Assembly: GCA_002633005.1 (NCBI GenBank) | Contig: NMRA01000045.1 | Coordinates: forward strand, 1,233,552-1,297,551 | Source: Phoronis australis | Lineage: Eukaryota; Animalia; Phoronida | DNA length: 64,000 nucleotides | Direction of reading: 5' to 3' | Shown: positions 1-64,000 of the stretch, in pieces | How positions within the stretch are numbered: the stretch's first letter is position 1 | Layout: each line of letters starts with the position of its first letter | The notes under the pieces: generated by a model | The model's database searches: none | What the model was told of the DNA's origin: nothing | What the model saw: the letters and a program-made list of their open reading frames with translations, nothing else | Program-made: the position numbers and the translations under genes

Positions 1-3000
1 TAGAAAGCAATTTTCTTATACACCCTAATTCATTTGGCGAGAATGTTGGCGGTACAGGCACCTGAAAATGTTGAACCGTTACGATAAAAGTCGTTGTTTA
101 TCCTCGTCGCCAATTGTTATATTCATGTAGATAGTAAGGCAGTGATTTGATATAACACATATATTGCTTGGTGAAGTGATGGTAACTATATATAATATTG
201 GATTTTTAACAAATAGGTCTACGGTCCTTTTCCACACTGAGTGGAGTGTTTAGGCGACTAAGGCGAGTCACATAAACAATCAACTCATGGTTTTAATGGT
301 GTGTGGTTGGCACCTCAAGTAACAGCAGATAATAGATCAATGCTAAGCTCCGCCCGTGTGTCAGCCATGTTTTGGTCGTCTGTTGTGATTCACAAGTTCA
401 CAAAAATGATTAAAATTACTGTCTCATATTTTATAAACATGAAGTAAATATCAGCTTTATTTCTATTACGTCAAAAGAAATTGGAACATTCTGAACGAAT
501 TTTGACCTTAAATGGAAATCGATGCCCGCTTAACTTCAAAGTCGTTTTTCTTGGCTCCTGATTTCAGGGTGGTGACAAGCTTCTCGGGCCTATTTTTTAA
601 CAACGCGTGGGTCAATTTTTACGAAATTTGCAAAATATTTGAAATCCTCTATAACTGAAGTACAATCGTGTGCCAGGGTTTTTTGATACATGGACTACAT
701 TTTTACTTATTGCACAGAAATGACATAATGTGGCATGATTGCTACAACTCTCGCGCAAAAAATGTTTTTGTACATATCATTGGTATGAATTAGTGGAATA
801 TTGCCTAAGGAAACAGTTGATAATAATCCCAGTGTGTTTTGAAAAAAATCGAGGCAAAATTGGATTTTTTGAAAATCAAAAAGCCCAATATTAAAAAAAC
901 AAATACAATAAAAACTGTTTTTTGATTTTTGTCACTTCCAGTGTCATGTTTAATAAAACCCTTTTTACTTATTTTGGATAGGAACCTGGAGATTTGACCA
1001 GTGTATACACCCCCCTTAAACATGTTGGCAAATGCGCTGATTTCACAAAATTATCGGAACAATTGTGAATCAAAGGTAATAAATCTTGCAAAACTTTCAA
1101 TGATTTAAACCTCTCTCCAATGTGTTCTTTATTCTTCAGTGAAATTATTTACCTCCAATTTTTTGCCCTGGTCACAATGAGTTAAACGAGTTATACTGGG
1201 AGTTTCCCCAGCGTCGAGTGATGTGATTGGTCAAGGCAGCGCATAGCCTTGATCATGATTTGAATTTTTACATTTGTTTATCGATTTCATTTATGAATGA
1301 ATGTCATTGTTACAAGGAAATCTTAATTGCCCAAGTATTTCTTTGATGCCGAAGTATTTAAGGACACCAACGGCCTAAGGTTTCTTCCTGTGTCTGTAAT
1401 ATATTGATAACCATGTGACTTAGGTGTTTTGATCAGGGTGAGGTGTAATCTGGCATACATAACATTAAGATGAGAATTATCAATCACAGTCCTCAGCAAT
1501 GTGTGGTATACATATATTCTGGGATTGATGCAAAGGTGTTGAAGAATTCCGTCTGCCGTGAAAGTGGCTTGATTGGGAACTTATTTGGACAGACAAGTTT
1601 TGCCCATGCATCGGTTGTAGACTGTACAGTAAGTGCCACCAATGGCCTTGGTAATGCATTATGCTGAAGAGTAACTTGTAGCTGAACATACACTGGGATA
1701 CACATAGCCAGCAATAATTGGTCACCAGTGCAACTAGAAGTAGCAAGTAGAACTTCATTTGTAGGTGGCACAGGTAGCGAGCCAATGAAGCCGTCCATCG
1801 TTTTTGTGAGTGAAAATCAAGAAATTCGATATCTCATCACTAGTGTGTTTCTAGGTAGACATTGCCCTTATTGTTAACCAACGCTAAACACATTTTTGAA
1901 GGATCATTCGAAATTATTATGCTCCACTTTACAAAACTGCAAAAGCGTGTAAACTATATTTTTGCTTCGCACCTGCCATTGCATCTGAATCAGTGACGTC
2001 GTATTCTAGTAAGCTGTCCCCACTTAGCTTTTAATTTTATGTCAAATGAGACGTAATGGGTGTTCGAATTGAACGAATGGGGAAGCATTTTTTGATGTGA
2101 AATGGTGATTAGTATGGTGGCGATGTGGTGATTCGCCTCCTAGTACCTGCAGCCGACACGCAGCATTGTACTAAGTACCCCTAGAATATCTGATGGCACT
2201 GGCATGGTAAAGTCCTATCAATTTGGGACAGTATTGGTTTTTTCACTTTTCAAAGGCTTCTAAACATTGCCGTGAACGTCCACAAATTCTCAGCATTATC
2301 TCCTTGGGGTAGCTATAATACAGAACTTTAAAATTTTATAGCATTTATTTTACGCTACTTTTATAAAAAAAATGAAATTTTGCATGTCGGCCATGTTGTG
2401 TCCTGTACTGGTGAGGTTTTACCATAATTGGGAAGTGGCTATCACAGTGTTAATTGTCGTAAACAGTGCATGGACCAGAAATACTGTTAATTAGAGTGCG
2501 TCCTATATTCTACTGAAATTATATGGGGTGAGTGACCTTGTGTTGCCAAGAATGCTTTGTGGATTATGTCTAACTAAACTAACTCGATCATACAACTTGG
2601 CTGTAGTTCAGTGCACTTTTAACCAAGGGGCAAAGGTGCTTGCAGTAGGATTTTGCGCGACATTTCTGTACTGTTAGGATTTAACCGCGAGGTGGGAAGT
2701 TTCAGGCTTGGCGAAGGAAATGTGTGATTTTAAAAATTTTCAGTGGTGGTTTGGTAAGACGCAAGACTCCCTGTCAAGTGAGTCACTAAGGTCTATGCAA
2801 TTAATGGTCATAAGTTACCTGTATTCTGTGACGTTGTTAAGAAATAAGTTATGCAGAAACTGTGCTTGACCTGACCAAGGTGTACTTAACACACTTAGAA
2901 AAGAGTTGAAATCGTGCAAATTTGATGTAGTTGTCAAAACAGAATATTAACTAGATAGTGTAGCTGTCAAGGTGATATGCATTCTGGGGTTTCTAAATGC

Positions 3001-6000
3001 TCACCAGGGTCAGTTTCAGGGTTGCCGCATCAAACTGGTTCTCAAGATCTGGAACCCTATTAGTAGTGACTATTGCACTCCACTACATAATTTATGAAAG
3101 TTAACAAGAAGGTACTGATGGTTTGGCTAAAAACCAGGATTCCATGATTTTGTGTATCAGGTTCTATTGAGATAAAGCCACTGAGGAAATCGTTTGTCAC
3201 CAAAAGCTGATTTACATATACACAGATATCATAAGATATGGTAAGGACACTCAACAGCGCAATCAGATTGTTCCTATGTGGGGCATCAACAAATAGTGTT
3301 TGTGAATGTGTAAGAGTGGAAGGTTAATATTGATGTCTTCTGGTTTCATTATCGGTTCTTATTTTTCAGAATTTCCATTTCTGGCTAGAGTCTCGAGCAT
3401 CAGGCTTGATTTTCAAGCACTGAAATACCATTCCCAATTTTGAGGAAAAGTACACAATCTGATTTTCTCACGTTTTTCTACCTTGTGTTTCGTACAAATA
3501 GGGTGCACTTTTCAAGTATATAGAGTTTCAGGTGTAGAAACTAGGTTAAAGTAGTTGGTGTAAATTGCCTTCCATGTCTAGACTGAATTAGCAGTTATGC
3601 TGGTGACTTTAAAGCATGTCTCCTTTCTGTTTCATGCGTAGGCGTTCATTAATGGTGCGGGATTGTGAGTGCTCTTGAATTAGGTGTGAGGTATGTGGGT
3701 TGAGTTCTGTTGCCCCTCCCCCACCATTCTGGGCTGACCATTGGTTGGGGGTTGGGTTTACTACAATGAATTGATTTTTTGTTTCGGTTCATCACATGAG
3801 TTGAGTAAGCACAATATCTGGGCTCAATTTAGAATATGTAAATACAGTATGCAAAGTAGATAAAAATAACTTTGTGCTGTGCCATGTAAGGATAAGGTTA
3901 TGTAATCCTTAAGAAATCTGGACATTTTTCACCTGTTACCATGGGGCTGTTGCCAGTGTGAAGACTAAAAATTATGTGGTTTCTAAGTGTTCTGACCTAA
4001 TGTCTGAAGGGTCATGACCTTGCCATGGGCACCATGTCCTGTTAGTGGGGAGTGCCAGCAACATGTCTTTGTGTTGGAATCTCTTCATGTCGCTGAACAA
4101 GGTGTAGGTGTGTGCCTGCCAGAAACCATTCTAAAATATATTTGGTCTTATCTAAAGCCACATAAGCATGGCAGGTAAAGGCATCTAAACCAAACTGGTG
4201 GTTTTATGGCCATAGCATATCTAGTTATCTAGTGATTGTATTGTGATTGTATCTTGATTGTATCATTGTGCTAGTGTTATGCTAAACCTGATATGGGGTA
4301 GGACACATGTTAGGAGACAGTTTTGGATTCCACTTTCCATGGCTACTGGTTATTTATCTGTGGTTTGCTTTGGTACATCTGTCTTGATTACACCCTTTGG
4401 TGATGAGACTGAGTGTGTATCTTTTGTTAGCTTGTGTTATTAGGTAACAGATGTTAACCTGAACTGTTGATGTTCACCATTTTGATTCTTAGTAATTGGA
4501 ACTTCAGGAGTCAGTGGACATGAATGGCCTTGACCAATCAATAGGTTTGTATTGTGCCAGCCACTGATGCAGTTCAGTCAGTAGAGGAAGATTATCTGTA
4601 GTCAGGCCATTTACCAGGGTTCCCAAGAGGTCAACTGACAGCTGTGGGAATGTGTCTCCCTTCAGCCAGCTCCTTTTGTGCTTAGCTTAGTCCTCAAATT
4701 TCCTGCTTAACTAGATTAGTAATGCCAGCATTCCCTTGCACAACTGGTCAAGATTGTTAGTGGTATTCATTATGCTGCAAGGCATTGTGTACATACTTTA
4801 ATGAGCTATGGATATTCTTTTCTCACAAAGTTTCACATCTAGGTAGTAGGCTACTTAAGTTTAGATATGTTGCTCATTACTTGTGTTAGTTTTTTGTCTG
4901 TGATATTGATTACACCTGAAATTGTACTGTCCTGTAAGCGTTCTTTGTTAAACCTGTATTTTGCCCCTGTTAACCTGTCAATTTGTTGAATGCTTAACTG
5001 AATTGCTGTGGGATTTAAAAAATATTACCATGCTATTTTGAACAACTGAAGAATTAGTCACAGGCATTGAGTACATGTGCAATTTTGGAATCTTTGATTT
5101 TATGGTTGACCAACCCCAATCAATTCGGAGGGTTTTCCCCGAGTTGCTGATGGCTTCCATGTTTTTGTTGATAATGGAAATAAAATCCTATTAGGAATAT
5201 TGACACCAATTTTATCAGAATAGAAGGCCCATTTCACTAATTGTTTTTTAGCTGACCGAAAAAGTCAAAATGTAGCTTATAAAAGTAGTTTTCTGACACT
5301 AAAATTCAATTTTTATATCTCTGTAGTAAGAATTTACTAAAGCTTGAAGTAAATTTTAAGCAGACAGTTGAACTAACCACATACAAGTTGAATATGATTA
5401 TGTTGTTATTGCACTTCATTCAAACCATCTGGCCAGGCTGACTTAATCATGGAGCAGCATCTCTGTCATCACACTCAAGTATAGAATTCTGAGCCACTTT
5501 TACCAATGAAAGTGAAATTGATAACTTGTGAATTGCCTATTCAGCCCATGACAGTACACTAAGAAGGGTCTGTTCATTCAACTTAATGTGATGGTGAGTC
5601 ATTATTTATGTAAATTACACTGTGATCCTATTTGACCCCGCCCAGATGGCTTCTAGCTTGACTGGTAAAGTGCTATCAGTATGCATGATTTATTGGTTTA
5701 CTGTTCTGCTCAGTGAAGGTATGTCTATGCTGTTGACTGCAGTCTGGTATGCTGAATGGAATCTAGCTATCTGGGTCATGCATAGTCTGGAAGGAGTGGT
5801 CAAGACATGTGCAGCTTGTTTCTGTTCCCTTTCAGTATTAACAAAAAGATAGGATTAGAACTTTGGTCTCATTCCCCATTAACATCAAGGCTTCAGTGAT
5901 TAGGGTCACTGAGAACCCTTGAACTGCTATGAACCTGTGTTCACCGAAGTAGCTAAATTTTGATTTAAACTATGCTGATGTGATTTCGCATCCAATTTTA

Positions 6001-7079
6001 CTAAGGAATAATTTGAGATAAATTTTGTGATTGAAGGCGGGTTTGCAGCTACTTTTTAAGTTAGATCTTGAATCGAAGTTAATACTTGTACGTAAATGAG
6101 TGAATTTAACAGCGAAGCGTCAACATGTGTCTATAGTGGGAATGCTGTGCTTTGGTGTTATCCAACTTACTAGCACATGTTCCTGTGCTCAATAATGCAT
6201 GTTGCATTAAAATACCATTCTACTTCCAATGCACCTCATGAAGTTGGCTGGATATGTTACCATGTGCTGTAGTTCAACCACACCAGCTGTATCGGCGATT
6301 AGCCCTGACCAGAAACCCAAGTCCTGAATTCTTATTAGATATTACAGAAGAAATGTGGTATGTGGATTCTATGCAAAGTTGTCCAGTAGTTCACCCAATA
6401 TTTGTTCTTTGGTTGTCCTGACTGATGAAATGGTGAATTTTATTTGTGTAATTGATGTTTCAGGAAGCCAGACCATTCATCCTAAGTCTTGTGGTTGTCA
6501 GTTATGTCATTCCTTAAGTGTAACCTGCAGTTTTGCTCTAAATTCCTCAAACTTTTACTTAACCTATCGAAGCATTTTAGTTTTCATTCATGGCTTTACC
6601 CTTAGGCATTAATCAGTGAAACTAGATACCAATGTATTGAACGTTTAGTTATGCAGCCATCCTTCAATTACAAAAGCTGTACACATTGTTATTGGCCTGT
6701 GATTGGCCAGTGCCTTACATTTCGGTATTTAATAGTTATAAAAGAACGACATGAAGAAAAAATAAAACGTGAATATCGTTATTATCACCCAGAGGGAAAC
6801 CCACTATCACATGACAATATGGAAATAGATGTTCGGTTAAAATTTTCATGAACACAAGTGACAATGAGCCTTATATTAGTGTGACCATGATCAGAGTCTC
6901 TGTTATTTAGGCTATTCTGAGTTAGGTAGTTGTCAACTTAGAGCGTATCGCTAATTTTTTTATCACTGAAGCATTTAAACTTCATTATCAATCAGTAGAG
7001 AATGCAATTAGTAATTATAGTTTTTTTGTATACCACGCATCTAAAAAAGAACAATTTTTATAATAAAGATCATACTGGG

Positions 7080-7278
7080 ATGGTGTAAGTCGTAAAACGT
7101 TGGTGTTTCTTGTGAATTTCAAGTGCTGTGTAAGACGTGTGCCCTAAGGGTTTACACTGTTACTGGCAGTTTACTGAACACTCCTTAACTGTGATTAAGA
7201 ACACCAACACCTTCAAGTGGCTATCAAACAACAACAGCTGACCGTGGGTACAGCGCAGCATCATATCAGCAGCCTCAG
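7080..7278 (+). CDS. EIF4G: Candidate eIF4G start: ATG GT|gtaagt...ttaag|A ACA CCA ([28 protein letters not shown])
   Basis: ATG at 7080 in good Kozak context (gggATGg). Phase-2 intron 7085-7199 with a GTAAGT donor. E2 ends CAG|GTAAGC in phase 0, matching E3. Confidence 0.55.
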
Positions 7279-10200
7279 GTAAGCAACTGGTAGTGTGGAA
7301 TTGGCATTAGTTCACTGATTAGTCGTGGTGTTTCAATCAAGTGATGGAAAGTTTAATGTAGCATACCAGGTAATTAGTGGAGCAATAAGCGGATTCTTGA
7401 ATTTGGGGGATTTCATCAAAAACGCGGCTCTTGTTTTTCATGCGCATTGCGGGTTGGCCATCAGCTCAGTAAATATCCATTGACCACGCAGATAGCTGCG
7501 AGGGAAAACCAACACTTGTTGCAGAGATGGAAGTACAAGTTCACTCAAAACGTGCTTTTTGGTGCATGTACGAAAAAGCAACCATCCCGTAAAAAGTAAA
7601 ATTGAAAATGCATCACATAAGCACAAGCTGTGAAATCTTTGTTGAAATTAAATCTCACTAGCTAAACATTGATTGTAAATATGTTTAAATGCCCACAAGT
7701 TATCTGTGATGTCACCACAGTTGTCCCACAATGCATTTGAAAATCCACAGCAGCCACAGATGTTTTTTTTTTTGAAAGAATGATAAAATGCTGTGGTGAA
7801 TATTGTTTGCATTAGTGAGAACACAGCCCTCCTACCAGGTTGGTACTCATGTCCACTGTTTTTCTTGCAGTATCGTCAAGTTCTGCCCTCAACGTCTCCC
7901 CATGACATGAATAAACAGCCAATGCAGCAGAACTTGGGGCCTCCCCAAAATAACCCGCAAGCCATGAATCAGATGTACTTTCAACAAGGCCGACCTGCTG
8001 TAAGTCTCGGTGAATTTAATTTCCGCCAGTGTCCCAAGTGGCTGCACTGGTTTTACTAGGCCAGGTCCACCGACTAAGACGTCTGATTGGTTCTAGGTGA
8101 CGACTTCCAGCTTTAAAATTATTCAGATGTCTGGCAGAGCAAATCAAGCTCAGCCAATATCCCGAGATATCTTGAAATGACATTTAGCATCATTAGGGCT
8201 GTGCATGCCAAACTTGGCTAATGGTTATGATGATGTGCCGGTACATTTTAGTGTGCTATAGACTGTCCTAGCTGTCGCTGGTAGCCATTTTGCTTTTCAG
8301 CTGGTTATTGTCGTCCATTCTCAAAATAACTGAACTGGTTTTAAAAAGTCTTGACGTAGGTATAAATAGCTTAAACTACTTTGGTTTTTGGAGAGTATCG
8401 ACAATCTTGGTTACCATTGTAATTTTCAAAAAAAATACTACCGGCCAAAAGTGTTTCTGGATGATATCTGTAAAAGCAATTCGCGTATCTTGGTGAAACT
8501 ACACAAAGGAAGTTGATTGAGATGACTCTCATCAATTAGTTTTAGGACAGATTTGACAACATTAGCATTGTTAAACCTGGTGCAACATACACCTTCTGTG
8601 GTACCATCCTGGAGAATTTGAGTGTCTTAGTTCCCCCATAGTGGCAAGATATTCCTGGCCAACAGAAATTGGAGGTGATATCTGGAAAACCAGATGACAG
8701 ATGTTGGTGAAATACGCTAAAGTGTATGTGGGGTGTACCTGGAGTGGTTTATTTTCAGTCAGATTTGACTTCTGTACATCTCTGGTGGCCATTTTGGTTT
8801 TCGACAAATCATTCTGAAATGCCCGTAGATTATTTTGAAATGGACTCCATTGTTTTGGCTGAAAGTTTAAATTCAAGTCGATTTTGTGACAGATTTGGCA
8901 TTCCTAGCTTTTAGTGTCAGTTTCTCTGCAAGACAGACCTTGCCAAAGTATTATTTCTAGTTTTTCACGAGAATTGATGTATGATTCTTGGTAAAATCTG
9001 ATTCACGATACATGGTGCGAGGGATGCATGGACGAGAGTTGATTCTTGAATGGAATCAACTAGCCCCATCATCTCGGTGTCCTTTTCGGTTTGTGTTGGT
9101 AGTCACTTCCTCCAGGAATCTGTTGTAATGTTGTTTCTTATGATAATGCCCCCCTCTACTTACAGTTCTACAATCAACAGCCCAGGCAACCAACCACCCG
9201 CCAGCACAGGCCCCCAATGAACATGAATAACCAGGCCAGTCAGCAGCAGTACCCAACAATGCAGGTCTCCTGGCCGGCGGGTAATCAGACCTACATGGCT
9301 CAGCCTCAGCCACAAACCTATATGATGGTAGGTGCCTTGATGTGCATGTCATGGATGTTTTTATCGCCATTCCATCCAGTTGTGATTGTCGGCGAACTTA
9401 TCAATTTTTCAACTTCCGCCAGTTTGTCCACGAATGAATAGAGAATTATAGCTAGAAAATGCTGAGTGATATAGTAGACCGTGACCTGTGATGTATATTC
9501 TTGAGCACCAAACACAAAATATTTGAAGTGAATTCTTGCTCTCCAGATTAACGACAGCGTTGCTAACATAAACCTACTTGCTTTAGCATGGCTAATTAAG
9601 GATTTCATCTTCCATGTAAATGCTCAGATTAAATATTTTGATTTATTTCTTATGTAAACGTAGTTATAATTATTGTGATGGTCCTATGTTTATGGTGGCT
9701 ATATGTGTTGAAATTTTGCTTCCTAGTTAACCTTTTAAGAAGTGACTATGAAATGGGTTTTACAGACTAAACCTGTCGTATCAAGATTCTTAAATTGCAG
9801 CCTGTTTTGTAGCCGCTTCATCATTCTCTGACATTTGCTTTGTTTGAATGTTTGAGACTTTTGTTGATGATTTTCTAACCACCAGGATTTAGGAAGTGTC
9901 TAGTATAGTGCAGTGCAGTGCAGTGCAGTGCAGTGCAGTGCAGTGCAGTGCAGTGCAGTGCAGTGCAGTGCAGTGCAGTGCAGTGCAGTGCAGTGCAGTG
10001 CAGTGCATACCCCACAGTGCTCAACACAAGCGAAAACATCCACTCGAAAGTACAAGTGACAGTATATTTGCCACTCGTATTTCTATATTTGAGCTCGTAA
10101 AAGGTGGCGATCAACAAAAAGGTAAAAACTCATAATGTTTATTTTACCACTCACATTTTCGAACGTTTACGTGCTTGTGTCTAGCCCTGCCTCAATTTCA

Positions 10201-13200
10201 GAAGAACTAACATCTTACAAGGTTCACCGTCGTGTCATGGCATCTATTGCAACGCCCATTATCTATAAAGAATATCCATTGCATCCAAGTGTTTGCCGTT
10301 TCAGTATAACCCTGGGCAGGCCATGAACGTGCAACAGTCCCAGTATGTTAGTCAGCCACAGAACTATTCCATGGCCACCACACCGCCTTACTATAATGCA
10401 CCGCAGCCTCAAGGTAACACTATTGCAGCTACTGAGTTATGTAAATAAGGTTTCTGTGATCTCAACTGATTGAAACGTCCTTTACACACCAACCACTTGT
10501 TTGTGGGTCACCACAAGATTTAAAAATGCAACTTAGGAATATTGTTAACTCATAGTTACTTGTATTTTTAAAAAACAAGTTTTATGGCAATTATAATCCA
10601 TTGTGTCTTTGACCTTCATGATATGCAGTCTGTGCGTTAGCATTGTGTTGGAGAACAATACTGCATTATGTAGATTATATGTTCTGACGAGGCACGTCGC
10701 TATGGCAAAGATCATTTTTCCCGCATTCCTGATTTGGTGTCCATAGGATATGTTCAGATAGCTCTACTGAAGCATTGAGTGTCAAGTGAACTTACGTGTA
10801 CTAAAACGACTATGGTCAGGCGTATATTGAAGTCCAAATCTGTTTCTTGTCACATAACCGTCAGAAGTATAACCATGCAACTCAAGAAACATTGATCGAA
10901 TATCGGATGGAGGATTTTATTTAATTTCACAAATTGAAGCATTAAGTGCAACAAAAGTAAGCATGCTCAAAAATGAATGGAAGAAATAAGATACCTAGCA
11001 ACCCATCTTGGGAGGACTGTCTACAGGATGAAGGGAAACAAAATATTATTAGGACATCCTAATCGTGTCACTGTTGTGAGGTGGTGTACACAGACATCGT
11101 TTCTTTCTTCCAGTTTTCTTTTCACAAATACCAGTGCAGGCGAACACAGGCAGACCTCCGTCACAGCCAGCGTACCAACAACCACAGTCCCAAGTGCCAC
11201 AGAAGCGGGAACGCAAACCTCTTCTGATCATCAACCCAGAGACGGGGAAGAGTATCAACGATGACCTGGCGTCTGCCACCAGTAGCACAAGTAACACTCC
11301 ACCTCTTACGGACAACAGTGAACGGGCTACCCCGAATGTAAGAATTCAGCTGGCGCGTTGACTTCAGTGAAATTTGTGTCAAATGAAATTTGGTCGTGTT
11401 ATTGGTACTGTTCTTTTGCTCTGAATGTATCCTCCTTTTTGATAAATTTTCTAAAAACGCATGGTCCTGTAGTCCAATTAATGCCAGATTTGTGTGTAGT
11501 TAAACATGAAATTCAACATGCTCTCTACTTTGCAATGTAATTGTTTTATACATATTTAGCTAAATGCCCAGACATGTCGATAATGTTCATGTCTTAGCTG
11601 TATAAATTATGAAGCACTGATTGTTTAAAATTGAAATTTGGTCTTAAAAATTTTTAGACGGAAATCAAAAAAGAAGTTCAGGCGCAGTTTGCTTCTCAAG
11701 TCATTGACACGATTATTCCTAAGGCCACTTCCTCAGAGTCGTCAACCCCTGCTGTGGCTGCTCAGCCCACCCCGTTGGACGAGACTGACAAAGACATGGA
11801 CACTACAGATTCTGGGTCACTGCCAACAGTGTTGTCTGTTACCTCCACCGAGCCCACTCCCCCTACTGTAGATACTGATGTCACTGTCAAAACGGCTGAA
11901 GTGACGGTTGAGCCATCAGTAACACCACCTGAACCAGTGGTGCAGCAGGAGTATGTTGCAGACAGCAGCCCTAATGCGGAGGTGACTGAGCCGGCCGGAG
12001 AAACCACGGAAACTGGAGAACTTGAGGAAGACGAGGCACCCGCAGAAACGAAGGAACCCCAAGAAACTGAGGAGCCGTCACGTGCTGAGGAGCCTGTGGT
12101 GAAAGTAGATAGCGAAGAAAAGGAAGCAATGCCCAGTGTTGGAGAGGAAGTGCAATTGGGGGAGGCTGAAGTGAGCAAGGGTGAACAGGAAGTAGTTGAG
12201 GTGGCGCTGCCTGTAGCCCCAATTGAGGTGGAGCCGGTGAAGGTGGTGGAAGCCGCCAGTGTCTCAGAAGGTAAGGAGGTGTCTTGTTCAAAAGAGGCTT
12301 GTTGCATCATTCTGTTTTAGTTGAAAACTGTTGTAAAAAAAAAAAAAAGAAAACCACCAGGTTTTCCTCCTCTGTGCAGATTCATCTATGGTACTTGTGG
12401 TGAACTTACTCGGGTTAGTTACATGCGATAGATAATCACTTGTAGAGCTGAAAATTTGCTCTCCACAAACTTGCGCGGCACTGGTCACTGCCAGATGTTG
12501 TGGAGAAAAGATCAAATCAGTGATGTTGTATCGTACTTTGTGAGTGTGGTTCTTAATTAATTTTTTTCAATTCAGTCCCAAAAGAAGAAGAACGGATAAC
12601 TGCTAAACCTCCCAGTGGGCCCAAAGCACCCCCTGGTTTTAAAAAGGTACTGTAAATTTGATGGTGCCATCTCTTTGATTGTGTGTAGAGTGACATGATT
12701 ATGTTACAAGACCATTTGTGATTCTAGAGTTGATGCTTACTTGTTGTATATTAAAAAATTTAAATTAAAACCCGACAACATTTCGCAATTGGTTTGGAAA
12801 TAATTCTCCAGTTCAGGGTGCTCTCTGGCATTTGGCACACCAAAATTAAATTTTCTTCTCACCGAAGATAGAGGCATGAGTGATTTTGTCATTCATCTTA
12901 TTTCTCTGATTGACTTCGCCAGTGCTGCGGTGTCAACCGGTTAAGACAACTGATAGGTTTAACAGCCGGAAGTGGTCTTCAAGAACCCAATCGGATGCTG
13001 TAAGTTTAGCAGCTGGCGACAGTTGGGATTTTGTGGTACTTGAAATGACATCCACAACATGCAGGGACTTGGAAAAGTCTGCCACTCTATCAACATTATG
13101 TGGACCATGTATGATGTCATATGAGGAAATATGATATCCATATTCGTAAAAACACAGAAGTCCATCAAGCATATAAAAGGCTCAGGAAGGGCTTATTTCA

Positions 13201-16200
13201 GTTTCTCTCCGATCATTGCCACATGGTCCATTTTGTCATTGGAACACCACATATCAATTAAAGTGTCTGTAGCTGATCGTTTGAAGGTCCCAAGGTTACC
13301 TAGGACCTTAACAAACCGCTTCAACTCTTAAGTCAAACATGGAAAAAACTGTACTTTGTAAATCAATAAAAGCAAATATTTTCTGATAGGAGAAAGATCG
13401 AGGATTCTAAAAAAATTTTGTGAACGGCATATATATAAGGGCACACTGGAAATTGTGGGTAGAGGCAAATGCCGCTTTGGTTATTTCAGATCAGTGCATA
13501 AAGGATTAAACAGGGTTGGTTCAAACATTCTCATTCTGCACCTGTTGAAATTTACGGGTTTTCACATGTTTATTTCTTTTCAGGGTCCCGAAGTAGCTAG
13601 CATAACAGAAAGTACAATTGAAAAGACTGATAAAGCCAAGGAGCCTGCTGTTAACACAGGGAAAGAGAAACGCAATTCTGTTGATAACAAGGAGCTGAAA
13701 GCCCCTGTAGACATTACCAATCAGGTAGCACCCCGCAAGGACAAAGAAGACTTGAAATATAAATACAGGGAAGGTACGGAAAACATAGGTACAACGTTTG
13801 TGCAGGTTTGACCTTTACTTTTTCTTGTCGCTTTTGTCCTCTCTGGTTAATTTCTCTTGTAATGTGATGATGTAGGTCATGTTTTTGTCTAACAATGTAA
13901 TATTTTTATATGCCATCATCCCTGTCCCGCGGCCACTGTTCTATCTTCAAAACCCTTTGATGTATGTTCATGAAATTTGGCACATGTTCCTTTCAAGGTT
14001 GAGTAAACTTTTGGATGGATCAGAGTACCGATGTTACCCCTTATGGCAATTTTATTTTTTTAAGTTAAGCTCTGTATCTTCAAAGGTCCGCAACGGATTT
14101 TCATAAAATTTGGCAGTCACCTATTAGTGAGAAGATGCTATCCTCCCGTTTTCTAATGGAGTTGAGGTATTATCCACCACCCTTTTTCGCTGTTTTTGGT
14201 GTCCACCCCTCTATCTACCAAAACTCTCAGGATTGTTGTGAAAAGTGGCATATATGTTCCTACGGCAAGGAGGACAGCTGTCTATGATTTTCCCACCTCG
14301 ACTACAGTGGCGCCCCTAATGGCAATTTCATTTATTTCCCTGTTTTCTCTGTTTCTCTGAAGTTCTTTGAGAGATTTTTCTGAATTTATGATAAAATAGC
14401 TTTCTATTAAGGAAATGATTACATGTTCCTGTTGTGGAATGGATTTGATGTATTTTGCGCCATCTAGTGGCCATTGTGTTATAGTCTGGTTTGGCGTCCG
14501 CCCCTGTGTCAGCCAGACCACTCTAATTATGATTTTGAAATTTGGCATTTATGTTTCTACTGCGAAGAGAATGATGATTTTCAGACGACTTGAGACTCTT
14601 GTGGCACCTACTAGTGGCAATTTTTGTGTCTATGGCCATATCTCTTAAACCCTCTGCAGGATCTTCATTAAATTTGGCAATTGTTGACAATGGACAATTG
14701 GGCAAAACAACAACAACCCTTCCTTTTTGTGATGGATTCAATGTATTCCGTGTCAACTTGTGTCCATTTTTATTTTTTTAGTCTGTTCTTTGTTGTATGC
14801 CAAGCTGCTCAGAGGATCATTGTGAAAATTGGCAGATGTGTTCCTACTAACAAGAACATAACTGACGGGGATTTTCCGACAGGTCCAACTGCTGTGGTGC
14901 CTCCTAGTGACATTCACATGAAACTTGCATGTTCTGTTACTTTATTTTGTTTCAAAAGTATATCTGGAATTTAATTTTAAGAAGTTCTGGTTCTGTTGTC
15001 AAAATGAAAACATAAACATTCCTAGAAAGAACAAAAGTCTTGATTTTTGACAGTTGAGCTCTCTTGCTAAAAGACCTAAAAGGATTATCATAAAAAACTT
15101 CTATTGTAGCTATAAGCTCAAAGAAACAGAATTTGTGAGATGTGTGCAAAAAACATGTGGCTGTGAAATAACACTGTTTGAGAAAAAATGAAATGAACAT
15201 GTGGCCATTATAAAATTTTGCGTTCAGCAAGGATTTTACAAATATATTGTTTCGTGGTAAGTTACTTAAGAATTTCGATCCTTGGTATAAAAGGTAACCT
15301 ATTATATAATGATGGATTTTTCTGCGATGCAGTGCAACACCAATCGTTTTGTCAGTGGCAAGCTTCTTTATACGGTCGTGTAAAAATACTAGTGGAGATT
15401 AAAGAAACCTCTTCAGAGATGAGTCTTAAACGTACTAAGTTGTTTTGTGGTTTTACTCCACTGATCTCTCTGTATGGCCATCCGACTCTGATGAGTACGC
15501 AGAAATTTAGCACGAGAGTGCGCCTGAAAATCTAGCGAGGGGGGTGGCATGTTGTATCCATTGTTGGCGTTGGCAGATGGCTTGCAATCCATTGTCTCCA
15601 TGATTTCTGATTTTTCTATGCCAGTACTGTTATCAGCTTTGCCAATCTAGGGTAAAATTCTCTTTAGAGTGAGTTGAAGATCCAGCCAGGAAACGATCGG
15701 CATGTGTCCAAATTTATTAGAATGTTAGACATTTATTTTTTCATTTTCTGGAATAGGAATTTATTTTTATGTTCCCCACTTAAGTATCTACTAAAAGTTC
15801 AAATGGCTGTAACTCGCGTGCTTGGTTCCAAAGGTTTCAGTTTTAGTTCGCTAACATTTTATGATGCTGCTACCTTTATTTGTTGCTTTTTACTTATCAA
15901 CTAAACCATGACACAACGTGTTTTGTATTGCAAGCCCGCTTTTTAGTTGCTGCCATGTGTTTAATAGTTTTGCATTAAGCATTTTGAGTAGGTGTTTTGT
16001 GATGTTCTTGATACAGCCAATGCTTTGGCATTTCGTCTAAGAAATGAACTTTTGATTGAGACCATTTACTGCTACAGAATTGGTCTCAATTATTCCAGAT
16101 TAGAAGCGATAGTTTGTTATTGCTAGAAGCCATGCTCGGTGAATAAAATGACATGTCACCTTGTAGAAACTGGTCTCTAGCAATAACAAACTGTGTGTTC

Positions 16201-19200
16201 GTTCCAAGCCTGGAAGTCGGACCTATTTTGACAATGGTAATATTTGGAGCTAATTTCATAGTAGTGAGTGCTCTTAATTAAAGTTGGCTACTGTGGTGGA
16301 AAACTAATTCATATCCTCTTAAGGTATGCTGCTGTCTATGCAAAACATGTGTATACCTCTTAAGTGAGTTACCTTTAAGTGGTGCTCTTTGTTGTTTCCA
16401 GAACCGTGGAGTCCAATTGATCATGAAGCCAAGAAGTCGTACGATCGGGACTTTCTTTTGGGTCTACAGTTTGTTGATAAGTCGCTGGAGAAACCCGATG
16501 GCTTACCTCAGCTGTCTGAAGTTATTTTAGATAAGGTAGGTTGTGTCAGGGCTTATGTGTAAAAGCTCATTAGTTAATATTATCTTGGGCAGCTGTGAGA
16601 AAAAAACAAATCATCTAATTGTTTGGTATTGTACACTTGCTTGGCAATACATCCTCAGAATTAAAGGGTTCCAGAACTATGGGGTAAAGGAATGGTAGTC
16701 TATGGTTTGCGAAATCTGATAGACTCGCTGTGTTATTTAATGCTTACAGGTTGTCATGATATTCATTTATTTCAGCCAATCCTGGCCAGGAATGAAGCTG
16801 ACAGGGGGGCAATGCCAAAAGGAGGTATTGTTGACTTCACACCTGGCTATGTCCGGTCTCCACGGGTAAGTGAGTTAAAATGTAGTTGAAGGTCTCTGAA
16901 TAAACTACCATTCTTGTGGCCATTGTTTTTAACACTGTTCTGCCTGCACATGATAATTTAAAATTAGTTGTTTTTGCATCGTCACACAATTATAGACAGT
17001 AGGTGATATAAAATAAGCGGTAACTACTGTATTCTTAACAGGTATCATTAACTGCTCTTGCTAGACATTAGGTTTGCCATTTGAGTGAAGGCTCAAGTAC
17101 TAGCAATAGACAAGTTATTTAACGTTAATGTTACAGGGAAGTATGGGTGGTGGTGGCAGGCGGTCTGGCCAGAGAGACCGGGGCCCTAAACCCCCTAAGG
17201 TCATTAATCTCCCCATTGATAAGAAGGAAGACGTACAGCTCCACCATGCGGAGAATGCCTGGAAACCTGGAAGCTTGAGGAAGGCTGACGATGACCCGGA
17301 AGTCCTCAAAACTGAGGTATTTGATTGTGTTCCCTTTGTCTATTCTGTTGCTGCAGAACCTGTTATATGAGCCAGTCCTGAATGTTTAGAAAATCTGGTT
17401 TTCTATTGGGTTGTACTAGTCACATATTGGAAATATGTCGTCATTTGTTTGACTTTCTGTGTCTGTCTACATTTTTTGGGTTCTCTAATGTGGCTCTCAG
17501 GTTCTTGTGAAACTTAAATACAAGCAAAGGTTCTCAAAAGGACTTTCTCTAGTGTATCAGTGTTGAATGTGCACCACAGCTTTGAACCACAAAAGCAATT
17601 AAAATTCCTACAACCATTATCAGTTGTTATGTATCTGTGTCGAATGTTTCAGTGACGTGTATTGCACTGCTTAAGCTTGGTCGAAATTTTTGCCTGAAGC
17701 CATTTAGTGCATGCACAAGAACCATTTCTTAATTTATTTCCCATCATGCCTGTTAACTATAACCTTACGTCTATTTCACAGGAATTGTACAAGAGAGTAC
17801 GCAGTATTCTAAACAAACTCACACCACAGAAATTCCAGACCTTGGTCACCCAGGTCCTTGACCTGACTATCGATACGGAGGACCGCTTGTCAGGCATCAT
17901 AGACCTTGTGTTCGAAAAGGCCATCGATGAACCTAATTTCAGTGTAGCCTATGCAAATATGTGCAAATACCTTATGCAGGTTGGTGAACAATGTTCATAA
18001 GGGCTGTTCCAGCAAAAAACGTATGGGAGGATGGGAAGGCACTTTCATTTTTTACCCACAGCCCAGTTTTTCTTTTATTTCTCTAACCCATGACCCATAA
18101 TTTTTAATCAGGTAAAAATATAAAATACAACTTCCCATAATATTAAATTATGCTTGAAATGTATATGGTTAAATTAGGTTTTATTCTCTTAAGATATTTT
18201 CGGTCTTCAGTGTTTCATGAGCCCACAGCGGTCCAGCAGACACATCATCGGCTCCCTCTGAGGCAAGGAATAAAAACTCGGGCATGCTTTCCAGTGAAGA
18301 GTGATAAATGAATTAATGAACAGGAATTTTGTTATGTGCCCTTCTTGTGCATTGCAAATGGCAGATGCTAAGAGTGCTCATTATTTCAAATTTCCTACAA
18401 GAAGGAACAACACTTCTTAACAAATTGCCTCTATGATGACAGAAAAGCACTATCTGTGTTGTCGAAAACTAAAGCAGTCGAGAGAGTGGTCAAATCAAAA
18501 CGAAAATCGACTTCTGTCCGTGCATCCATCCCTGCCGTATATCTTCGTGCCAAATTTCATCCAGTGGTGCCAAGCAGGTTTTGAGATAATCTACCTGTCT
18601 TGTCAAAAACTAAAATGGCCAACAGTAGGTGCTGCAGTAGCCAAATCTGTCCGAAAAATGACTGGCGCCGTCGCATACCAGCCATCTATCTCTGTCAAAT
18701 GGCATGATCCATTGAGCGCGTTTTCAAGATAATTGACGGACAAGCAATGACTTAAGCAGTGAAAGCCTAACAGAGTGTGCCACAGTTGTTGAATCTGTCC
18801 AAAAATTGACTGGTGCCAGGACATTTTTGTCATATACATCTGTATCGAATTTCATCGTGATCTCTCAAGCAATTTTTGACATAATGGGCTTGTCGAAAAC
18901 TAAAACTCCCAACATTGAGTACCACGGTAGCCAAATTCGTCCAAAAATCGACCGTCCAAGTACCTCTATATCAAATTTCATCATGATCCGATGAACGGAC
19001 AGATGAACGGATGGACCGGATGCCGACTATATGTGGGTGCAGAAAAATTCCAAGTGAGATCAACTCGTTTCATCAGAAACTTGCTTTTCACAAAGACACC
19101 TGTGAGCAATACTTTAGGCAGCCACCAGGTGTCTATTTCCACCATGTGTCTCTGTAATTTCAATAACATTTTTTCAATTTCCAGAATCTATGAATTTCAA

Positions 19201-22200
19201 AGTGTTTCCACGAACACTCGTAGGCTGCTATGCCAAATGAATATTGGAACTTTATGTGTTAGCACATTTAGTGTTGCAATAATTTTCATTCTAATATGGC
19301 TGTACAACCTCTGCCTGTAATCAAGTTACCCATGACTTGAGTAAAGGCATAGTGTACATATTGCATTCTGTACACTGGTAACGTGGGCTTGCTTTGATGT
19401 TTTGGGTATTTTTGGGCATCTGCCAAGTGAATTTTTGGTGAGTTTTGAATTTTTTTCAGATGGTATTGAGGTCATGTTTGACCGAAAATACCCACCTGTC
19501 GACATTTACCGGACAAAAATACCAACCACTTTTAATGATATACTTCCCATATTTTAAATTTTCTTCAAAAGACAACCACATAATTTTTATTTCAGCTGTC
19601 AGTCCCCCTCTGCCCTCCCATACGGATTTTGCTGGAGCAGCCCTTACGATAACTTCTGTTCAATTAATGATTTTATTGACTACTGAGGATTTTAAGACAG
19701 TGTCAATGTAAATGGGACTTATGTTGGGGGTTATTTTTATTTGCAGTTTGAGCAGTTTGTAGAAACAGAATTTGAATGCTTCTGTAGACACTTGTAAATC
19801 ATTGTTAATTGTCTCACTAATCTTTTAGCCCTGGCTTCGACTGATTCAAACTTCAAATTTGAAATGAACAGATCGTGTAGTATTAGGTTTGGTCAAGTTC
19901 ATTTGTTTATTATGCACCCACATGTTTATATGAGGGTGTGTTATGCCGCCATCCCTGTTCATCCGTATGGCATCTGTTGCGCTATCTCCAAAACCCTTTG
20001 ACGTATGTTCATGAAATTTTACAAAATGTTTCTTTCGTGGATGGAAAGGCGTGAGCTAAAGTTTGGACAGATCTGGCTACCAGTGTCCTCCTAGTGGCAA
20101 TTTTAGTATTTAGGTTTCTTCTTTCTTTGGAGGTCCTTAATAGATTTTCATAAAATTTGGCTAATAGGTATCTATAAGAGAGGTATTTTGCGCCACCTAT
20201 TGATCATTTTTACTGTTTTTGTTTGGTGTCCACCCCTTTACCAACCAAACCACTCTAAGGATGATTGGGAGAATTGGTATATATGTTCCTACTGTGAAGA
20301 GAACGGCTGGCGACGATTTTCGGTTGAATTTGACTGCTGTGGCACCTGCTAGTGGCAGTTTTTTTGTGTCCTTCACTGTATCTCCAAAATCCTGTGCAAG
20401 ACCTTTGTTAGTTTGGCAAGGCTATTTGTAGAACCATTCGTCATCTGGAAAGTTTTCCTTTACTTGTCATTGGTCATTACAAGCCCTCGTGTTTGATCCA
20501 ATAGGTAAAAGTACCCGCAAAAGACAAACCAAATGAAGTAGTTGGCTTCCGCAAGCTTTTACTGAGCAGATGTCAGCGAGAGTTTGAAAAGGATGCGTCT
20601 GAGGAGCATGACCTTGTCGAGATGCAGAAGAAGGTTGATGCGGCACCCAGTGTGAGTATTCACGTGACCAATAAGTACAGGATTTAATATAAACAAGCAT
20701 GCTTAGTTGCTTGAATTCTGACTTTGTGGTATTGCTTCATGCCTTGCAGTTAGATTTGAAAATTTCCTTGTGTGAATTGTTATCCATTCTTTGAACAACG
20801 TCAATTGAAAAGTAAATTGGTTTCTTTTTTAAAAACTTATCAATTTTGTTCCTTGCCCAAGAGCAATATATGATAACCAGAAAAGTCGTTCATGTCTTCC
20901 TGAATCCTAGAAGTCTCCTTGTTGACCTTGTCCGATAACCAAGTCATTAAGCGACTGAACTGGATTATCTTAGTACCATTTGAGTTTTGGAAAAAGTATA
21001 CAGTACAGTTCATGCAAAACTAATGAAGAAAATGGGGTGGTAATTCTAAGATATATATTGTGCTTAACACGTCATTTGCCCGGCATGTCCTGTCCCTGGG
21101 TCTACAACACAGTAACATGATGATGTCATAGTTCAGCTGATCCTCATGCTGTATAAAACTTTCGCCCCTATCTGACACTGTGTTGGACTTACCTTGTGGC
21201 CGGCTGGTTTGTTGTTTGTGCTACCGACTTTTAATTAGTGTTCTTTCGTTCATTAGGAAGAGGAAAAGAAGAAACTCCAGGATGCATTGGAAGAAAAGAT
21301 GTATATGGTCAAGCGAAGGTCACTAGGAAATATTAGGTAAATATTTGTCTTTAATCTTGTTAATGCAGCGAATTTCGAACTTCAATTATGAGTTTGGTGT
21401 TTATTCTTTAACTAACGAGTGCGTAATTTGAGTTGCAGTTTCAACACATAATTGAGCCACTGTCACGTTTTGGCAAGACAATAGGCATTTGCTGCTCAAA
21501 CTGGCTACTAGGGTATTAACTCCATCAACTGTTCTTTTAGTCCATGTGTGAAAACTCTTTAGTCCGTTAATATTACTCACAGGTTCATTGGAGAGCTATT
21601 TAAGTTAAAGATGTTGACAGAAGCAATCATGCATGACTGTTTGCTCAAACTTTTGAAGTCCATGGATGAAGACAGCTTGGAGTGTCTGTGCAGGCTATTA
21701 ATGACAATAGGGAAAGATATAGATCATGAAAAAGCAAAGGTGAGTAAATTCCAGTACCAAGTGTGCTTATGTTTGCATTACGATTTGAGGTTTGACTACT
21801 TTTTGGCACTGAGGTTGTTACAAACATAATAGAGAAGTAAGTCTAGGGAATGTGAACCGTCAGTCTCATTCAAAACTGTGGATGCGTCACTTAAAACAAT
21901 GAAAACAACACAGAATAAGCCCACAGTATTAAACACAGCCTATGAAACACCATTGAGTTATAAACTAAATGACTTGACTAAGCGAAATACAACTTTCAAG
22001 GTCACAAAAATTGCCGAAGTGGCTGCACCCACTAAAAGTGTGACCTACAAAACATGCGAAAGACACAAAACTAGCCGCCGTGAAAACCACAAATACCAAC
22101 AACATTCTCAGATATCTAGCAGTACAGTTACAAAACTATAAACATACTCAAGTGGTAATGAACATGCATTGCATTATCTTGTAACAAGCTACACAGCACG

Positions 22201-25200
22201 TCTGACTGTGTCAAAAGGTGCAGGTAGAATGCCCCAATCCAGTCACAAAATTAATAGATTCACACTTACTAACAGCGCCCCCAAGCGGCAACTGGCAACA
22301 CCAGATGCAGTCAGCAGACATACACCTGAAATGAAAAGCTTCCATAACAGAGGTTAAAGTTCTGTGAGCTGTTTTACATGTAAAAAGTAATGGTAATGAA
22401 CATTGATTATTTGCTTGCAGCCAAGGGTTGACCAATATTTCCAACAGATGAATAAGATTGTGATGCAGCGAAAAACATCTGCAAGGGTCAGGTTCATGTT
22501 ACAAGATGTCATGGATTTACGCCAGGTTTGTGTTCGGCATTTGGCCGTGTTTATTATTTTAATTGTAATTGACATAGTTTAACATTTTGTCACTTGGCAA
22601 TGAGGACGCGTAATGTTGTGATTGCTACATATGATCATTTGATATACGCTATTCTGAACCTTGTTTAGATTGTAGTTCAGATACAAAAACATATATGGAA
22701 TTGGGGTTAGAGAAATTATGGTCATGCAATTTTCTTCAGAGTAATTGGGTTCCTCGACGTGCAGATAATAACCCCAAGACAATAGCCCAGATTCATCAAG
22801 AAGCTGCCAAAGAAGCTCAGGAAAAGACCATTTTGGCCCAGCAGAACCTGGAAAAGGCAAAGAAAGTTGGCAAAGAGAGAGGAAGTAAGTTTGAAAGGGT
22901 TGTGTTCGATGTGATGTATTGTACATTACATTGTGTGCTGTGTAAAATAAATAATGTAAATTTGTGCTTCACACACTTAAGTTAGCTTGTGCAGTGAATT
23001 GGCTTGGTGGTTGAGACTATTTCAGGCAGTACTTAATGTTGATTTGTAGTTTTCTTGGCAGTTCATGTAGAAATAAGTTGTCATTAAATGAAACTGCTGT
23101 TATATGCAACAGGTCGTGATGAAACTGGTTGGAGTACTGTGAGTGCCTCAAAAGCTAGCCGGATAGATCCTTCCAAGATGAAGATCTCTAAAGTGAGTCT
23201 CTATGCTACAGGTTGTCCCAACAATGTACTCACACTTCTGATGGTAGGGTTTGTAATCAGCTCCTCTGGATGAGACTGTGCTTGGCCCTACTGTACGATT
23301 ACTCCTTGTTATGCGCCCACATATTTATATGTGGACGCATTATGCCGTCATCTCCGTCCGTCCGNNNNNNNNNNNNNNNNNNNNNNNNNNNNNNNNNNNN
23401 NNNNNNNNNNNNNNNNNNNNNNNNNNNNNNNNNNNNNNNNNNNNNNNNNNNNNNNNNNNNNNNNNNNNNNNNNNNNNNNNNNNNNNNNNNNNNNNNNNNN
23501 NNNNNNNNNNNNNNNNNNNNNNNNNNNNNNNNNNNNNNNNNNNNNNNNNNNNNNNNNNNNNNNNNNNNNNNNNNNNNNNNNNNNNNNNNNNNNNNNNNNN
23601 NNNNNNNNNNNNNNNNNNNNNNNNNNNNNNNNNNNNNNNNNNNNNNNNNNNNNNNNNNNNNNNNNNNNNNNNNNNNNNNNNNNNNNNNNNNNNNNNNNNN
23701 NNNNNNNNNNNNNNNNNNNNNNNNNNNNNNNNNNNNNNNNNNNNNNNNNNNNNNNNNNNNNNNNNNNNNNNNNNNNNNNNNNNNNNNNNNNNNNNNNNNN
23801 NNNNNNNNNNNNNNNNNNNNNNNNNNNNNNNNNNNNNNNNNNNNNNNNNNNNNNNNNNNNNNNNNNNNNNNNNNNNNNNNNNNNNNNNNNNNNNNNNNNN
23901 NNNNNNNNNNNNNNNNNNNNNNNNNNNNNNNNNNNNNNNNNNNNNNNNNNNNNNNNNNNNNNNNNNNNNNNNNNNNNNNNNNNNNNNNNNNNNNNNNNNN
24001 NNNNNNNNNNNNNNNNNNNNNNNNNNNNNNNNNNNNNNNNNNNNNNNNNNNNNNNNNNNNNNNNNNNNNNNNNNNNNNNNNNNNNNNNNNNNNNNNNNNN
24101 NNNNNNNNNNNNNNNNNNNNNNNNNNNNNNNNNNNNNNNNNNNNNNNNNNNNNNNNNNNNNNNNNNNNNNNNNNNNNNNNNNNNNNNNNNNNNNNNNNNN
24201 NNNNNNNNNNNNNNNNNNNNNNNNNNNNNNNNNNNNNNNNNNNNNNNNNNNNNNNNNNNNNNNNNNNTATTTCACATTGACCTCTGTATTTTCATAGGTC
24301 TTCAGGTGTATACTTTGTGTTACTTCGTGACTATGAAGGAAAAGTTCCAAGTAGAAATTTGTTTCTGGCATTCTAATGCTGTGCTAATCTCGTATGTTGG
24401 TAAATTTGTTTTTAATTCTATGTTTCTGTGGTGCTTTAAGCAACTGATGCATAGGATGTGCTTGTATTATGAAGATCACTCACATTTTGAAACCTAACCT
24501 ATTGAGGAGACAATGACCATGCCTTTCCATTTTGCAAAGTACAACATACTACATATATGCCCTCTACTGGCCACTTTATGGTACCAATAAACAACCCTAG
24601 AAGGATACCGTATATACGGTGCAATTGTGGGCGCATTTCAACGCTCTGCGTTGCTCTTGTTGTGAAAGTAGGCAGTGGAGCCATGACTTGCTGTCTGTTA
24701 AGGAATGGTAAACAAAGGACACTGATCAAAAATTTATTGCACAGTGCTACTGGAAACTCAAAGATGCCAAAGAACTGCACAGTCAGTCAACTTCACGAGT
24801 TAATCTAGGATGCACTTATTTTGCTTTAAAGTCAGGGTTCTTTTTTTATTAACTTTTCTTAAATTTAAACTAGTTAGCTTGTTCCTAATTCAATAAGCAA
24901 GGTTGTCATTTGAGGGTGGGTACATTTTGGGACACCCTGTAGTTCATTATTTATTTTGGGTTATGACCCTAACCATTATGGTGTCATCTGCCACTGTTGC
25001 GAAAGTATTTCATGTGAAGTGGTTTGAAAGTGTAATAAACACTCAATGCCTTCTTACATGCATTTTGTAGATGCTAAAACCTTGTAAAAATGCACAACTT
25101 TTCGAGATAGTGAGTCATTCTTAACTCATTCGATTCAGCTCATATGGGTGCTAGCAGTTATATCCTAAAAGAAATAGTTTAGGCAAACTGCATTTTTCCA

Positions 25201-28200
25201 CCTCTGCAAAAGCTGAGTGCTGAATCTGAGGTGTTCAAATTCTAGTACTTATGTGGAATTAGCAAACTGTTAGTTTTTTTTATGGGAATCTTTTTTGTGA
25301 CTGACCGCAAGATGGCACCTCATTTCAAGTTTATATGAATAACTTTCTGAGGTTTTTGCTAGTTTCTGCTCTATCGGGACACAATACGTGATTTTCAAAA
25401 TGTGATCTCACATTGAGTATTCTATAGTATAAAGAATCCATATTGATGCCTTCAGCGTATAATTTTTGCTTGTTCTATTTAGCAAAATGTTGACGAGAAT
25501 ATCCAGCTGGGTCCTGGTGGCCGTCCAGGAGCGTTTGGTGCTTGGGGGCGTGGCAGTAGTGGAGGTGGTAAGCAGCAGGCCCAGGAGAATGACAGACCAT
25601 CCACACCTGGCAACAGGTAAGCTAATTGCTCAAATCAGTTTTACAGTTACCTGCATGAATTGATATTTTCTTGTGTCCGTTGATTAGGCAGTAGTAAGTA
25701 ATGAAGTCACCTATGTTGTGTCTGTGTTGCACTCCTTCTTATAATAAAACCAAAAGCAGATCCTCCTGTAATTTATACGTCTGTCATTTCATGACAGTTT
25801 CTTGAATACATGCTTTTTTCACTGGCTGCCTTCTTTTTGTGACTGTGGTAAAGTTTTTGACACATCAATGCAAAGTGGGATCTTTAGTCATCACACAGTT
25901 CCGTCTGAGGTACAGTGTTGTTGTTGCCATTAGTAACCGAGTGTTACCTGTGCAGGTATGCTGCTCTTGGCGGTGGATCAGACATGGATAGGGGCAGAGG
26001 TGTAGGCAGAGGCATGGGCTCGGGTCGTGAGTCACCGAGGCCTAGCAGAGGCTCTTTGGGGTCAGCAGCTAGTCGTGGCAGAGTGCCATCAAGGCCTTCA
26101 CAAGAAGATAAAGACAGGCAAGCTGCCATCAACGCTGCCAGGTGAGTGGATTCTGAAGAGATCTTGTTGAATGTAGATATATTTTGCTCAATTTTTTTGT
26201 CCCTAGTTTTCCACTGAACGAAGCTGAAATCATTGTCGAAGTACAGTTGGTACCATTGACTGATGTCAAATAAGGCTCATTCTACTCTTTTCCGTAGTTG
26301 AAAGCCTCTGTTCATAAGAACTGGTGAAGTGTTCTTTTCAGTCCGGTCAGAAATTTTAATCATATCACTCACTCAAAGGTTCGGATTCTTATTCACACAT
26401 TGATATACTTGCATGTGCTCTAGATCCATTGGACGCGGATCACGAGAGGGCTCAAGGGATAATAGTCGTGAGCCCGCACCCAAGCCAGCTACTGCAACTC
26501 CGCCGTTGGAGAAACAACAAGAAATGCCTGACGAAACTCTGATGAGGAAAGCCAAATCTATTATGGATGAGTTCTTGCATATTAATGATCTCAAGGTTAG
26601 TGTTATTTCAAAAAATTCTGTTGATATGTGTGTTGGGAAGTGGTACCAGTATGTTTAAAAACCGCCCAGTTTATTCATCGAATTACTTGTAGAAGCTGGC
26701 TCATTTTGAATATGTTTACTTTGAGAAGGACTGAATTTAAAGATACTGCTTGATAAAAGTGTGACTAGTGTTTCCAAATGGCGTTACTATTCCTAGGATT
26801 GTGCTGAATCTAGCTCTTGTATTCCTTTGGTTTTAGTTATCAGTTTGAACATGATAGTATGCTAGTCTGTGAAAAGCAGTTTCCCTACTTTTAGCTTCCA
26901 TTGTAGTGCTGGAAAATTGCTAGAAATTCTCAGAAACAGTTTCCGTTGTTATAAGATGGAGATGATCACCAAATTATGCATATGTTCTGTGCAAGACTGC
27001 ATGAAAGTGGCCAGGCTCTCATTTGCGACGTCATCTGGATGATCTACATTTGTGGCTGTCATTCAGTGCATTTGTCCTGAATTTTTGCAGGAAGCAGTGT
27101 TGTGTGTGAAGGAGCTGGGTAACTTGTCTAACATGCATGTGTTTGTCACACAATGTCTTAACCACGTCCTTGAACGGTCACAGAAGGCACGAGAACACGC
27201 GGGCAATCTACTTCATGATGTCGTCAAGTTGGGCTACATAACAGTTGACCAGTACATGAAGGGGTAGGCCATAAATTTGATCTGTGCATCTTCACAGTAA
27301 AATTAGTGCATTTTCAACTGAGGCAGGATAGCTTAACATGTGTATGAAACCCATAGGAAATGCATGGTAATGCCAGCATGACTAAGGTGTTAGTTTGGGA
27401 AATTGTTCCCAAGTGTTTGTTTAGCATTTATAATAAACTAAAAAAAGTGCAAATGACGTGATACCTTTTGTGATGGTCGTCCATTAGTTTCTGTTGATAA
27501 AAACGTACACGTAAATGCTGTGTTGATTCAGTCTGTGTTCTTTGCCGCCAGGTTGAAAGACGTTCTGGAGTATGCTGAGGACATGGAAATTGACGTGCCC
27601 AAAATCTGGGTCTACTTATCTGAACTTATTAGTCCTATGGTGCAAGACACAAACTGTGTACCACTCAGCTTCCTCAAAGATACGTGTCAGTCTCTCGTTG
27701 AAACTAATAAAGCAGGGAAACTTGTGGCTTCCATCCTTCACATAGCTAGTCAACGACTGGTGAGTTTGTGTTTACCGCTTCGCAGGTTGTTAATGTTTAA
27801 CAGTATTAATAGTCAGTTACACAGGGAAAACTTATGGATGGGGTTTAATGAAGTATGTAGCAGATTCTGAATGTAGGTATAGTACCAACTGGTTACATTT
27901 GGGGAATGGGGTCTGGTTATGACACTGTTAAATGCAAAATATGGGAAAGGTGCCGTTTAGCAACCTCGCTACCTTATCCTGGGCATTATCATGAATAAAC
28001 TAGAATCCAGTATGAGTAATGCTGGAGTGAATGAAATGTTCCTATTTGTAGGGAAGCAGTGTTGTTTTGAGAAGAACATTTGCTCATGGATTGCTTTCTA
28101 AATTAGCATGCCTTATGCGCAGATTTTCAAAACTTTCTCTATCACTACAGGGTCATCGAAGAGTTGGAGATTTGTGGCAACAAAATCAGTTGTTATGGAC

Positions 28201-31200
28201 AGACTTCCTTCCAAGTGATGTAAATGTCAAAGATTTTGTCAATGACAATGTAAGTAACTTTTTTATACATTTATTAACAGTGAGCACATTTACAATAACA
28301 CAAAAAGACAAGAACAACACAGATGCACACACACACACCTAATCCTCTTGACTACTAAGAACAGTTTCATTACAAAATTACACCATGTTTTTTGTACAAA
28401 TACTGTAGAATTCAAATCCTTACGAGCACTATACTTTTCACTATAAATGTAATATTGTTTGATGAAGTTAAAAAATCTACTTAATGGAAGTAATCTTCTT
28501 GAAGACCGAAGTTTTGGGTATAAGTGAACTCTTTACCCAACAATAAAACAATTTTTTTAAAAATTTTCTTATCAAAAAAGCCAAAATAGCATTGTTGCAG
28601 GAGAGATTGCCGACACTGGGGATTTGTTTTGTTTAAAATTTCATTATTAACTTTTGTCCAAAATGAATTTGCTATTTCACATTCCCAAAATAAGAGTATC
28701 AAAGTCTCTTTCTGTTTAATGTAAGTAACTTGTCATTCAGGTCCCACACAGAATTTGGGAAGTTTTGTTGTTGCACTAGCGTTCGTGTCATAGGGGTATT
28801 ATTTACGTTCCAAGTGTACAATGATTGGAATCAATGATCTCACTTGAACTCCATCCGTCTTATGAGTGCCAAAGTAGCATAGAGACTGTTCTGTGAGTAT
28901 CAAGTGTTGGTGATATCACATTTAAATTTTGCACACTCCGACTCGAATTGAGACATAATGCATGAACAGATATGCATCCTACATAATAATGTGCAACCAT
29001 TTGTGAAAAAGACTTAAGCCCTGATGTCGTACAATCGTTGCTAGTAGAATGTAGATATCTGGTGCTGCAGTTGACCAAGGACGTGGTTTTGCAATTGAGA
29101 TTGTGGTGTAGAACTGTACATAGTCCTTACAAAATAAAAGAACATATTTTTCGAGGGCCAATTAAAATTATTTTATTGATGGAAATGTAAGTATGTGCAT
29201 ACAGTGTGTGTGTGTTTGCGTGCAATCAATAAGATACCAAACTGAATCGAAATGTTTGAAAAGTCAGAGCTCTCAGTCCTATTGCAAGTATTTGACAAAT
29301 ATTTTTACTCTTTCGTGGTACCTTCTGGATTATATATTTCTCCTGGTAATAGACTTGTATTTATTCTAACTGGTACTTGGTTTACTCTGACAATCCTTAG
29401 ACACATGAACAACTTGCTGTGAATAAATGGCCATCAAACCTTTACTCGACACTCTGTTCAAACACTGACAAATCACATGCCACACTTGGGTAAAATTTTC
29501 AATGTGATTGGTTAATTTTCGAGTCGAGTCCTCAGCAAAGTTCAATGTTGACAGACTCCTGTTAAGTGGTCCTGATTTTGTGTGTGCATGTTGCTCCTGA
29601 TTTTCTGGTCGTTTGCTTTTCTGGTGAACTTGTGAAGTTTGTGAGAAAAGTTGGTGAAAAAGCAGGAAGGAGAAACGACGTCATGAATTGTTACGTATGT
29701 TGTGTCTTACAGAATGTCCAGTTTACGATGGAGGCTCAGCTTAGTCCACGTAGTGCTATTTCCATGGAAACCATCATTCAGCAGCTTGACAAACTTATCA
29801 TTCAAGATAACCTACAGAACACAGATGTCTTTGATTGGATAGAGGTAGTTTGATCTCGCTAGCTTGCTCATGGCTAAGTATTTCATGTTACTTAAACAAA
29901 AATCAGCCATGCCTTGATATATGGAGTATGATGAACAAGATAGGGTCATCTAAATACAATTGTTTTTCTTTTTGCACCTTGACATGCTCCTTTTCTAGTT
30001 CACTATATGTAAGTTGCATAAGTTACCTGAAAGCTTAAATTACCTGTAGTAAATTGGGACAGTTACATTTGACGGTTGAAAAACAAACAATGTGCACGAT
30101 GTCATATTTTATACATTCCAGTGTCTTCTGTTAATGAGCAAATCTATTAAATATGTATTTTATCAAGAATGCATCTTTACATTTATTAGGCCTACGTATC
30201 CCCATCACGAGCCAAAGACCCTCGATTCATCCGGGCACTAATGACGTCTGTTTGCTCAAGTGCAATTGTTGGTAAGCCTGCATGTCCTCAAATCTCTTGA
30301 TTTAACCCTAGCCACTTGTTAACATGAAGCAGAGGACATATGGTATTCACTATCGTCCTGTGGGGACCAACTTGCTCATGCTGGGACAAATACTTGTGGT
30401 TTCAAGTTCAATGTTTTACTTTCGTCACATAATGATTAGCGGTCGATGTAACTACAACTATGATTTTCTCGTAATTATAAGGTACCTGTTCATAATGACC
30501 AGGTAAAAATAGTGTACTGTTACACCCAGCAACCTCTAGGAGATGCTACAGGGTGATAATAAATGTTAATCAAGTCTTATTTTAAGGCAAAGTTTATTAT
30601 TTATTCAGTTGCTGTATTTGCAATCTAATGATGATTTATAATTCTCAGATAGAACTTCGTCTACTTTCGTATTGTACTGTTATTCTTATTAGGTGAAGGA
30701 ACTCAAAGGAAAGCGGATCCCAAAGTAATCAATATGAGGTCCATTCTACTGCAGCGCTACTTAGACCACCATGCTGAGCTAGAATTACAAGCCCTGTACG
30801 CACTACAGGCTCTTGTACACAAACTGCAACATCCTCCAGGTATAGTTCAGATGACAGAAAAAAAATTGAATCTAATACTGGAATTTGAAATAAAAACTTA
30901 ACGGAGACTGACGCAACGTCGCTAACTCTAGTATTTCAAATTCTAGTATTAAATTCATTTTTTCTGTATTTTCTCAGCTGTATGTCTCAAAACTTTCATG
31001 CTTAGTTCAGATTCCAATGCCAAAAGTGAACTGATGGATGAATCTATGGGTTTTGGTCTTATTCTGATTCTTTCCCGGTCTTATTGATAATGTCTAGGGC
31101 AGTAGCGGCTTCACTGCCATCTCCATTAAATTTTCGGAACTGCGAGTTGATCATTATTAATTTATGGGTACAGTAGGCTTACTCACGTTTGACGTTGAAT

Positions 31201-31534
31201 GCTAATGGCAGCAAGTAACAAGTTGTCCTATTTGACAAACAGCTACCATTTTGCTGACTGACTACTCATGACTGAAGTACTGTTTTCTAGGCTGTATATG
31301 CATGTTTTACTCAACTCACAATCTTGTCTGTCTGTTCTAGGATTATTGCGAGTGTTATTTGACACACTATATGATGAGGACATTATATCAGAAGACGCTT
31401 TCAAACAGTGGGAAGATAGTAAAGACCCAAGTGAACAGGAAGGGAAAGGCACAGCGTCCAAATCTGTTGTCCAGTTCTTCACTTGGTTAAAAGAGGCCGA
31501 CCCAGAGCCAGATGGTGGCGCTGCAACTAGTTGA
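7080..31534 (+). CDS. EIF4G: Eukaryotic translation initiation factor 4 gamma (eIF4G1/3-type), 29 coding exons, about 1,474 aa
   Basis: Manually spliced exons, all GT-AG and phase-consistent: E1 7080-7084, E2 7200-7278, E3 7871-7999, E4 9166-9327, E5 10305-10413, E6 11114-11337, E7 11658-12270, E8 12576-12646, E9 13584-13773, E10 16402-16535, E11 16776-16865, E12 17137-17316, E13 17782-17979, E14 20505-20651, E15 21257-21336, E16 21583-21739, E17 22421-22525, E18 22740-22884, E19 23113-23192, E20 25483-25616, E21 25956-26141, E22 26424-26595, E23 27091-27263, E24 27552-27759, E25 28151-28249, E26 29713-29844, E27 30190-30271, E28 30693-30839, E29 31341-31534 (TGA). Diagnostic motifs: [69 protein letters not shown]1-E2 are less certain, and an exon could be hidden in the N gap. 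Confidence 0.96.
9907..10006. repeat. (CAGTG)n pentanucleotide microsatellite
   Basis: About 20 perfect units; source of the spurious LHCTA/VQCSA ORFs. Confidence 0.97.
11114..11337 (+). CDS. EIF4G: eIF4G exon 6 with PABP-binding motif
   Basis: [22 protein letters not shown] (11203-11268) resembles the human eIF4G1 PABP-binding segment [23 protein letters not shown]. Confidence 0.9.
11658..12270 (+). CDS. EIF4G: eIF4G exon 7, acidic E/P/V/T-rich disordered linker
   Basis: Overlaps ORF 11754-12320; tttag acceptor and G|GTAAGG donor; phases fit the neighbouring exons. Confidence 0.9.
13900..14930. mobile_element. Interspersed non-autonomous repeat (possibly Helentron/HINE-like)
   Basis: Shares TATGCC(A/G)CCATCC, TTCATGAAATTTGGCAC and repeated CTAGTGGC/TATGTTCCTAC units with 19910-20460. 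Related starts occur at 23309 and 61280. Boundaries approximate; family assignment is inference. Confidence 0.5.
16402..16535 (+). CDS. EIF4G: eIF4G exon 10 with canonical eIF4E-binding motif
   Basis: [45 protein letters not shown]; YxxxxLL at 16440-16460; human eIF4G1 has KKRYDREFLLGFQF...KPEGLP. Confidence 0.95.
17782..22884 (+). CDS. EIF4G: eIF4G MIF4G (HEAT-1) domain exons 13-18
   Basis: [18 protein letters not shown]...[18 protein letters not shown]...[14 protein letters not shown]...[19 protein letters not shown]...[23 protein letters not shown]. Confidence 0.95.
18000..19644. mobile_element. Non-autonomous DNA transposon with about 30-bp TIRs and TA flanks
   Basis: Left TA|AGGGCTGTTCCAGCAAAAAACGTATGGGAGG; right CCTCCCATACGGATTTTGCTGGAGCAGCCCT|TA. 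Confidence 0.8.
19910..20460. mobile_element. Second copy of the 13.9-14.9 kb interspersed repeat
   Basis: CAAAACCCTTTGA.GTATGTTCATGAAATTT, TTTTCATAAAATTTGGC and GGTGTCCACCCCT blocks are shared. Confidence 0.55.
21105..21185 (+). ncRNA. SNORD80: Intronic box C/D snoRNA, SNORD80 (U80)/yeast snR60-like, LSU rRNA methylation guide
   Basis: C box ATGATGA at 21117-21123, D' CTGA at 21137-21140 and D CTGA at 21172-21175. Terminal 9-bp stem CAACACAGT/ACTGTGTTG. Guide CTTTCGCCCCTAT is antisense to LSU ATAGGGGCGAAAG and guide CATAGTTCA is antisense to TGAACTATG. The D box lies about 80 nt upstream of the 3' splice site. Confidence 0.88.
22595..22662 (+). ncRNA. SNORD54: Intronic box C/D snoRNA, SNORD54 (U54)-like, SSU rRNA methylation guide
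   Basis: C box variant ATGAGGA at 22600-22606 (as I recall for U54) and D CTGA at 22654-22657, preceded by ATATACGCTATT, antisense to SSU AATAGCGTATAT. About 80 nt upstream of the 3' splice site. Confidence 0.85.
23365..24267. other. Assembly gap (N run)
   Basis: 903 N following the start of a repeat copy ending in (CCGT)n. Confidence 0.99.
26424..28249 (+). CDS. EIF4G: eIF4G MA3 (HEAT-2) domain exons 22-25
   Basis: [25 protein letters not shown]...[22 protein letters not shown]. Confidence 0.9.
29713..31534 (+). CDS. EIF4G: eIF4G W2 (HEAT-3, MNK-binding) domain exons 26-29
   Basis: VFDWIE...[10 protein letters not shown]...[44 protein letters not shown]...[20 protein letters not shown]. 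Confidence 0.93.
30856..30967. repeat. Short inverted repeat (MITE-like hairpin) in the last eIF4G intron
   Basis: ACAGAAAAAAAATTGAATCTAATACTGGAATTTGAAATA ... TATTTCAAATTCTAGTATTAAATTCATTTTTTCTGT. Confidence 0.65.
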
Positions 31535-32071
31535 CATCGGCAATGTGACATAAAAAACATGTGACATCACAAGTGAAGCTTCGTACAACTCGATGGTCTT
31601 TTACAGCAAGATGCAGAGAACGAGATTTAAAGTAGTTGCAGTTTTCGAAACCATTCAGCCTAGAGTGCCCCCAGATGACATACATCAAAATTTGTTGTTG
31701 TTTTTGATAAAACAATGTTTCCAACACCCACTGAATGACTCGCTGGTGCTAATTTATGGGCACTCTGTCCTGTTCTCCCTGCAGTGATTTAAAGCTGCTC
31801 TCTTTTACAGTTACCTTGTAATGGTAGAGTCATCATCAGGTTACAGTTGTTGAATATAAACATGGCCACCAATAAGGGAGCATATGAAATATATTCATAA
31901 CTATTGTGATATGCTCGGCTTGTTATTATATTGTCCCCCTTTGTTATTTAGCTTAGTAATTTAATAATGATTTATATCAAGTGGCCTACTGCAACTACAA
32001 GTAATGTCTGTTTTTCATCAGACAAAACTACTGGCGCTCTCTGGTGTGTATGTTAATGTGAAGGGTTTGTA

Positions 32072-32077
32072 AATAAA
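32072..32077 (+). promoter_or_regulatory. Probable eIF4G polyadenylation signal
   Basis: AATAAA about 540 nt after the stop codon, followed by a T/GT-rich tract. Confidence 0.6.
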
Positions 32078-33796
32078 GTGGATATACTATTATCTGTTTG
32101 TCTTTTTGTTTCTTAATGTTTTTGTTGTGGAAACGTGAATTTGAGCCTCTTGTGGTGTGAGGTAGTCAACCACAATGTGGTCGCATATTGCTGTCATCCT
32201 GTCCGGGTTTCTGCTCTGGGTGTCCAAAAACCCCTGATAGGATCTGGATAGAATGTTTAAATTGTTTTGAGGCATCACTGGAGCGGCTCGTGCATGCCAT
32301 TGTTTTAAGAGAGGAGTGTTTCGGAATGATGTAAAGTACCATTCGACGGATTTCAAGAAACGGGATACATTGCAAGCACTAATGCTGTTTTGATCACGAC
32401 AAGAACCAGTTGTGGGATTTCAATGAAAGTTGACTCATGTATGCGACAGTAGTGCGCTGGTATCTGTCGATTTGCGAGTAAATTCAACGCCTGCAGCACC
32501 CCCCACCCACTCTTTCCCAGTGTCCATGTTGCCCAGTTGTCTACTCTATATCTCGAGAATCCCAGGTAGAATCTCGGTGCAATTATGCGCCGTCTTTTCA
32601 CTGTGCCTTTCCCTCGGGATCAGGGGAGCAAATCTGCTTGTGAGTGTGCCTTTCTGGATAAGGAGCCGGCCAACCCGCGATCGAGAACGCCCGGAAGGTG
32701 ATCGCCAAACGAAATTTGGCGCGAGAAGCGAAACCAGGCAAGGCGAGTAAATTTGACGAATTTTCTTTGTTTTTACTTCCAATGTGAAAACAAACGTGAG
32801 TTCTAGGCGTAACATTGAGGAAGGGCAGGTAGAGGTTTAGGCTAGTGTCTTCCAATAACTGCAGAAAAGTTTCGCATGAGCCGAAAGTGATTTGTATGTC
32901 ATTTTGGCAAATTGCGGTAATTTTTGGCACTAAATCAATAAATTGACAATGAAGTTATGAGGGAATGACGAGTGGAAATATAACGCAACGCTTGTTTTTT
33001 GTAGTTTTGTCAGGATCTCTGAATTTTCGACACTTTTTTGTTGAAAGATGCGATCGAGAACGCAAATGTAAGCTATCGGGAACGCAAATTAGTGTTTGTT
33101 TATGCGATCGGGAACGCATCGTGGTGTGTCTAACAATAATGAACTTTTCCATGCGCGCACCCAGCCTTCGAACCCCCACCCCCGGGTGCACGCATGTTTT
33201 CACTTATAAAACGTGAAAAAGGTTACAAAATAACTGTGGTGCAATGAATTAATAACGTCTTGCGTCATTACTGTGTTACTTTCGTACCAAAACTAAACAA
33301 TGGCAGTAAATCGCCATGAGCACTACATGTACATCAAGCATCCTATTTTAGTTATAAATATTTTCACATTAATGAATTTATTTTCATTTCAGGAAACTAG
33401 TTCACTGTTATTGTTAGGGAAGCTTTAACGAGCATGTTACCCACGACGTGAAGGGTTTTGAAATACAGCCACTTTTAGACAAACCTGTGGGAACAAGGGG
33501 TTGTAAACTGAAGACTCACCCAGGAGTTGTTCCATGTAGCGTGTCAGTCAGGGGTAAACAAATTGTTGCAGCAGATGAAAGCGAGTGCTGAATCTTCTTG
33601 CAAAATTGTGACAGCAAAAGGAAAGAAAAACAAATAGCCAATGAGGTCAAAGAATGATAATGAGCTTGCCCATGGGGAGTGCGGCAAGACCATTCACGAC
33701 ATGATTCAAAGACTCCCGCTCATGAAAGTCTGGGATTTAAACAATTATCAAATGTGTAAACTTATGTGCTCAGTGATAATAACAGGTGGGATTTTA

Positions 33797-34389
33797 GTTT
33801 ATTTATTTATTTGTATTTGTATTTGTATTGAAGGCCTCTGGCCCAAAGTACAATAAACAAAACAATTAATCAGGCACATTTGCACAAGCAGTCAACCCAT
33901 TTAAGAGTTGTTCTCGTCTTTTAAGGGCAAAATACACATATTTAACAGCAGATATATCTGGATTAGCGAGCAGGCGTATACAGGATTCTTGAGTTGGATG
34001 CCTCCATTGAACTTCCTTCATAAAACGTGACCTAAGTTCACAATATCCCTTGCAAACCAACAGGAAATGGTATTCATCCTCTACAAGACCATCATTGCAC
34101 GCCATACATAATCTATTGTAATATTCCACTTTCTCGTGTCTACCCACTTCCACTTGTAATCTGTGGTTGGAGCAACGTAAACGAGTAAACGCTTGAATAA
34201 GACTATTGTGTAGCGGTAACTTAAGATATGGTTCAAAACAGTACAGAGTCTTAAAGTTAGAGTAGAATTTAAGTTTTGCATTATGCTCAATTTCTGATCG
34301 CCAACCTTGCTCATAACAGTCATTAACTCTTTGCGCGAAGAAACTTAAAAACGATACTTCGCACGTGACACCTTGATTCAACCAAATTT
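33797..34389 (-). mobile_element. 5'-truncated non-LTR retrotransposon (LINE ORF2 C-terminus, probably RTE-X-like)
   Basis: RLRCSNHRLQVEVGR...RLCMAC...EDEYHFLLVC zinc-finger end, (AATACA)n/(AATA)n tail, and a 12-bp TSD GGTGGGATTTTA at 33785-33796 and 34390-34401. Confidence 0.88.
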
Positions 34390-34910
34390 GGTGGGATTTT
34401 ACTTGATGATCGATACAGAGATGAACAGACTGACTTGTGGCACCCCTGTGGCTTGAAAATACGTTGTGTTTGACTCTTCTGTTTTGTAGTCTTGATCCTA
34501 AGCTCACTGTCCATCTTCAGTTCATGATCTTCAGCTAATGTGACATTGAAAAAGATTGAGAGTTATAATACACATATTATATTGTGATTTTCTCAAAACG
34601 TAGTCAACGTGTTGTCTTTAACCGTGACGTCACTTCAACTCGGCACTGAAGTGATTTACTGACACAGGAAATCAACAACATTATAGCATTTCTATTACAA
34701 TTTTAAACTTTTATCACACATACCTCAAAATTGGTCTTACAAAAATATATAAAATATTGCTTTAGGAAAATGAACATTACAAATCCTTTGAACATTTCCT
34801 ACGAATTACTTTTGGTATGTATTAGACTAAACCATCACTGAAGCATATAGACAATGTATTTCTTTAAAAATACTAATTGGTCAAAGTATTGCCCAACGGC
34901 CATTTAAATC

Positions 34911-35056
34911 CAGTGCTGTAGTGGGACGTAGGCGCAGCCAACCACCTTTTGGCATTTGAACGTAGCGCCTACGCGCGGTAAGTTATGTTCAGTGCTCAAG
35001 GTGATAGGGTGGGCTTTGGGCGCCTACTTACCTCTAATTTTGCCACTACAGCACTG
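34911..35056. mobile_element. hAT-like MITE
   Basis: TIR CAGTGCTGTAGTGG / CCACTACAGCACTG with near-identical 8-bp flanks TTTAAATC / ATTAAATC. Confidence 0.8.
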
Positions 35057-38000
35057 ATTAAATCTACCTAAACACTACAAAAATGCACTGGTTCTGTTAA
35101 AGATCCTGTTGAAATAACACAAATATAGAAACAAACTTGGGGAAAAAAGGTTCAAAACAAAACGTCAAAATACTATCACATCAGACAACTACCCGAACCA
35201 TTAACTCTGTAAATCTGAATAAACTACAGAGACTTAACAACCTTCACCTCTGGACTTAATGATTTCATTCATGACGTTTCTGCTTCTTATGCCTGTAGAA
35301 GTAGCTTTGAGGCATGTCATGCCACATTCACCACAAAAAGAAGTGTCCTCGTGCTGTGACGCAATGTGTCCCGTCAGGCTCACTCTTTCTGTGACACATT
35401 GGTCACAGATAGGGCACTGAATCGACTTGGTTCCTGAGCATGATGCAACATGCTGTATTTTCCTATATGGGTAAAAACATTGACGCATGCAACGGTCAAT
35501 CACTGGGCTGGTAAAGGTCTTGCTTGTTGTAGTGTCACTGTGTTTTATTGCCATGTGGTCATACTAAGTCGATGTCTTAGTTCCTGAACCTAGCTCCACA
35601 ACATCCACAAACACTTCTTTGTGGCACGCAGCATCTGTACTACTCTTTTTTCGGAAGGCGTGTACTTAAACACCCTGAAGGACTAGTCGTGTGGCTACAG
35701 TTCAACTGAAAAATATCAAACGCATTCAGTTATGTTTGTTAGGCTAAATCTCACAAAGAAATCGTGAAAAAAACAACAAAACATATAATTAATAATCAAC
35801 CCATCAACTAATTTAGGGTCCGCATGATTCTAAAATTAATGACATATTACAATAACTTGAACTATTCAGGCCAATGCAGAGAAAAAATGTGCGTTCACGA
35901 TCGCTTTTTGCCGCGTTCACGATTGCAATAGAGAATTAACGATTTCGTTCCCGATCGCCGTCTCGCACACAAGGACCTGCCTGTATTGGCAAATATCTTT
36001 AATTGTTTCACAAATCATAACTAACAAAGGTGTCACCAGGGACGATTAAACTATAAACGTCACACGTCTCTACTTAAGAACCCTGGAATTGCTAACAACA
36101 TACATGTAGAAATAGTCGATTTCTGAGAGGCGCAAGGCATTTTACCGAAAGCCGTTGCTTTATAAGCTCTTTATTTTAAAAAATCAGCAAAAGCCAAGTA
36201 TTATTTCAGATCCACAACAAAGGCTACACTCTGACGCTTTTCTGTGTGTCACATTCGTAGCTAATTAGCCTCTATTTAAGAAGAAAACGACGCTTAAATT
36301 CACCGGGTACGTCACTGTCGTCTGCCATTTTTGGTGCCGGCAAGGTCTCGTTCTCGATCGCGGGTTGGCCGGTGTGATGATTCGTATCTATCAGGTTATG
36401 AGTTGATTCCAAACAACAGAAGGTATCAGAGAGGAGTCCCTGATAAAATGCACTGTCTCAGATTTTCCAAACTACGTATAAGTTTTTAAGGACACTCAGA
36501 CTTAGGAGATCTGCAAAATCTGCCGCCCATCAGAGTTATCTTGGGAGTTCTTTCATAAAAATTATTCAAACTTAATACAACAGCGAGAAAATGAGGAGCA
36601 ATTGAAATAAATATCTGTTCTAGAAGTTAGAGACAAATTAATATGAGACAGTTTACAGGAATAGATGGCATTCCGAGTAACATTATATTAATTCACGCCT
36701 GATTCAAGATTTTGTAGTGTAGCCTAGACGTGCCCCCGCCTCTCAGCCCCCGCTTTCTATACGACCCTGTTCAACCGCCCTCACGCAGATTTTGTACACT
36801 ACATCAAAAGTACGTAGGCCTACATTTCTTCTATTAAGTGTCCGTTCCCATCTCGCTCAAACAGACGCCCGAAAACTTGCCGTTTTCAGTAGACCTAGAA
36901 CATCTCGGTTTCATAGAACCGATCGATAATGTGGATGCTGTATAACGACAACGTCGTATTGTTTGCAGTGAACCAATGAGATGCTGCTTTTGATAATGTC
37001 ACGAAGATGTCTACCTGTGTGTCTGTGATGATACCTTTCAGTGCCGAGGCATCATGGATAATGTACATTTACACTATCACCGCATAAGGGCGCTGCAACC
37101 AGTCACCGACAGGTGGCGCTATATGATGTTTTCTCGGAAATTCCCATGGTTGGAAATCTCAGGGAGTGTGCCAGCTGCAAGATTATAAAAGTTTTTAGCA
37201 AGTTTAACCGTTTTTCCACTAGCTAGCTAGTTCGTAGATACACCAACAAAGCCTGGAGCCCATTACTCATCTGCATGTTGAATTCTGACACAAGTGGAAA
37301 GCACATTGGATACTTGGTGCAGACAGGATAAAGTTGCTAGCTACAAGTAGTACAAGTAGTATTATAAATTTACTATTTTAAGTAAATTTTCAACATACTC
37401 ACCTCGTGTAAAAGTTGGTTTACCGACTAAGCCCAACTAGGTATCTCTACCATTCTTAAAATTTATGCATGGTTCCAATGTGAAAACTATGCTTAACCCA
37501 ATTTCTTCTTCTTAAAGTACTAAACATCATATACAGTGACCACCTTAGTCCGGATACCTATCGTCGTCAGGCTCCAATGGTCGTCCGCCATCTTCTTTCG
37601 CGTGCAGCGCAGCCACGCGGGACTTAGCGTTCCAATCTAGAGTGGTCGTCTGCAGGCCTTAGGTACTAACCTCTCTGAACACGCATCGAACTGAGACGAA
37701 AATCGGTACCGTACTTTACCGAATGTTTTTTGAAACCACTTCAAAATTTGTAGATTTTACTAATGCACTTTTTTGTTCATTTTCAGAAGATATTTTCGAA
37801 ATTAAATTTTCTTCAGACGGAACAAAAAACAATACTGGGATTGTTTATGCAATGTATCTATTTGTCCCAGCCACTAACAGACACCTGTTAGGCCAAAGGA
37901 AAAACGCAACTGACTAATGCAACACGCTGTGTGCTTAACAGTTTCGGCCCACGCCTTGATCATCAAAATATTGTCCACTTGTTTTTTATTGCAAAACACA

Positions 38001-39384
38001 GACCTGAGCTCAACATTTATGTTGAAATGTTTGGTTAAGGCATTTTGGATTTATTTGAAGAAAACTAAAATACTTGAATTGATAGAGAATGGCCACCAAT
38101 AAAGTAAAGCATTAACTTTATTTCATTATGTTGCATTGTTACATACAACACAGCATGACATAATTAAAAATAAAAGAAGAGATGGAGCAATAAAATGCAA
38201 ATGCAACTTGGGTATTCATTTATTTATTTATGATTGCCTGTTAAAGGTGAGAAAAAATCAAACAGTAGGATATTGGGTAATTTATTAGAACAACTGTATT
38301 GAGGTTCAATGATCAACTTCCGCGGACCAAGTATCAAAGGGTTGCAGTTCTGTTTTGGCTGACAAGGTGTTAACACAGAATGAAGAAAAACTGAAAAGAA
38401 AAAGAAAGACGACAGAGATAAGTGGTGTTAAGAAGAACAAGAGCAAAAAGTCATATAAAGAGGACACAAATAGAAGATCTATCTGGAATAAAACAATAGC
38501 GATTCATTTTCCAGAACTGAAATTCTGAACCAATTTTAATCGATTTAAAAATCGATAAAATATCAGTAAAACAGTTTGTGGTTGAACTAGAATTGTTGTA
38601 AACCACTTTCCACTATTTTCTTGGCCTTTTTCTGTGTGGTTTTCTGTTCTTTCAAAAGACTGCAAAATATGACGACTTTAGGGCTCATTATAAAATGGCT
38701 GACGAAAAGCAGTGCACTGTTGGAACAACTCGGCATAAGTAAAAGAAAACGTTTGAATAAAAGAGTACTATATATTTGTGAAAGTTAAATCAAATGCTAT
38801 TCACAGCATAACTTTGAAGTGGAATAATTTGGTGAGTACGACAACAAGCCGGTTTTATGCTTAGGCGAACGACCTTTGGGTTCCCGAGTATATAGTTGTA
38901 CAGTTCAGACGTTGTAGCTTCATACGCCGGAAGCTTTTAGGCAAATTATGCCTCACACTTTGCACGGCAGGTGGTAGGATATCATATCCCCTGATGTGCG
39001 CAGTGTAAAAATGGCCAGTTACCGATTTTAGGAACTAATATAGAAGCTTCATACGCTGGAAGCTTTTCCGCGAATTATGCCTCACATCGACTGAAACATC
39101 AGTCACGTAATCAATACCTTATGCGCAAAGGGGGACACCTTAGGAGGCCGTCGGAGCTCACTATCTATAAACATTGCATGTAAGTTTAAGACATCCAGTG
39201 GTGGACATCACTCCTTAGACAAATTGTTGTTATTTAGAAATTAAAATTAAGTAGTGTATTTACAGACATATTAAAAATGCATACTGCAGGTTAAAATCAG
39301 TCAAGTACACTGAGTTTATGTCTGAGAATGTTCAGAGCTACTGATCCTACTGTGGAAATTAAAGCAGCATCAGAGGGAGTAGAC

Positions 39385-40231
39385 AATACCACCGTCTTAA
39401 CTGGCAGTAGAGACTGTGGCCATCCCATAGGCCCTCGACACGCTGGAAACTTTTCGACGAATTATGCCTCACACTGATTAAACCATAGAAGTCGTGTTGC
39501 TATAAGTACCTCTTGTGCACATAGGGGACATGGGTCACAAGGCCGTTGTTGCTTTTAACTCTTCCCAGCTTGATAAAGTACTCCCAAAATCAGTTTTTTT
39601 GAACAGTCTTTCCGCCCAAATGAGCAACTGGCTCACGCCAGGGAATATGACGTCATATCCGCTAGCGCGAGCAGTGTAAAAATAGTCAGTTGCTACTTTG
39701 GGCAACTGAACAAAGGACTGCTCGAAAAAAAAGCTTGATTACGAGAGTATTTTCAGTGCCAAGTTTTGCTCGTTACCTTCGGGAACAATGGTGGCTGTCC
39801 GCTGTTAAGTTTTAAATTCGGGGTTTCACAGACGCGACTAAGTTGTTTTTGCATTCGCCTAAAGGAAAGACATTTCGGCAACTTCAAATAAAAAATTGTC
39901 CAACTGTGAGAGGACTTCCATTAATTTGAAGTGTGAATATCACACAATTAGCGCAATGTGTTCTGCTGAGTAAACTGCTTTGTGGAAAACTTGACACCAG
40001 AAATTTCAAAGCAGCTCTTTTGGCGGAGAAAACTTGGCTATGTGTTCGATTTGGAATGTATTAAACATTCAATGGCCTCTTAAGGTGTCCTTCTATGTGC
40101 AAAAGTTTCTTATGGCATCATGACTTTTTATAATTATGGTTAAATCAGTGTGAGGCACAACTCGCCAAAAAGTTTCCGGCGTATGGTGAACCTAAGGGAT
40201 GGTCTCTACTGCCAGTTGAGATGGTAGTATT
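39385..40231. mobile_element. Foldback/MITE-like element with long imperfect TIRs
   Basis: AATACCACCGTCTTAACTGGCAGTAGAGAC...ATTATGCCTCACACTGATTAAACCATA is mirrored at 40134-40231. Partial copies of the internal unit occur at about 38920 and 39050. Confidence 0.7.
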
Positions 40232-42567
40232 CACTGAGGAAGGGAAAATTTTGCCTTCATGCTATGTGGGATACGAAAGTAAAATGTGTGGTTGTGTCTT
40301 GAAGGGTGAGGAGGCAGCAAAGGTATAAAATAGTCTTCGGCTTTGACTGCAATAATCCCGGCCCTGAACAATCTTGTAAAACGAACACGAGTCATTTCTG
40401 CTCTTCTGTTAACTAGCAACTTCCAATTAAATTATTGAATCAAAACTGGAGGTCAGTTTGCAAGTATCTGTTGCATATGTCGGTGGTTTAGTGTTCGACC
40501 ATGCCAGTTTCTTGACGTTGCGTTCAGCGTAATTGCCAAAAAAGTTCCAAACGCTAGCAGAATATTAGAGGACAGCCAAGGTGTTCAGAAGAAGTGTAGG
40601 CATTTACTTTACATGTGAGTTACTCACATTGTAGAAAACTTGGTTTTGTTTGCTTGAGCAGCGTATCGTGAATCTCGTCTGGCTAGTCCAGCAACTTAAG
40701 TTGAGTAATTCATATTCTTAAGTGGTATGGTTCAAAGAATTTTTGGTGCGTTCATGTATCTATGATCCTGAATAAAGTATCGGATATAATATATTGACAT
40801 TGGCAATCAATAGATAATCAACACTGAATGTTTCATAATAAATCGTAACTGTTGTGAAAACAATGCTGCCACTTTCCGTCATTCCGCAGCTAATTTCGTA
40901 AATTTATTGCATGTATTAGCAGATACAGATTCTTCAATAATGTTCTCCCTTTACAAGTTTAATATGTAAATTAGTAGGCAAAAATATTTAAATTGTTTTT
41001 TTTACATGTAATTAGCAAGCTACAGAAAGAGTTTTTGGTTATTTCGCACAGACGAAAAATTTCACTAACTTTTGGTTTATGTTGCTTTGTTTATACCGTT
41101 TTCCCAGTAAGCACGCCGGTCTCATTTTCGAAAATGCACATATAAGTCATTGTTTGAGCTCTCTTATAGGGTGAGCTACATGTGCTTGGAGTAGCGGAAC
41201 TGAGGGGAAAATCGGTGTTAATCAAGCATGTGAGACCCTCCTAATTTTCTGCATCATCAAAAAACAGTGCTGTGGTCACGAAAAATGTTAATGCCACCTG
41301 GAAAAACGAGAGCATGAGTTGCAATATAGTTTCATTCGTTCATTGACTTCTTGGTTCAACTGTAAACATACAAAAATGTAGCTATGAGTCAACTGAACAA
41401 TGCAATAGCCATTTACAAATAAACCTCATTGTTAATAATCAGGGGTTCATATAGGATTCCAAAACTGGGAGTTCATTTAAAAAATGACCAAACATGGGAG
41501 TTCCCTCGAGCATTGGCTTTCCGTCAGTAACACTGTGACCGCGGCGCCATGTAGTGGTGTATCGACCCATGTAATAACATAGTACGATGAAGGGGAAACA
41601 AACGTGTGATTGATGAAACACAGATCATTTGTTTATTCAATAACTTTAGAATGGAAATTTATACATATGTATTTGAAATAATATACGCATAGTATTCAAA
41701 CAAAAGTCAAACTTCTAGTCTATGGTAATGGGAAGAATACTGATTAGACACAGTTGCAACATTCGATAGGTCGGTGTTTACGAGTACAACGTTACGAGTG
41801 CAAAGTTTTGACTATACTACAATAAAACTAACTGCAATGTACTTCATTTACACAATTTTTTGCATAAATCGTGGCTAAGAGGTGTCTAGACTCATTGTTA
41901 TGAACATTGGAGTGTGAGTGAATCAAAATGGCACGTTACACCTGCATTTATGGTCAGTCATGCAGAAAAGGCTCACTTATGTTTGCAAAATATTGAAGAA
42001 TTATAGCATCGCGTGGTTAAATAAGAGACACGGCAGAAGCTGCTCCATCAAAACAAAACCGCCATCAGATGGGGAATATAACCAAAGTATATTTAACATG
42101 TACTGAGTTGGTTGACACTGTATACAAACGCCTCTCTTACAAACCCAGGTGCACCGGGGGATTATTTGATGAGTTTCCCAGTGACCAGTTTGACACTTCA
42201 TGTATTTCGTTTGTTTGATTTCCATCTCTTTCCAATGAGGTTTGGTGACCTCATTTCCATTTGGACGACCTTGGAATTTTGCGACATCACATGTGGGGAG
42301 TTGAAGTTGTGCTAAGCGCGGGACCCTGATTGCATAGGTGAAATTGATCTAGACAACATGTTGACGAATTTTATTGCGTTTTGATTCCTGGTTGAATCGC
42401 GCAAATAATTACTTTTAGCTGGACATAGTGTTAAGGAGTCTCTTTATGCTTAAGGGTACGTTTACATAACAAAGCCCTACTGTCAAACAAATAGTGATAG
42501 GTGTCATATTGAACAATTGTCATGCAGAGTGTCAACCTCATTCTCATTTCATTTTTCAGTAGATACC

Positions 42568-43596
42568 ATGGCTAGCAGTGATGCAGCTTTAGTAGGAATT
42601 CGAGAAGAGCTCACTTGTCCGTTGTGCCTGTTTGTTTTTACTGATCCCAAGACTCTACCTTGCTTACATTCATTTTGTACAAGCTGCATTAGTGATCACA
42701 TTGCTGCTACAGGAAAACATGGAAGATTTGAATGTCCGATATGTAAGACAGACATCATCATACCACCAGGTGGAGTAAGGGGACTGAAGGACAACTTTCA
42801 AATCAATAACATTGCCACGTTACTTCCATCTGAAGAGTGTTCAATGTGCCCTATTCACCCAGATCAAGAGATCACAATGTTCTGTAATGATTGTGAAATG
42901 CCATCATGCACACATTGTATGGTAGACCACAAGGAACATGAAATGGTTCAAACTCATGATATCAACCAACGAAACAACAAAGAAGTTGATCAACTTTTTG
43001 ACAGTGTAACAGCTAAGCTTAATTTTATTGATACTTCTCTTGAACTATTGACTGAACAAAGAGATTTGTGTAACAAGGAGGAACAACGCGTTACTCGTTT
43101 GATTTCTGAACACTTTCAAGAAGCCGAAGCTAGGTTAAGAAAGATGAAGGAGAGTTTGGTGAATGATGCAAAAGCGAAAATGGATGTGTTCCGTGGCCAG
43201 TTAGATGCTGACATAACCAATATGGAAGAAAGGCGTAAAAGGATAAAAGGAGCTGTTAAACATGTCAAAACTTCTCGTGAATTTGCAAGTGTGCATGACA
43301 AGCTTTCTCGACACAAATATTTTGTAAATCGTTTAAGGTTAGTTAATGACCAGTCTATAGAATGCAGCATCAACGAACCAGCTTTTGATGTGCAAACTGA
43401 AGATGTGTCCCTTGGATTAAAAGTAATAGTAAAGTCCAAACACCTGGATCTTAAGCACCCTGAAGATAGAAGTTGGAGCTCAGGCAATATGGAGTTGAGC
43501 ACGTCCGATGATAGTTGTGAAAGCATAGAACATGACACAGCTGGCCAGACATGTCACTTGTCAGATGAAGATGTTCGGTTGTATCAGGTGGTATAA
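42568..43596 (+). CDS. TRIM (RBCC) protein exon: RING-HC, B-box 2, coiled coil; no C-terminal domain of its own
   Basis: ATG at 42568 after a tttcag acceptor. RING CPLC...CLHSFCTSC...CPIC; B-box CPIH...CNDC...CTHC..DHKEH; heptad-rich helix. Ends either at TAA 43594-43596 or at the phase-0 donor CAG|GTGGTA (43588). Confidence 0.93.
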   Translation: MASSDAALVGIREELTCPLCLFVFTDPKTLPCLHSFCTSCISDHIAATGKHGRFECPICKTDIIIPPGGVRGLKDNFQINNIATLLPSEECSMCPIHPDQEITMFCNDCEMPSCTHCMVDHKEHEMVQTHDINQRNNKEVDQLFDSVTAKLNFIDTSLELLTEQRDLCNKEEQRVTRLISEHFQEAEARLRKMKESLVNDAKAKMDVFRGQLDADITNMEERRKRIKGAVKHVKTSREFASVHDKLSRHKYFVNRLRLVNDQSIECSINEPAFDVQTEDVSLGLKVIVKSKHLDLKHPEDRSWSSGNMELSTSDDSCESIEHDTAGQTCHLSDEDVRLYQVV

Positions 43597-46500
43597 AAAC
43601 GTAAAACCTGGTTATATGCAATAGGTCACATGGCCTTAAAGCTGAAATGACTTTGGGGAATGTTAAACATGAAACGGTATATATAATAGATAAGCCAATA
43701 TCTTTCCTTCGGGTATGAGCTATAATACATGTCCATGCACTCATCCAGCCTTAATTTATGGGGCTCTAATCTTTGAGAATGTGGACCTTTTACTAAGATT
43801 CACGGGTACGTTCAGAGCTATGAATTATGAATTCGACGAATTTTGGTAGTTCTTGCCTTTTTAGTGGAGTTTTGTCTCGTCGTCTACTTTTTTCGGAGTT
43901 TTGTTTCTCTGAGGCGGACCTTTTTGCCCACTTCGCCTTTGAGCCCCCCTTTGGGTGCGCGTATGCTGTCATCACTTTTTGTCTTCTGATCAACCTTCGT
44001 CGAAATATTGAGGCTGCTGCTATAAACCTGGCATTCTGTCCAAAAAGTGAACGTTGATTTAGATCACTTACCGCATTAGAATTGATCTCAGTTCGTCCTT
44101 AGTCAGATGAAAAGTGATTTTTTGGCATTGCTCTGCTGTTTTAAGCACTGTTTTAGTTAAGATACTTGGCACAGCTTTGTTTATTAAAGGATCAAATTTC
44201 TTTAGTATGATTTAAGAATGACAGTAGACTATGAGTAATGACATTTAGAAGTAATGTTCCACGTCCGAGGTAGTGTTGTCATGGCTCTTCATTTCTGGAA
44301 ACGTTAGAAAACGAATTGCGCGATTAACCTAGTTGATCGATTCAAGGGTGCTAACACATTTCTGAACGTCTTATCGCGCCTCACTCAGCTTTTTAGTTTT
44401 TGAAACTTTATTCACATCAGAATAACAAATGTCTAAGGAATTTTAGAGAAAAATTGTGATTTCCACGGCACCACACTGTCTCAGTATGAGGCAACTACTC
44501 AACGGATGTGCAGCATTGTGGGTAAATATCGCACTATTAAAGAGGGGGATCTCCTACAATTCTTGGATGTGGCTATTTGTATTTAAAAGAATTAAGAAAT
44601 TTGACTCTTGTTAACAATTCTTCAAAAAGTCTTGTATTTTGATAGCCCCGCATGCTAAATTGGCAAATTAAAAAAATTCTAAAATCGTATTGGAGAACAT
44701 TGCTTTAAGCATAGTATCTGAAAGTTTCATTTGAATCCAGTTAACCGTTTCTCAGATAGGATGTTCCAAAGTTATTCCAAACTGAACATTTTTCCAGTTT
44801 TCCACATAGTTACAACCGATATCATGTAAATTTTTATGAGTCAAGTAAGACGGGATGTGAAATAGACACGATGAGGCAACTGCGGCTGATTTCCAACACA
44901 ACTCTACTTCATCTAACTAAGCGTTGGTTTACGTACTTGAAAGTATGTAATTTCTCTAGTGAATAGTGGAGAGTGCGCCACACTACGCATAAAATTCCTC
45001 TCTGGGTTTATTTTGCTAATGGTATAATCAACTTTACCTGAATGTAATGAAACATTGATCAGACCTTAACCACTTTTAAGTAGTTTCCACTTCTCGGAAG
45101 TTAACAGAAAACAGTGGTGCTCGAGTGCAACTTAAAGTAGGAAAAGACCTGTTATTTAAACGTTAATGTTACAGGAAAGTATGGGTGGTGGTGACAGGAG
45201 GTCTGGCCTGAGAGACTGGTATCCTATGCCTCCTAAGGTCACTGGACTCCCTAATGATAAGTTTGAAGATCTACAGCTCCAGCATGAGGAGAATGAATGG
45301 AAAACAGGAAGCTTGAGAAAGACTGAAGACGACCTGGATGTCCAAAAAACTGAGGTATTTAATTTTTGGCTTTGGTACGTTTTGTCTGTTCTGTTGCCTC
45401 TGATGATGTTGCGTGCCCTAGTCCTGGATATTGAAAAAGTTTGGATTTTCCATTGCTTGCGCTATCCACATTTGGGAAACATGCTTTTTATAACAGTTTT
45501 ATGCACTCCCCAGTTTGCTTCTCGTGTACTTTTGGAACTTAAAATAGTTTGAGGGTGCACCAGAATCGATGCACTGAAACAGGCTACTTGGTGCGAGTGC
45601 GACGATAGAAAAATACCTGTCATGGATAAATACAGATTGGCAAATTTTTGCCCGAAAGATTCCCAAGGCACGCGTCATCCGATTTTACACGTAAACTTAT
45701 TTTTCCACAAGTTACCTGTGATGCCACCGCGTACAACCGTACAGCATTGCCCGTTAAAACAACAGCAGTCAAGTATGACATCCACAATTGTTTTTAGGAG
45801 AGCGAGAAAATCCTCTGTGATGACTATTGTATGCGCTCTGTGATAGCATAGCTCTCTTACCAGGTTGGTACTCATGTCCACTGTTTTTCTTGCAGTATCG
45901 TCAAGTTCTGCCCTCAACGTCTCCCCATGACATGAATAAACAGCCAATGCATCAGAACTTGGGGCCTCCTCAGAATAACCCGCAGGCCATGAATCAGATG
46001 TACTTTCAACAAGGCCGACCTGCTGTAAGTCTTGACAGCTTTCACTTTTGATCAACAACTTTTCACACGTGTGTAATATGATTTGATCATTGAACCTCAC
46101 TTTTTATCTGGCTACGTGTGTGTGGGGGGAGGGTGCATTTAATTTCCGCCAGTGTCCAGGTGGCTGCAGTGCTTTTGCTCGGCCAGGTCCACCCGCCGGC
46201 TAAGACGTCTGATTGGTTCTCGATAACTACTTCCGACTTGAAAGCTATTCAGCCTCCCGTTCACTAACGCTAGGACCTCGCTAAAAAGCAAGACTTCGCG
46301 AGATTACGTGAGATATTGCCGTGCATTTTAAATGAGAACACACGCCAGATGTCTAGCAGAGTAAGTAAAGCCCAGCCAACGTCCTCTCGATATCTTAAAA
46401 AAACGTCTGGCTGAAAGGACCTTTCCCCTCCATCGTCCAATCAGAACGCAAACAGTATGCCACACAATTGCTTTGTTTCTAACCTTCACAAGCGGCGCCA

Positions 46501-49500
46501 TTTTTAGCATTAGCCTGGTAAGAATCGTGTGGCAGCTACCCGTGGGCGCCAGCAAAAGGAGGTGCAACATGAGAACACCGGGACATTACTAACTGTAACA
46601 CGAGTAAACGACTATTTTTGTGAGGGGTGGAAAGTAACGAAAGATCACTACAAGCGTCCTTTTATGAAAACCTAGTTCTGCACTTGTACATTAATATAGA
46701 TGGCCTAATGCATTTTGTTGTATCCTTAGGCCTAGTGCATGGGAGTATCCCCGGGTGTTTAATTTTCTTAGAAAGAAAACTAATTACAACGACAGTTGGA
46801 CTTCTAAAGGGACAATAATCTTACCAGTGTTTACTAACACTTACCCAAAAGTGCATAAACAAAACGAATCTAAAATCTTTTCCCCAGCAATTTGCATGCG
46901 TATTCCATGCGGCTTTTCTGACTTGCGCATCGATCGCCTAGCACTTGTCCTTCACATTTACTTCATCTTCAGTCACCACCATAAATTTTGATGTCGTAGA
47001 TGTCACATTGCTAATATTAATCTAAGGCCTTTCTCTTTACTCAATCCCCAAGATTATCTTCTTTTGGAAGATATATGACAGAAAAGTTGTCCGGAATTTT
47101 CTCCAGAAATTATCCGTGTCAACTTCGTTAACAGACGCTATTTTAATAACTAAATATAGATGTCGCTACCCGTCCGATCTCGGAAAAGTCCATTACGGTG
47201 AAATCATATAAAGTATCACAGGGAGGCGAATTCCAAACCAGGCTCACATGTATATAATGTGGTTGTGCCAGTGACAATAGACAGTTTCGACTACCTTAGC
47301 TCCAAATCATAATATTCAACAAGAAATTTCTTGCTGAAGATGTTTCCTTATGATATCTGGAAGCGATTGGCGCCTGTTGAATCTGTACACTTCAGGATTT
47401 TTTTATTATTCACATACTGCGGGTTTTATGCCAAATTAACTCGCACAACACAAGGCATTTTTGTTAAAAGAGCGGTCTTCTTCGTATATCGCTCGGTTCG
47501 TGAATACTAGGCATTTTAAAGCAAAATCGTGTTTAAGACGTGACGTAAAATTTTAGTTTCTAAAAAGTTTTAGTAAAGTCAGTTGGTGAGTTATTTTGCG
47601 ATGAATGTACCTTTCTTGCACATGAGAATTTGAAAAAAACGTTGTCATGTGACGATAATAAAGACACAATAGTTAGAAGCATACTTTTAGAATCCTCGAT
47701 CGTTCTCCTTTCACAAAAACATATACTTTTAATGGTTGACAAAGCATGTGTTCGATATTTGACTTACAATTGAGATCGTTTATTAAGCTCATAGAATACG
47801 AATTTCGAACGAATTGATTGTTCTCTATAGAACTTGATCCTGACGTATATTGTTGGGAGTGAACCAGCACCACCATTTCTTTGAAGGGTTTCGGCAAATC
47901 TACCACCCCTAGTGGTAATTTAATTTGTGCAGGTGACCAGGACCTCCAGGAATCTGTTGTAATGCTGTTTCTGATCGTAAATCCCAACTCCGCTTACAGG
48001 TCTGCAGTAAACAGCCCAGGCCACCAGCCACCCGCCAGCACAGGCCCGCAATGAACATGAATAACCAGGTCAGTCAGCAGCAGTACCAAACAATGCAGGT
48101 CTCCTGGCCGCCGGGTAATCAGAACTACATGGCTCAGCCGCAGCCGCAAACCTATATGATGGTAGGTATCTCGCTATTCACGCGACTTTCTGTTGATAAC
48201 AGTGCCATTGACGTGGGTGTATTAATGACCATTCCATGCAACTGGATTGTCGTTTCAACGAACCTATCAAAAATTCAATTTTCGTCTCTGCATCTGCTTA
48301 TGAATGGACAATTTTAGCTGGGAAATGCCGAGAGAAATCGATGTCATATAGACCACCAAACGCAAAAAAAACAAAGTCAAATTTTGCTCTCCCGACTAAC
48401 TACAACAGTGCTAACATAAAAGAGTACTTGGTTTATAAAGGATTTGACCTTGTTAGTAAATGCTCAAATATAAGATTAAATATTCTTATGTAAAAATAGT
48501 TCTTGTTATGCTATTATCTTTATGGTGGCTATTTGCATTACCTTTAGAAGTAACTATGAAACGGGATTTACAGAATGTGTTATTTTATCCAGAGGGTGGA
48601 CATGCTTGAATGTAGCAAGTTTTGTAGTCGTCCCTCACTCTTTGACATATGTTTTGTGTTAATGTTTGTGTCTTCTGTTGATAGGTTTTCCAAAGACCAG
48701 CATTGATGAAGTAGCTTGTTAAGTTTAGTACATTTCCAATGTACTAAACTATAGCATTGTGTTCTGATATATTTGGATACCTTAATCCAAAAAATCTAAC
48801 GTCTTGCAAGGTTCACCGTCTTGTCATAGCGTCTATTGCCATCCATTGCGTCCAAGTGTTTTCTGTTTCAGTATAACCCTGGGCAGGCCATGAACGTGCA
48901 ACAGTCACAGTATGTTAGTCAGCCACAGAACTATTCCATGGCCACCACACCGCCTTACTATAACGCCCCGCAGCCTCGAGGTAACACTATTTGAGCTACT
49001 GAGTTATGTAAACAAGGTTCCTGTGAGCACAGTAGGTTGAAACTGTCCTTTGCACGCTAATCACTCGTGTTTTAAAAATGCAACTTAGGAATATTAGTAA
49101 CTCATAGTTACTAGTATTCTCAACAAGGTTCCCGTTAACAGAATTGATTTAAAATTTCCTTTGTGAGTCACCATGATTTAAAAATGCTACCTATGGAATG
49201 GTATCAATACTATTAGTATTTAAAAAACAAGTTTTATCAGCTGTGTCATCGACCCTTGGCGAACAACACTGCATGGTGTAGGTTATGTGCTCTCACGAGG
49301 CGCATCATTACGACAAAGATCATTTTCCCACATTCCTGGTTTACACTTTCGTAGTTAGTGTCATTTAAGGTAACTTGGGTATACCAAAGACTGTGCTCTG
49401 GCGTAAATCAAAGTCCAATTTTGTTTCTTGTCACCCAACCAACAGTAATGAAGCCAACCGACTCAAAAACATTTTTAATGAACAATTATTTCAATTTCAC

Positions 49501-52500
49501 AAATTGAAGCATTAAGTACTAGTCCACGAGAACACCAACCATGAGCGGCAAGGTGGGGGTCAGCCGATTTTCACCAAATTTGGCACATATGTAGTCCTAT
49601 GGGATCTATAAACAGCGGTGAAATATTTCCTCAAAATATTGTGTTTTTCTAAAGTTATAGGTTCAAACACATTTTACGGTTTCGCAGCCATGTTTTCACG
49701 GTATAAAAACTGTCCAGTTTTAACTGTTCATATTTTTCCTTGAATGAAAGCTATTGATTTATTATTCACTTGGCATTGTTTAGTGGTGCCTATAGATTGT
49801 TACACAGATGTCTTGAAACACGATTCCGATTTACCGCCCTCATTTAGTAGTTTTACTACACTGCCCCCCGTTATGCCATTTTGAGGTTGTGTTCAGTACA
49901 CTGCTGTACCAAATCTGCCCCCACTGCTATGAGAATGAAACTTAGCCAAAATGTTGACAAAACATGTTACTTTCATTGCATAAAATAAAAACTTTGTCAG
50001 CCAGTTTATTAGTTATACATTTTGGCACCTCAAATGTACTAAAATGAGAAATTGTCATATATCTGAGATCGATGCGTGAGCACCGTAAAATCCGATTGTC
50101 CTTCATATTTTTCGATATTTTGCAACAAGTTAGTTCCTCCTGAATGTTTTGAACGTTTTACTACTGATCACTTTGGGCTATAGTACCCCTAAATACCACA
50201 CATGGCTCCATTTTGTAAAAAGCCGATTATGTCCTCCGCAGTGAACAGGGTTAGACATGAACTCGACAAATGTAGGTTATTTTGATTTACAGTTGTTTTA
50301 CTTTGCAATTTCCTCATGGGTATTTCTTCACACATATTCAAGTCAGATTTTCTGTTGATCAAATGTTCATGCAATGCATTGTAATATCAAATGAATGATA
50401 AGTTTGGTGGCATGACCGCAGTTTTTCCCACGACTTAAAACAAAAGACCGCAGAAATTTTCCTGACGAAATACCGGGTTTGCAGTTCTCTAAAAACATTC
50501 GAATGACAAGACAAACTCCACCACTGTCTGTGGCAACTCGTCGCATGTTTTTCGCCCATCGGTCCTATCATTGTTTTCCATTGTTGTGTCACTGTTGGAT
50601 ATAACAACACAGGTCGCATGGATATAGAACCTTGCGTACATCAGACCGTTGCCGATAAGTGCTCGTCATTATATCTTTATTATAACAATGAAGATGCTAA
50701 TCTATTGTTCTCTATGCGACCAGGTTTCCCGTGGATGACCACAGAAGAGGAATCCCAAAGTATCCACAAACAATGACCACGCACCTTAGTAACTATTACC
50801 GCGCACACGAATCCTTTCCGTGGAACCTAAACACCAAATTTTTATATCCGTGTATTGTGTTGTATTGCTCATGGTACGGGTTCAGACTCTGTTGTATTAA
50901 GATTCCAATCCCCAACCCAATCTGTAGTTTGAGTAAAATTTCAAGACAATGCAGGTTTATGGATTTATTCTCCTTAAAATGAAGAGTAAAAATCAAATTC
51001 TGCACAGGTTTTTTAAAAGTAATCACTTATTGGAAGATCACACATCTAAAAAATAAAACAATGTTTGACAATTTTATTCATTATCTTATTTGAAAATTGC
51101 CTACCTCACAGACAACTCATCTAAGTTGAAAATATTCCTTGTGAAAAAATATAAAATACCAACCAGAGACTTGTGTACTACAAAATATGTTTTCGTAATA
51201 CAATGCAAAGATAACTGTACAGTCAAAAGTGCAAATGTTATGACTCTAATAAAAAATTGCCTTCTAGATCTTTTCAACACTCTAATTGCTACAGGACAGA
51301 GTCAACCACACAAAGCTCATAAAGTCAGGGAATTACATTTAAGGTGATGTAGTCTCACTGCGAAAAAGTGATTTCGCAATATCGCTGACAACACTGGAAA
51401 TCTCTTCTTCACAAACTTGAGGTAGCTGTATTTACCACATCAATGTTCTTATCAAAACTAACCACCACAAAATGAAAAATTGGCTTGTCGGTTCCAATTA
51501 GGCAGCATTTTACAATGAAATGGTCATGAAAAAATACTTTTGCAACATGGTTTGCATTACAATTGCCCTACGATTACAGTTGTACATACATACTAGACCA
51601 GTAACAAAATTACCCATGGGAACCATAAAATGGTCAATTCGCCAAAAAAACAAGGAGCCACCAGAGCTAATGTGCCAATACTTTTCAGTACTGCAACAAA
51701 AAATCATTTGAAGTGGACATAAACTCGCCTAAAATCACATAAAACAACTTTTGATTTAGACATTTTACCATCACGAAATAGGTATTACTTCCAGGTCACT
51801 TTTGAGCAATTTCAGAACTTTGAAAGATCTGGCAATATGCAATTGCTAGAGACCAGACTAATAGTGTGTGATTTTATACACACAGCATGGTCTCAAGGAA
51901 TAGCAAACTGTCAATTCGCTATAATTCCAGAAATCACTTCCCATCTGGATAAGGAACAAACTGAGCAAATTTTATAGAGGTAAATGGTCTAAATCAAAAC
52001 TTATTACCTCCTGGACAGAATATGGGTTTACAACCCAGGCAGAAAGATAAGTTAACAAAACCAGCCTAACTGCAACAGGGTCTCAAATTTCAGTAATATA
52101 TACCCATTTACAAACAAAAATCTATAATGGTAAATAAAATGCGGAAACATAAATTCAGATCAATTACGCATCTTCAAGGAAAATGAATAGTACAGTGGTC
52201 AGAAATCATCTAAATGTGATGGCGACACTGAGAAATCCTGTCAGACCAAAAAATCCAGTGGTTAAAAAAAATGAACAATGTACCATTACCATGTGGCCCA
52301 GGATCATAATCCGTGCCTGGACAAAAATTCAGTCTTAGACTAGGTAAATTTTAGATTTGTGCTGTTCACACAAGCAGTTCTGGTGCAAACAAAGCTTGCG
52401 ACAACACACAAGCCTACTTCCCTACACAGCTGTGCTGATACAATAATGCCCCCACTGGATTTAGCAGATCAGCCAGAGTATTTACAGGTCCAGCCACTGT

Positions 52501-54922
52501 ACTGTTTCCTCCCTTTGAATTTTTACAATGCTACATCCTTGACAATCGCAGATTGCCTCTTTCAATGCATACTCCACTTCCTCTGTCCCAGTTTCCCCAC
52601 ATTTGCTGAGAGTGGCCTATCTCAACAAATTACTTTGGACCTGTTGTGGTATAAGCCAGTAATCTTTGGCAAATACTTTTTCCCCAACTCGTTCCTCAAG
52701 CTACAAATTCTCTTTGACATATCTTCTGGGAGTAGACTTTTCGGCCTCTCTCTAGCCCCCTCACTTAGTTGTCCAGAAGGGTACCTTCTTGCTGGTTGTG
52801 AACTTTTCCATACCCAACCTTTACTAATAATCGGCAAGTCTCCAACTTCAGCAGAAGCCACTTCTTCAGCATAAGCCTTTCCTGATTCCTAAAATTGTAT
52901 TAATGAAAAATTAAACATATTAAATTTAATGTGGCCATTTCGGCTCACAAAATATGAATACCAAGCTAAAGTGAAGGCACCAATATTTTTGACGGCTTTA
53001 GCATGTTTAATTAACTTCATAATCGCAGAAAATCATTGGTAGACAAAACATACTCCCTAGTCTCTAAAAGTAGTTCATGGGCAGAAGTCATGTTACACAT
53101 TTGGTGGTTGTTATGAAAAGTTATGATGACTACCTATTTTCTATGCCAATGTATACATGTAGTTGCATAAACATCAACACATTTGAATAAGATATGATTA
53201 AGCAATAAGGCCCAAGTTATAAGCAATCACGGTGTGTCAATAAAAGTATTTTTGCATGAATGACGTGCTTCTAAAAATATTCCTCAGGGTCAGACCCTGG
53301 AGTTTAGTGATTCCTACCTGAGCTCACACGAAGCAGGACGTTGAACCTTGACTTAACGTCTTTGGTCATTTTTCAGACCTCTATCAGGCTCTATCAGATT
53401 TCTCCTCTAGTGTGCAGTGGATGTTCTCAGTGTCTTTGGCGACAGCAATATATCTCGAGTGTTGTAACGATGATTCGGGCAAGTGAATCTAATACGGTAG
53501 ATTATGTAGCTCCTGCTGCACACCTGCCTCCGAGGCAGACACTGAGACAGACTACTTCTCAGGAGGACACGTTCCACCTCCACATCAGCTCCACGTACTC
53601 TTATAAGGTGCTCAAATGTCTCGCTCTATACCTTGTGCATTTCCCAAGAGTTTCCAAAGTTGTTTCTCTCCGCAATTTGTAGAAATACCACATTCGATGC
53701 GACTGGCAGTGCCAGATAAATAGATAAATTCGCAAACCCGCACTTTAGGTCAGCCATCATTCAACTAACGCATTGTAAGCTTTAGTTTGGTATTCAGACG
53801 AATTGAATGAACAAATTTAGTATAATTTCATATTTTAGTGGGAAATGCTAGTGTCTTTAAAATTAATTAAAAACATTTAAGCAAACCAATTCTTTTAATT
53901 GTTGTATTATACCACGGCATATTAATGCGTAGAAACGGCGCACAACTAGTGACTGGTTTAACATGACAAATACACATACGCGGTCTGAAAATAGTGAAAT
54001 TCAGACACCTATTACCAAGCCTGCCTGAAGGGCTGACAAAGTTTTTATTGTATTAATTTCAAGGGCATGGAGTCTTCTACATGTCCATGTTATTATTTTT
54101 AGTTTTCTCGCGGGGGCAGCTTCGCTATAAGGGTACAACTTACTGCTGGTTTTTCACAAGAAGGAAATGTACCTCCACGGAAACAGTTCCAGTGTTACCA
54201 TGGTAACAGATATTGCAGTGTCGGTGCCGTTTTTACTGACATTGGTCATGAACCTATCATGTGATATCAAAATTGTTCAGAAACGATTCTGTTTGAAGCA
54301 GAAACTGGAGTAGAAAATTTGGTCAAAAATGACTCATTCCACACCAAGAAATTGCCTCATTTTGCCCCCAAGAACACTTCCCTTGTATCTCCTAAACCAC
54401 CAAACTTTGTGGTGTCATACTTCACCCAATTTCTCTCATCCCTAATGTGATTTATCAGACTAAACATGGATCTGAATGGCTGACCCCCCACCTTGCCGCT
54501 TGTTGGCTGTACAGTGGTCGGTGGATCCGTGGACTGATACTTAATCACTCCAAAATGAAAAGTGAAAAGAACATGTTACTTACCTACCAGTCTCGGAGGA
54601 ATGACTGCAGGACGACTAGGGGAAACAAATAAATACAAGAACAGCATAATCGTGTTGCTATTGTGAGTCTTTGTGTACAAAACCTCGACTCTTTTTTCCA
54701 GTTTACTATTCACAAATGCCAGTACAGACTAAAACAGTCAGACCTCCATCACAGCCAGCATACCAACCACCACGATACCAAGTGCCACAGAAGCGGGAAC
54801 GCAAACCTATTCTGGTCATCAACCCAGAGACGGGGAAGAGTATCAACGATGACCTGGCGTCTACCACCAGCAGCACAAGTAGCGCAAGTAGCTCAAGGAA
54901 CAGCACTCCGCCTGGTGTTTAG
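42568..54922 (+). CDS. Predicted chimeric TRIM-eIF4G(N-terminal/PABP-binding) gene, locus A, about 606 aa
   Basis: Join 42568-43587, 45175-45354 (E12 copy), 45896-46024 (E3 copy), 48000-48161 (E4 copy), 48872-48980 (E5 copy) and 54702-54922 (E6 copy, TAG). All splice sites are intact, phases are compatible and there are no internal stops. The TRIM donor is weak. Confidence 0.6.
45175..45354 (+). CDS. Duplicated eIF4G exon 12
   Basis: ESMGGGDRRSGLRDWYPMPPKV...ENEWKTGSLRKTEDDLDVQKTE versus 17137-17316; same length and splice sites; 20/60 aa differ. Confidence 0.85.
45896..46024 (+). CDS. Duplicated eIF4G exon 3
   Basis: 4 nt differences from 7871-7999 (3 synonymous, 1 Q>H). Confidence 0.88.
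48000..48161 (+). CDS. Duplicated eIF4G exon 4
   Basis: Same length and phase as 9166-9327; [37 protein letters not shown]. Confidence 0.88.
48872..48980 (+). CDS. Duplicated eIF4G exon 5
   Basis: 4 nt differences from 10305-10413 (3 synonymous, 1 Q>R). Confidence 0.88.
49516..54540. mobile_element. About 5-kb TTAA-targeting DNA transposon (Kolobok-like?) inserted in the duplicated intron
   Basis: TTAA|GTACTAGTCCACG...GCGGCAAGGTGGGGGTCAGCC on the left; GGCTGACCCCCCACCTTGCCGC...CGTGGACTGATAC|TTAA on the right. The parental intron has a single TTAA at 10942-10945. A related terminus occurs at 57621-57650. Confidence 0.75.
54702..54922 (+). CDS. Duplicated eIF4G exon 6 with PABP-binding motif, now terminal
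   Basis: [22 protein letters not shown] at 54791-54856; new stop TAG at 54920-54922; the original GTAAGA donor is not preserved. Confidence 0.85.
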
Positions 54923-57900
54923 CAATGAATGGACTACCGCCGTCGAAAGTGAAGATTCAGTTTGCACATTGGTTTCAATGAAGATTCACAATATATGTCC
55001 ACCACATGCCATGAGACGCCATTCTGACCTAGCGATCTCAAGTCCGCCCAGACGGAAAGAGTCGGGAAATTAACGATCTGCAAACCATACCAGTGTTTAC
55101 ACATTCTAACAAACATCGCATTTCGGGCATTTGTCAGCAACAGTTAAAAATATGTTGGCTGCGATCTTTCCTGTGTATCATTGAATTGTATATTATTAAA
55201 ACTAAGCTATCCGGTAATAACATTTCGCGGTCTTTGAACTGTACTTTAAAATTAGTTCTAGTATTACTTTGATATAGTGGAATCGACAAATAATGAAGAA
55301 TTTAGCGACGTAATCATCAGCTGTTAAAACCGGTGTTCAAGCTTTTCACTAGACGTGAAGCCTGTACTATTGACTTACCGTACTTTTTCATTGTGTGCTT
55401 TCCTCTTTGCCATGATACCGAGTAATCTTTTATATCAACTGACAAGCCACGTGAGTTCAGCCTGCAATCAATTAGAGTTTGCATCTATTGAGGGCATCAA
55501 ACCTTCCACCATTGTCGTAAATGCTTGAATTCGGTCACCAATAGTTTTAGTGTGATATTTTAAATATTTTTTCTTCACTTTGTGTACTTGTAATGAATAA
55601 TGAAAGCAGAAATTAAAAAATGACATAAATGTAAGTGGGGTCAAGGAAGAGCAGCTGCTCCTGGGCGCTAGCAAAAAGGGGCGGCCAAGAGGGCCCCAGA
55701 TGAGCGCCCGGGGGGCACCACTGAAACACGTGGAAAGCGGAGGTGGCCGGGGGCGCCAGATACATATCGGAAGGGTGACTGTTAAGTAAGTGTGGATAAA
55801 GGAACAAACAAGTATCTACCAAAGGGGGGAGCATGCAACTGATAACCTGGGAGGGGGCAGGTCACACTGCTACCGACCGGCGGGGGCTCAACGAGCTTTT
55901 ATCGACCGGCGAGGGGTGCAATGTTTGTCCCTGCCTTACGTCACTTCGTTTCCGAATTGCACTACCTCGGCTGGTAACCTTATTGCATGTCATGAAATTA
56001 TTAGGGTATGGGTGCAATACGTGCCCCGCCCCAGCTTCCTATCACCCCAGTTTCATGACAATTATCCAAACATAACATTGAAATTATTGAGGAGCAATTG
56101 AAGTCAATATTTTTACCATACTTTAGATGAATAAGAGATCACTTGAAATGTTGAAATGCGCATTCAAATCAGGTGGTAACTTTGAATGGTAAAAAGTCTG
56201 TCCAAATTGCCTCGTTTTAGAGTTGTTCTCCAAATTCTGATGCTGATGGAGTCTGGAAGCGAGACAAGTCGAAACATTGCCGCAAGTGGTCTGATTACTT
56301 CTGCAGATTGTAATCTATCGTGTGTACCAAAATGCAATGTGCGTTCGTTCGCCGCGGCCCTCATGTCCTCGTGGGCAGTTCGGGTGAAAGTGTGCGGCCC
56401 GCAGTCGTTATTCGACCCAGACTTCGCTCGTGCTTTACGACTGAAAGCGTTAAAGCCGAATAGAAATCGGTTTGTAGGTAACGTGAGCTCTGAAGAAGTT
56501 AAACGCTCGTAAGTTGACGCATAAGCGGATTTAGGGGGTGGNGCAGAGGGCCCACCCCCCTTCGCTGCCACAAAAAAATAAAACAGCAAGAGCGTAGGGA
56601 AATGTTGAGTTTATTAATTATCCCCGGTAATTAAAATTATCAGGCTGAAACAAGATTTAAATGTGTGCAGTTTTAGGGTTTGGGGGGGGCTCAGATCCAA
56701 TTTCAAGTGTCAAATTCGGAAATTCGGAACACGGCGCAATCGTAACGGAAGTATGACTAAGTATAGACTCTCCCGCGATATCTCAGGCGACCGGCAGTGG
56801 CACTGGGCACTACGACTCCGTTTTCGTCGTCTGCTCCACTGAGCAACGAAGAAAATTAGGACCTATTTCATTTTTTAAAGAAAATGGGATCTTTGTGATG
56901 ATGAAAAAACAGAAGCTGCTGGTAAGATGCCAATTTTAAGTAATCGAAGCCTTAGTGAATCACTCAGAAACTCATAATTCTTTCTTAATCTTTGTCAAAC
57001 CTTAACTTAAGACTATTTCCAAAGCAATCGCGTCATTATTGCCAACACAAAAAACGGATTTGATCTTTTGGGCAATTGAAGACTATTTTAAATACAACAA
57101 ATTTGTTACGAACTGATTGCGCAAAATATAAAACATGTAATAAGCATTACAAAAAGAAGTTTTCGCGCGCAAACGCTGTGGACCATAATCAAGTAGGTCT
57201 CTTAGCATCATAATATTACGAGTTAAATTGTTGTGGTGCAGTGGTAAAGCACTCGCGCTCTATCCGCCAGTGCCGGGAGTTCGGGTCTGTAGCGCTTGCA
57301 GTTTTTCCTGTTTGACACTTTCTCCGTTTTTTTTTGTTTTTTTTTTGCCTTTTTTTCTTGGATAACACTTCGGGAATCAAGCAAAATGCTAGATTTTTAG
57401 AGGAAAAACAGAAAAATTTACTGGAAGGGAAGGGGGGCAAACCCCCCTCCCTACCTCCCCCCATTCTGTGCTACTGCGCTGCGCATACAATCGTGCTTTG
57501 AGCAAATGTTTACAGACAAAATATTGGGCCCCCTTGTGATATCCTAGTTTCGCCACTGTAACGCTCTCACTTTTGGGTCGTAATATCACGCTCGTAATTT
57601 TAGCAAAATAGTTTTTAAATTTAAGTACTAGTCTACGAGACCACCAGCCAATAAATTAATATGTAGCCAGATGATGGTTTCGGTGGTGCAAAATACGATC
57701 TACAAAATACGAGTGTACAACTGTCTCAGAGTTCACGCGACCTAAAGACCAATTTCGCATTGGCTGTAATGATTGCGTTAATGACCAACGAAGTCTCGCT
57801 CGTGCAGTGTTGTAATGCTGGATGTCAGGGATTTATCGGAGTGGGTCTTCAAATAAACTGACGGCCATCTGCATACTTATATTCCTTGACCTTGAACCTC

Positions 57901-60896
57901 GGTCAACGGCATCTATTGGTACATATGTGAACTACAATAACAGCCGATACTGCAGCTCGTAATTAAGTGGATTCCAGCAGCCACGCATGCCTTGGTCTTG
58001 CTTAATTAGACGGAATAGGTGCATGAATCACTTCTTTAGCAGACATGTGCTGTGACGTCGTACGTACTGTTTTCAGTGAGTCACCGACAAGTAGCGCTGT
58101 ACATAATGTTTTCTTAGAATTCCCCAGGCTTGGAAATCCCAGCGATCAACGAGGAAGCGGCGAATGATTGTGAGGTGGACTGACCAACAGCAAGGTTAAA
58201 GAAGTTTTCAGTGGGTTGAACTGTTTTTCCACTAGCTACATAATTCATCGATGCACCAGCAAACCTTGGAGTTCATAGGTTGACGGAAACATGTGGGAAC
58301 TTACGCCTCGTAACGAAACTCGGTCGATCTGAAAACAAAGCCGTCGCAACTGTTGTGCGTGAACTTGGAATCTTGCTTGAACTCAGGTTCCTGTATGCTT
58401 GAACTTGGAATTGAATATTCATTTGGACAATTAGGTGAAATTTTTGTTCAATGTAAAGACTTTTTGTAATTACTGGCCTCTGCCTGATCACCCATTTTCT
58501 CCTTCAGCATCATAACTTGTATCAGTAAAGAATCGGAGGAATATGTGAGTGGTTAAATCAATTTTTGCCGTTTGGTGAACAAGGTCGCCAATAGTTGAAC
58601 CAGGATTGATTAAGATTGCTAAGTAAACAACAACATATTGATCGTCGTCATTTTGACTTATACACCGCTGTACAGTGTACCTGTACGGTCTGTGTCACCT
58701 GAGTACTGGACTATTGGGAACTTTTGTCTTGATAATGGTTTAGACAATAAACTGCAACGTCGATCATATCATACATGTATATTCATATATGCCCTGATTT
58801 TAAAGCTCGTACTCATATTTTGGCCAAAAACAAATGTGATTAAAATTTACTTTATTTTAATAACATGTAATTTGATTTGGAACCGGCAGTTCAAATTTTT
58901 ATCAGCGTGAAAGTGATTATTTGGGCGGGCTTGTCAAGATTTCTCGTGTTTATCAAGTTCACGCATATGCAATCTTGTGATAAAGCAGGATTCCAAGTAC
59001 AGGCTCAGCATAAGAAGTAGCTGGTTCCCTGCTTGTCCGCTAATGGTCTACCTCCTTGTAGACACGCAGGGAACCAGCGAGTTGCAACAAAAGCGGACGG
59101 GTGAGACGTAAGAGTTAGTTCGTTTATAATACTTATTCTTCACATCTGAAACTTTTTCTTTGAGGTGCCAAAATTGTGTTTCATAGGGATGTTCTCGAAT
59201 CATAATCCTATGCTAAGTGGAAAAGCCGACGTTTATTTGATTGAATTTCAATAGGCGATCGAATGTGGCGAAACTTCATGTCGACCCTATCCGGGGTCGC
59301 AGCCGCTACTGAGAGAGAGGAAATAAATAATAAAATGCGGATTTTTTTAACGAAATCTAAGGATTTTGCATGTCCGACAAGTATGCAATTGCAGTACACA
59401 ATTGGAGGCTGAAACGACGGCAAAATTGCGATCTCTAGCTTTCAAGACCGTGACCTAAACGAAGTTGTGTTAAAATCTAACCGCCATGCTCAATTGAAAT
59501 CACGGTGAAGAGTGTTTAACTTGTAAATTCAAGGAAAACAGAATATGTAATTATAAGAAATTGATGGCGTTTGATTGTGATTTGGTCAGCCATTTAATTA
59601 ATTGTTTTATTTATATGTGTTTATTATGTTATTATTGTTATTATTGTTATTGTATAATGGTCTAATAAATTAATTAAATAGGCCTACATCGAGATCGCTC
59701 GCTGGCCTCGCCTGTCCGCTACTTCGACTGTTCGACTTTCGTTATGAGGTGAAAATTCCCTTATGCATGTTCCCGTCAACCTATTCCTATATTAAAATTA
59801 TACTCTTCTTTGTTTTTCTTCTTGAAGCACCAAAATTCATCAAGAAAACACTCAGTAGTGGACGTCACCTGGAGACACAATGTTGTTATTTAGAATTTAA
59901 AATTAAAAAGTGTATACAGAAAAAATGCATAATGCAGGTTAAAAACAGCTAAGTAAACTTAGTTTATGTCTGCGAATTATACAAGTGGCTGGTCCTGAAG
60001 CGTCAAAGGGTTCTTACACGAGTACCTATCTGTACGTTGTTTAAGAGCAGAACGATGATCATTCTAAGGACTATACAAGTACGCGAACATTAAGGAGAAG
60101 TACGAGTACTTTAAACAAATGTAGATTAAGCTCATTTCTACGTCAGTGCGGAACACTGCAGACTGTATTTGTTTAAGAAACCCTTTGGCGCTTCTTAAGG
60201 ACGCTTGTGTATGAACGCTATTTCGTAAACAACCATTTCTTGTTGTCGTTTTTTGTTCCCTGCCTCACGAGATGAACCTGTGCGTGGAGTAGTAGGCCTG
60301 AGAGGGGGAAACTGGTAGTTATCAAGGTACTGGCCTAATTCCGCTCGAACAAGCAACTGGCAAGCTCGGGTGCACTATCGGGCATTTGCTGAGTTCACTG
60401 GTAACCGGCCTAACGTTTCAAGCATCTCGTTCATCTCATTTGTGTCTCTTGCCAACGAGATTTGGCGTCCCCATCTCCCATTTAGCCACCTGAGAATTTT
60501 GCCACGTAGCATTTGGCAAGTTGAAGTTATGCGAAGCGTCAATCCCTGATGACATAGATGAATCCAGACAAAATATTGATAATGATTTACGAATTTAACT
60601 CGTTTTGCTCCCTGGCTGTTACTGATAGCTCTCATTAGAAAATTGTGATGCTGAGTCTAAGCCTCATTCTCAGTTCAGCAACGATGCATTTTGCTTCTAA
60701 GTTGATTCTAACAGTGTGACCTAACAGTGTGACAAGGGAGGAATTTACACATAGTGGAGTTTCATGGTTCAGTTCTCAGTTTTACACCTGACTGATTTAC
60801 TTGTAGGTTGACTGATTTTGGATGATGCTATTTTCATCGGTCAATTTTCGTGTATCAATCTCATCCTCATTCCACTGCTTTTCAGTTTCTGCAGCC

Positions 60897-61307
60897 ATGG
60901 CCAGCAACGCTTCAGCTTTGTCTGCACCTTTGTTAGGAATTCAGCGAGAAGAGATGACTTGCGCGATATGTTTGTCGGTTTTTACTGATCCGAAGGCTCT
61001 TTCGTGCCTGCATTCGTTTTGTACAAGCTGCATTGTTGACCATATTGGTAATACAAGTAGGCATGAAAAGATCGATTGTCCGATATGCAAGAAAGAGACC
61101 ATCATACCGCCAGCTGTAATGGGACTGAAGCTGCCTGCTCTTTACTCAGGGAAAGACGAACACATTTCGGTTGGTAACACGGAGCTGAAAGCCCCTGTAG
61201 ACACTACCAATCAGGTAGCAGGCCGTAAGGACAAGAAAGACTTGAAATATAAACACACGGAAGGTAGAGAAAACAGCTTTTTATGCGCCCACATTATTTC
61301 ACATATT

Positions 61308-61359
<52 letters not shown>

Positions 61360-63722
61360 NTTGTTTGGCTGTCCGCTTGATATTTCAAAAAACCCTGGTC
61401 GGATATCGATGAAATTTGGCACAAAGGTGTAGGACATCAGTAGAGCTGTTTGTGATACTTTTCCATCTGCCCTTCCCCAGGGGTCAGGGGAGTGGATTCG
61501 CCCACGTCATTTGTGTTTTATGGTGGATTCGACCACGTCATTTGTGTTTTATGGTGGATTCGCCCACGTCATTTGTGTTTTATGGTGGATTCGACCACTG
61601 CAGAGTCTCGTAGTGCCCATTTGTGCACTCTTACTGAAAGTCCTGAAAAGATTATTTATTTCTGACACGCTTTTGTAGCAAGGAAACCAAATTTGTAAGT
61701 TTTATGTGAAAAAAATGTGTTCCGAGAAAAATGCGGCGATCTCCGTTTGAAATAACGATTGGCAAAAAATGCGATCATGTAATTATGAAAATTTGGACTT
61801 TACTTTTGTGCACATAATAAAATAAATTCTCAGGTCATCAACGAATTTTAAAATCCATAATTACTTTCAAGGCTTTTCTATATGCGTTAATACTTAAACT
61901 GATCCTTGGTAAAGATAAACATCGTTTTCTTTGTGGCAAAGCTCTGTATACAGTCTTGTAAAATGTTTCTCGTGATGCTAAAATTTAGTAAGAGGGAGCG
62001 CCGGTGGATGGGCGACAGGGGAGAGGTATGTCGTTTCCACCCCCGTTGGCGTTGACAGATGGCTCCCGCTCAATTCTCTTCATGGTTCGATTTGTCCATG
62101 CTATGTAGTACTGTAATGAGCTTTTCCAATCTTGGAGAAAATTCTCATGAGAGTGGGATGAAGGTTGACCCAGTCACAATAGTGGAGGTAACAAACGTAT
62201 GTGTCCAAAGTTAGAATTCCGTTCCAGCTTTACTTTTTCATATTCTGATACAGGGATTTACTTTTTAAACGTTCCACTTCACTATATATCAACTCAAAGT
62301 TCAAACGGCTGTAGTTTGCATGCTGGGTTCCGATGATTATTTGTTCTCTTCCATTTTATAATATTGTTACCTCTATTTAAGTTACTTTTCACCATGATAT
62401 TACATGTTTGTACTAATTGTTGGCGTATGTTCAATAGCTCTTGTGTTGTGGATTTTGGGTTCATTGGTGAGACAAGTATTTTGCACAACTTTGCCCCTTC
62501 CCTTTGTGACATTTTCTGTTGATTTAATCGATGCTCTTTGATGACAGACGTTGCCAATTCCTTTGAGATTTGTTGTTTTACGACAGTACCACCAGAATAA
62601 TATTCAATTTCTAATGATATATAAGTTTATTATATTTCAGGAATGTCAATACCTTCATAAGTTGAAGTGACTACGAACTCACATTTTGCCGACGATATTG
62701 ACTTCTGATTTAGACCACTTGTCGCTATTACATGGGACTCGAGTAATTTGTGACAATTTGTTTTTGAGTGCGCGGCAAGACTTATAGAAGCTATCAGTTT
62801 TATCCAAGCCCCGAAGTCACCTATTTTGAGTGAACAATTTGAGACTATGCAATTTTTTATATCAAGTGATTTAAATCAAAAGTTGTCGGGTTATTGTGGT
62901 AAAAGAGGACTTGACAGGTTTTTTAGTTAATACACTCAAAACCACCATTTACCTCGCTTTGACAAATGACTACATTGTCAGCGTCATAAAACCTCTCTTG
63001 GCAGCGCGTATCACAACCGTGAATTCTGCTGTATCTGAAAAACCGTAGACCCGCGACTTCCGTTGAACGTTTTTTTAGCTCCACGGACACGAGTGAGGAG
63101 TATGGAGGTACACAGCACCAGTGTGTCATGTCCACAAACATGCGAGTTTCTTGTACAAACTTGTGCCATATCCGCGCTTCTCTGATGTCCCAGGAAACGT
63201 GAAAAGAGTCTCAACGTGGTCAACTATCAAGTTGTCACAACCACCTCGCCAATCTTCATTACACCACAAAACTTGGGAAAACGCGCAGCATTATCAAATG
63301 ACCTTTCACCCTAAACACAATGGAGAATGACTATAGTGCTGTGATTGCTTGTCCCGATTTTACGTGGTATATATCGACCAATAAGTGATTGTAACTTGAG
63401 ATCAGCTAATTAGCATATCGTTAGATACTGTTTGCAGGTGTACTAATTTGACAGTTGGTTGACTAGTGGGGATGTTTTTTGGTGATTTTAATATGAAAAT
63501 GGCGATTTGATTACTTAAACGGTTTTCTTCTATGAAAGACGCATTTATCACTCTTTTGCCTTAGAGTGGTACTCTTCGTTGTTTTCAGAATCACGGAGCC
63601 CAGTTGATCATGAAAACAAAAAGTCATACGATCGGGAATTTTTGTTGAGTTTACAGTTTGTCGTCAAGTCGTTGAAGAAACCTGATGGCTTACCTGAGCT
63701 CCCTGAGATTATTTTAGATCAG
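60897..63722 (+). CDS. Chimeric RING-eIF4G(eIF4E-binding) gene, locus B; continues past the window end
   Basis: Exon 60897-61263 encodes an intact RING-HC (CAIC...CLHSFCTSC...CPIC) fused in frame to the eIF4G E9 copy (...ELKAPVDTTNQVAGRKDKKDLKYKHTE), with a phase-1 donor. Exon 63589-63722 encodes ESRSPVDHENKKSYDREFLLSLQFVVKSLKKPDGLPELPEIILDQ (E10 copy). 63723-64000 matches the parental intron 16536-16775. Confidence 0.8.
61318..61359. repeat. (TG)n microsatellite inside an interspersed repeat copy
   Basis: About 21 TG units. Confidence 0.95.
61492..61598. repeat. 31-bp tandem repeat, about 3.4 copies
   Basis: Unit GTGGATTCG(C/A)CCACGTCATTTGTGTTTTATG. Confidence 0.9.
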
Positions 63723-64000
63723 GTAAGTTATATGAGAGCTTATGTATAGCCGAAAATGGTTTAAACTTGTCTTGGGCAGCTGTGAGTAAATGGCCACTCA
63801 AAATGCACTAGTTTTCTAATTGGTCGATATCGGTGTCACACTTGGCTAATTGTGAATAGATCGTCAAAATTAAAGGGTCGGTACTAGAATTAGTAAGACG
63901 TAAAGGATACGATGGTAGCCGATTGTTTACGCAATCTGATAATTCACTGCGTGATACATGTATGGTACCCACAGGCTGTCATGGCAATCAATACTTTCTT

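Follow-up and report, generated by a model that had tools for sequence, protein, structure and literature searches.

Downstream of an intact eIF4G gene of Phoronis australis, two loci have RING exons followed by intron-containing copies of eIF4G exons. Their sequence features are read here, tentatively, as those of young, low-abundance and fast-evolving chimeric RING ligases that may use eIF4G motifs as docking bait. The window, i.e., the whole stretch of DNA analysed, comprises 64,000 nt, and all features described lie on its forward strand (+). Locus A holds the PABP-binding motif of eIF4G and locus B the eIF4E-binding motif; B is likely the better candidate of the two, with the stronger case for a kept motif function. 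Two RING-HC exons (from 42568 and 60897) followed by copies of eIF4G exons with splice sites and frames open had been proposed from the sequence, and this arrangement is confirmed in the DNA.

Parental gene and source of the copies

The parental eIF4G was mapped to 7871..31531 (about 24 coding exons) by tblastn with four full-length homologues and by the Pfam MIF4G and W2 domains. The mapping begins at 7871, exons 5' of this position being outside the map, and the gene is interrupted by a 903-N assembly gap (23365-24267). The PABP motif lies in exon d (11114-11337) and the eIF4E motif in exon x (16402-16535); MIF4G follows from 17782 and W2 is terminal. Self-BLAST and local alignments delimit the source of the duplication to 7675..17518, a segment of about 9.8 kb that covers exons a to g of the N-terminal third and ends 264 nt upstream of the first MIF4G exon. 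Retroposition was rejected as the origin because the introns were copied too.

Locus A

RING-A (42568..43596) is a single exon encoding 342 aa. An N-terminal RING-HC (PF00097, E 2.4e-8) with 8/8 zinc ligands is followed by a B-box at residues 91-127 (PF00643, E 2e-6) and by helices at 129-239 and 244-261, predicted as a coiled coil in the AlphaFold monomer model (mean pLDDT 78). With RING-HC, B-box and predicted coiled coil, the exon has the composition of a TRIM/RBCC protein. No Pfam C-terminal domain was found downstream of the coiled coil; the eIF4G exons come next. The ORF has its own stop, TAA at 43594-96, two codons past a phase-0 donor (after 43587) that is weak (4.7, compared with 3.4-11.1 across 23 parent donors in leave-one-out scoring).

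The first captured exon, g' (45175..45354; 80% nt identity), is a copy of the exon directly before MIF4G and now stands out of parental order, ahead of a'. Its conserved residues are eroded (A41E, P44T). The duplicated segment is joined tail to head at 45543..45691, where parent 17518 meets parent 7675 with 148 unassigned nt in between. Taken alone, such a junction fits a circular-DNA origin and a tandem duplication equally. It is followed by a' (45896..46024; 97% identity), the copy of the first mapped eIF4G exon, and by the Q/P-rich copies b' (48000..48161; 92%) and c' (48872..48980; 96%). The terminal exon d' (54702..54922) retains KRERK at 54791-54805, assigned as the PABP-binding motif after excerpts of PMC4174440; the parental donor is gone and the exon ends in TAG. 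A search of d' against PDB gave no match at E 10. Joined by coordinates, the exons of locus A form an open frame of 606 aa. The proposal that A took the eIF4G N-terminus and the PABP motif thus holds for a'-d', and fails for g', which is not N-terminal.

Locus B

The RING-B exon (60897..61263) contains a RING-HC (60960-61088) with 8/8 zinc ligands, fused in frame to the 3' half of eIF4G exon f. The fusion point, at about 61128-61130, lies within one exon in the DNA, and the parental phase-1 donor is kept. The homology to RING-A stops at A residue 74, where eIF4G exon f begins; B-box and coiled coil are lacking, and locus B is therefore TRIM-derived but not a TRIM. Of the RING/TRIM pair originally envisaged, A has all three elements and B the RING only.

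Exon x' (63589..63722), the copy of the eIF4E-binding exon, contains YDREFLL at 63627-63647. It matches the human eIF4G1 peptide bound to eIF4E (PDB 5T46) with E 7e-11 over 42 residues; its match to PF21140 (E 0.009) is under that family's curated cut-off. By sequence, x' carries the canonical YxxxxLΦ motif with the downstream auxiliary segment of eIF4E-interacting proteins, as the assignment of the eIF4E-binding motif to locus B had required. The copy of the x-y intron (63723..64000) reaches the window edge: position 63998 corresponds to parent 16773, and parental exon y starts at 16776. The edge therefore cuts locus B 2-3 nt short of the next parental exon, B continues outside, and joining the coordinates across the predicted f'->x' junction (61263->63589) gives an open frame of at least 167 aa. 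No MIF4G match was found past 31.6 kb in the window and A ends in TAG; the lack of the MIF4G/MA3/W2 core, which had been noted for both loci within the window, is thus established as absence of MIF4G for A only, since B is truncated by the window edge.

Transcription and splicing

RNA evidence came from four runs of the same species (X1-X4). About 18-19% of each raw run X1-X3 was read, and the junctions reported comprise 15 of 39 joints in one mapping and 8 joints in the mapping of the RING-A/g' region. The copy-specific GT-AG junction g'->a' (45354->45896), which is non-parental, was found in 2/2/11 reads of X1/X2/X3 (15 in total). The copy-type a'->b' junction was present in 6/7/2 reads of the same runs and c'->d' (48980->54702) in 8/3/0, so that the latter predicted junction exists in RNA. 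Both RING bins are transcribed in sense only. The sense depth at RING-A was about 14-21 in X1/X2 and 1-4 in X3 (at 94%); RING-B was weakly transcribed, with sense depths of 1.7/1.8/4.8 and antisense 0 in its bin (60686-61300, 615 nt).

A second predicted junction, RING-A->g' (43587->45175), was absent among the 8 joints listed for raw runs X1-X3. Sense reads pass the RING-A donor to the stop (depth past the donor 9.4/6.9/0.8), and most of the following intron is covered in X1 and X2. The original prediction of a chimeric RING and eIF4G locus stands as to sense transcription and partial splicing; the splice from RING-A to the eIF4G exons of the assembled allele was unseen. Because the weak donor is read through to the stop, the 342-aa RBCC protein is probably the main product of the assembled A allele, and variant alleles or paralogues are the probable source of the fused form. 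One contig of X4 with 94% identity to RING-A departs from the reference at 43588, which is the pattern expected of a splice to a G-starting exon. It carries 25 nt matching g' from 45247, the parent differing at 7/25; the X4 run is only presumed to be RNA, and the remainder of the contig's 158-nt tail failed to align at 85%. This single contig suggests a variant RING-A haplotype spliced to a g'-like exon. At least three RING-A haplotypes are present among the reads, which also show a third b-type exon start; most RING-A reads are about 5-6% off the assembly.

The latter difference could point to a wrong parse or an artefact: a'-d' and f'-x' may be a collinear eIF4G paralogue split by RING-B, B may reach MIF4G beyond the window, or the array may be collapsed or mis-joined. 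The parental order of a', b', c', d', f' and x' and the truncation of B are compatible with such a reading. It is nevertheless improbable. In their introns the copies diverge from the parent by 20-30%, and hence they are not haplotype duplicates. The non-parental g'->a' junction is present in the RNA of three runs, d' stops without a donor, and the interval from d' to RING-B shows no trace of exon e, the score there (36) lying inside a null range that reaches 44.

Selection on the copied exons

All seven copied exons (g', a', b', c', d', f' and x') keep the frame, and 12 splice sites are intact. No frameshift was found in them, whereas the introns, with 67 indels of frameshift size in 2476 aligned nt, predict about 13. 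When neutral evolution was simulated 20000 times, no replicate stayed intact under the indel rate taken from the introns or under one third of that rate. With the branch length halved, 0.075% remained intact at one third of the rate and 1.1% when indels were excluded. According to these simulations the intactness exceeds chance, which supports selection as the probable cause of the preserved reading frame of the chimeric locus.

The residues of the copied exons drift at a near-neutral rate. The pairwise dN/dS of copy and parent is 0.50 over 334 codons, exactly the expectation for a neutral copy and a fully constrained parent (LRT p 0.99); this value was accordingly rejected as proof that the copies are under purifying selection. 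Such a pattern would also be produced if only the RING/TRIM parts were functional, the eIF4G pieces being captured linkers or tails with inert motifs, in which present or past translation alone has maintained the frame; in the assembled A allele, these pieces would now belong to the 3' UTR. We regard this account as rather unlikely. It agrees with the neutral fit of the substitutions, the wear of g' at conserved sites, the non-significant retention of the d' motif (P 0.21-0.23), the read-through of A with intron coverage and the low expression. Repeated eIF4G motif exons also occur in the database proteins P0005-P0007, which indicates that local part-duplications of eIF4G are not rare. However, the changes in x' avoid conserved positions: of its 12 changed residues, 1 is at one of the 15 most conserved positions, where 4.1 would be expected (P 0.027 or 0.064 depending on the threshold). 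Exons a' and c' have one replacement each, compared with 10-12 expected by the intron clock, although gene conversion could also explain this. Both motifs are preserved, one at each locus.

It is doubtful whether the pieces are integrated decoys, baiting viral proteins that bind or cut the eIF4G N-terminal third so that the RING ubiquitinates the viral protein or signals. The captured segment corresponds to the portion, with the motifs and devoid of MIF4G, that is set free when enteroviral 2A cuts eIF4G, as given in excerpts of bioRxiv 10.64898/2026.04.06.716749. The several RING-A haplotypes and the third b-type exon start fit the decoy role, as does rapid protein change with the frame kept: the X4 contig differs from RING-A at 58 positions with 0 gaps, and the 28 codons shown include 24 replacement and 4 silent changes. 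The share of 24/28, for which about half of the differences were displayed, is not above the neutral expectation (P 0.19).

Possible origin and mode of action

For chimeric ligases with docking bait, the preferred reading, the following origin can be envisaged. The eIF4G segment ending just before MIF4G would have been copied behind a TRIM2/3-like RBCC exon with the tail-to-head junction, and the RBCC-eIF4G unit would then have been duplicated. All duplicated pieces show similar non-coding divergence (0.26-0.37). Complementary deletions could have left A with RBCC and g, a, b, c, d, and B with the RING inside exon f, then x. The captured motif would dock on its normal partner on mRNPs, eIF4E for B and PABP for A, while the RING would recruit an E2 and ubiquitinate the partner or its neighbours, acting catalytically instead of by sequestration.

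Translational shut-off by sequestration, one of the roles originally proposed, is unlikely and was rejected: copy-type reads are several-fold under parent-type ones (6/7 vs 33/16 at a'->b' in X1/X2, where the parent is well covered), and the motifs are split across the loci. In excerpts of bioRxiv 10.64898/2026.04.06.716749, repression by the human N-terminal eIF4G fragment (2A-cpN) requires that a single chain carry both motifs. A more specific scheme is speculative and has a small chance of being correct: the loci would be lineage-built translation-factor degraders or sensors, in which the protease-released, MIF4G-less third of eIF4G was grafted on a TRIM ligase and split into a RING directed at eIF4E and a TRIM directed at PABP.

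If B does bind and ubiquitinate eIF4E, it would do in nature what an engineered eIF4E degrader does and would add a new control of cap-dependent translation. Several steps in the birth of a gene can be seen side by side at the locus (capture, permutation, complementary loss and an allele reverting to read-through), and it therefore offers a direct way to test whether a new TRIM tail persists for function or only for frame.

Comparison with known systems

Database searches returned no similar architecture within their scope. A near-length protein search with RING-A gave three matches, none from the species itself, and 0/5 candidates came from the search for longer proteins with x'. Among the best 120 of 3866 proteins matched by the MIF4G exon (identity up to 82%), none had a RING Pfam domain; among the best 150 of 5826 HMMER matches of RING-B, no best stretch extended to the end of f'. 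In the cross-search of these small samples at E 0.01, 0/153 RING proteins matched eIF4G queries and 0/120 eIF4G proteins matched RING queries. Nothing was found in metagenome scans. That TRIM genes acquire folded domains is known; in the literature searched (listings and abstract starts), neither the capture of translation-factor linear motifs nor a RING/TRIM-eIF4G fusion was found.

TRIM5-cyclophilin A is reportedly a TRIM with a captured C-terminal module. TRIM-cyclophilin fusions target viral capsids. Excerpts of PMC3503706 and PMC2657112 describe TRIM-MATH fusions in Branchiostoma and B30.2 exon shuffling in finTRIMs, respectively. A and B resemble such captures in that a lineage-specific TRIM acquires its C-terminal module from a host gene unrelated to it, and in their tandem arrangement and fast change. 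Unlike them, they captured disordered linear-motif exons of a core translation factor and not a folded domain, and did so at the DNA level, with introns kept, exon order permuted and B-box and coiled coil lost from B. RING-A is of the same RING/RBCC sequence type as the TRIM2/3-like invertebrate RBCC expansions (Atlas clusters) and is likewise a single-exon RBCC; it differs from them in the eIF4G exons after the coiled coil and in having no Pfam C-terminal domain.

The RING ligase MKRN1 reaches PABP via a short PAM2 motif (excerpts of PMC6805484), i.e., by a linear motif, as is proposed for A. PAM2, however, is a ligand of the MLLE domain that metazoans have conserved, whereas A has the PABP site of eIF4G itself, which is recent, and MKRN1 and A are unrelated as genes. 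Among RING proteins, PML (TRIM19) and arenavirus Z act on eIF4E, which they bind through the RING itself (excerpts of PMC3509680); B would use the captured YxxxxLΦ motif instead. 2A-cpN equals the duplicated segment in motif content, with eIF4E and PABP sites and no MIF4G, while in A and B these motifs are split over two loci and fused to RINGs.

Structure and origin of the locus

A complete animal eIF4G, mapped with four full-length homologues and Pfam, lies on the plus strand with coding exons at 7871-31531. A 903-N assembly gap (23365-24267) between its mapped exons at 23201 and 25486 could hide a small exon. Exon d, carrying the PABP motif, has two in-frame candidate acceptors, 11114 and 11136; its copy d' retains both, and in RNA the upstream one is used (joint to 54702). 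The minus strand at 33869-34516 holds a 216-codon open stretch that by eye looks like a LINE-type ORF at its C-terminal end, without a convincing Pfam match. The fish eIF4G-like database predictions P0005, P0006 and P0007 (Sinocyclocheilus, two Sebastes species) repeat eIF4E-motif or pre-MIF4G segments, a hint either that this eIF4G region has been partly duplicated independently or that the annotations are artefacts.

With the parental exons lettered a, b, c, d, e, f, x, y and g, x being the eIF4E-motif exon and g the last before MIF4G, self-comparison reveals intron-containing copies that run g', a', b', c', d', the 3' half of f', x' and the x-y intron to the window edge. At locus A, RING-A (42568-43596, plus strand), a single TRIM2/3-like exon (Atlas) with a RING, a B-box and a coiled coil, precedes g' (45175-45354), a' (45896-46024), b' (48000-48161), c' (48872-48980) and d' (54702-54922); joined by coordinates, these encode 606 aa ending at TAG in d'. 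At locus B, RING-B (60897-61263, plus strand) retains the RING alone; its reading frame passes without a break into exon f at an AAG common to both sources, where five bases are common to RING-A and exon f; joined by coordinates with x' (63589-63722), it gives at least 167 aa. Splice dinucleotides and phases are retained in all copied exons, and the originally noted RING exons with in-frame, intron-containing eIF4G copies are borne out in DNA.

Homology 3' of g' ends at parental position 17518 and, 148 nt later in the copy, resumes 5' of a' at parental 7675, which makes this the tail-to-head junction of a segment of 9.8 kb whose end is 264 nt before MIF4G. Divergence is 0.26-0.37 for introns and upstream DNA of all pieces, including RING-A versus RING-B upstream, so these events date from similar times. 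In the simplest history, one permuted eIF4G segment would have been captured behind a TRIM exon, the resulting unit duplicated, and the two units trimmed by complementary deletions. The c'-d' intron contains a 5 kb insertion (49518-54541) that the parent lacks; it has inverted repeats of 16 nt (49544-49559 and 54485-54500) and no long ORF. Its RNA depth is high on both strands, with a minus-strand spliced intron at 52887-53317 (8/4/11 reads in raw-read runs X1/X2/X3); it is probably a transcribed non-autonomous DNA element.

Selection on the copied exons

The flanking introns carry 67 frameshift-size indels in 2476 aligned nt. On the copy branch of the copied exons about 13 frameshift indels were expected, a figure that the intron rate may overstate, and none was observed. 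In neutral simulations, every frame and splice site survived in 0 of 20000 replicates at the intron indel rate or one third of it; the share was 0.075% when that third was combined with half the branch, and 1.1% when half the branch was run without indels.

Copy residues nevertheless drift: the dN/dS of copies versus parent is 0.50 (334 codons), as expected if the copy is neutral and the parent under full constraint (LRT p 0.99). That the captured pieces are tolerated tails devoid of function is a rather unlikely reading. Conserved sites are spared in x': one of 12 changes falls on the 15 most conserved positions versus 4.1 expected (P 0.027), and 3 versus 5.7 at a looser conservation threshold (P 0.064). 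By position, d' gives P 0.21-0.23, and in g' conserved sites are eroded. Given the intact frames and splice sites, the drifting residues and these position tests, the frame has been under selection throughout the copies, with gene conversion a possible contributor for a' and c', and motif function is hinted at for locus B alone.

Transcription

The RNA analysis used X1-X3 (about 18-19% of each run) and one contig set, X4, all under the same species label; strand orientation was fixed by parent-type eIF4G reads. Three copy-specific GT-AG junctions were found (counts as X1/X2/X3). The non-parental g' to a' junction (2/2/11) establishes that the permuted exon order is real in RNA; a' to b' has 6/7/2 reads, its parent-type equivalent 33/16/0. 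The predicted junction 48980/54702 was confirmed by 8/3/0 c' to d' reads; these are copy-type, since they carry the base that the copy has at 48978 and the first 74 nt of parental d hold 13 differences. The b' to c' reads (24/25/0) mix parent and copy. An error of parsing or assembly is very improbable.

Both RING bins are covered in sense, RING-A to a depth of roughly 14-21 (X1/X2) and 1-4 (X3), the RING-B bin to 1.7/1.8/4.8. Another predicted junction, 43587/45175 from RING-A to g', was absent among the 8 joints listed in X1-X3 at 85% likeness. The RING-A donor scored weak. Sense depth beyond it (9.4/6.9/0.8) is near the reference-type read numbers at 43583 (6 of 24, 4 of 11 and 1 of 7); X1 depth just 5' of g' is 7.4, and the g'-a' intron is almost empty. 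Because this joint is not listed, depth passes the donor and the region before g' is covered, the assembled allele appears to retain the intron and stop at 43594. At the DNA level the original picture of RING-eIF4G fusion genes stands; RNA bears out half of it, and it claims too much for locus A as assembled.

Most RING-A reads are variant haplotypes; over 42568-43587 at least three (alleles or paralogues) occur in RNA, about 5-6% apart, with replacement changes predominating among those displayed. An X4 contig of 1189 nt, with 58 differences from RING-A and no gaps, departs from the reference at 43588 and bears 25 nt of g'-type sequence, the remaining tail not aligning. Splicing to a g-type exon that has diverged would give this pattern, seen on a single contig from a run guessed to be RNA. 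Among displayed codons the contig differs from RING-A at 24 replacement and 4 silent ones, a ratio that clearly exceeds strong constraint but does not exceed neutrality. That the eIF4G pieces serve as bait in viral decoys is unlikely. A third b-type exon start (46024 to 48005, 4 X2 reads), neither parental nor window-copy type, suggests another copy or allele; since, in addition, g' to a' counts track RING-B rather than RING-A depth across the three runs, further paralogues may contribute reads.

Captured motifs and possible function

The x' exon matches the eIF4E-bound human eIF4G1 peptide (PDB 5T46, E 7e-11). For d', no PDB match was found; it retains KRERK, aligned with homologues and described as the PABPC1-binding motif (PMC4174440). 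Chimeric, motif-docked ubiquitin ligases are tentatively the best explanation of the chimeric arrangement, the selection on frame, the transcription in sense, the three copy-specific junctions and the intact RINGs and motifs, with locus B the best case. Fusion proteins would be translated from RING and eIF4G exons, the captured motif would bind its partner, and the RING would act as E3 ligase. Translational shut-off by sequestration, also proposed originally, is disfavoured because copy abundance is low and because the human N-terminal eIF4G fragment is described as repressing solely with both motifs (bioRxiv 10.64898/2026.04.06.716749).

Comparison with known systems

A RING plus eIF4G architecture was not found among the 153 RING and 120 eIF4G proteins of a non-exhaustive examination, nor was such a fusion in non-exhaustive literature searches. 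By the three defining domains (RING, B-box, coiled coil), A is a TRIM; B is TRIM-derived, not a TRIM. A is not an eIF4G paralogue. The locus is a real, young, selected chimera and a new form of TRIM domain capture, a process also seen in TRIM5-cyclophilin. It also resembles the TRIM domain capture described for Branchiostoma TRIM-MATH (PMC3503706) and the exon shuffling described for finTRIMs (PMC2657112). A further resemblance is to MKRN1, described as a RING ligase that contacts PABP through a short motif (PMC6805484). PML and arenavirus Z are described as binding eIF4E via the RING itself (PMC3509680).

Follow-up and report, generated by a model that had tools for sequence, protein, structure and literature searches.

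A TRIM gene followed by in-frame eIF4G exon copies in Phoronis australis: a candidate chimeric E3 ligase with a PABP-binding motif

Introduction

The 64,000-nucleotide stretch of Phoronis australis contig NMRA01000045.1 analysed here (the window) carries a TRIM (RBCC) open reading frame without the C-terminal domain that such proteins often have, followed by exons copied from eIF4G. Do these exons supply the TRIM protein with a tail? The presence of a TRIM frame and of in-frame eIF4G exon copies with a PABP-type motif is confirmed. That together they form a chimeric gene, encoding a predicted dimeric E3 ligase that ends in a PABP motif, is a reading we hold in even balance with its alternatives taken together.

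The TRIM exon and its domains

The first unit begins with the following exon.

42560..43587, + strand: TRIM exon, unit 1; acceptor 42559/42562, ATG 42568, donor CAG/GT at 43587/43588

The frame (42568-43596) encodes 342 aa, with its unspliced stop at 43594-43596. Pfam identifies a C3HC4 RING at residues 17-59 (PF00097, E 2.4e-8), whose ligands are invariant in the RING alignment (8/8), and a B-box C-terminal to it at residues 91-127 (PF00643, E 2e-6). AlphaFold2 predicts a coiled-coil hairpin after the B-box (residues 129-264), made of a 111-residue helix (129-239) and a hairpin helix (242-264), at pLDDT 81-94. The best Foldseek matches of the model are KAP1/TRIM28 RBCC structures (E 2e-6), and its RING is closest to TRIM2 RING structures. 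No Pfam match to filamin, NHL or SPRY domains was found in the frame, which bears out a sequence-only reading that had described it as an RBCC protein with none of these tails. Judged by its family, the protein would be an antiparallel dimer with E3 ligase activity. Lack of a C-terminal domain is not evidence of fusion by itself, since the nearest neighbours of this TRIM are tail-less RING/B-box clusters of 278-450 aa (those without a listed tail family). Sequence relatives were few (8 matches among 902 candidates and 10 among 2821, at 22-38% identity over part of their length), and the protein searches, in a poorly sampled lineage, returned neither a close relative nor the exact sequence.

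The sequence-only reading described a single-exon RBCC frame; an upstream non-coding exon is indicated by a step in RNA depth at the acceptor 42559/42562, from 0.1-3.7 before it to 28-34 after it in data sets X6 and X7. The predicted phase-0 GT two codons ahead of the stop was located at 43588, with a second GT at 43591, and no AATAAA occurs within 43560-45175, while TATAAA is found at 43592. The donor at 43588 had been called weak. Of 1215 GT sites, 7.7% reach its score; it lies within the range of parent eIF4G donors (4/26 score lower) and is used in an X5 contig. The proposed scoring of both sites separated them: 43591 falls below 26/26 parent donors and was rejected as a splice site.

Copied eIF4G exons and the PABP motif

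The window also contains an intact parent eIF4G gene, upstream of the TRIM exon, from which five exons of unit 1 derive.

7200..31534, + strand: parent eIF4G gene, intact, 5' end approximate (tblastn of relatives)
45175..45354, + strand: exon A, copy of parent 17137-17316, 80% identical
45896..46024, + strand: exon B, copy of parent 7871-7999, 1/43 aa changed
48000..48161, + strand: exon C, copy of parent 9166-9327
48872..48980, + strand: exon D, copy of parent 10305-10413, 1/36 aa changed
54702..55534, + strand: exon E, copied from parent 11114-11293, with a stop of its own at 54920-54922 and a copy-specific 3' UTR to at least 55534
54791..54856, + strand: predicted PABP-binding motif, PAM1-type, KRERK

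The parent comprises a PABP motif exon (11114-11337), an eIF4E motif exon (16402-16535), MIF4G from 17783 (Pfam E 4e-16), MA3 and W2, the W2 exon being 71-81% identical to lophotrochozoan eIF4G. Spliced from 43587 through exons A-E, the copies give 606 aa with a single terminal stop (54920-54922), just as the sequence-only reading had computed from five in-frame copies; ATTAAA occurs at 55195 and 55612. That reading was also right about the motif, which it had described as conserved with a stop some 20 codons on: 20/22 residues are those of the parent, both changes are conservative and within the range of relatives, and the stop lies 21 codons past the motif. The only PDB match of the motif, a weak one, is the human eIF4G peptide 1lj2_C (E 1.1), and the KRERK/PAM1 pattern is common to 7/16 full-length relatives. 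The eIF4E-binding YxxxxL-phi motif is absent from unit 1. A protein search with exon E gave only two matches, neither with a RING, in this poorly sampled lineage. A metagenome scan gave 57 pattern matches, of which 0 were confirmed.

Exon A copies the last parent exon before MIF4G and not N-terminal eIF4G. Four otherwise invariant residues are changed in it, and in alignment it falls at about 697-744 of human eIF4G1 (offset inferred), overlapping the RNA-binding linker. A lack of a third exon A copy in the DNA run X4 was rejected as evidence, as its records are filtered and have holes where the window has sequence.

Conservation of the copies

The copied exons are conserved beyond what chance would leave, given their 80-97% identity to the parent exons, their retained splice sites (9/9), and the absence of any indel across 760 exon nt, where the flanking introns show 74 gap openings over 2207 aligned columns. 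Exons B and D together carry 2 non-synonymous changes where ~21 would be expected of a neutral copy (P ~7e-8), and exons B-E carry 25 against 51 (P 2e-5), though exons C and E are singly not different from neutral (P 0.18, 0.24). Within exon E, pN is 0.04 in the PABP motif and 0.14 in the remainder. Exon A departs the other way, with 26 amino-acid changes against a neutral expectation of 16 (P 0.009; five exons were tested, and the intron rate behind the expectation is a rough one). A pooled dN/dS of 0.59 was rejected as evidence because a neutral copy compared with a constrained parent gives the same value. Gene conversion could account for part of the conservation of B and D, since their dS (0.12) is lower than intron divergence (0.25). 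Up to the very edge of most exons, the intron flanks show 21% divergence; ahead of exon B, about 38 intron bases in a row are identical.

RNA evidence for the fusion

The TRIM is transcribed, with a sense RNA depth of 28-63x in X6 and X7. A 1189-nt contig from X5 matches the genome over 42560-43588 and then continues in exon A from 45247 for 25 letters, the genomic match ending at the donor plus one base shared with exon A. The chance of the 25-letter match is 6e-9 to 2e-5, and the parent differs there at 7/25 positions; even at 80% likeness the match is limited to these 25 nt. Splicing from the weak donor 43587/43588 into exon A is thus supported, and the X5 data do not contain what the sequence-only reading had named as contrary to it, namely TRIM transcripts polyadenylated just past 43596 and downstream exons bare of reads. 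Its proposal that eIF4G exons provide the tail is supported in part, for this first splice and in one contig; the joints listed (15/51 and 15/61) include neither an A-B joint nor a TRIM-A joint at the level of single reads. A repeat at 43760-43940 dominated the read matches in the comparison that covered the TRIM-A and A-B joints.

In X6, depth in the bin containing the donor is 20.3, against 19.5 expected if coverage stops at 43588; in X7, depth tapers ahead of the donor (9.7 against 14.7 expected). Intron 1 has 0.6-8x sense reads. A second X5 contig (54782-55534) covers the copy-specific 3' end at 30x, compared with 47x on the TRIM, whereas in X6 and X7 this end reaches 2.2x. Four X7 reads carry a copy-type B-C junction. 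A spliced B-C-D-E contig and most B-C and C-D reads (37 parent-lettered junction reads in X6, 18 in X7) were rejected as evidence for the copy, having parent letters and a parent-type upstream end. The haplotype in the RNA differs from the window at 58/1029 TRIM letters (5.6%), against 5/759 and 6/760 in nested neighbour contigs; among 39 listed sites, 26/37 changed codons are non-synonymous.

Permuted order and a second unit

The sequence-only reading mentioned neither the permuted exon order, nor a second unit joining a RING to an eIF4E motif, nor parallel fusions elsewhere. These rest on the following features.

45497..45545, + strand: approximate head-to-tail junction, parent intron ~17.5 kb to parent intron ~7.5 kb (local alignments)
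58079..60677, + strand: blocks homologous to 37101-42551 (self-comparison of the window, local alignments)
60897..61263, + strand: unit 2 exon 1, RING intact, joined in-exon (~61131) to the 3' part of parent exon 13585-13773
63589..63722, + strand: unit 2 exon G, copied in frame from the exon with the eIF4E-binding motif, YxxxxL-phi at 63627-63647

Because exon A corresponds to the parent exon just before MIF4G, the copies are out of parental order: they run A,B,C,D,E and then F,G, compared with B,C,D,E,F,G,A in the parent, a circular permutation. The head-to-tail junction near 45540 has a weak left arm (E 0.018) and a right arm that is firm from 45705, and the insertion ends are eroded. No copies of the parent 17.5-31.5 kb exons (MIF4G, MA3, W2) were found in 42-64 kb of the window. 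The permutation may have arisen via a DNA circle or via tandem duplication and deletions. From the homologous blocks, units 1 and 2 are tandem duplicates, upstream DNA included. Unit 2 has lost the B-box and coiled coil from its first exon and kept the donor; despite this in-exon deletion, frame and motif are retained, and exon G has a match to 5t46_B (E 7.5e-11). The unit 2 gene likely extends beyond the window end. A 71-nt match links 44029-44098 with the parent intron ahead of exon G and would speak for an F-G-H block that unit 1 has lost; as a trace of that block it was set aside, for the stretch also matches 51931-52021 inverted and may be a repeat.

Proposed mechanism and comparison with known systems

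We propose that a ~10-kb piece of eIF4G (~7.5-17.5 kb), comprising the whole N-terminal third and ending before MIF4G, would have been joined head to tail and would have arrived behind a TRIM, via a DNA circle or tandem duplication. The chimera would then have duplicated in tandem, unit 1 retaining the RBCC and the PABP site and unit 2 the RING and the eIF4E site. The dimer formed by unit 1 would carry two disordered arms, each ending in a PABP-binding motif that may dock on poly(A)-bound PABP at its RRM2, where it would compete with eIF4G, while the Q/P/N-rich arm may promote RNP condensates. Ubiquitination of PABP or mRNP partners by the RING would then damp or remodel translation, with immunity or stress as the probable context. 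Unit 1 is most likely an E3 ligase docked on PABP-bound mRNPs and cannot serve as an initiation factor, as it has neither eIF4E site nor MIF4G.

Among the closest parallels are TRIMCyp (owl monkey and macaque TRIM5-CypA) and zebrafish ftr52 (RBCC-RanBD-CypA) and ftr06 (RBCC-chromodomain), in which exons from an unrelated host gene stand in for the C-terminal part of an RBCC protein, as they would here; ftr52 is also multi-exon and made at the DNA level, and origins were repeated independently (PMC3137616). The sources there are CypA or RanBP2 and a folded domain, whereas here it is eIF4G and a disordered region with short linear motifs. Primate TRIMCyp is a retrocopy; an origin of that type does not apply to this locus, where the donor is eIF4G and intron flanks were copied. 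Exon order here is also permuted. The nearest relatives are invertebrate TRIMs like TRIM2/3/45/56/71 (RBCC-filamin-NHL), from which the present gene differs in having an eIF4G tail and no filamin or NHL. Duplications that pass through a circular DNA intermediate, turning A-B/C-D into B-A/D-C, likewise show permuted blocks and a head-to-tail junction (PMC7450558; see also PMC3245284); here the copy lies 14-32 kb from its donor, and tandem duplication with deletions fits too.

The enterovirus 2A cleavage product of eIF4G1 comprises the same N-terminal third (PABP and eIF4E sites, no MIF4G), and this fragment is reported to repress translation in human cells, dominantly, only with both sites (bioRxiv 10.64898/2026.04.06.716749). 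Here the third is gene-encoded and RING-fused, its sites divided between units 1 and 2 within the window. As the human fragment needs both sites together, a lone PABP site may do little without the RING.

Gene models joining RING/B-box sequences to eIF4G pieces of their own species occur in Sinanodonta woodiana (ACJMK2_007786, 007788) and Mytilus coruscus (CAC5359771.1), and an ESM Atlas cluster of MIF4G with TRIM_CC has 71 members in Chordata. In Sinanodonta, locus tags of the fusions continue from eIF4G (007784-007789). These automated models have MIF4G and/or W2 and not the PABP or eIF4E motif. Their RINGs are only 32-36% identical to that of the window (background 29-44%), and the RING tree is mostly unresolved. 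Possibly, though we think it doubtful, TRIM-eIF4G fusions form an unreported, convergent class of "translation-factor bait" ubiquitin ligases that arose independently in the present animal, in bivalves of the unionid and mytilid groups, and in chordates. One TRIM would here have taken up a permuted eIF4G third whose eIF4E and PABP sites were later split between paralogs by tandem duplication; as a counterpart of TRIMCyp for the translation machinery, these paralogs would be decoys, or ligases for shut-off, directed at viruses that exploit cap- and poly(A)-dependent translation. No report of a TRIM-eIF4G fusion was found in the literature searched.

Alternative explanations

The eIF4G pieces might instead act, by analogy with TRIMCyp, as decoys for eIF4G-binding or eIF4G-cutting viral proteins or RNAs. 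The RING would then act, by ubiquitination or signalling, on whichever viral factor is caught and not on PABP. This is an unlikely reading, although the repeated origin of TRIM-CypA (PMC3137616) lends it some precedent. The haplotype divergence of the TRIM and the excess change in exon A agree with it, yet rapid change is equally compatible with relaxed constraint, and the exon A statistic carries the limits given with it above. Exon A overlaps the RNA-binding linker of human eIF4G1 (682-720), adjoining viral protease sites at 674/675, 681/682 and 718-722 (PMC12709193), but the exon upstream of A, which would hold a 2A/L-type site, is missing from unit 1. The part of eIF4G that was captured differs between lineages, a pattern easier to square with any bait than with a single host target, and the Sinanodonta models likewise begin their eIF4G part in the exon A homologue. 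Against this, the best-kept exons are B and D, which to our knowledge are not viral targets.

It is about equally improbable that the TRIM splices onward into a tail that is haplotype-variable or a minor isoform, with gene conversion holding B-E close to the parent sequence and the PABP motif carried along as a passenger. The short exon A match in X5, the low 3' depth in X6 and X7, the four copy-type reads set against roughly 40x on the TRIM in X7, the low dS across B-D and the identical bases before exon B all point that way; the flanks, however, are diverged up to most exons with no exon indel, the X5 3' end stands at two thirds of TRIM depth, and copy reads would be masked by diverged alleles and by the near-identical exons of the parent. 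That the 342-aa RBCC protein stands alone, with the eIF4G exons behind it orphaned and decaying, is very improbable. The weak donor, TATAAA at 43592, the few sense reads in intron 1, the commonness of tail-less clusters and the taper in X7 would allow it; against it, the genomic match of the X5 contig breaks off at the donor and resumes in exon A, AATAAA is lacking in the interval concerned, exons B and D are conserved, and the splice sites are kept with no indel in the exons.

Significance

That TRIMs acquire host targeting domains is known from cyclophilin A and from a handful of cases in fish; no capture of linear motifs from eIF4G was found in the literature searched. If the chimeric reading is true, it shows that a PABP or eIF4E site borrowed from eIF4G can direct an E3 ligase to mRNPs, and that this has occurred more than once; the parallel models that now go under "EIF4G" or "hypothetical protein" would have to be re-annotated. 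The locus would be a natural test of the two-site eIF4G fragment as a dominant repressor. For invertebrates without interferon, the fusion would offer a testable handle on translation defence or shutdown.

TRIM reading frame and the downstream eIF4G exons

By sequence and predicted fold, the chimera is a TRIM and not a TRIM-NHL protein, eIF4G or TRIMCyp, and in its build it resembles captured-domain TRIMs. The open reading frame (42568-43596, 342 aa) encodes a C3HC4 RING and a B-box, and in an AlphaFold2 model based on 17 sequences a 111-residue helix is followed by a hairpin helix, with low confidence over the C-terminal 70 residues; the model's closest structural matches are the RBCC structures of TRIM28. 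The same window contains an intact, many-intron eIF4G gene (the parent, ~7.2-31.5 kb). A search with its W2 exon gave 41 matches among 111 candidates; identity to the eIF4G of bivalves, an annelid, a nemertean and a chiton is 71-81%, which makes a lophotrochozoan source likely. Comparison of the window with itself identified copies of parent segments, including intron flanks, downstream of the TRIM.

Chimeric features of the window
45175-45354, exon A copy; length and splice sites as in the parent exon at 17137
45896-46024, exon B copy; length and splice sites as in the parent exon at 7871
48000-48161, exon C copy; length and splice sites as in the parent exon at 9166
48872-48980, exon D copy; length and splice sites as in the parent exon at 10305
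From 54702, exon E copy; length and splice sites as in the parent exon at 11114
60897-63722, to the window end, plus strand, second chimera (unit 2); intact RING in frame with eIF4G exons and an intact eIF4E-binding motif, without B-box or coiled coil

The sequence-only reading had proposed that the TRIM and five downstream eIF4G exons form an in-frame product of about 606 aa, and conceptual splicing of A-E from 43587 indeed gives 606 aa, with a single stop 21 codons past the KRERK motif. Exons B-E are rich in Gln (16%), Pro (16%), Ser (10%) and Asn (8%). The donor, which that reading had called weak, is indeed weak, though not unusual in this gene region: against a matrix of 26 parent donors, 43588 scores 0.65 (4 of the 26 true donors, when left out, score lower) and is the top in-frame GT within 43300-43760; all 26 outscore the GT at 43591. 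For exon A, the parent sequence aligns to 6zmw_g 408-455, which we take, by an estimated offset, to be human eIF4G ~697-744. In human eIF4G, viral proteases cut the linker that follows the eIF4E site, and this linker includes an RNA-binding stretch at 682-720 (excerpts of PMC12709193).

Transcription and splicing

Of eight candidate runs, X5-X8 were aligned to 36301-56300 at 90% and X4-X7 to 42401-46150 at 80%, with 18-19% of each raw run read; X5 is presumed to be RNA, and introns are skipped in one X5 contig. Sense-strand transcripts of the TRIM, which come from an upstream exon, have a depth of 28-63x in X6/X7; in X8 the depth is 2-6x. The proposed splice into exon A is supported once, by a 1189-nt X5 contig that matches 42560-43588 and then joins 45247 in exon A; position 43588 corresponds to the donor plus one G common to the exon A start. 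The contig's letters are available for the two flanks of this joint. The far side comprises 25 letters, at 7 of which the parent differs (chance match 6e-9 to 2e-5). Even at 80% likeness, exon A matches the contig over no more than these 25 nt, so exon A of this haplotype must be much altered. Further downstream, four X7 reads run from exon B into a beginning of exon C that has derived letters in common with the copy, and another X5 contig spans 54782-55534, extending past where parent homology ends; its depth is 30 vs 47 on the TRIM.

Among the joints listed (15 of 51 and 15 of 61), neither an A-B joint nor a read-level TRIM-A joint appears. The contig with B-C-D-E spliced together has parent letters, as do most reads across B-C (37 in X6, 18 in X7); the copy's 3' end reaches 2.2x in X6/X7, and unique bins of intron 1 range from 0.6 to 8x. 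The full 606-aa product, as predicted, is likely, with its first splice supported once. It is rather improbable that the eIF4G tail is variable or minor, and distinctly less probable that the TRIM stands alone.

The TRIM of the RNA animals is 5.6% different from that of the window (58/1029), and most listed changes are non-synonymous (26 of 37 changed codons among 39 sites listed); X6/X7 hold at least two further TRIM haplotypes. In X8, 46024-54900 yields no B-C or C-D junction reads, although most such reads in X6/X7 are parent-type, and the TRIM too has low depth; this sample may express a parent isoform without N-terminal exons, or the two genes may be co-regulated. Within intron D-E, at ~50700-54450 on the minus strand, lies a spliced antisense transcript (joint 52887/53317, CT..AC; 100-200x in X6-X8) that differs by less than 1% between animals, against 5.6% for the TRIM. 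Its two ORF pieces lack a Pfam match, and its DNA is absent from the parent's intron and is therefore taken as an insertion.

Possible selection on the copied exons

In the aligned intron flanks, 463 of 2207 columns are different from the parent and gaps open 74 times, whereas exons A-E differ at 75 of 760 positions with no gap; the probability of zero indels is 3e-6 if the measured rate holds, rising to as much as 0.08 under the most lenient assumption tried. Since constraint also acts on the parent, the expectation for a neutral copy is a non-synonymous divergence about half that of introns. For this reason we rejected the pooled dN/dS of 0.59 as a sign of selection. Exons B and D together have 2 changes vs 21 expected (P ~7e-8); their dS is also low (0.12), and gene conversion could partly account for their likeness to the parent. 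Exons C and E are singly indistinguishable from neutral (P 0.18 and 0.24), and exon A has an excess of changes (26 vs 16 expected, P 0.009), with four residues altered that do not vary across the parent and 17 relatives. Within exon E, pN is 0.04 in the motif vs 0.14 upstream of it, and the motif's two changes fall in the range of the full-length relatives matched by the pattern (7 of 16).

Permuted exon order and the second chimera

The exon order is permuted, such that the intron after A (parent ~17.5 kb) meets the intron before B (parent ~7.5 kb) near 45540. Unit 2 is homologous to the first chimera (unit 1) over its upstream DNA (58.1-60.7 kb vs 37.1-42.6 kb). The RING of unit 2 (60897) remains intact, sharing 66% identity with its counterpart in unit 1, and through a deletion it is joined in frame with the 3' portion of parent exon 13585-13773. 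This fused exon is predicted to splice, with the frame kept, to the copied eIF4E-binding exon (63589-63722), for which the human eIF4G1 peptide in 5t46 is a match (E 7.5e-11); homology runs to the window end, just before the next acceptor.

The simplest history would be a single ancestor, TRIM-F-G-H-A-B-C-D-E (F-H being further parent exons), formed from almost one turn of a 10-kb circle or a head-to-tail duplicate and then tandemly duplicated with reciprocal loss. Permuted order is described as a signature of circular intermediates (in part of PMC7450558); a series of tandem duplications combined with deletions could produce it as well.

Repeats are present nearby. High-copy sequences occupy the chimera introns (43760-43940, 44650-44775, 46250-46341; DNA depth to ~85,000 vs 50 in unique sequence). 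A perfect 24-nt inverted repeat (32666-32689 and 36349-36372, 3659 nt apart), possibly a DNA transposon, encloses a C2H2 zinc-finger ORF (35234-35563, weak Pfam) and a 216-aa minus-strand ORF piece that is reminiscent of a LINE C-terminus, though without Pfam support.

Parallels in other animals

Three of the 41 eIF4G matches, all automated models, join a TRIM-type N-terminus to eIF4G parts.

TRIM-eIF4G models in bivalves (automated)
Sinanodonta ACJMK2_007786 and 007788, RING + MIF4G + W2
Mytilus coruscus CAC5359771.1, B-box + W2

The Sinanodonta tags continue from eIF4G proper (007784), and those that follow (ACJMK2_007785-007789; entries P0036, P0038, P0037, P0050 and P0063) are partial eIF4G copies, two with an N-terminal RING; the Mytilus entry, P0025, is annotated merely as EIF4G. 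The C-terminal eIF4G part of P0036 has 97% identity within its own species and 92% with Potamilus, vs 57-65% for other species, and that of P0025 is 82-87% identical to Mytilus-like entries vs 55-66%. Since these parts are nearest their own kin, and the bivalve RINGs are no nearer to the window's than background, sequence comparison suggests separate origins. An ESM Atlas cluster of 71 chordate proteins (808 aa; MIF4G 100%, TRIM coiled coil 97%; score 0.83) is a lead only. Literature searches, judged from their listings, gave no earlier report of a TRIM-eIF4G fusion, although supplementary domain tables could hold such proteins; eIF4G and MIF4G are absent from the main text of a zebrafish/pufferfish TRIM survey (PMC3137616).

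Possible function

The eIF4G pieces might serve as bait for viral factors. Rotavirus NSP3, the partner in 1lj2, binds the same PABP-binding motif. Fast change, recurrence with different eIF4G parts and the TRIMCyp precedent (discussed in part of PMC3137616) favor bait, which we nevertheless consider unlikely. The human PAM1 motif (166-200) binds PABP RRM2 (PMC12709193, in part), and KRERK mutation weakens PABP binding without abolishing it (PMC4174440, in part). The inferred ancestor had both eIF4E and PABP sites. Simple competition is unlikely to suffice, because in human cells an eIF4G fragment that has just one of these sites leaves translation unrepressed (bioRxiv 10.64898/2026.04.06.716749, in part). 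We favor, at even odds, a dimeric RING ligase, every step past the transcript being inferred: the chimera would dock through its PABP-binding motif on PABP-bound mRNPs, where the RING would ubiquitinate.

Follow-up and report, generated by a model that had tools for sequence, protein, structure and literature searches.

The 64-kb window analyzed here (64,000 nucleotides of Phoronis australis DNA with a GC content of 39%) apparently contains a real, transcribed and constrained chimeric gene at its 3' end. In this gene, the RING-coding part of a duplicated TRIM 5' block is joined in frame to a copy of part of an eIF4G exon, and the following eIF4G exon, which carries the bipartite eIF4E-binding segment, is predicted to be added by splicing. 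The reading that we place first, tentatively and at somewhat less than an even chance, is that the locus encodes a lineage-specific 4E-BP-like repressor whose binding segment is taken from eIF4G itself and whose RING, although folded, is weak or inactive. The features are collected in Table 1; the exon labels 9 and 10 are those of the original prediction, and the other exons are named by their coordinates.

Table 1. Positions in the 64-kb window of the chimeric gene, its source genes and the related exon copies.
Feature	Position	Strand	Basis or remark
Parent eIF4G gene	7871..31534	+	tblastn with frog eIF4G1 P0151: 16 matches, in order, 11149 to 31513
Parent eIF4G exon 9	13584-13773	+	
Parent eIF4G exon 10	16402-16535	+	
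Neighboring TRIM gene	42568..43596	+	RING and B-box (Pfam), likely coiled coil; expressed
Five copied eIF4G exons	45175-45354, 45896-46024, 48000-48161, 48872-48980, 54702-54922	+	One 266-codon frame
Non-coding first exon, copy of TRIM first exon 37101-37258	58079..58210 (start approximate)	+	Self-BLAST 77-80%; joint to 60886
Chimeric exon: 11-base leader, ATG 60897, TRIM-derived RING to 61130, eIF4G exon-9-derived tail	60886..61263	+	Acceptor seen in reads
C3HC4 RING core (residues 22-64), with the linchpin Lys after it	60960..61088	+	Pfam, ligands, model, Foldseek
eIF4G exon-9 copy (3' part): 44-residue linker, 7 lysines	61131..61263	+	29/44 residues identical to parent
Predicted intron, collinear with the parent exon 9-10 intron	61264..63588	+	Contains (TG)21 and one N, at 61360
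Copy of eIF4G exon 10, bipartite eIF4E-binding segment	63589..63722	+	32/44 residues identical to parent
Canonical motif YDREFLL (YX4L-phi, Arg at position 2)	63627..63647	+	Identical to human eIF4G1 in the 5T46 alignment
Likely non-canonical motif LPEIIL	63699..63716	+	Aligned to ISDVVL of human eIF4G1
Copy of the parent intron after exon 10	63723..64000	+	Alignment to 16536-16775

Self-comparison of the window revealed a patchwork of eIF4G and TRIM copies downstream of the neighboring TRIM gene. The coding part of this TRIM gene is a single exon, and its product was the closest relative of the RING half of the fusion, with 49 of the 73 RING-region residues identical. The region at 56.0-61.1 kb was found to be a collinear copy of the TRIM locus, in which an upstream piece, the first exon and parts of the intron are followed by the beginning of the coding exon. 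The TRIM-derived DNA extends to approximately 61130 (76% similar to 42582-42789), and eIF4G exon-9 DNA continues from 61131-61133 on (86% similar to 13643-13785), with the frame unbroken at the join, as had been predicted. An ATG in strong context at 60897 opens a 122-codon frame that reaches the donor at 61263. The two sources have AAG in common at the join, and the fusion may have originated when a deletion at this short microhomology brought the TRIM copy together with a partial eIF4G copy lying downstream. The exon-9-derived linker is predicted to be disordered and formed a low-pLDDT coil in the AlphaFold2 model.

The TRIM locus also showed several features of its own. Pfam recognized a RING and a B-box in the TRIM protein and no C-terminal domain, and the protein was absent from the exact-match protein collection. 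A possible weak phase-0 donor lies at 43587, two codons before the stop codon, and its use would keep the reading frame into the exon chain that begins at 45175; the joints listed from the RNA reads did not include one from this donor to that chain. In the coding exon, seven linked differences at 43354-43368 were carried by 15 of 15 reads of RNA run X6 and 12 of 20 reads of run X7, and these represent a divergent TRIM allele or another TRIM paralog. The first exon has an apparent GC donor (GCAAGT) at 37198, and the copy has GT at 58211. Both TRIM-type first exons start with a 15-base motif (37106 and 58084) that, in our view, resembles the CTCF core. On the minus strand at 33866-34516, a 216-codon frame gave no significant Pfam match; it resembles the C-terminal end of a LINE reverse transcriptase.

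The structure of the RING half was assessed from its sequence and from a model. Pfam zf-C3HC4 matched with 37 bits against a cut-off of 21, and a residue check together with Pfam bore out the prediction of eight intact zinc ligands, with C22, C25, C37, H39, C42, C45, C61 and C64 in C3HC4 spacing. In the AlphaFold2 model, which was built on a 41-row alignment, RING residues 21-70 reached a pLDDT of 86-92, and Foldseek returned the TRIM2 RING as the best match (E 2.3e-5) and also matched the TRIM21 RING. The linchpin is a Lys after the last Cys, as in the neighboring TRIM; this position is R or K in 166 of the 219 RINGs among the matches. The fusion point directly precedes the TRIM C-terminal helix, which is LKDNFQINNIATLL in the neighboring TRIM, and this helix is removed; a Pro-containing coil replaces it in the model. 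The N-terminal flanking helix was absent from the monomer model, with a pLDDT there of just 58-59. Additionally, a coarse C-terminal-helix pattern, which fits 56 of the 219 RING tails among the matches and 4% of shuffled tails, fits the neighboring TRIM and not the fusion. Pfam detected no B-box in the fusion exons, while one was present in TRIM 42568-43593, and no coiled coil was found in the fusion within the window, where TRIM homology stops at 61130. According to two studies, TRIM RINGs without flanking dimer helices are inactive (PMC7752041, PMC11992055); deletion of the helices abolishes the activity of TRIM32, the helices are needed in other members too, and intact zinc ligands are no guarantee of ligase activity in the TRIM pseudoligases. 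One of these studies describes activity of TRIM21 as a monomer (PMC7752041). Judging from the model, the fusion RING is folded, but its ligase activity is doubtful and likely weak or absent.

The exon-10 copy gave a gap-free alignment with the human eIF4G1 peptide in PDB 5T46 chain B (E 7e-11), and the Tyr, the Arg at +2, the Leu and phi residues and the downstream hydrophobic residues all matched. The position and residues of YDREFLL were confirmed as predicted; its position 9 is Gln, as in human eIF4G1, and not R/K. The LPEIIL stretch, like ISDVVL, is what we take to be the lateral-surface motif of the 5T46 work. Only PF21140 (eIF4G) was matched in Pfam, below the cut-off for the exon-10 copy and the parent alike, and no homology of the copy to 4E-BP1-3 or Thor was detected there. 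In agreement with the earlier count of 12 differing residues in 45, 12 of the 44 whole codons change the residue relative to the parent. Over the 53 positions compared with the frog protein, the copy and the parent differ at 14, of which the parent is identical to frog at 7 and the copy at 1. Among the residues that the copy has lost are a conserved Tyr and a conserved Trp on the upstream side of the motif. The metazoan binding mode, as described in one report, consists of a canonical motif together with a non-canonical one, whereas N-terminal bracelet residues are a fungal feature (PMC6061780); because these residues are fungal, the Tyr and Trp losses would likely spare eIF4E binding.

The original prediction held that the fusion does not depend on a splice. 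This applies to the join between the RING and the exon-9 tail, but not to the eIF4E motif; the tail itself holds no such motif, which lies beyond a predicted 2325-base intron. Homology to the parent intron was found at 61921-61963, 61981-62392 and 63514-63588. The donor of the chimeric exon (AAG/GTAGAG at 61263) and the acceptor of the exon-10 copy (TTTTCAG/ at 63589) are both in phase 1, in accordance with the predicted phase match, and the phase-0 donor of the exon-10 copy (CAG/GTAAGT at 63722) is intact. The connection of the RING to the motif is therefore a predicted splice spanning an assembly N. The window ends a few bases before the expected acceptor of the next exon and the gene runs past it; within the 64 kb, no second MIF4G copy was found.

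To evaluate constraint, we compared each part with its parent. The dN/dS was 0.30 for the RING region versus TRIM (73 codons, 95% interval 0.13-0.56, p 1.6e-4). The exon-9 tail (44 codons) gave 1.76, which is not significant, and exon 10 (44 codons) gave 0.24 (0.09-0.60, p 0.002); the value over all 161 codons was 0.40. These pairwise values include the parent branches, the ancestor being represented by the present-day parents, and selection may have acted before the fusion. The alignable introns diverge by 0.26-0.31 from the parents; over 932 positions they contain 37 gaps, 27 with a length not divisible by three. The exon parts, three in number, together have 3 gaps, none of which shifts the frame, and exon 10 is free of indels. 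In a neutral simulation scored for the start codon, open frame, ligands, motif and four splice dinucleotides, copies that kept all features numbered 25, 5, 1, 0 and 0 of 4000 at 0.10, 0.14, 0.20, 0.25 and 0.30 substitutions per site, respectively, and the chance of no frameshift is a further 0.001-0.03. Retention of the frame, the zinc ligands, YDREFLL and the splice sites far exceeds what neutral decay would allow. Residues of the copy were retained at 29 of 36 conserved sites versus 10 of 17 variable sites (p 0.09, with frog as the sole outgroup), and from these comparisons the copy appears constrained yet relaxed relative to eIF4G. The change of the first motif Leu codon from CTT in the parent to TTG in the copy is real, but we rejected it as proof of purifying selection because it is a single codon; the exon-wide dN/dS and the indel pattern carry the weight.

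Transcription was examined in four public runs (X4 and X6-X8) of the eight listed, over 42000-61300, using 18-19% of each raw run. The X4 sequences are contigs, and although this run is labeled 'DNA?', it was treated as RNA because it shows several exon joints. A GT..AG joint from 58210 to 60886 was found in four X7 reads (2 starts), two X8 reads (2 starts) and one X4 contig, with none in X6 among the joints listed. A template-switch origin of this leader joint was considered and rejected, as a read without the shared G identified it as a GT..AG splice. The sense-strand depth in the bin 60676-61300 was 1.86, 1.73 and 5.08 in X6, X7 and X8, respectively, and reads over the RING exon share their orientation with those over the TRIM and eIF4G exons. 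Absence of expression, together with frameshift or stop decay just downstream, was to count against the original prediction; instead, we observed a spliced leader and sense-strand RNA over the RING exon. The scaled depth over the fusion exon was approximately 3, 3 and 8 in X6, X7 and X8. In X6 and X7, this amounts to approximately 6-7% of the parent eIF4G reads, so that global repression is unlikely in these samples. In X8, where the fusion exon was highest, parent-type eIF4G N-terminal reads (45952) numbered 2 versus 53 and 39, and the TRIM depth (42644-43287) was 1.7 versus 27-28 in the other raw runs. This X8 pattern suggests tissue- or stage-specific use.

An additional set of copied eIF4G exons at 45-55 kb forms a chain in which all splice sites are kept, entry is in phase 0 and a new stop codon follows soon after KRERK. 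This motif is reported to be responsible for PABP binding (PMC4174440). PDB sequence searches gave no match for the PABP-site exon 54702-54922. The dN/dS of the chain was 0.59 (p 0.03), and two of its exons differ by 3-4% from the parent versus 15-26% in the adjacent introns. Exon 45175-45354 was copied from the final exon ahead of MIF4G, and it is spliced to a copied N-terminal exon, which constitutes a circular permutation. The joint from 45354 to 45896 was present in all four runs, with 2, 2 and 11 reads in X6, X7 and X8; these counts track the fusion exon and not the upstream TRIM (27, 28 and 1.7). X4 contigs suggest read-through from the TRIM gene into the chain, and from its sequence the chain could be a PABP decoy gene of its own. 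An intron of the chain harbors an abundant spliced transcript on the opposite strand (51000-53330, depth 80-205, joint 52887-53317 with CT..AC). It carries many variant letters and is thus probably a multi-copy element; no Pfam match was found in the two frames tried.

Under the preferred reading, the duplicated TRIM promoter and RING exon would drive the in-frame fusion to the exon-9 copy, and splicing from exon 9 to exon 10 followed by translation would yield a chimeric protein. Its bipartite segment would hold the dorsal and lateral faces of eIF4E and would compete with full-length eIF4G, since no MIF4G exon copy was seen in the window. The TRIM-type promoter would confer sample-specific expression, and the RING, unless reactivated by a partner RING or by mRNP clustering, would be a zinc-folded module for interaction or turnover. 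Expression is low (a few reads, with less than a fifth of each run sampled), which speaks against such a decoy. In human cells, moreover, an eIF4G N-terminal fragment without PABP binding no longer represses, according to one report (10.64898/2026.04.06.716749), and the eIF4E site alone may therefore not suffice. A relation between the fusion and the 45-55 kb chain matters here, because the human repressor fragment needs both the eIF4E and the PABP site, and the nearby copied exons with a PABP-binding motif hint at a closed-loop repressor. The chain joint that tracks the RING exon would fit a further chain copy downstream of exon 10, although three samples prove little; against this link, the chain lies upstream in the assembly and has an in-frame ATG of its own at 45181. 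We consider it rather improbable that the fusion continues into a further chain of this type as a circularly permuted eIF4G decoy with the PABP motif after the eIF4E site. If true, the product, in the manner of the enteroviral 2A fragment, would clamp the cap and the poly(A) tail in a closed loop that is a dead end; its RING, switched on by mRNP clustering, would ubiquitinate eIF4E or PABP, and the gene would be a TRIM-promoter-driven translation shut-off device from eIF4G's own parts. A RING-capped eIF4G paralog, with MIF4G and the C-terminal domains beyond the window and a scaffold that promotes translation without the PABP region, is still less probable. The exon-10 copy keeps its phase-0 donor, the intron after it resembles that of the parent as far as the window reaches, and an eIF4G fragment lacking the PABP site is reported to be able to sustain translation. 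However, homology of the pre-MIF4G exon copy at 45175-45354 stops at parent position ~17437, ahead of the first MIF4G exon, which suggests that the duplicated block ends short of MIF4G; this evidence comes from a different copy, spliced to an N-terminal exon.

The repressor reading competes more closely with two others, both of which we regard as unlikely. In the somewhat better placed of these, the locus is a transcribed relic without a selected role: a TRIM paralog and a partial eIF4G copy were selected separately and joined recently, in frame by chance (1 in 3), and are read from the inherited promoter. The low read counts fit this reading, as do the assignment of 7 of the 8 polarizable changes to the copy, the unconstrained linker and the loss of the TRIM dimer helix; no relative among those searched carries the junction. 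In contrast, intron divergence is alike in both halves, as expected at a similar age; it is hard to see what use a partial eIF4G copy would have by itself, and nevertheless its exon 10 and splice sites are intact at a dN/dS of 0.24; and the fusion exon is highest in X8, where the TRIM and parent N-terminal reads are lowest. According to the other, the product is an eIF4E-directed E3 in which the motif docks on eIF4E and the RING brings E2-ubiquitin, so that eIF4E or its partners are ubiquitinated; it could act as a monomer, by pairing with the RING of the neighboring TRIM or by clustering on capped mRNPs. The eight ligands, Lys linchpin, TRIM2-like fold, dN/dS of 0.30 and flexible 44-residue linker agree with this, as do the monomeric activity of TRIM21 (PMC7752041) and the identification of eIF4E as a substrate of the RING protein cIAP1 and of CHIP (PMC5575267). 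On the other side stand the C-terminal helix that is now coil, the lack of a predicted N-terminal helix and the missing B-box and coiled coil, together with the cited cases of TRIM32 and the pseudoligases. We ranked the E3 below the decoy mainly because of the lost dimer helix; the RING constraint and Lys linchpin count against that ranking, as a passive domain need not keep them. Accordingly, of the originally proposed eIF4E-directed E3 or 4E-BP competing for eIF4E, the 4E-BP-like half stands, with its motif kept and the 5T46 match, while the E3 half is weakened. Finally, an artefact, in which the RING and motif exons belong to separate transcripts through a wrong join at N 61360 or a retained intron, appears very improbable. 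The single N lies beside (TG)21, and the donor GTAGAG is not a strong consensus, but the parent's own donor (GTACGG) is no stronger, parent-like intron flanks the N on both sides in parent order and the phases match. Additionally, four public runs from one study, possibly the source of the assembly, carry 85-93% of the sampled words of 60300-61290; no RNA run was among the holders of this region listed in the public-run index.

We compared the fusion with known systems. 4E-BP1-3, Thor, CUP and 4E-T likewise combine YX4L-phi with a downstream non-canonical motif, with no scaffold domains seen, and compete with eIF4G, as the fusion would (PMC6061780, PMC8558276). The fusion differs from the 4E-BPs in that it is a direct copy of eIF4G exons rather than a convergent mimic, carries a RING and has no 4E-BP Pfam match; the eIF4G non-canonical motif is reported to be weaker than that of 4E-BP2. 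TRIMCyp and fish ftr52 resemble the fusion in placing TRIM 5' exons and promoter ahead of housekeeping-gene exons, and ftr52 is proposed to stem from an insertion into a RanBP2-like gene (PMC3137616). PML, arenavirus Z, HHARI, TRIM22 and cIAP1/CHIP are RING proteins that repress eIF4E or mark it for degradation; PML, Z and HHARI bind the eIF4E family through the RING itself and cIAP1 through its BIR domain, whereas the fusion would bind through an eIF4G-derived motif, which is not described for these proteins in the sources consulted (PMC11185188, PMC5575267). The enteroviral 2A-cpN is an eIF4E-binding eIF4G piece without eIF4A/eIF3 sites and a dominant repressor; it is made by a protease and needs the PABP site, while the fusion is genome-encoded and has PABP-motif exons only nearby (10.64898/2026.04.06.716749). 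TRIM6, 15, 22 and 51 (class VI RINGs) share with the fusion intact zinc ligands and missing dimer helices (PMC11992055, PMC7752041). These pseudoligases are full TRIM proteins, whereas the fusion lost its helices by truncation at the gene fusion. Based on its sequence, the fusion likely works like a 4E-BP and belongs to neither the 4E-BP nor the TRIM family.

Database searches, which have little power for this lineage, revealed no second example of this architecture within their scope. Word-index protein searches with the RING exon confirmed 0 of 6 near-length and 0 of 242 longer candidates, and those with exon 10 confirmed 1 of 73, the frog eIF4G1, in an index that misses most eIF4Gs. Among the best 150 of 5826 HMMER matches, none contained an exon-10-like segment (best E 2.2), and the best stretch ended by query residue 100 in 147. 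A metagenome scan confirmed 0 of 329 pattern matches, and the ESM Atlas returned RING clusters only. No RING plus eIF4E-binding architecture was found in the literature searched, which is weak evidence, as most subscription journals lie outside it. To our knowledge, the known eIF4E repressors mimic eIF4G by convergence and the known TRIM chimeras swap only the C-terminal domain.

The locus appears to have made an eIF4E binder by placing copies of the binding exons of eIF4G behind a TRIM promoter and a RING. TRIM genes often have immune roles, and on this background a role in translation control linked to infection is a guess that can be tested. If translated, the gene would offer a natural test case for the origin of new translational regulators, for the question of whether an eIF4E site represses without a PABP site and for that of whether a RING stripped of its dimer helix can become active on a substrate.
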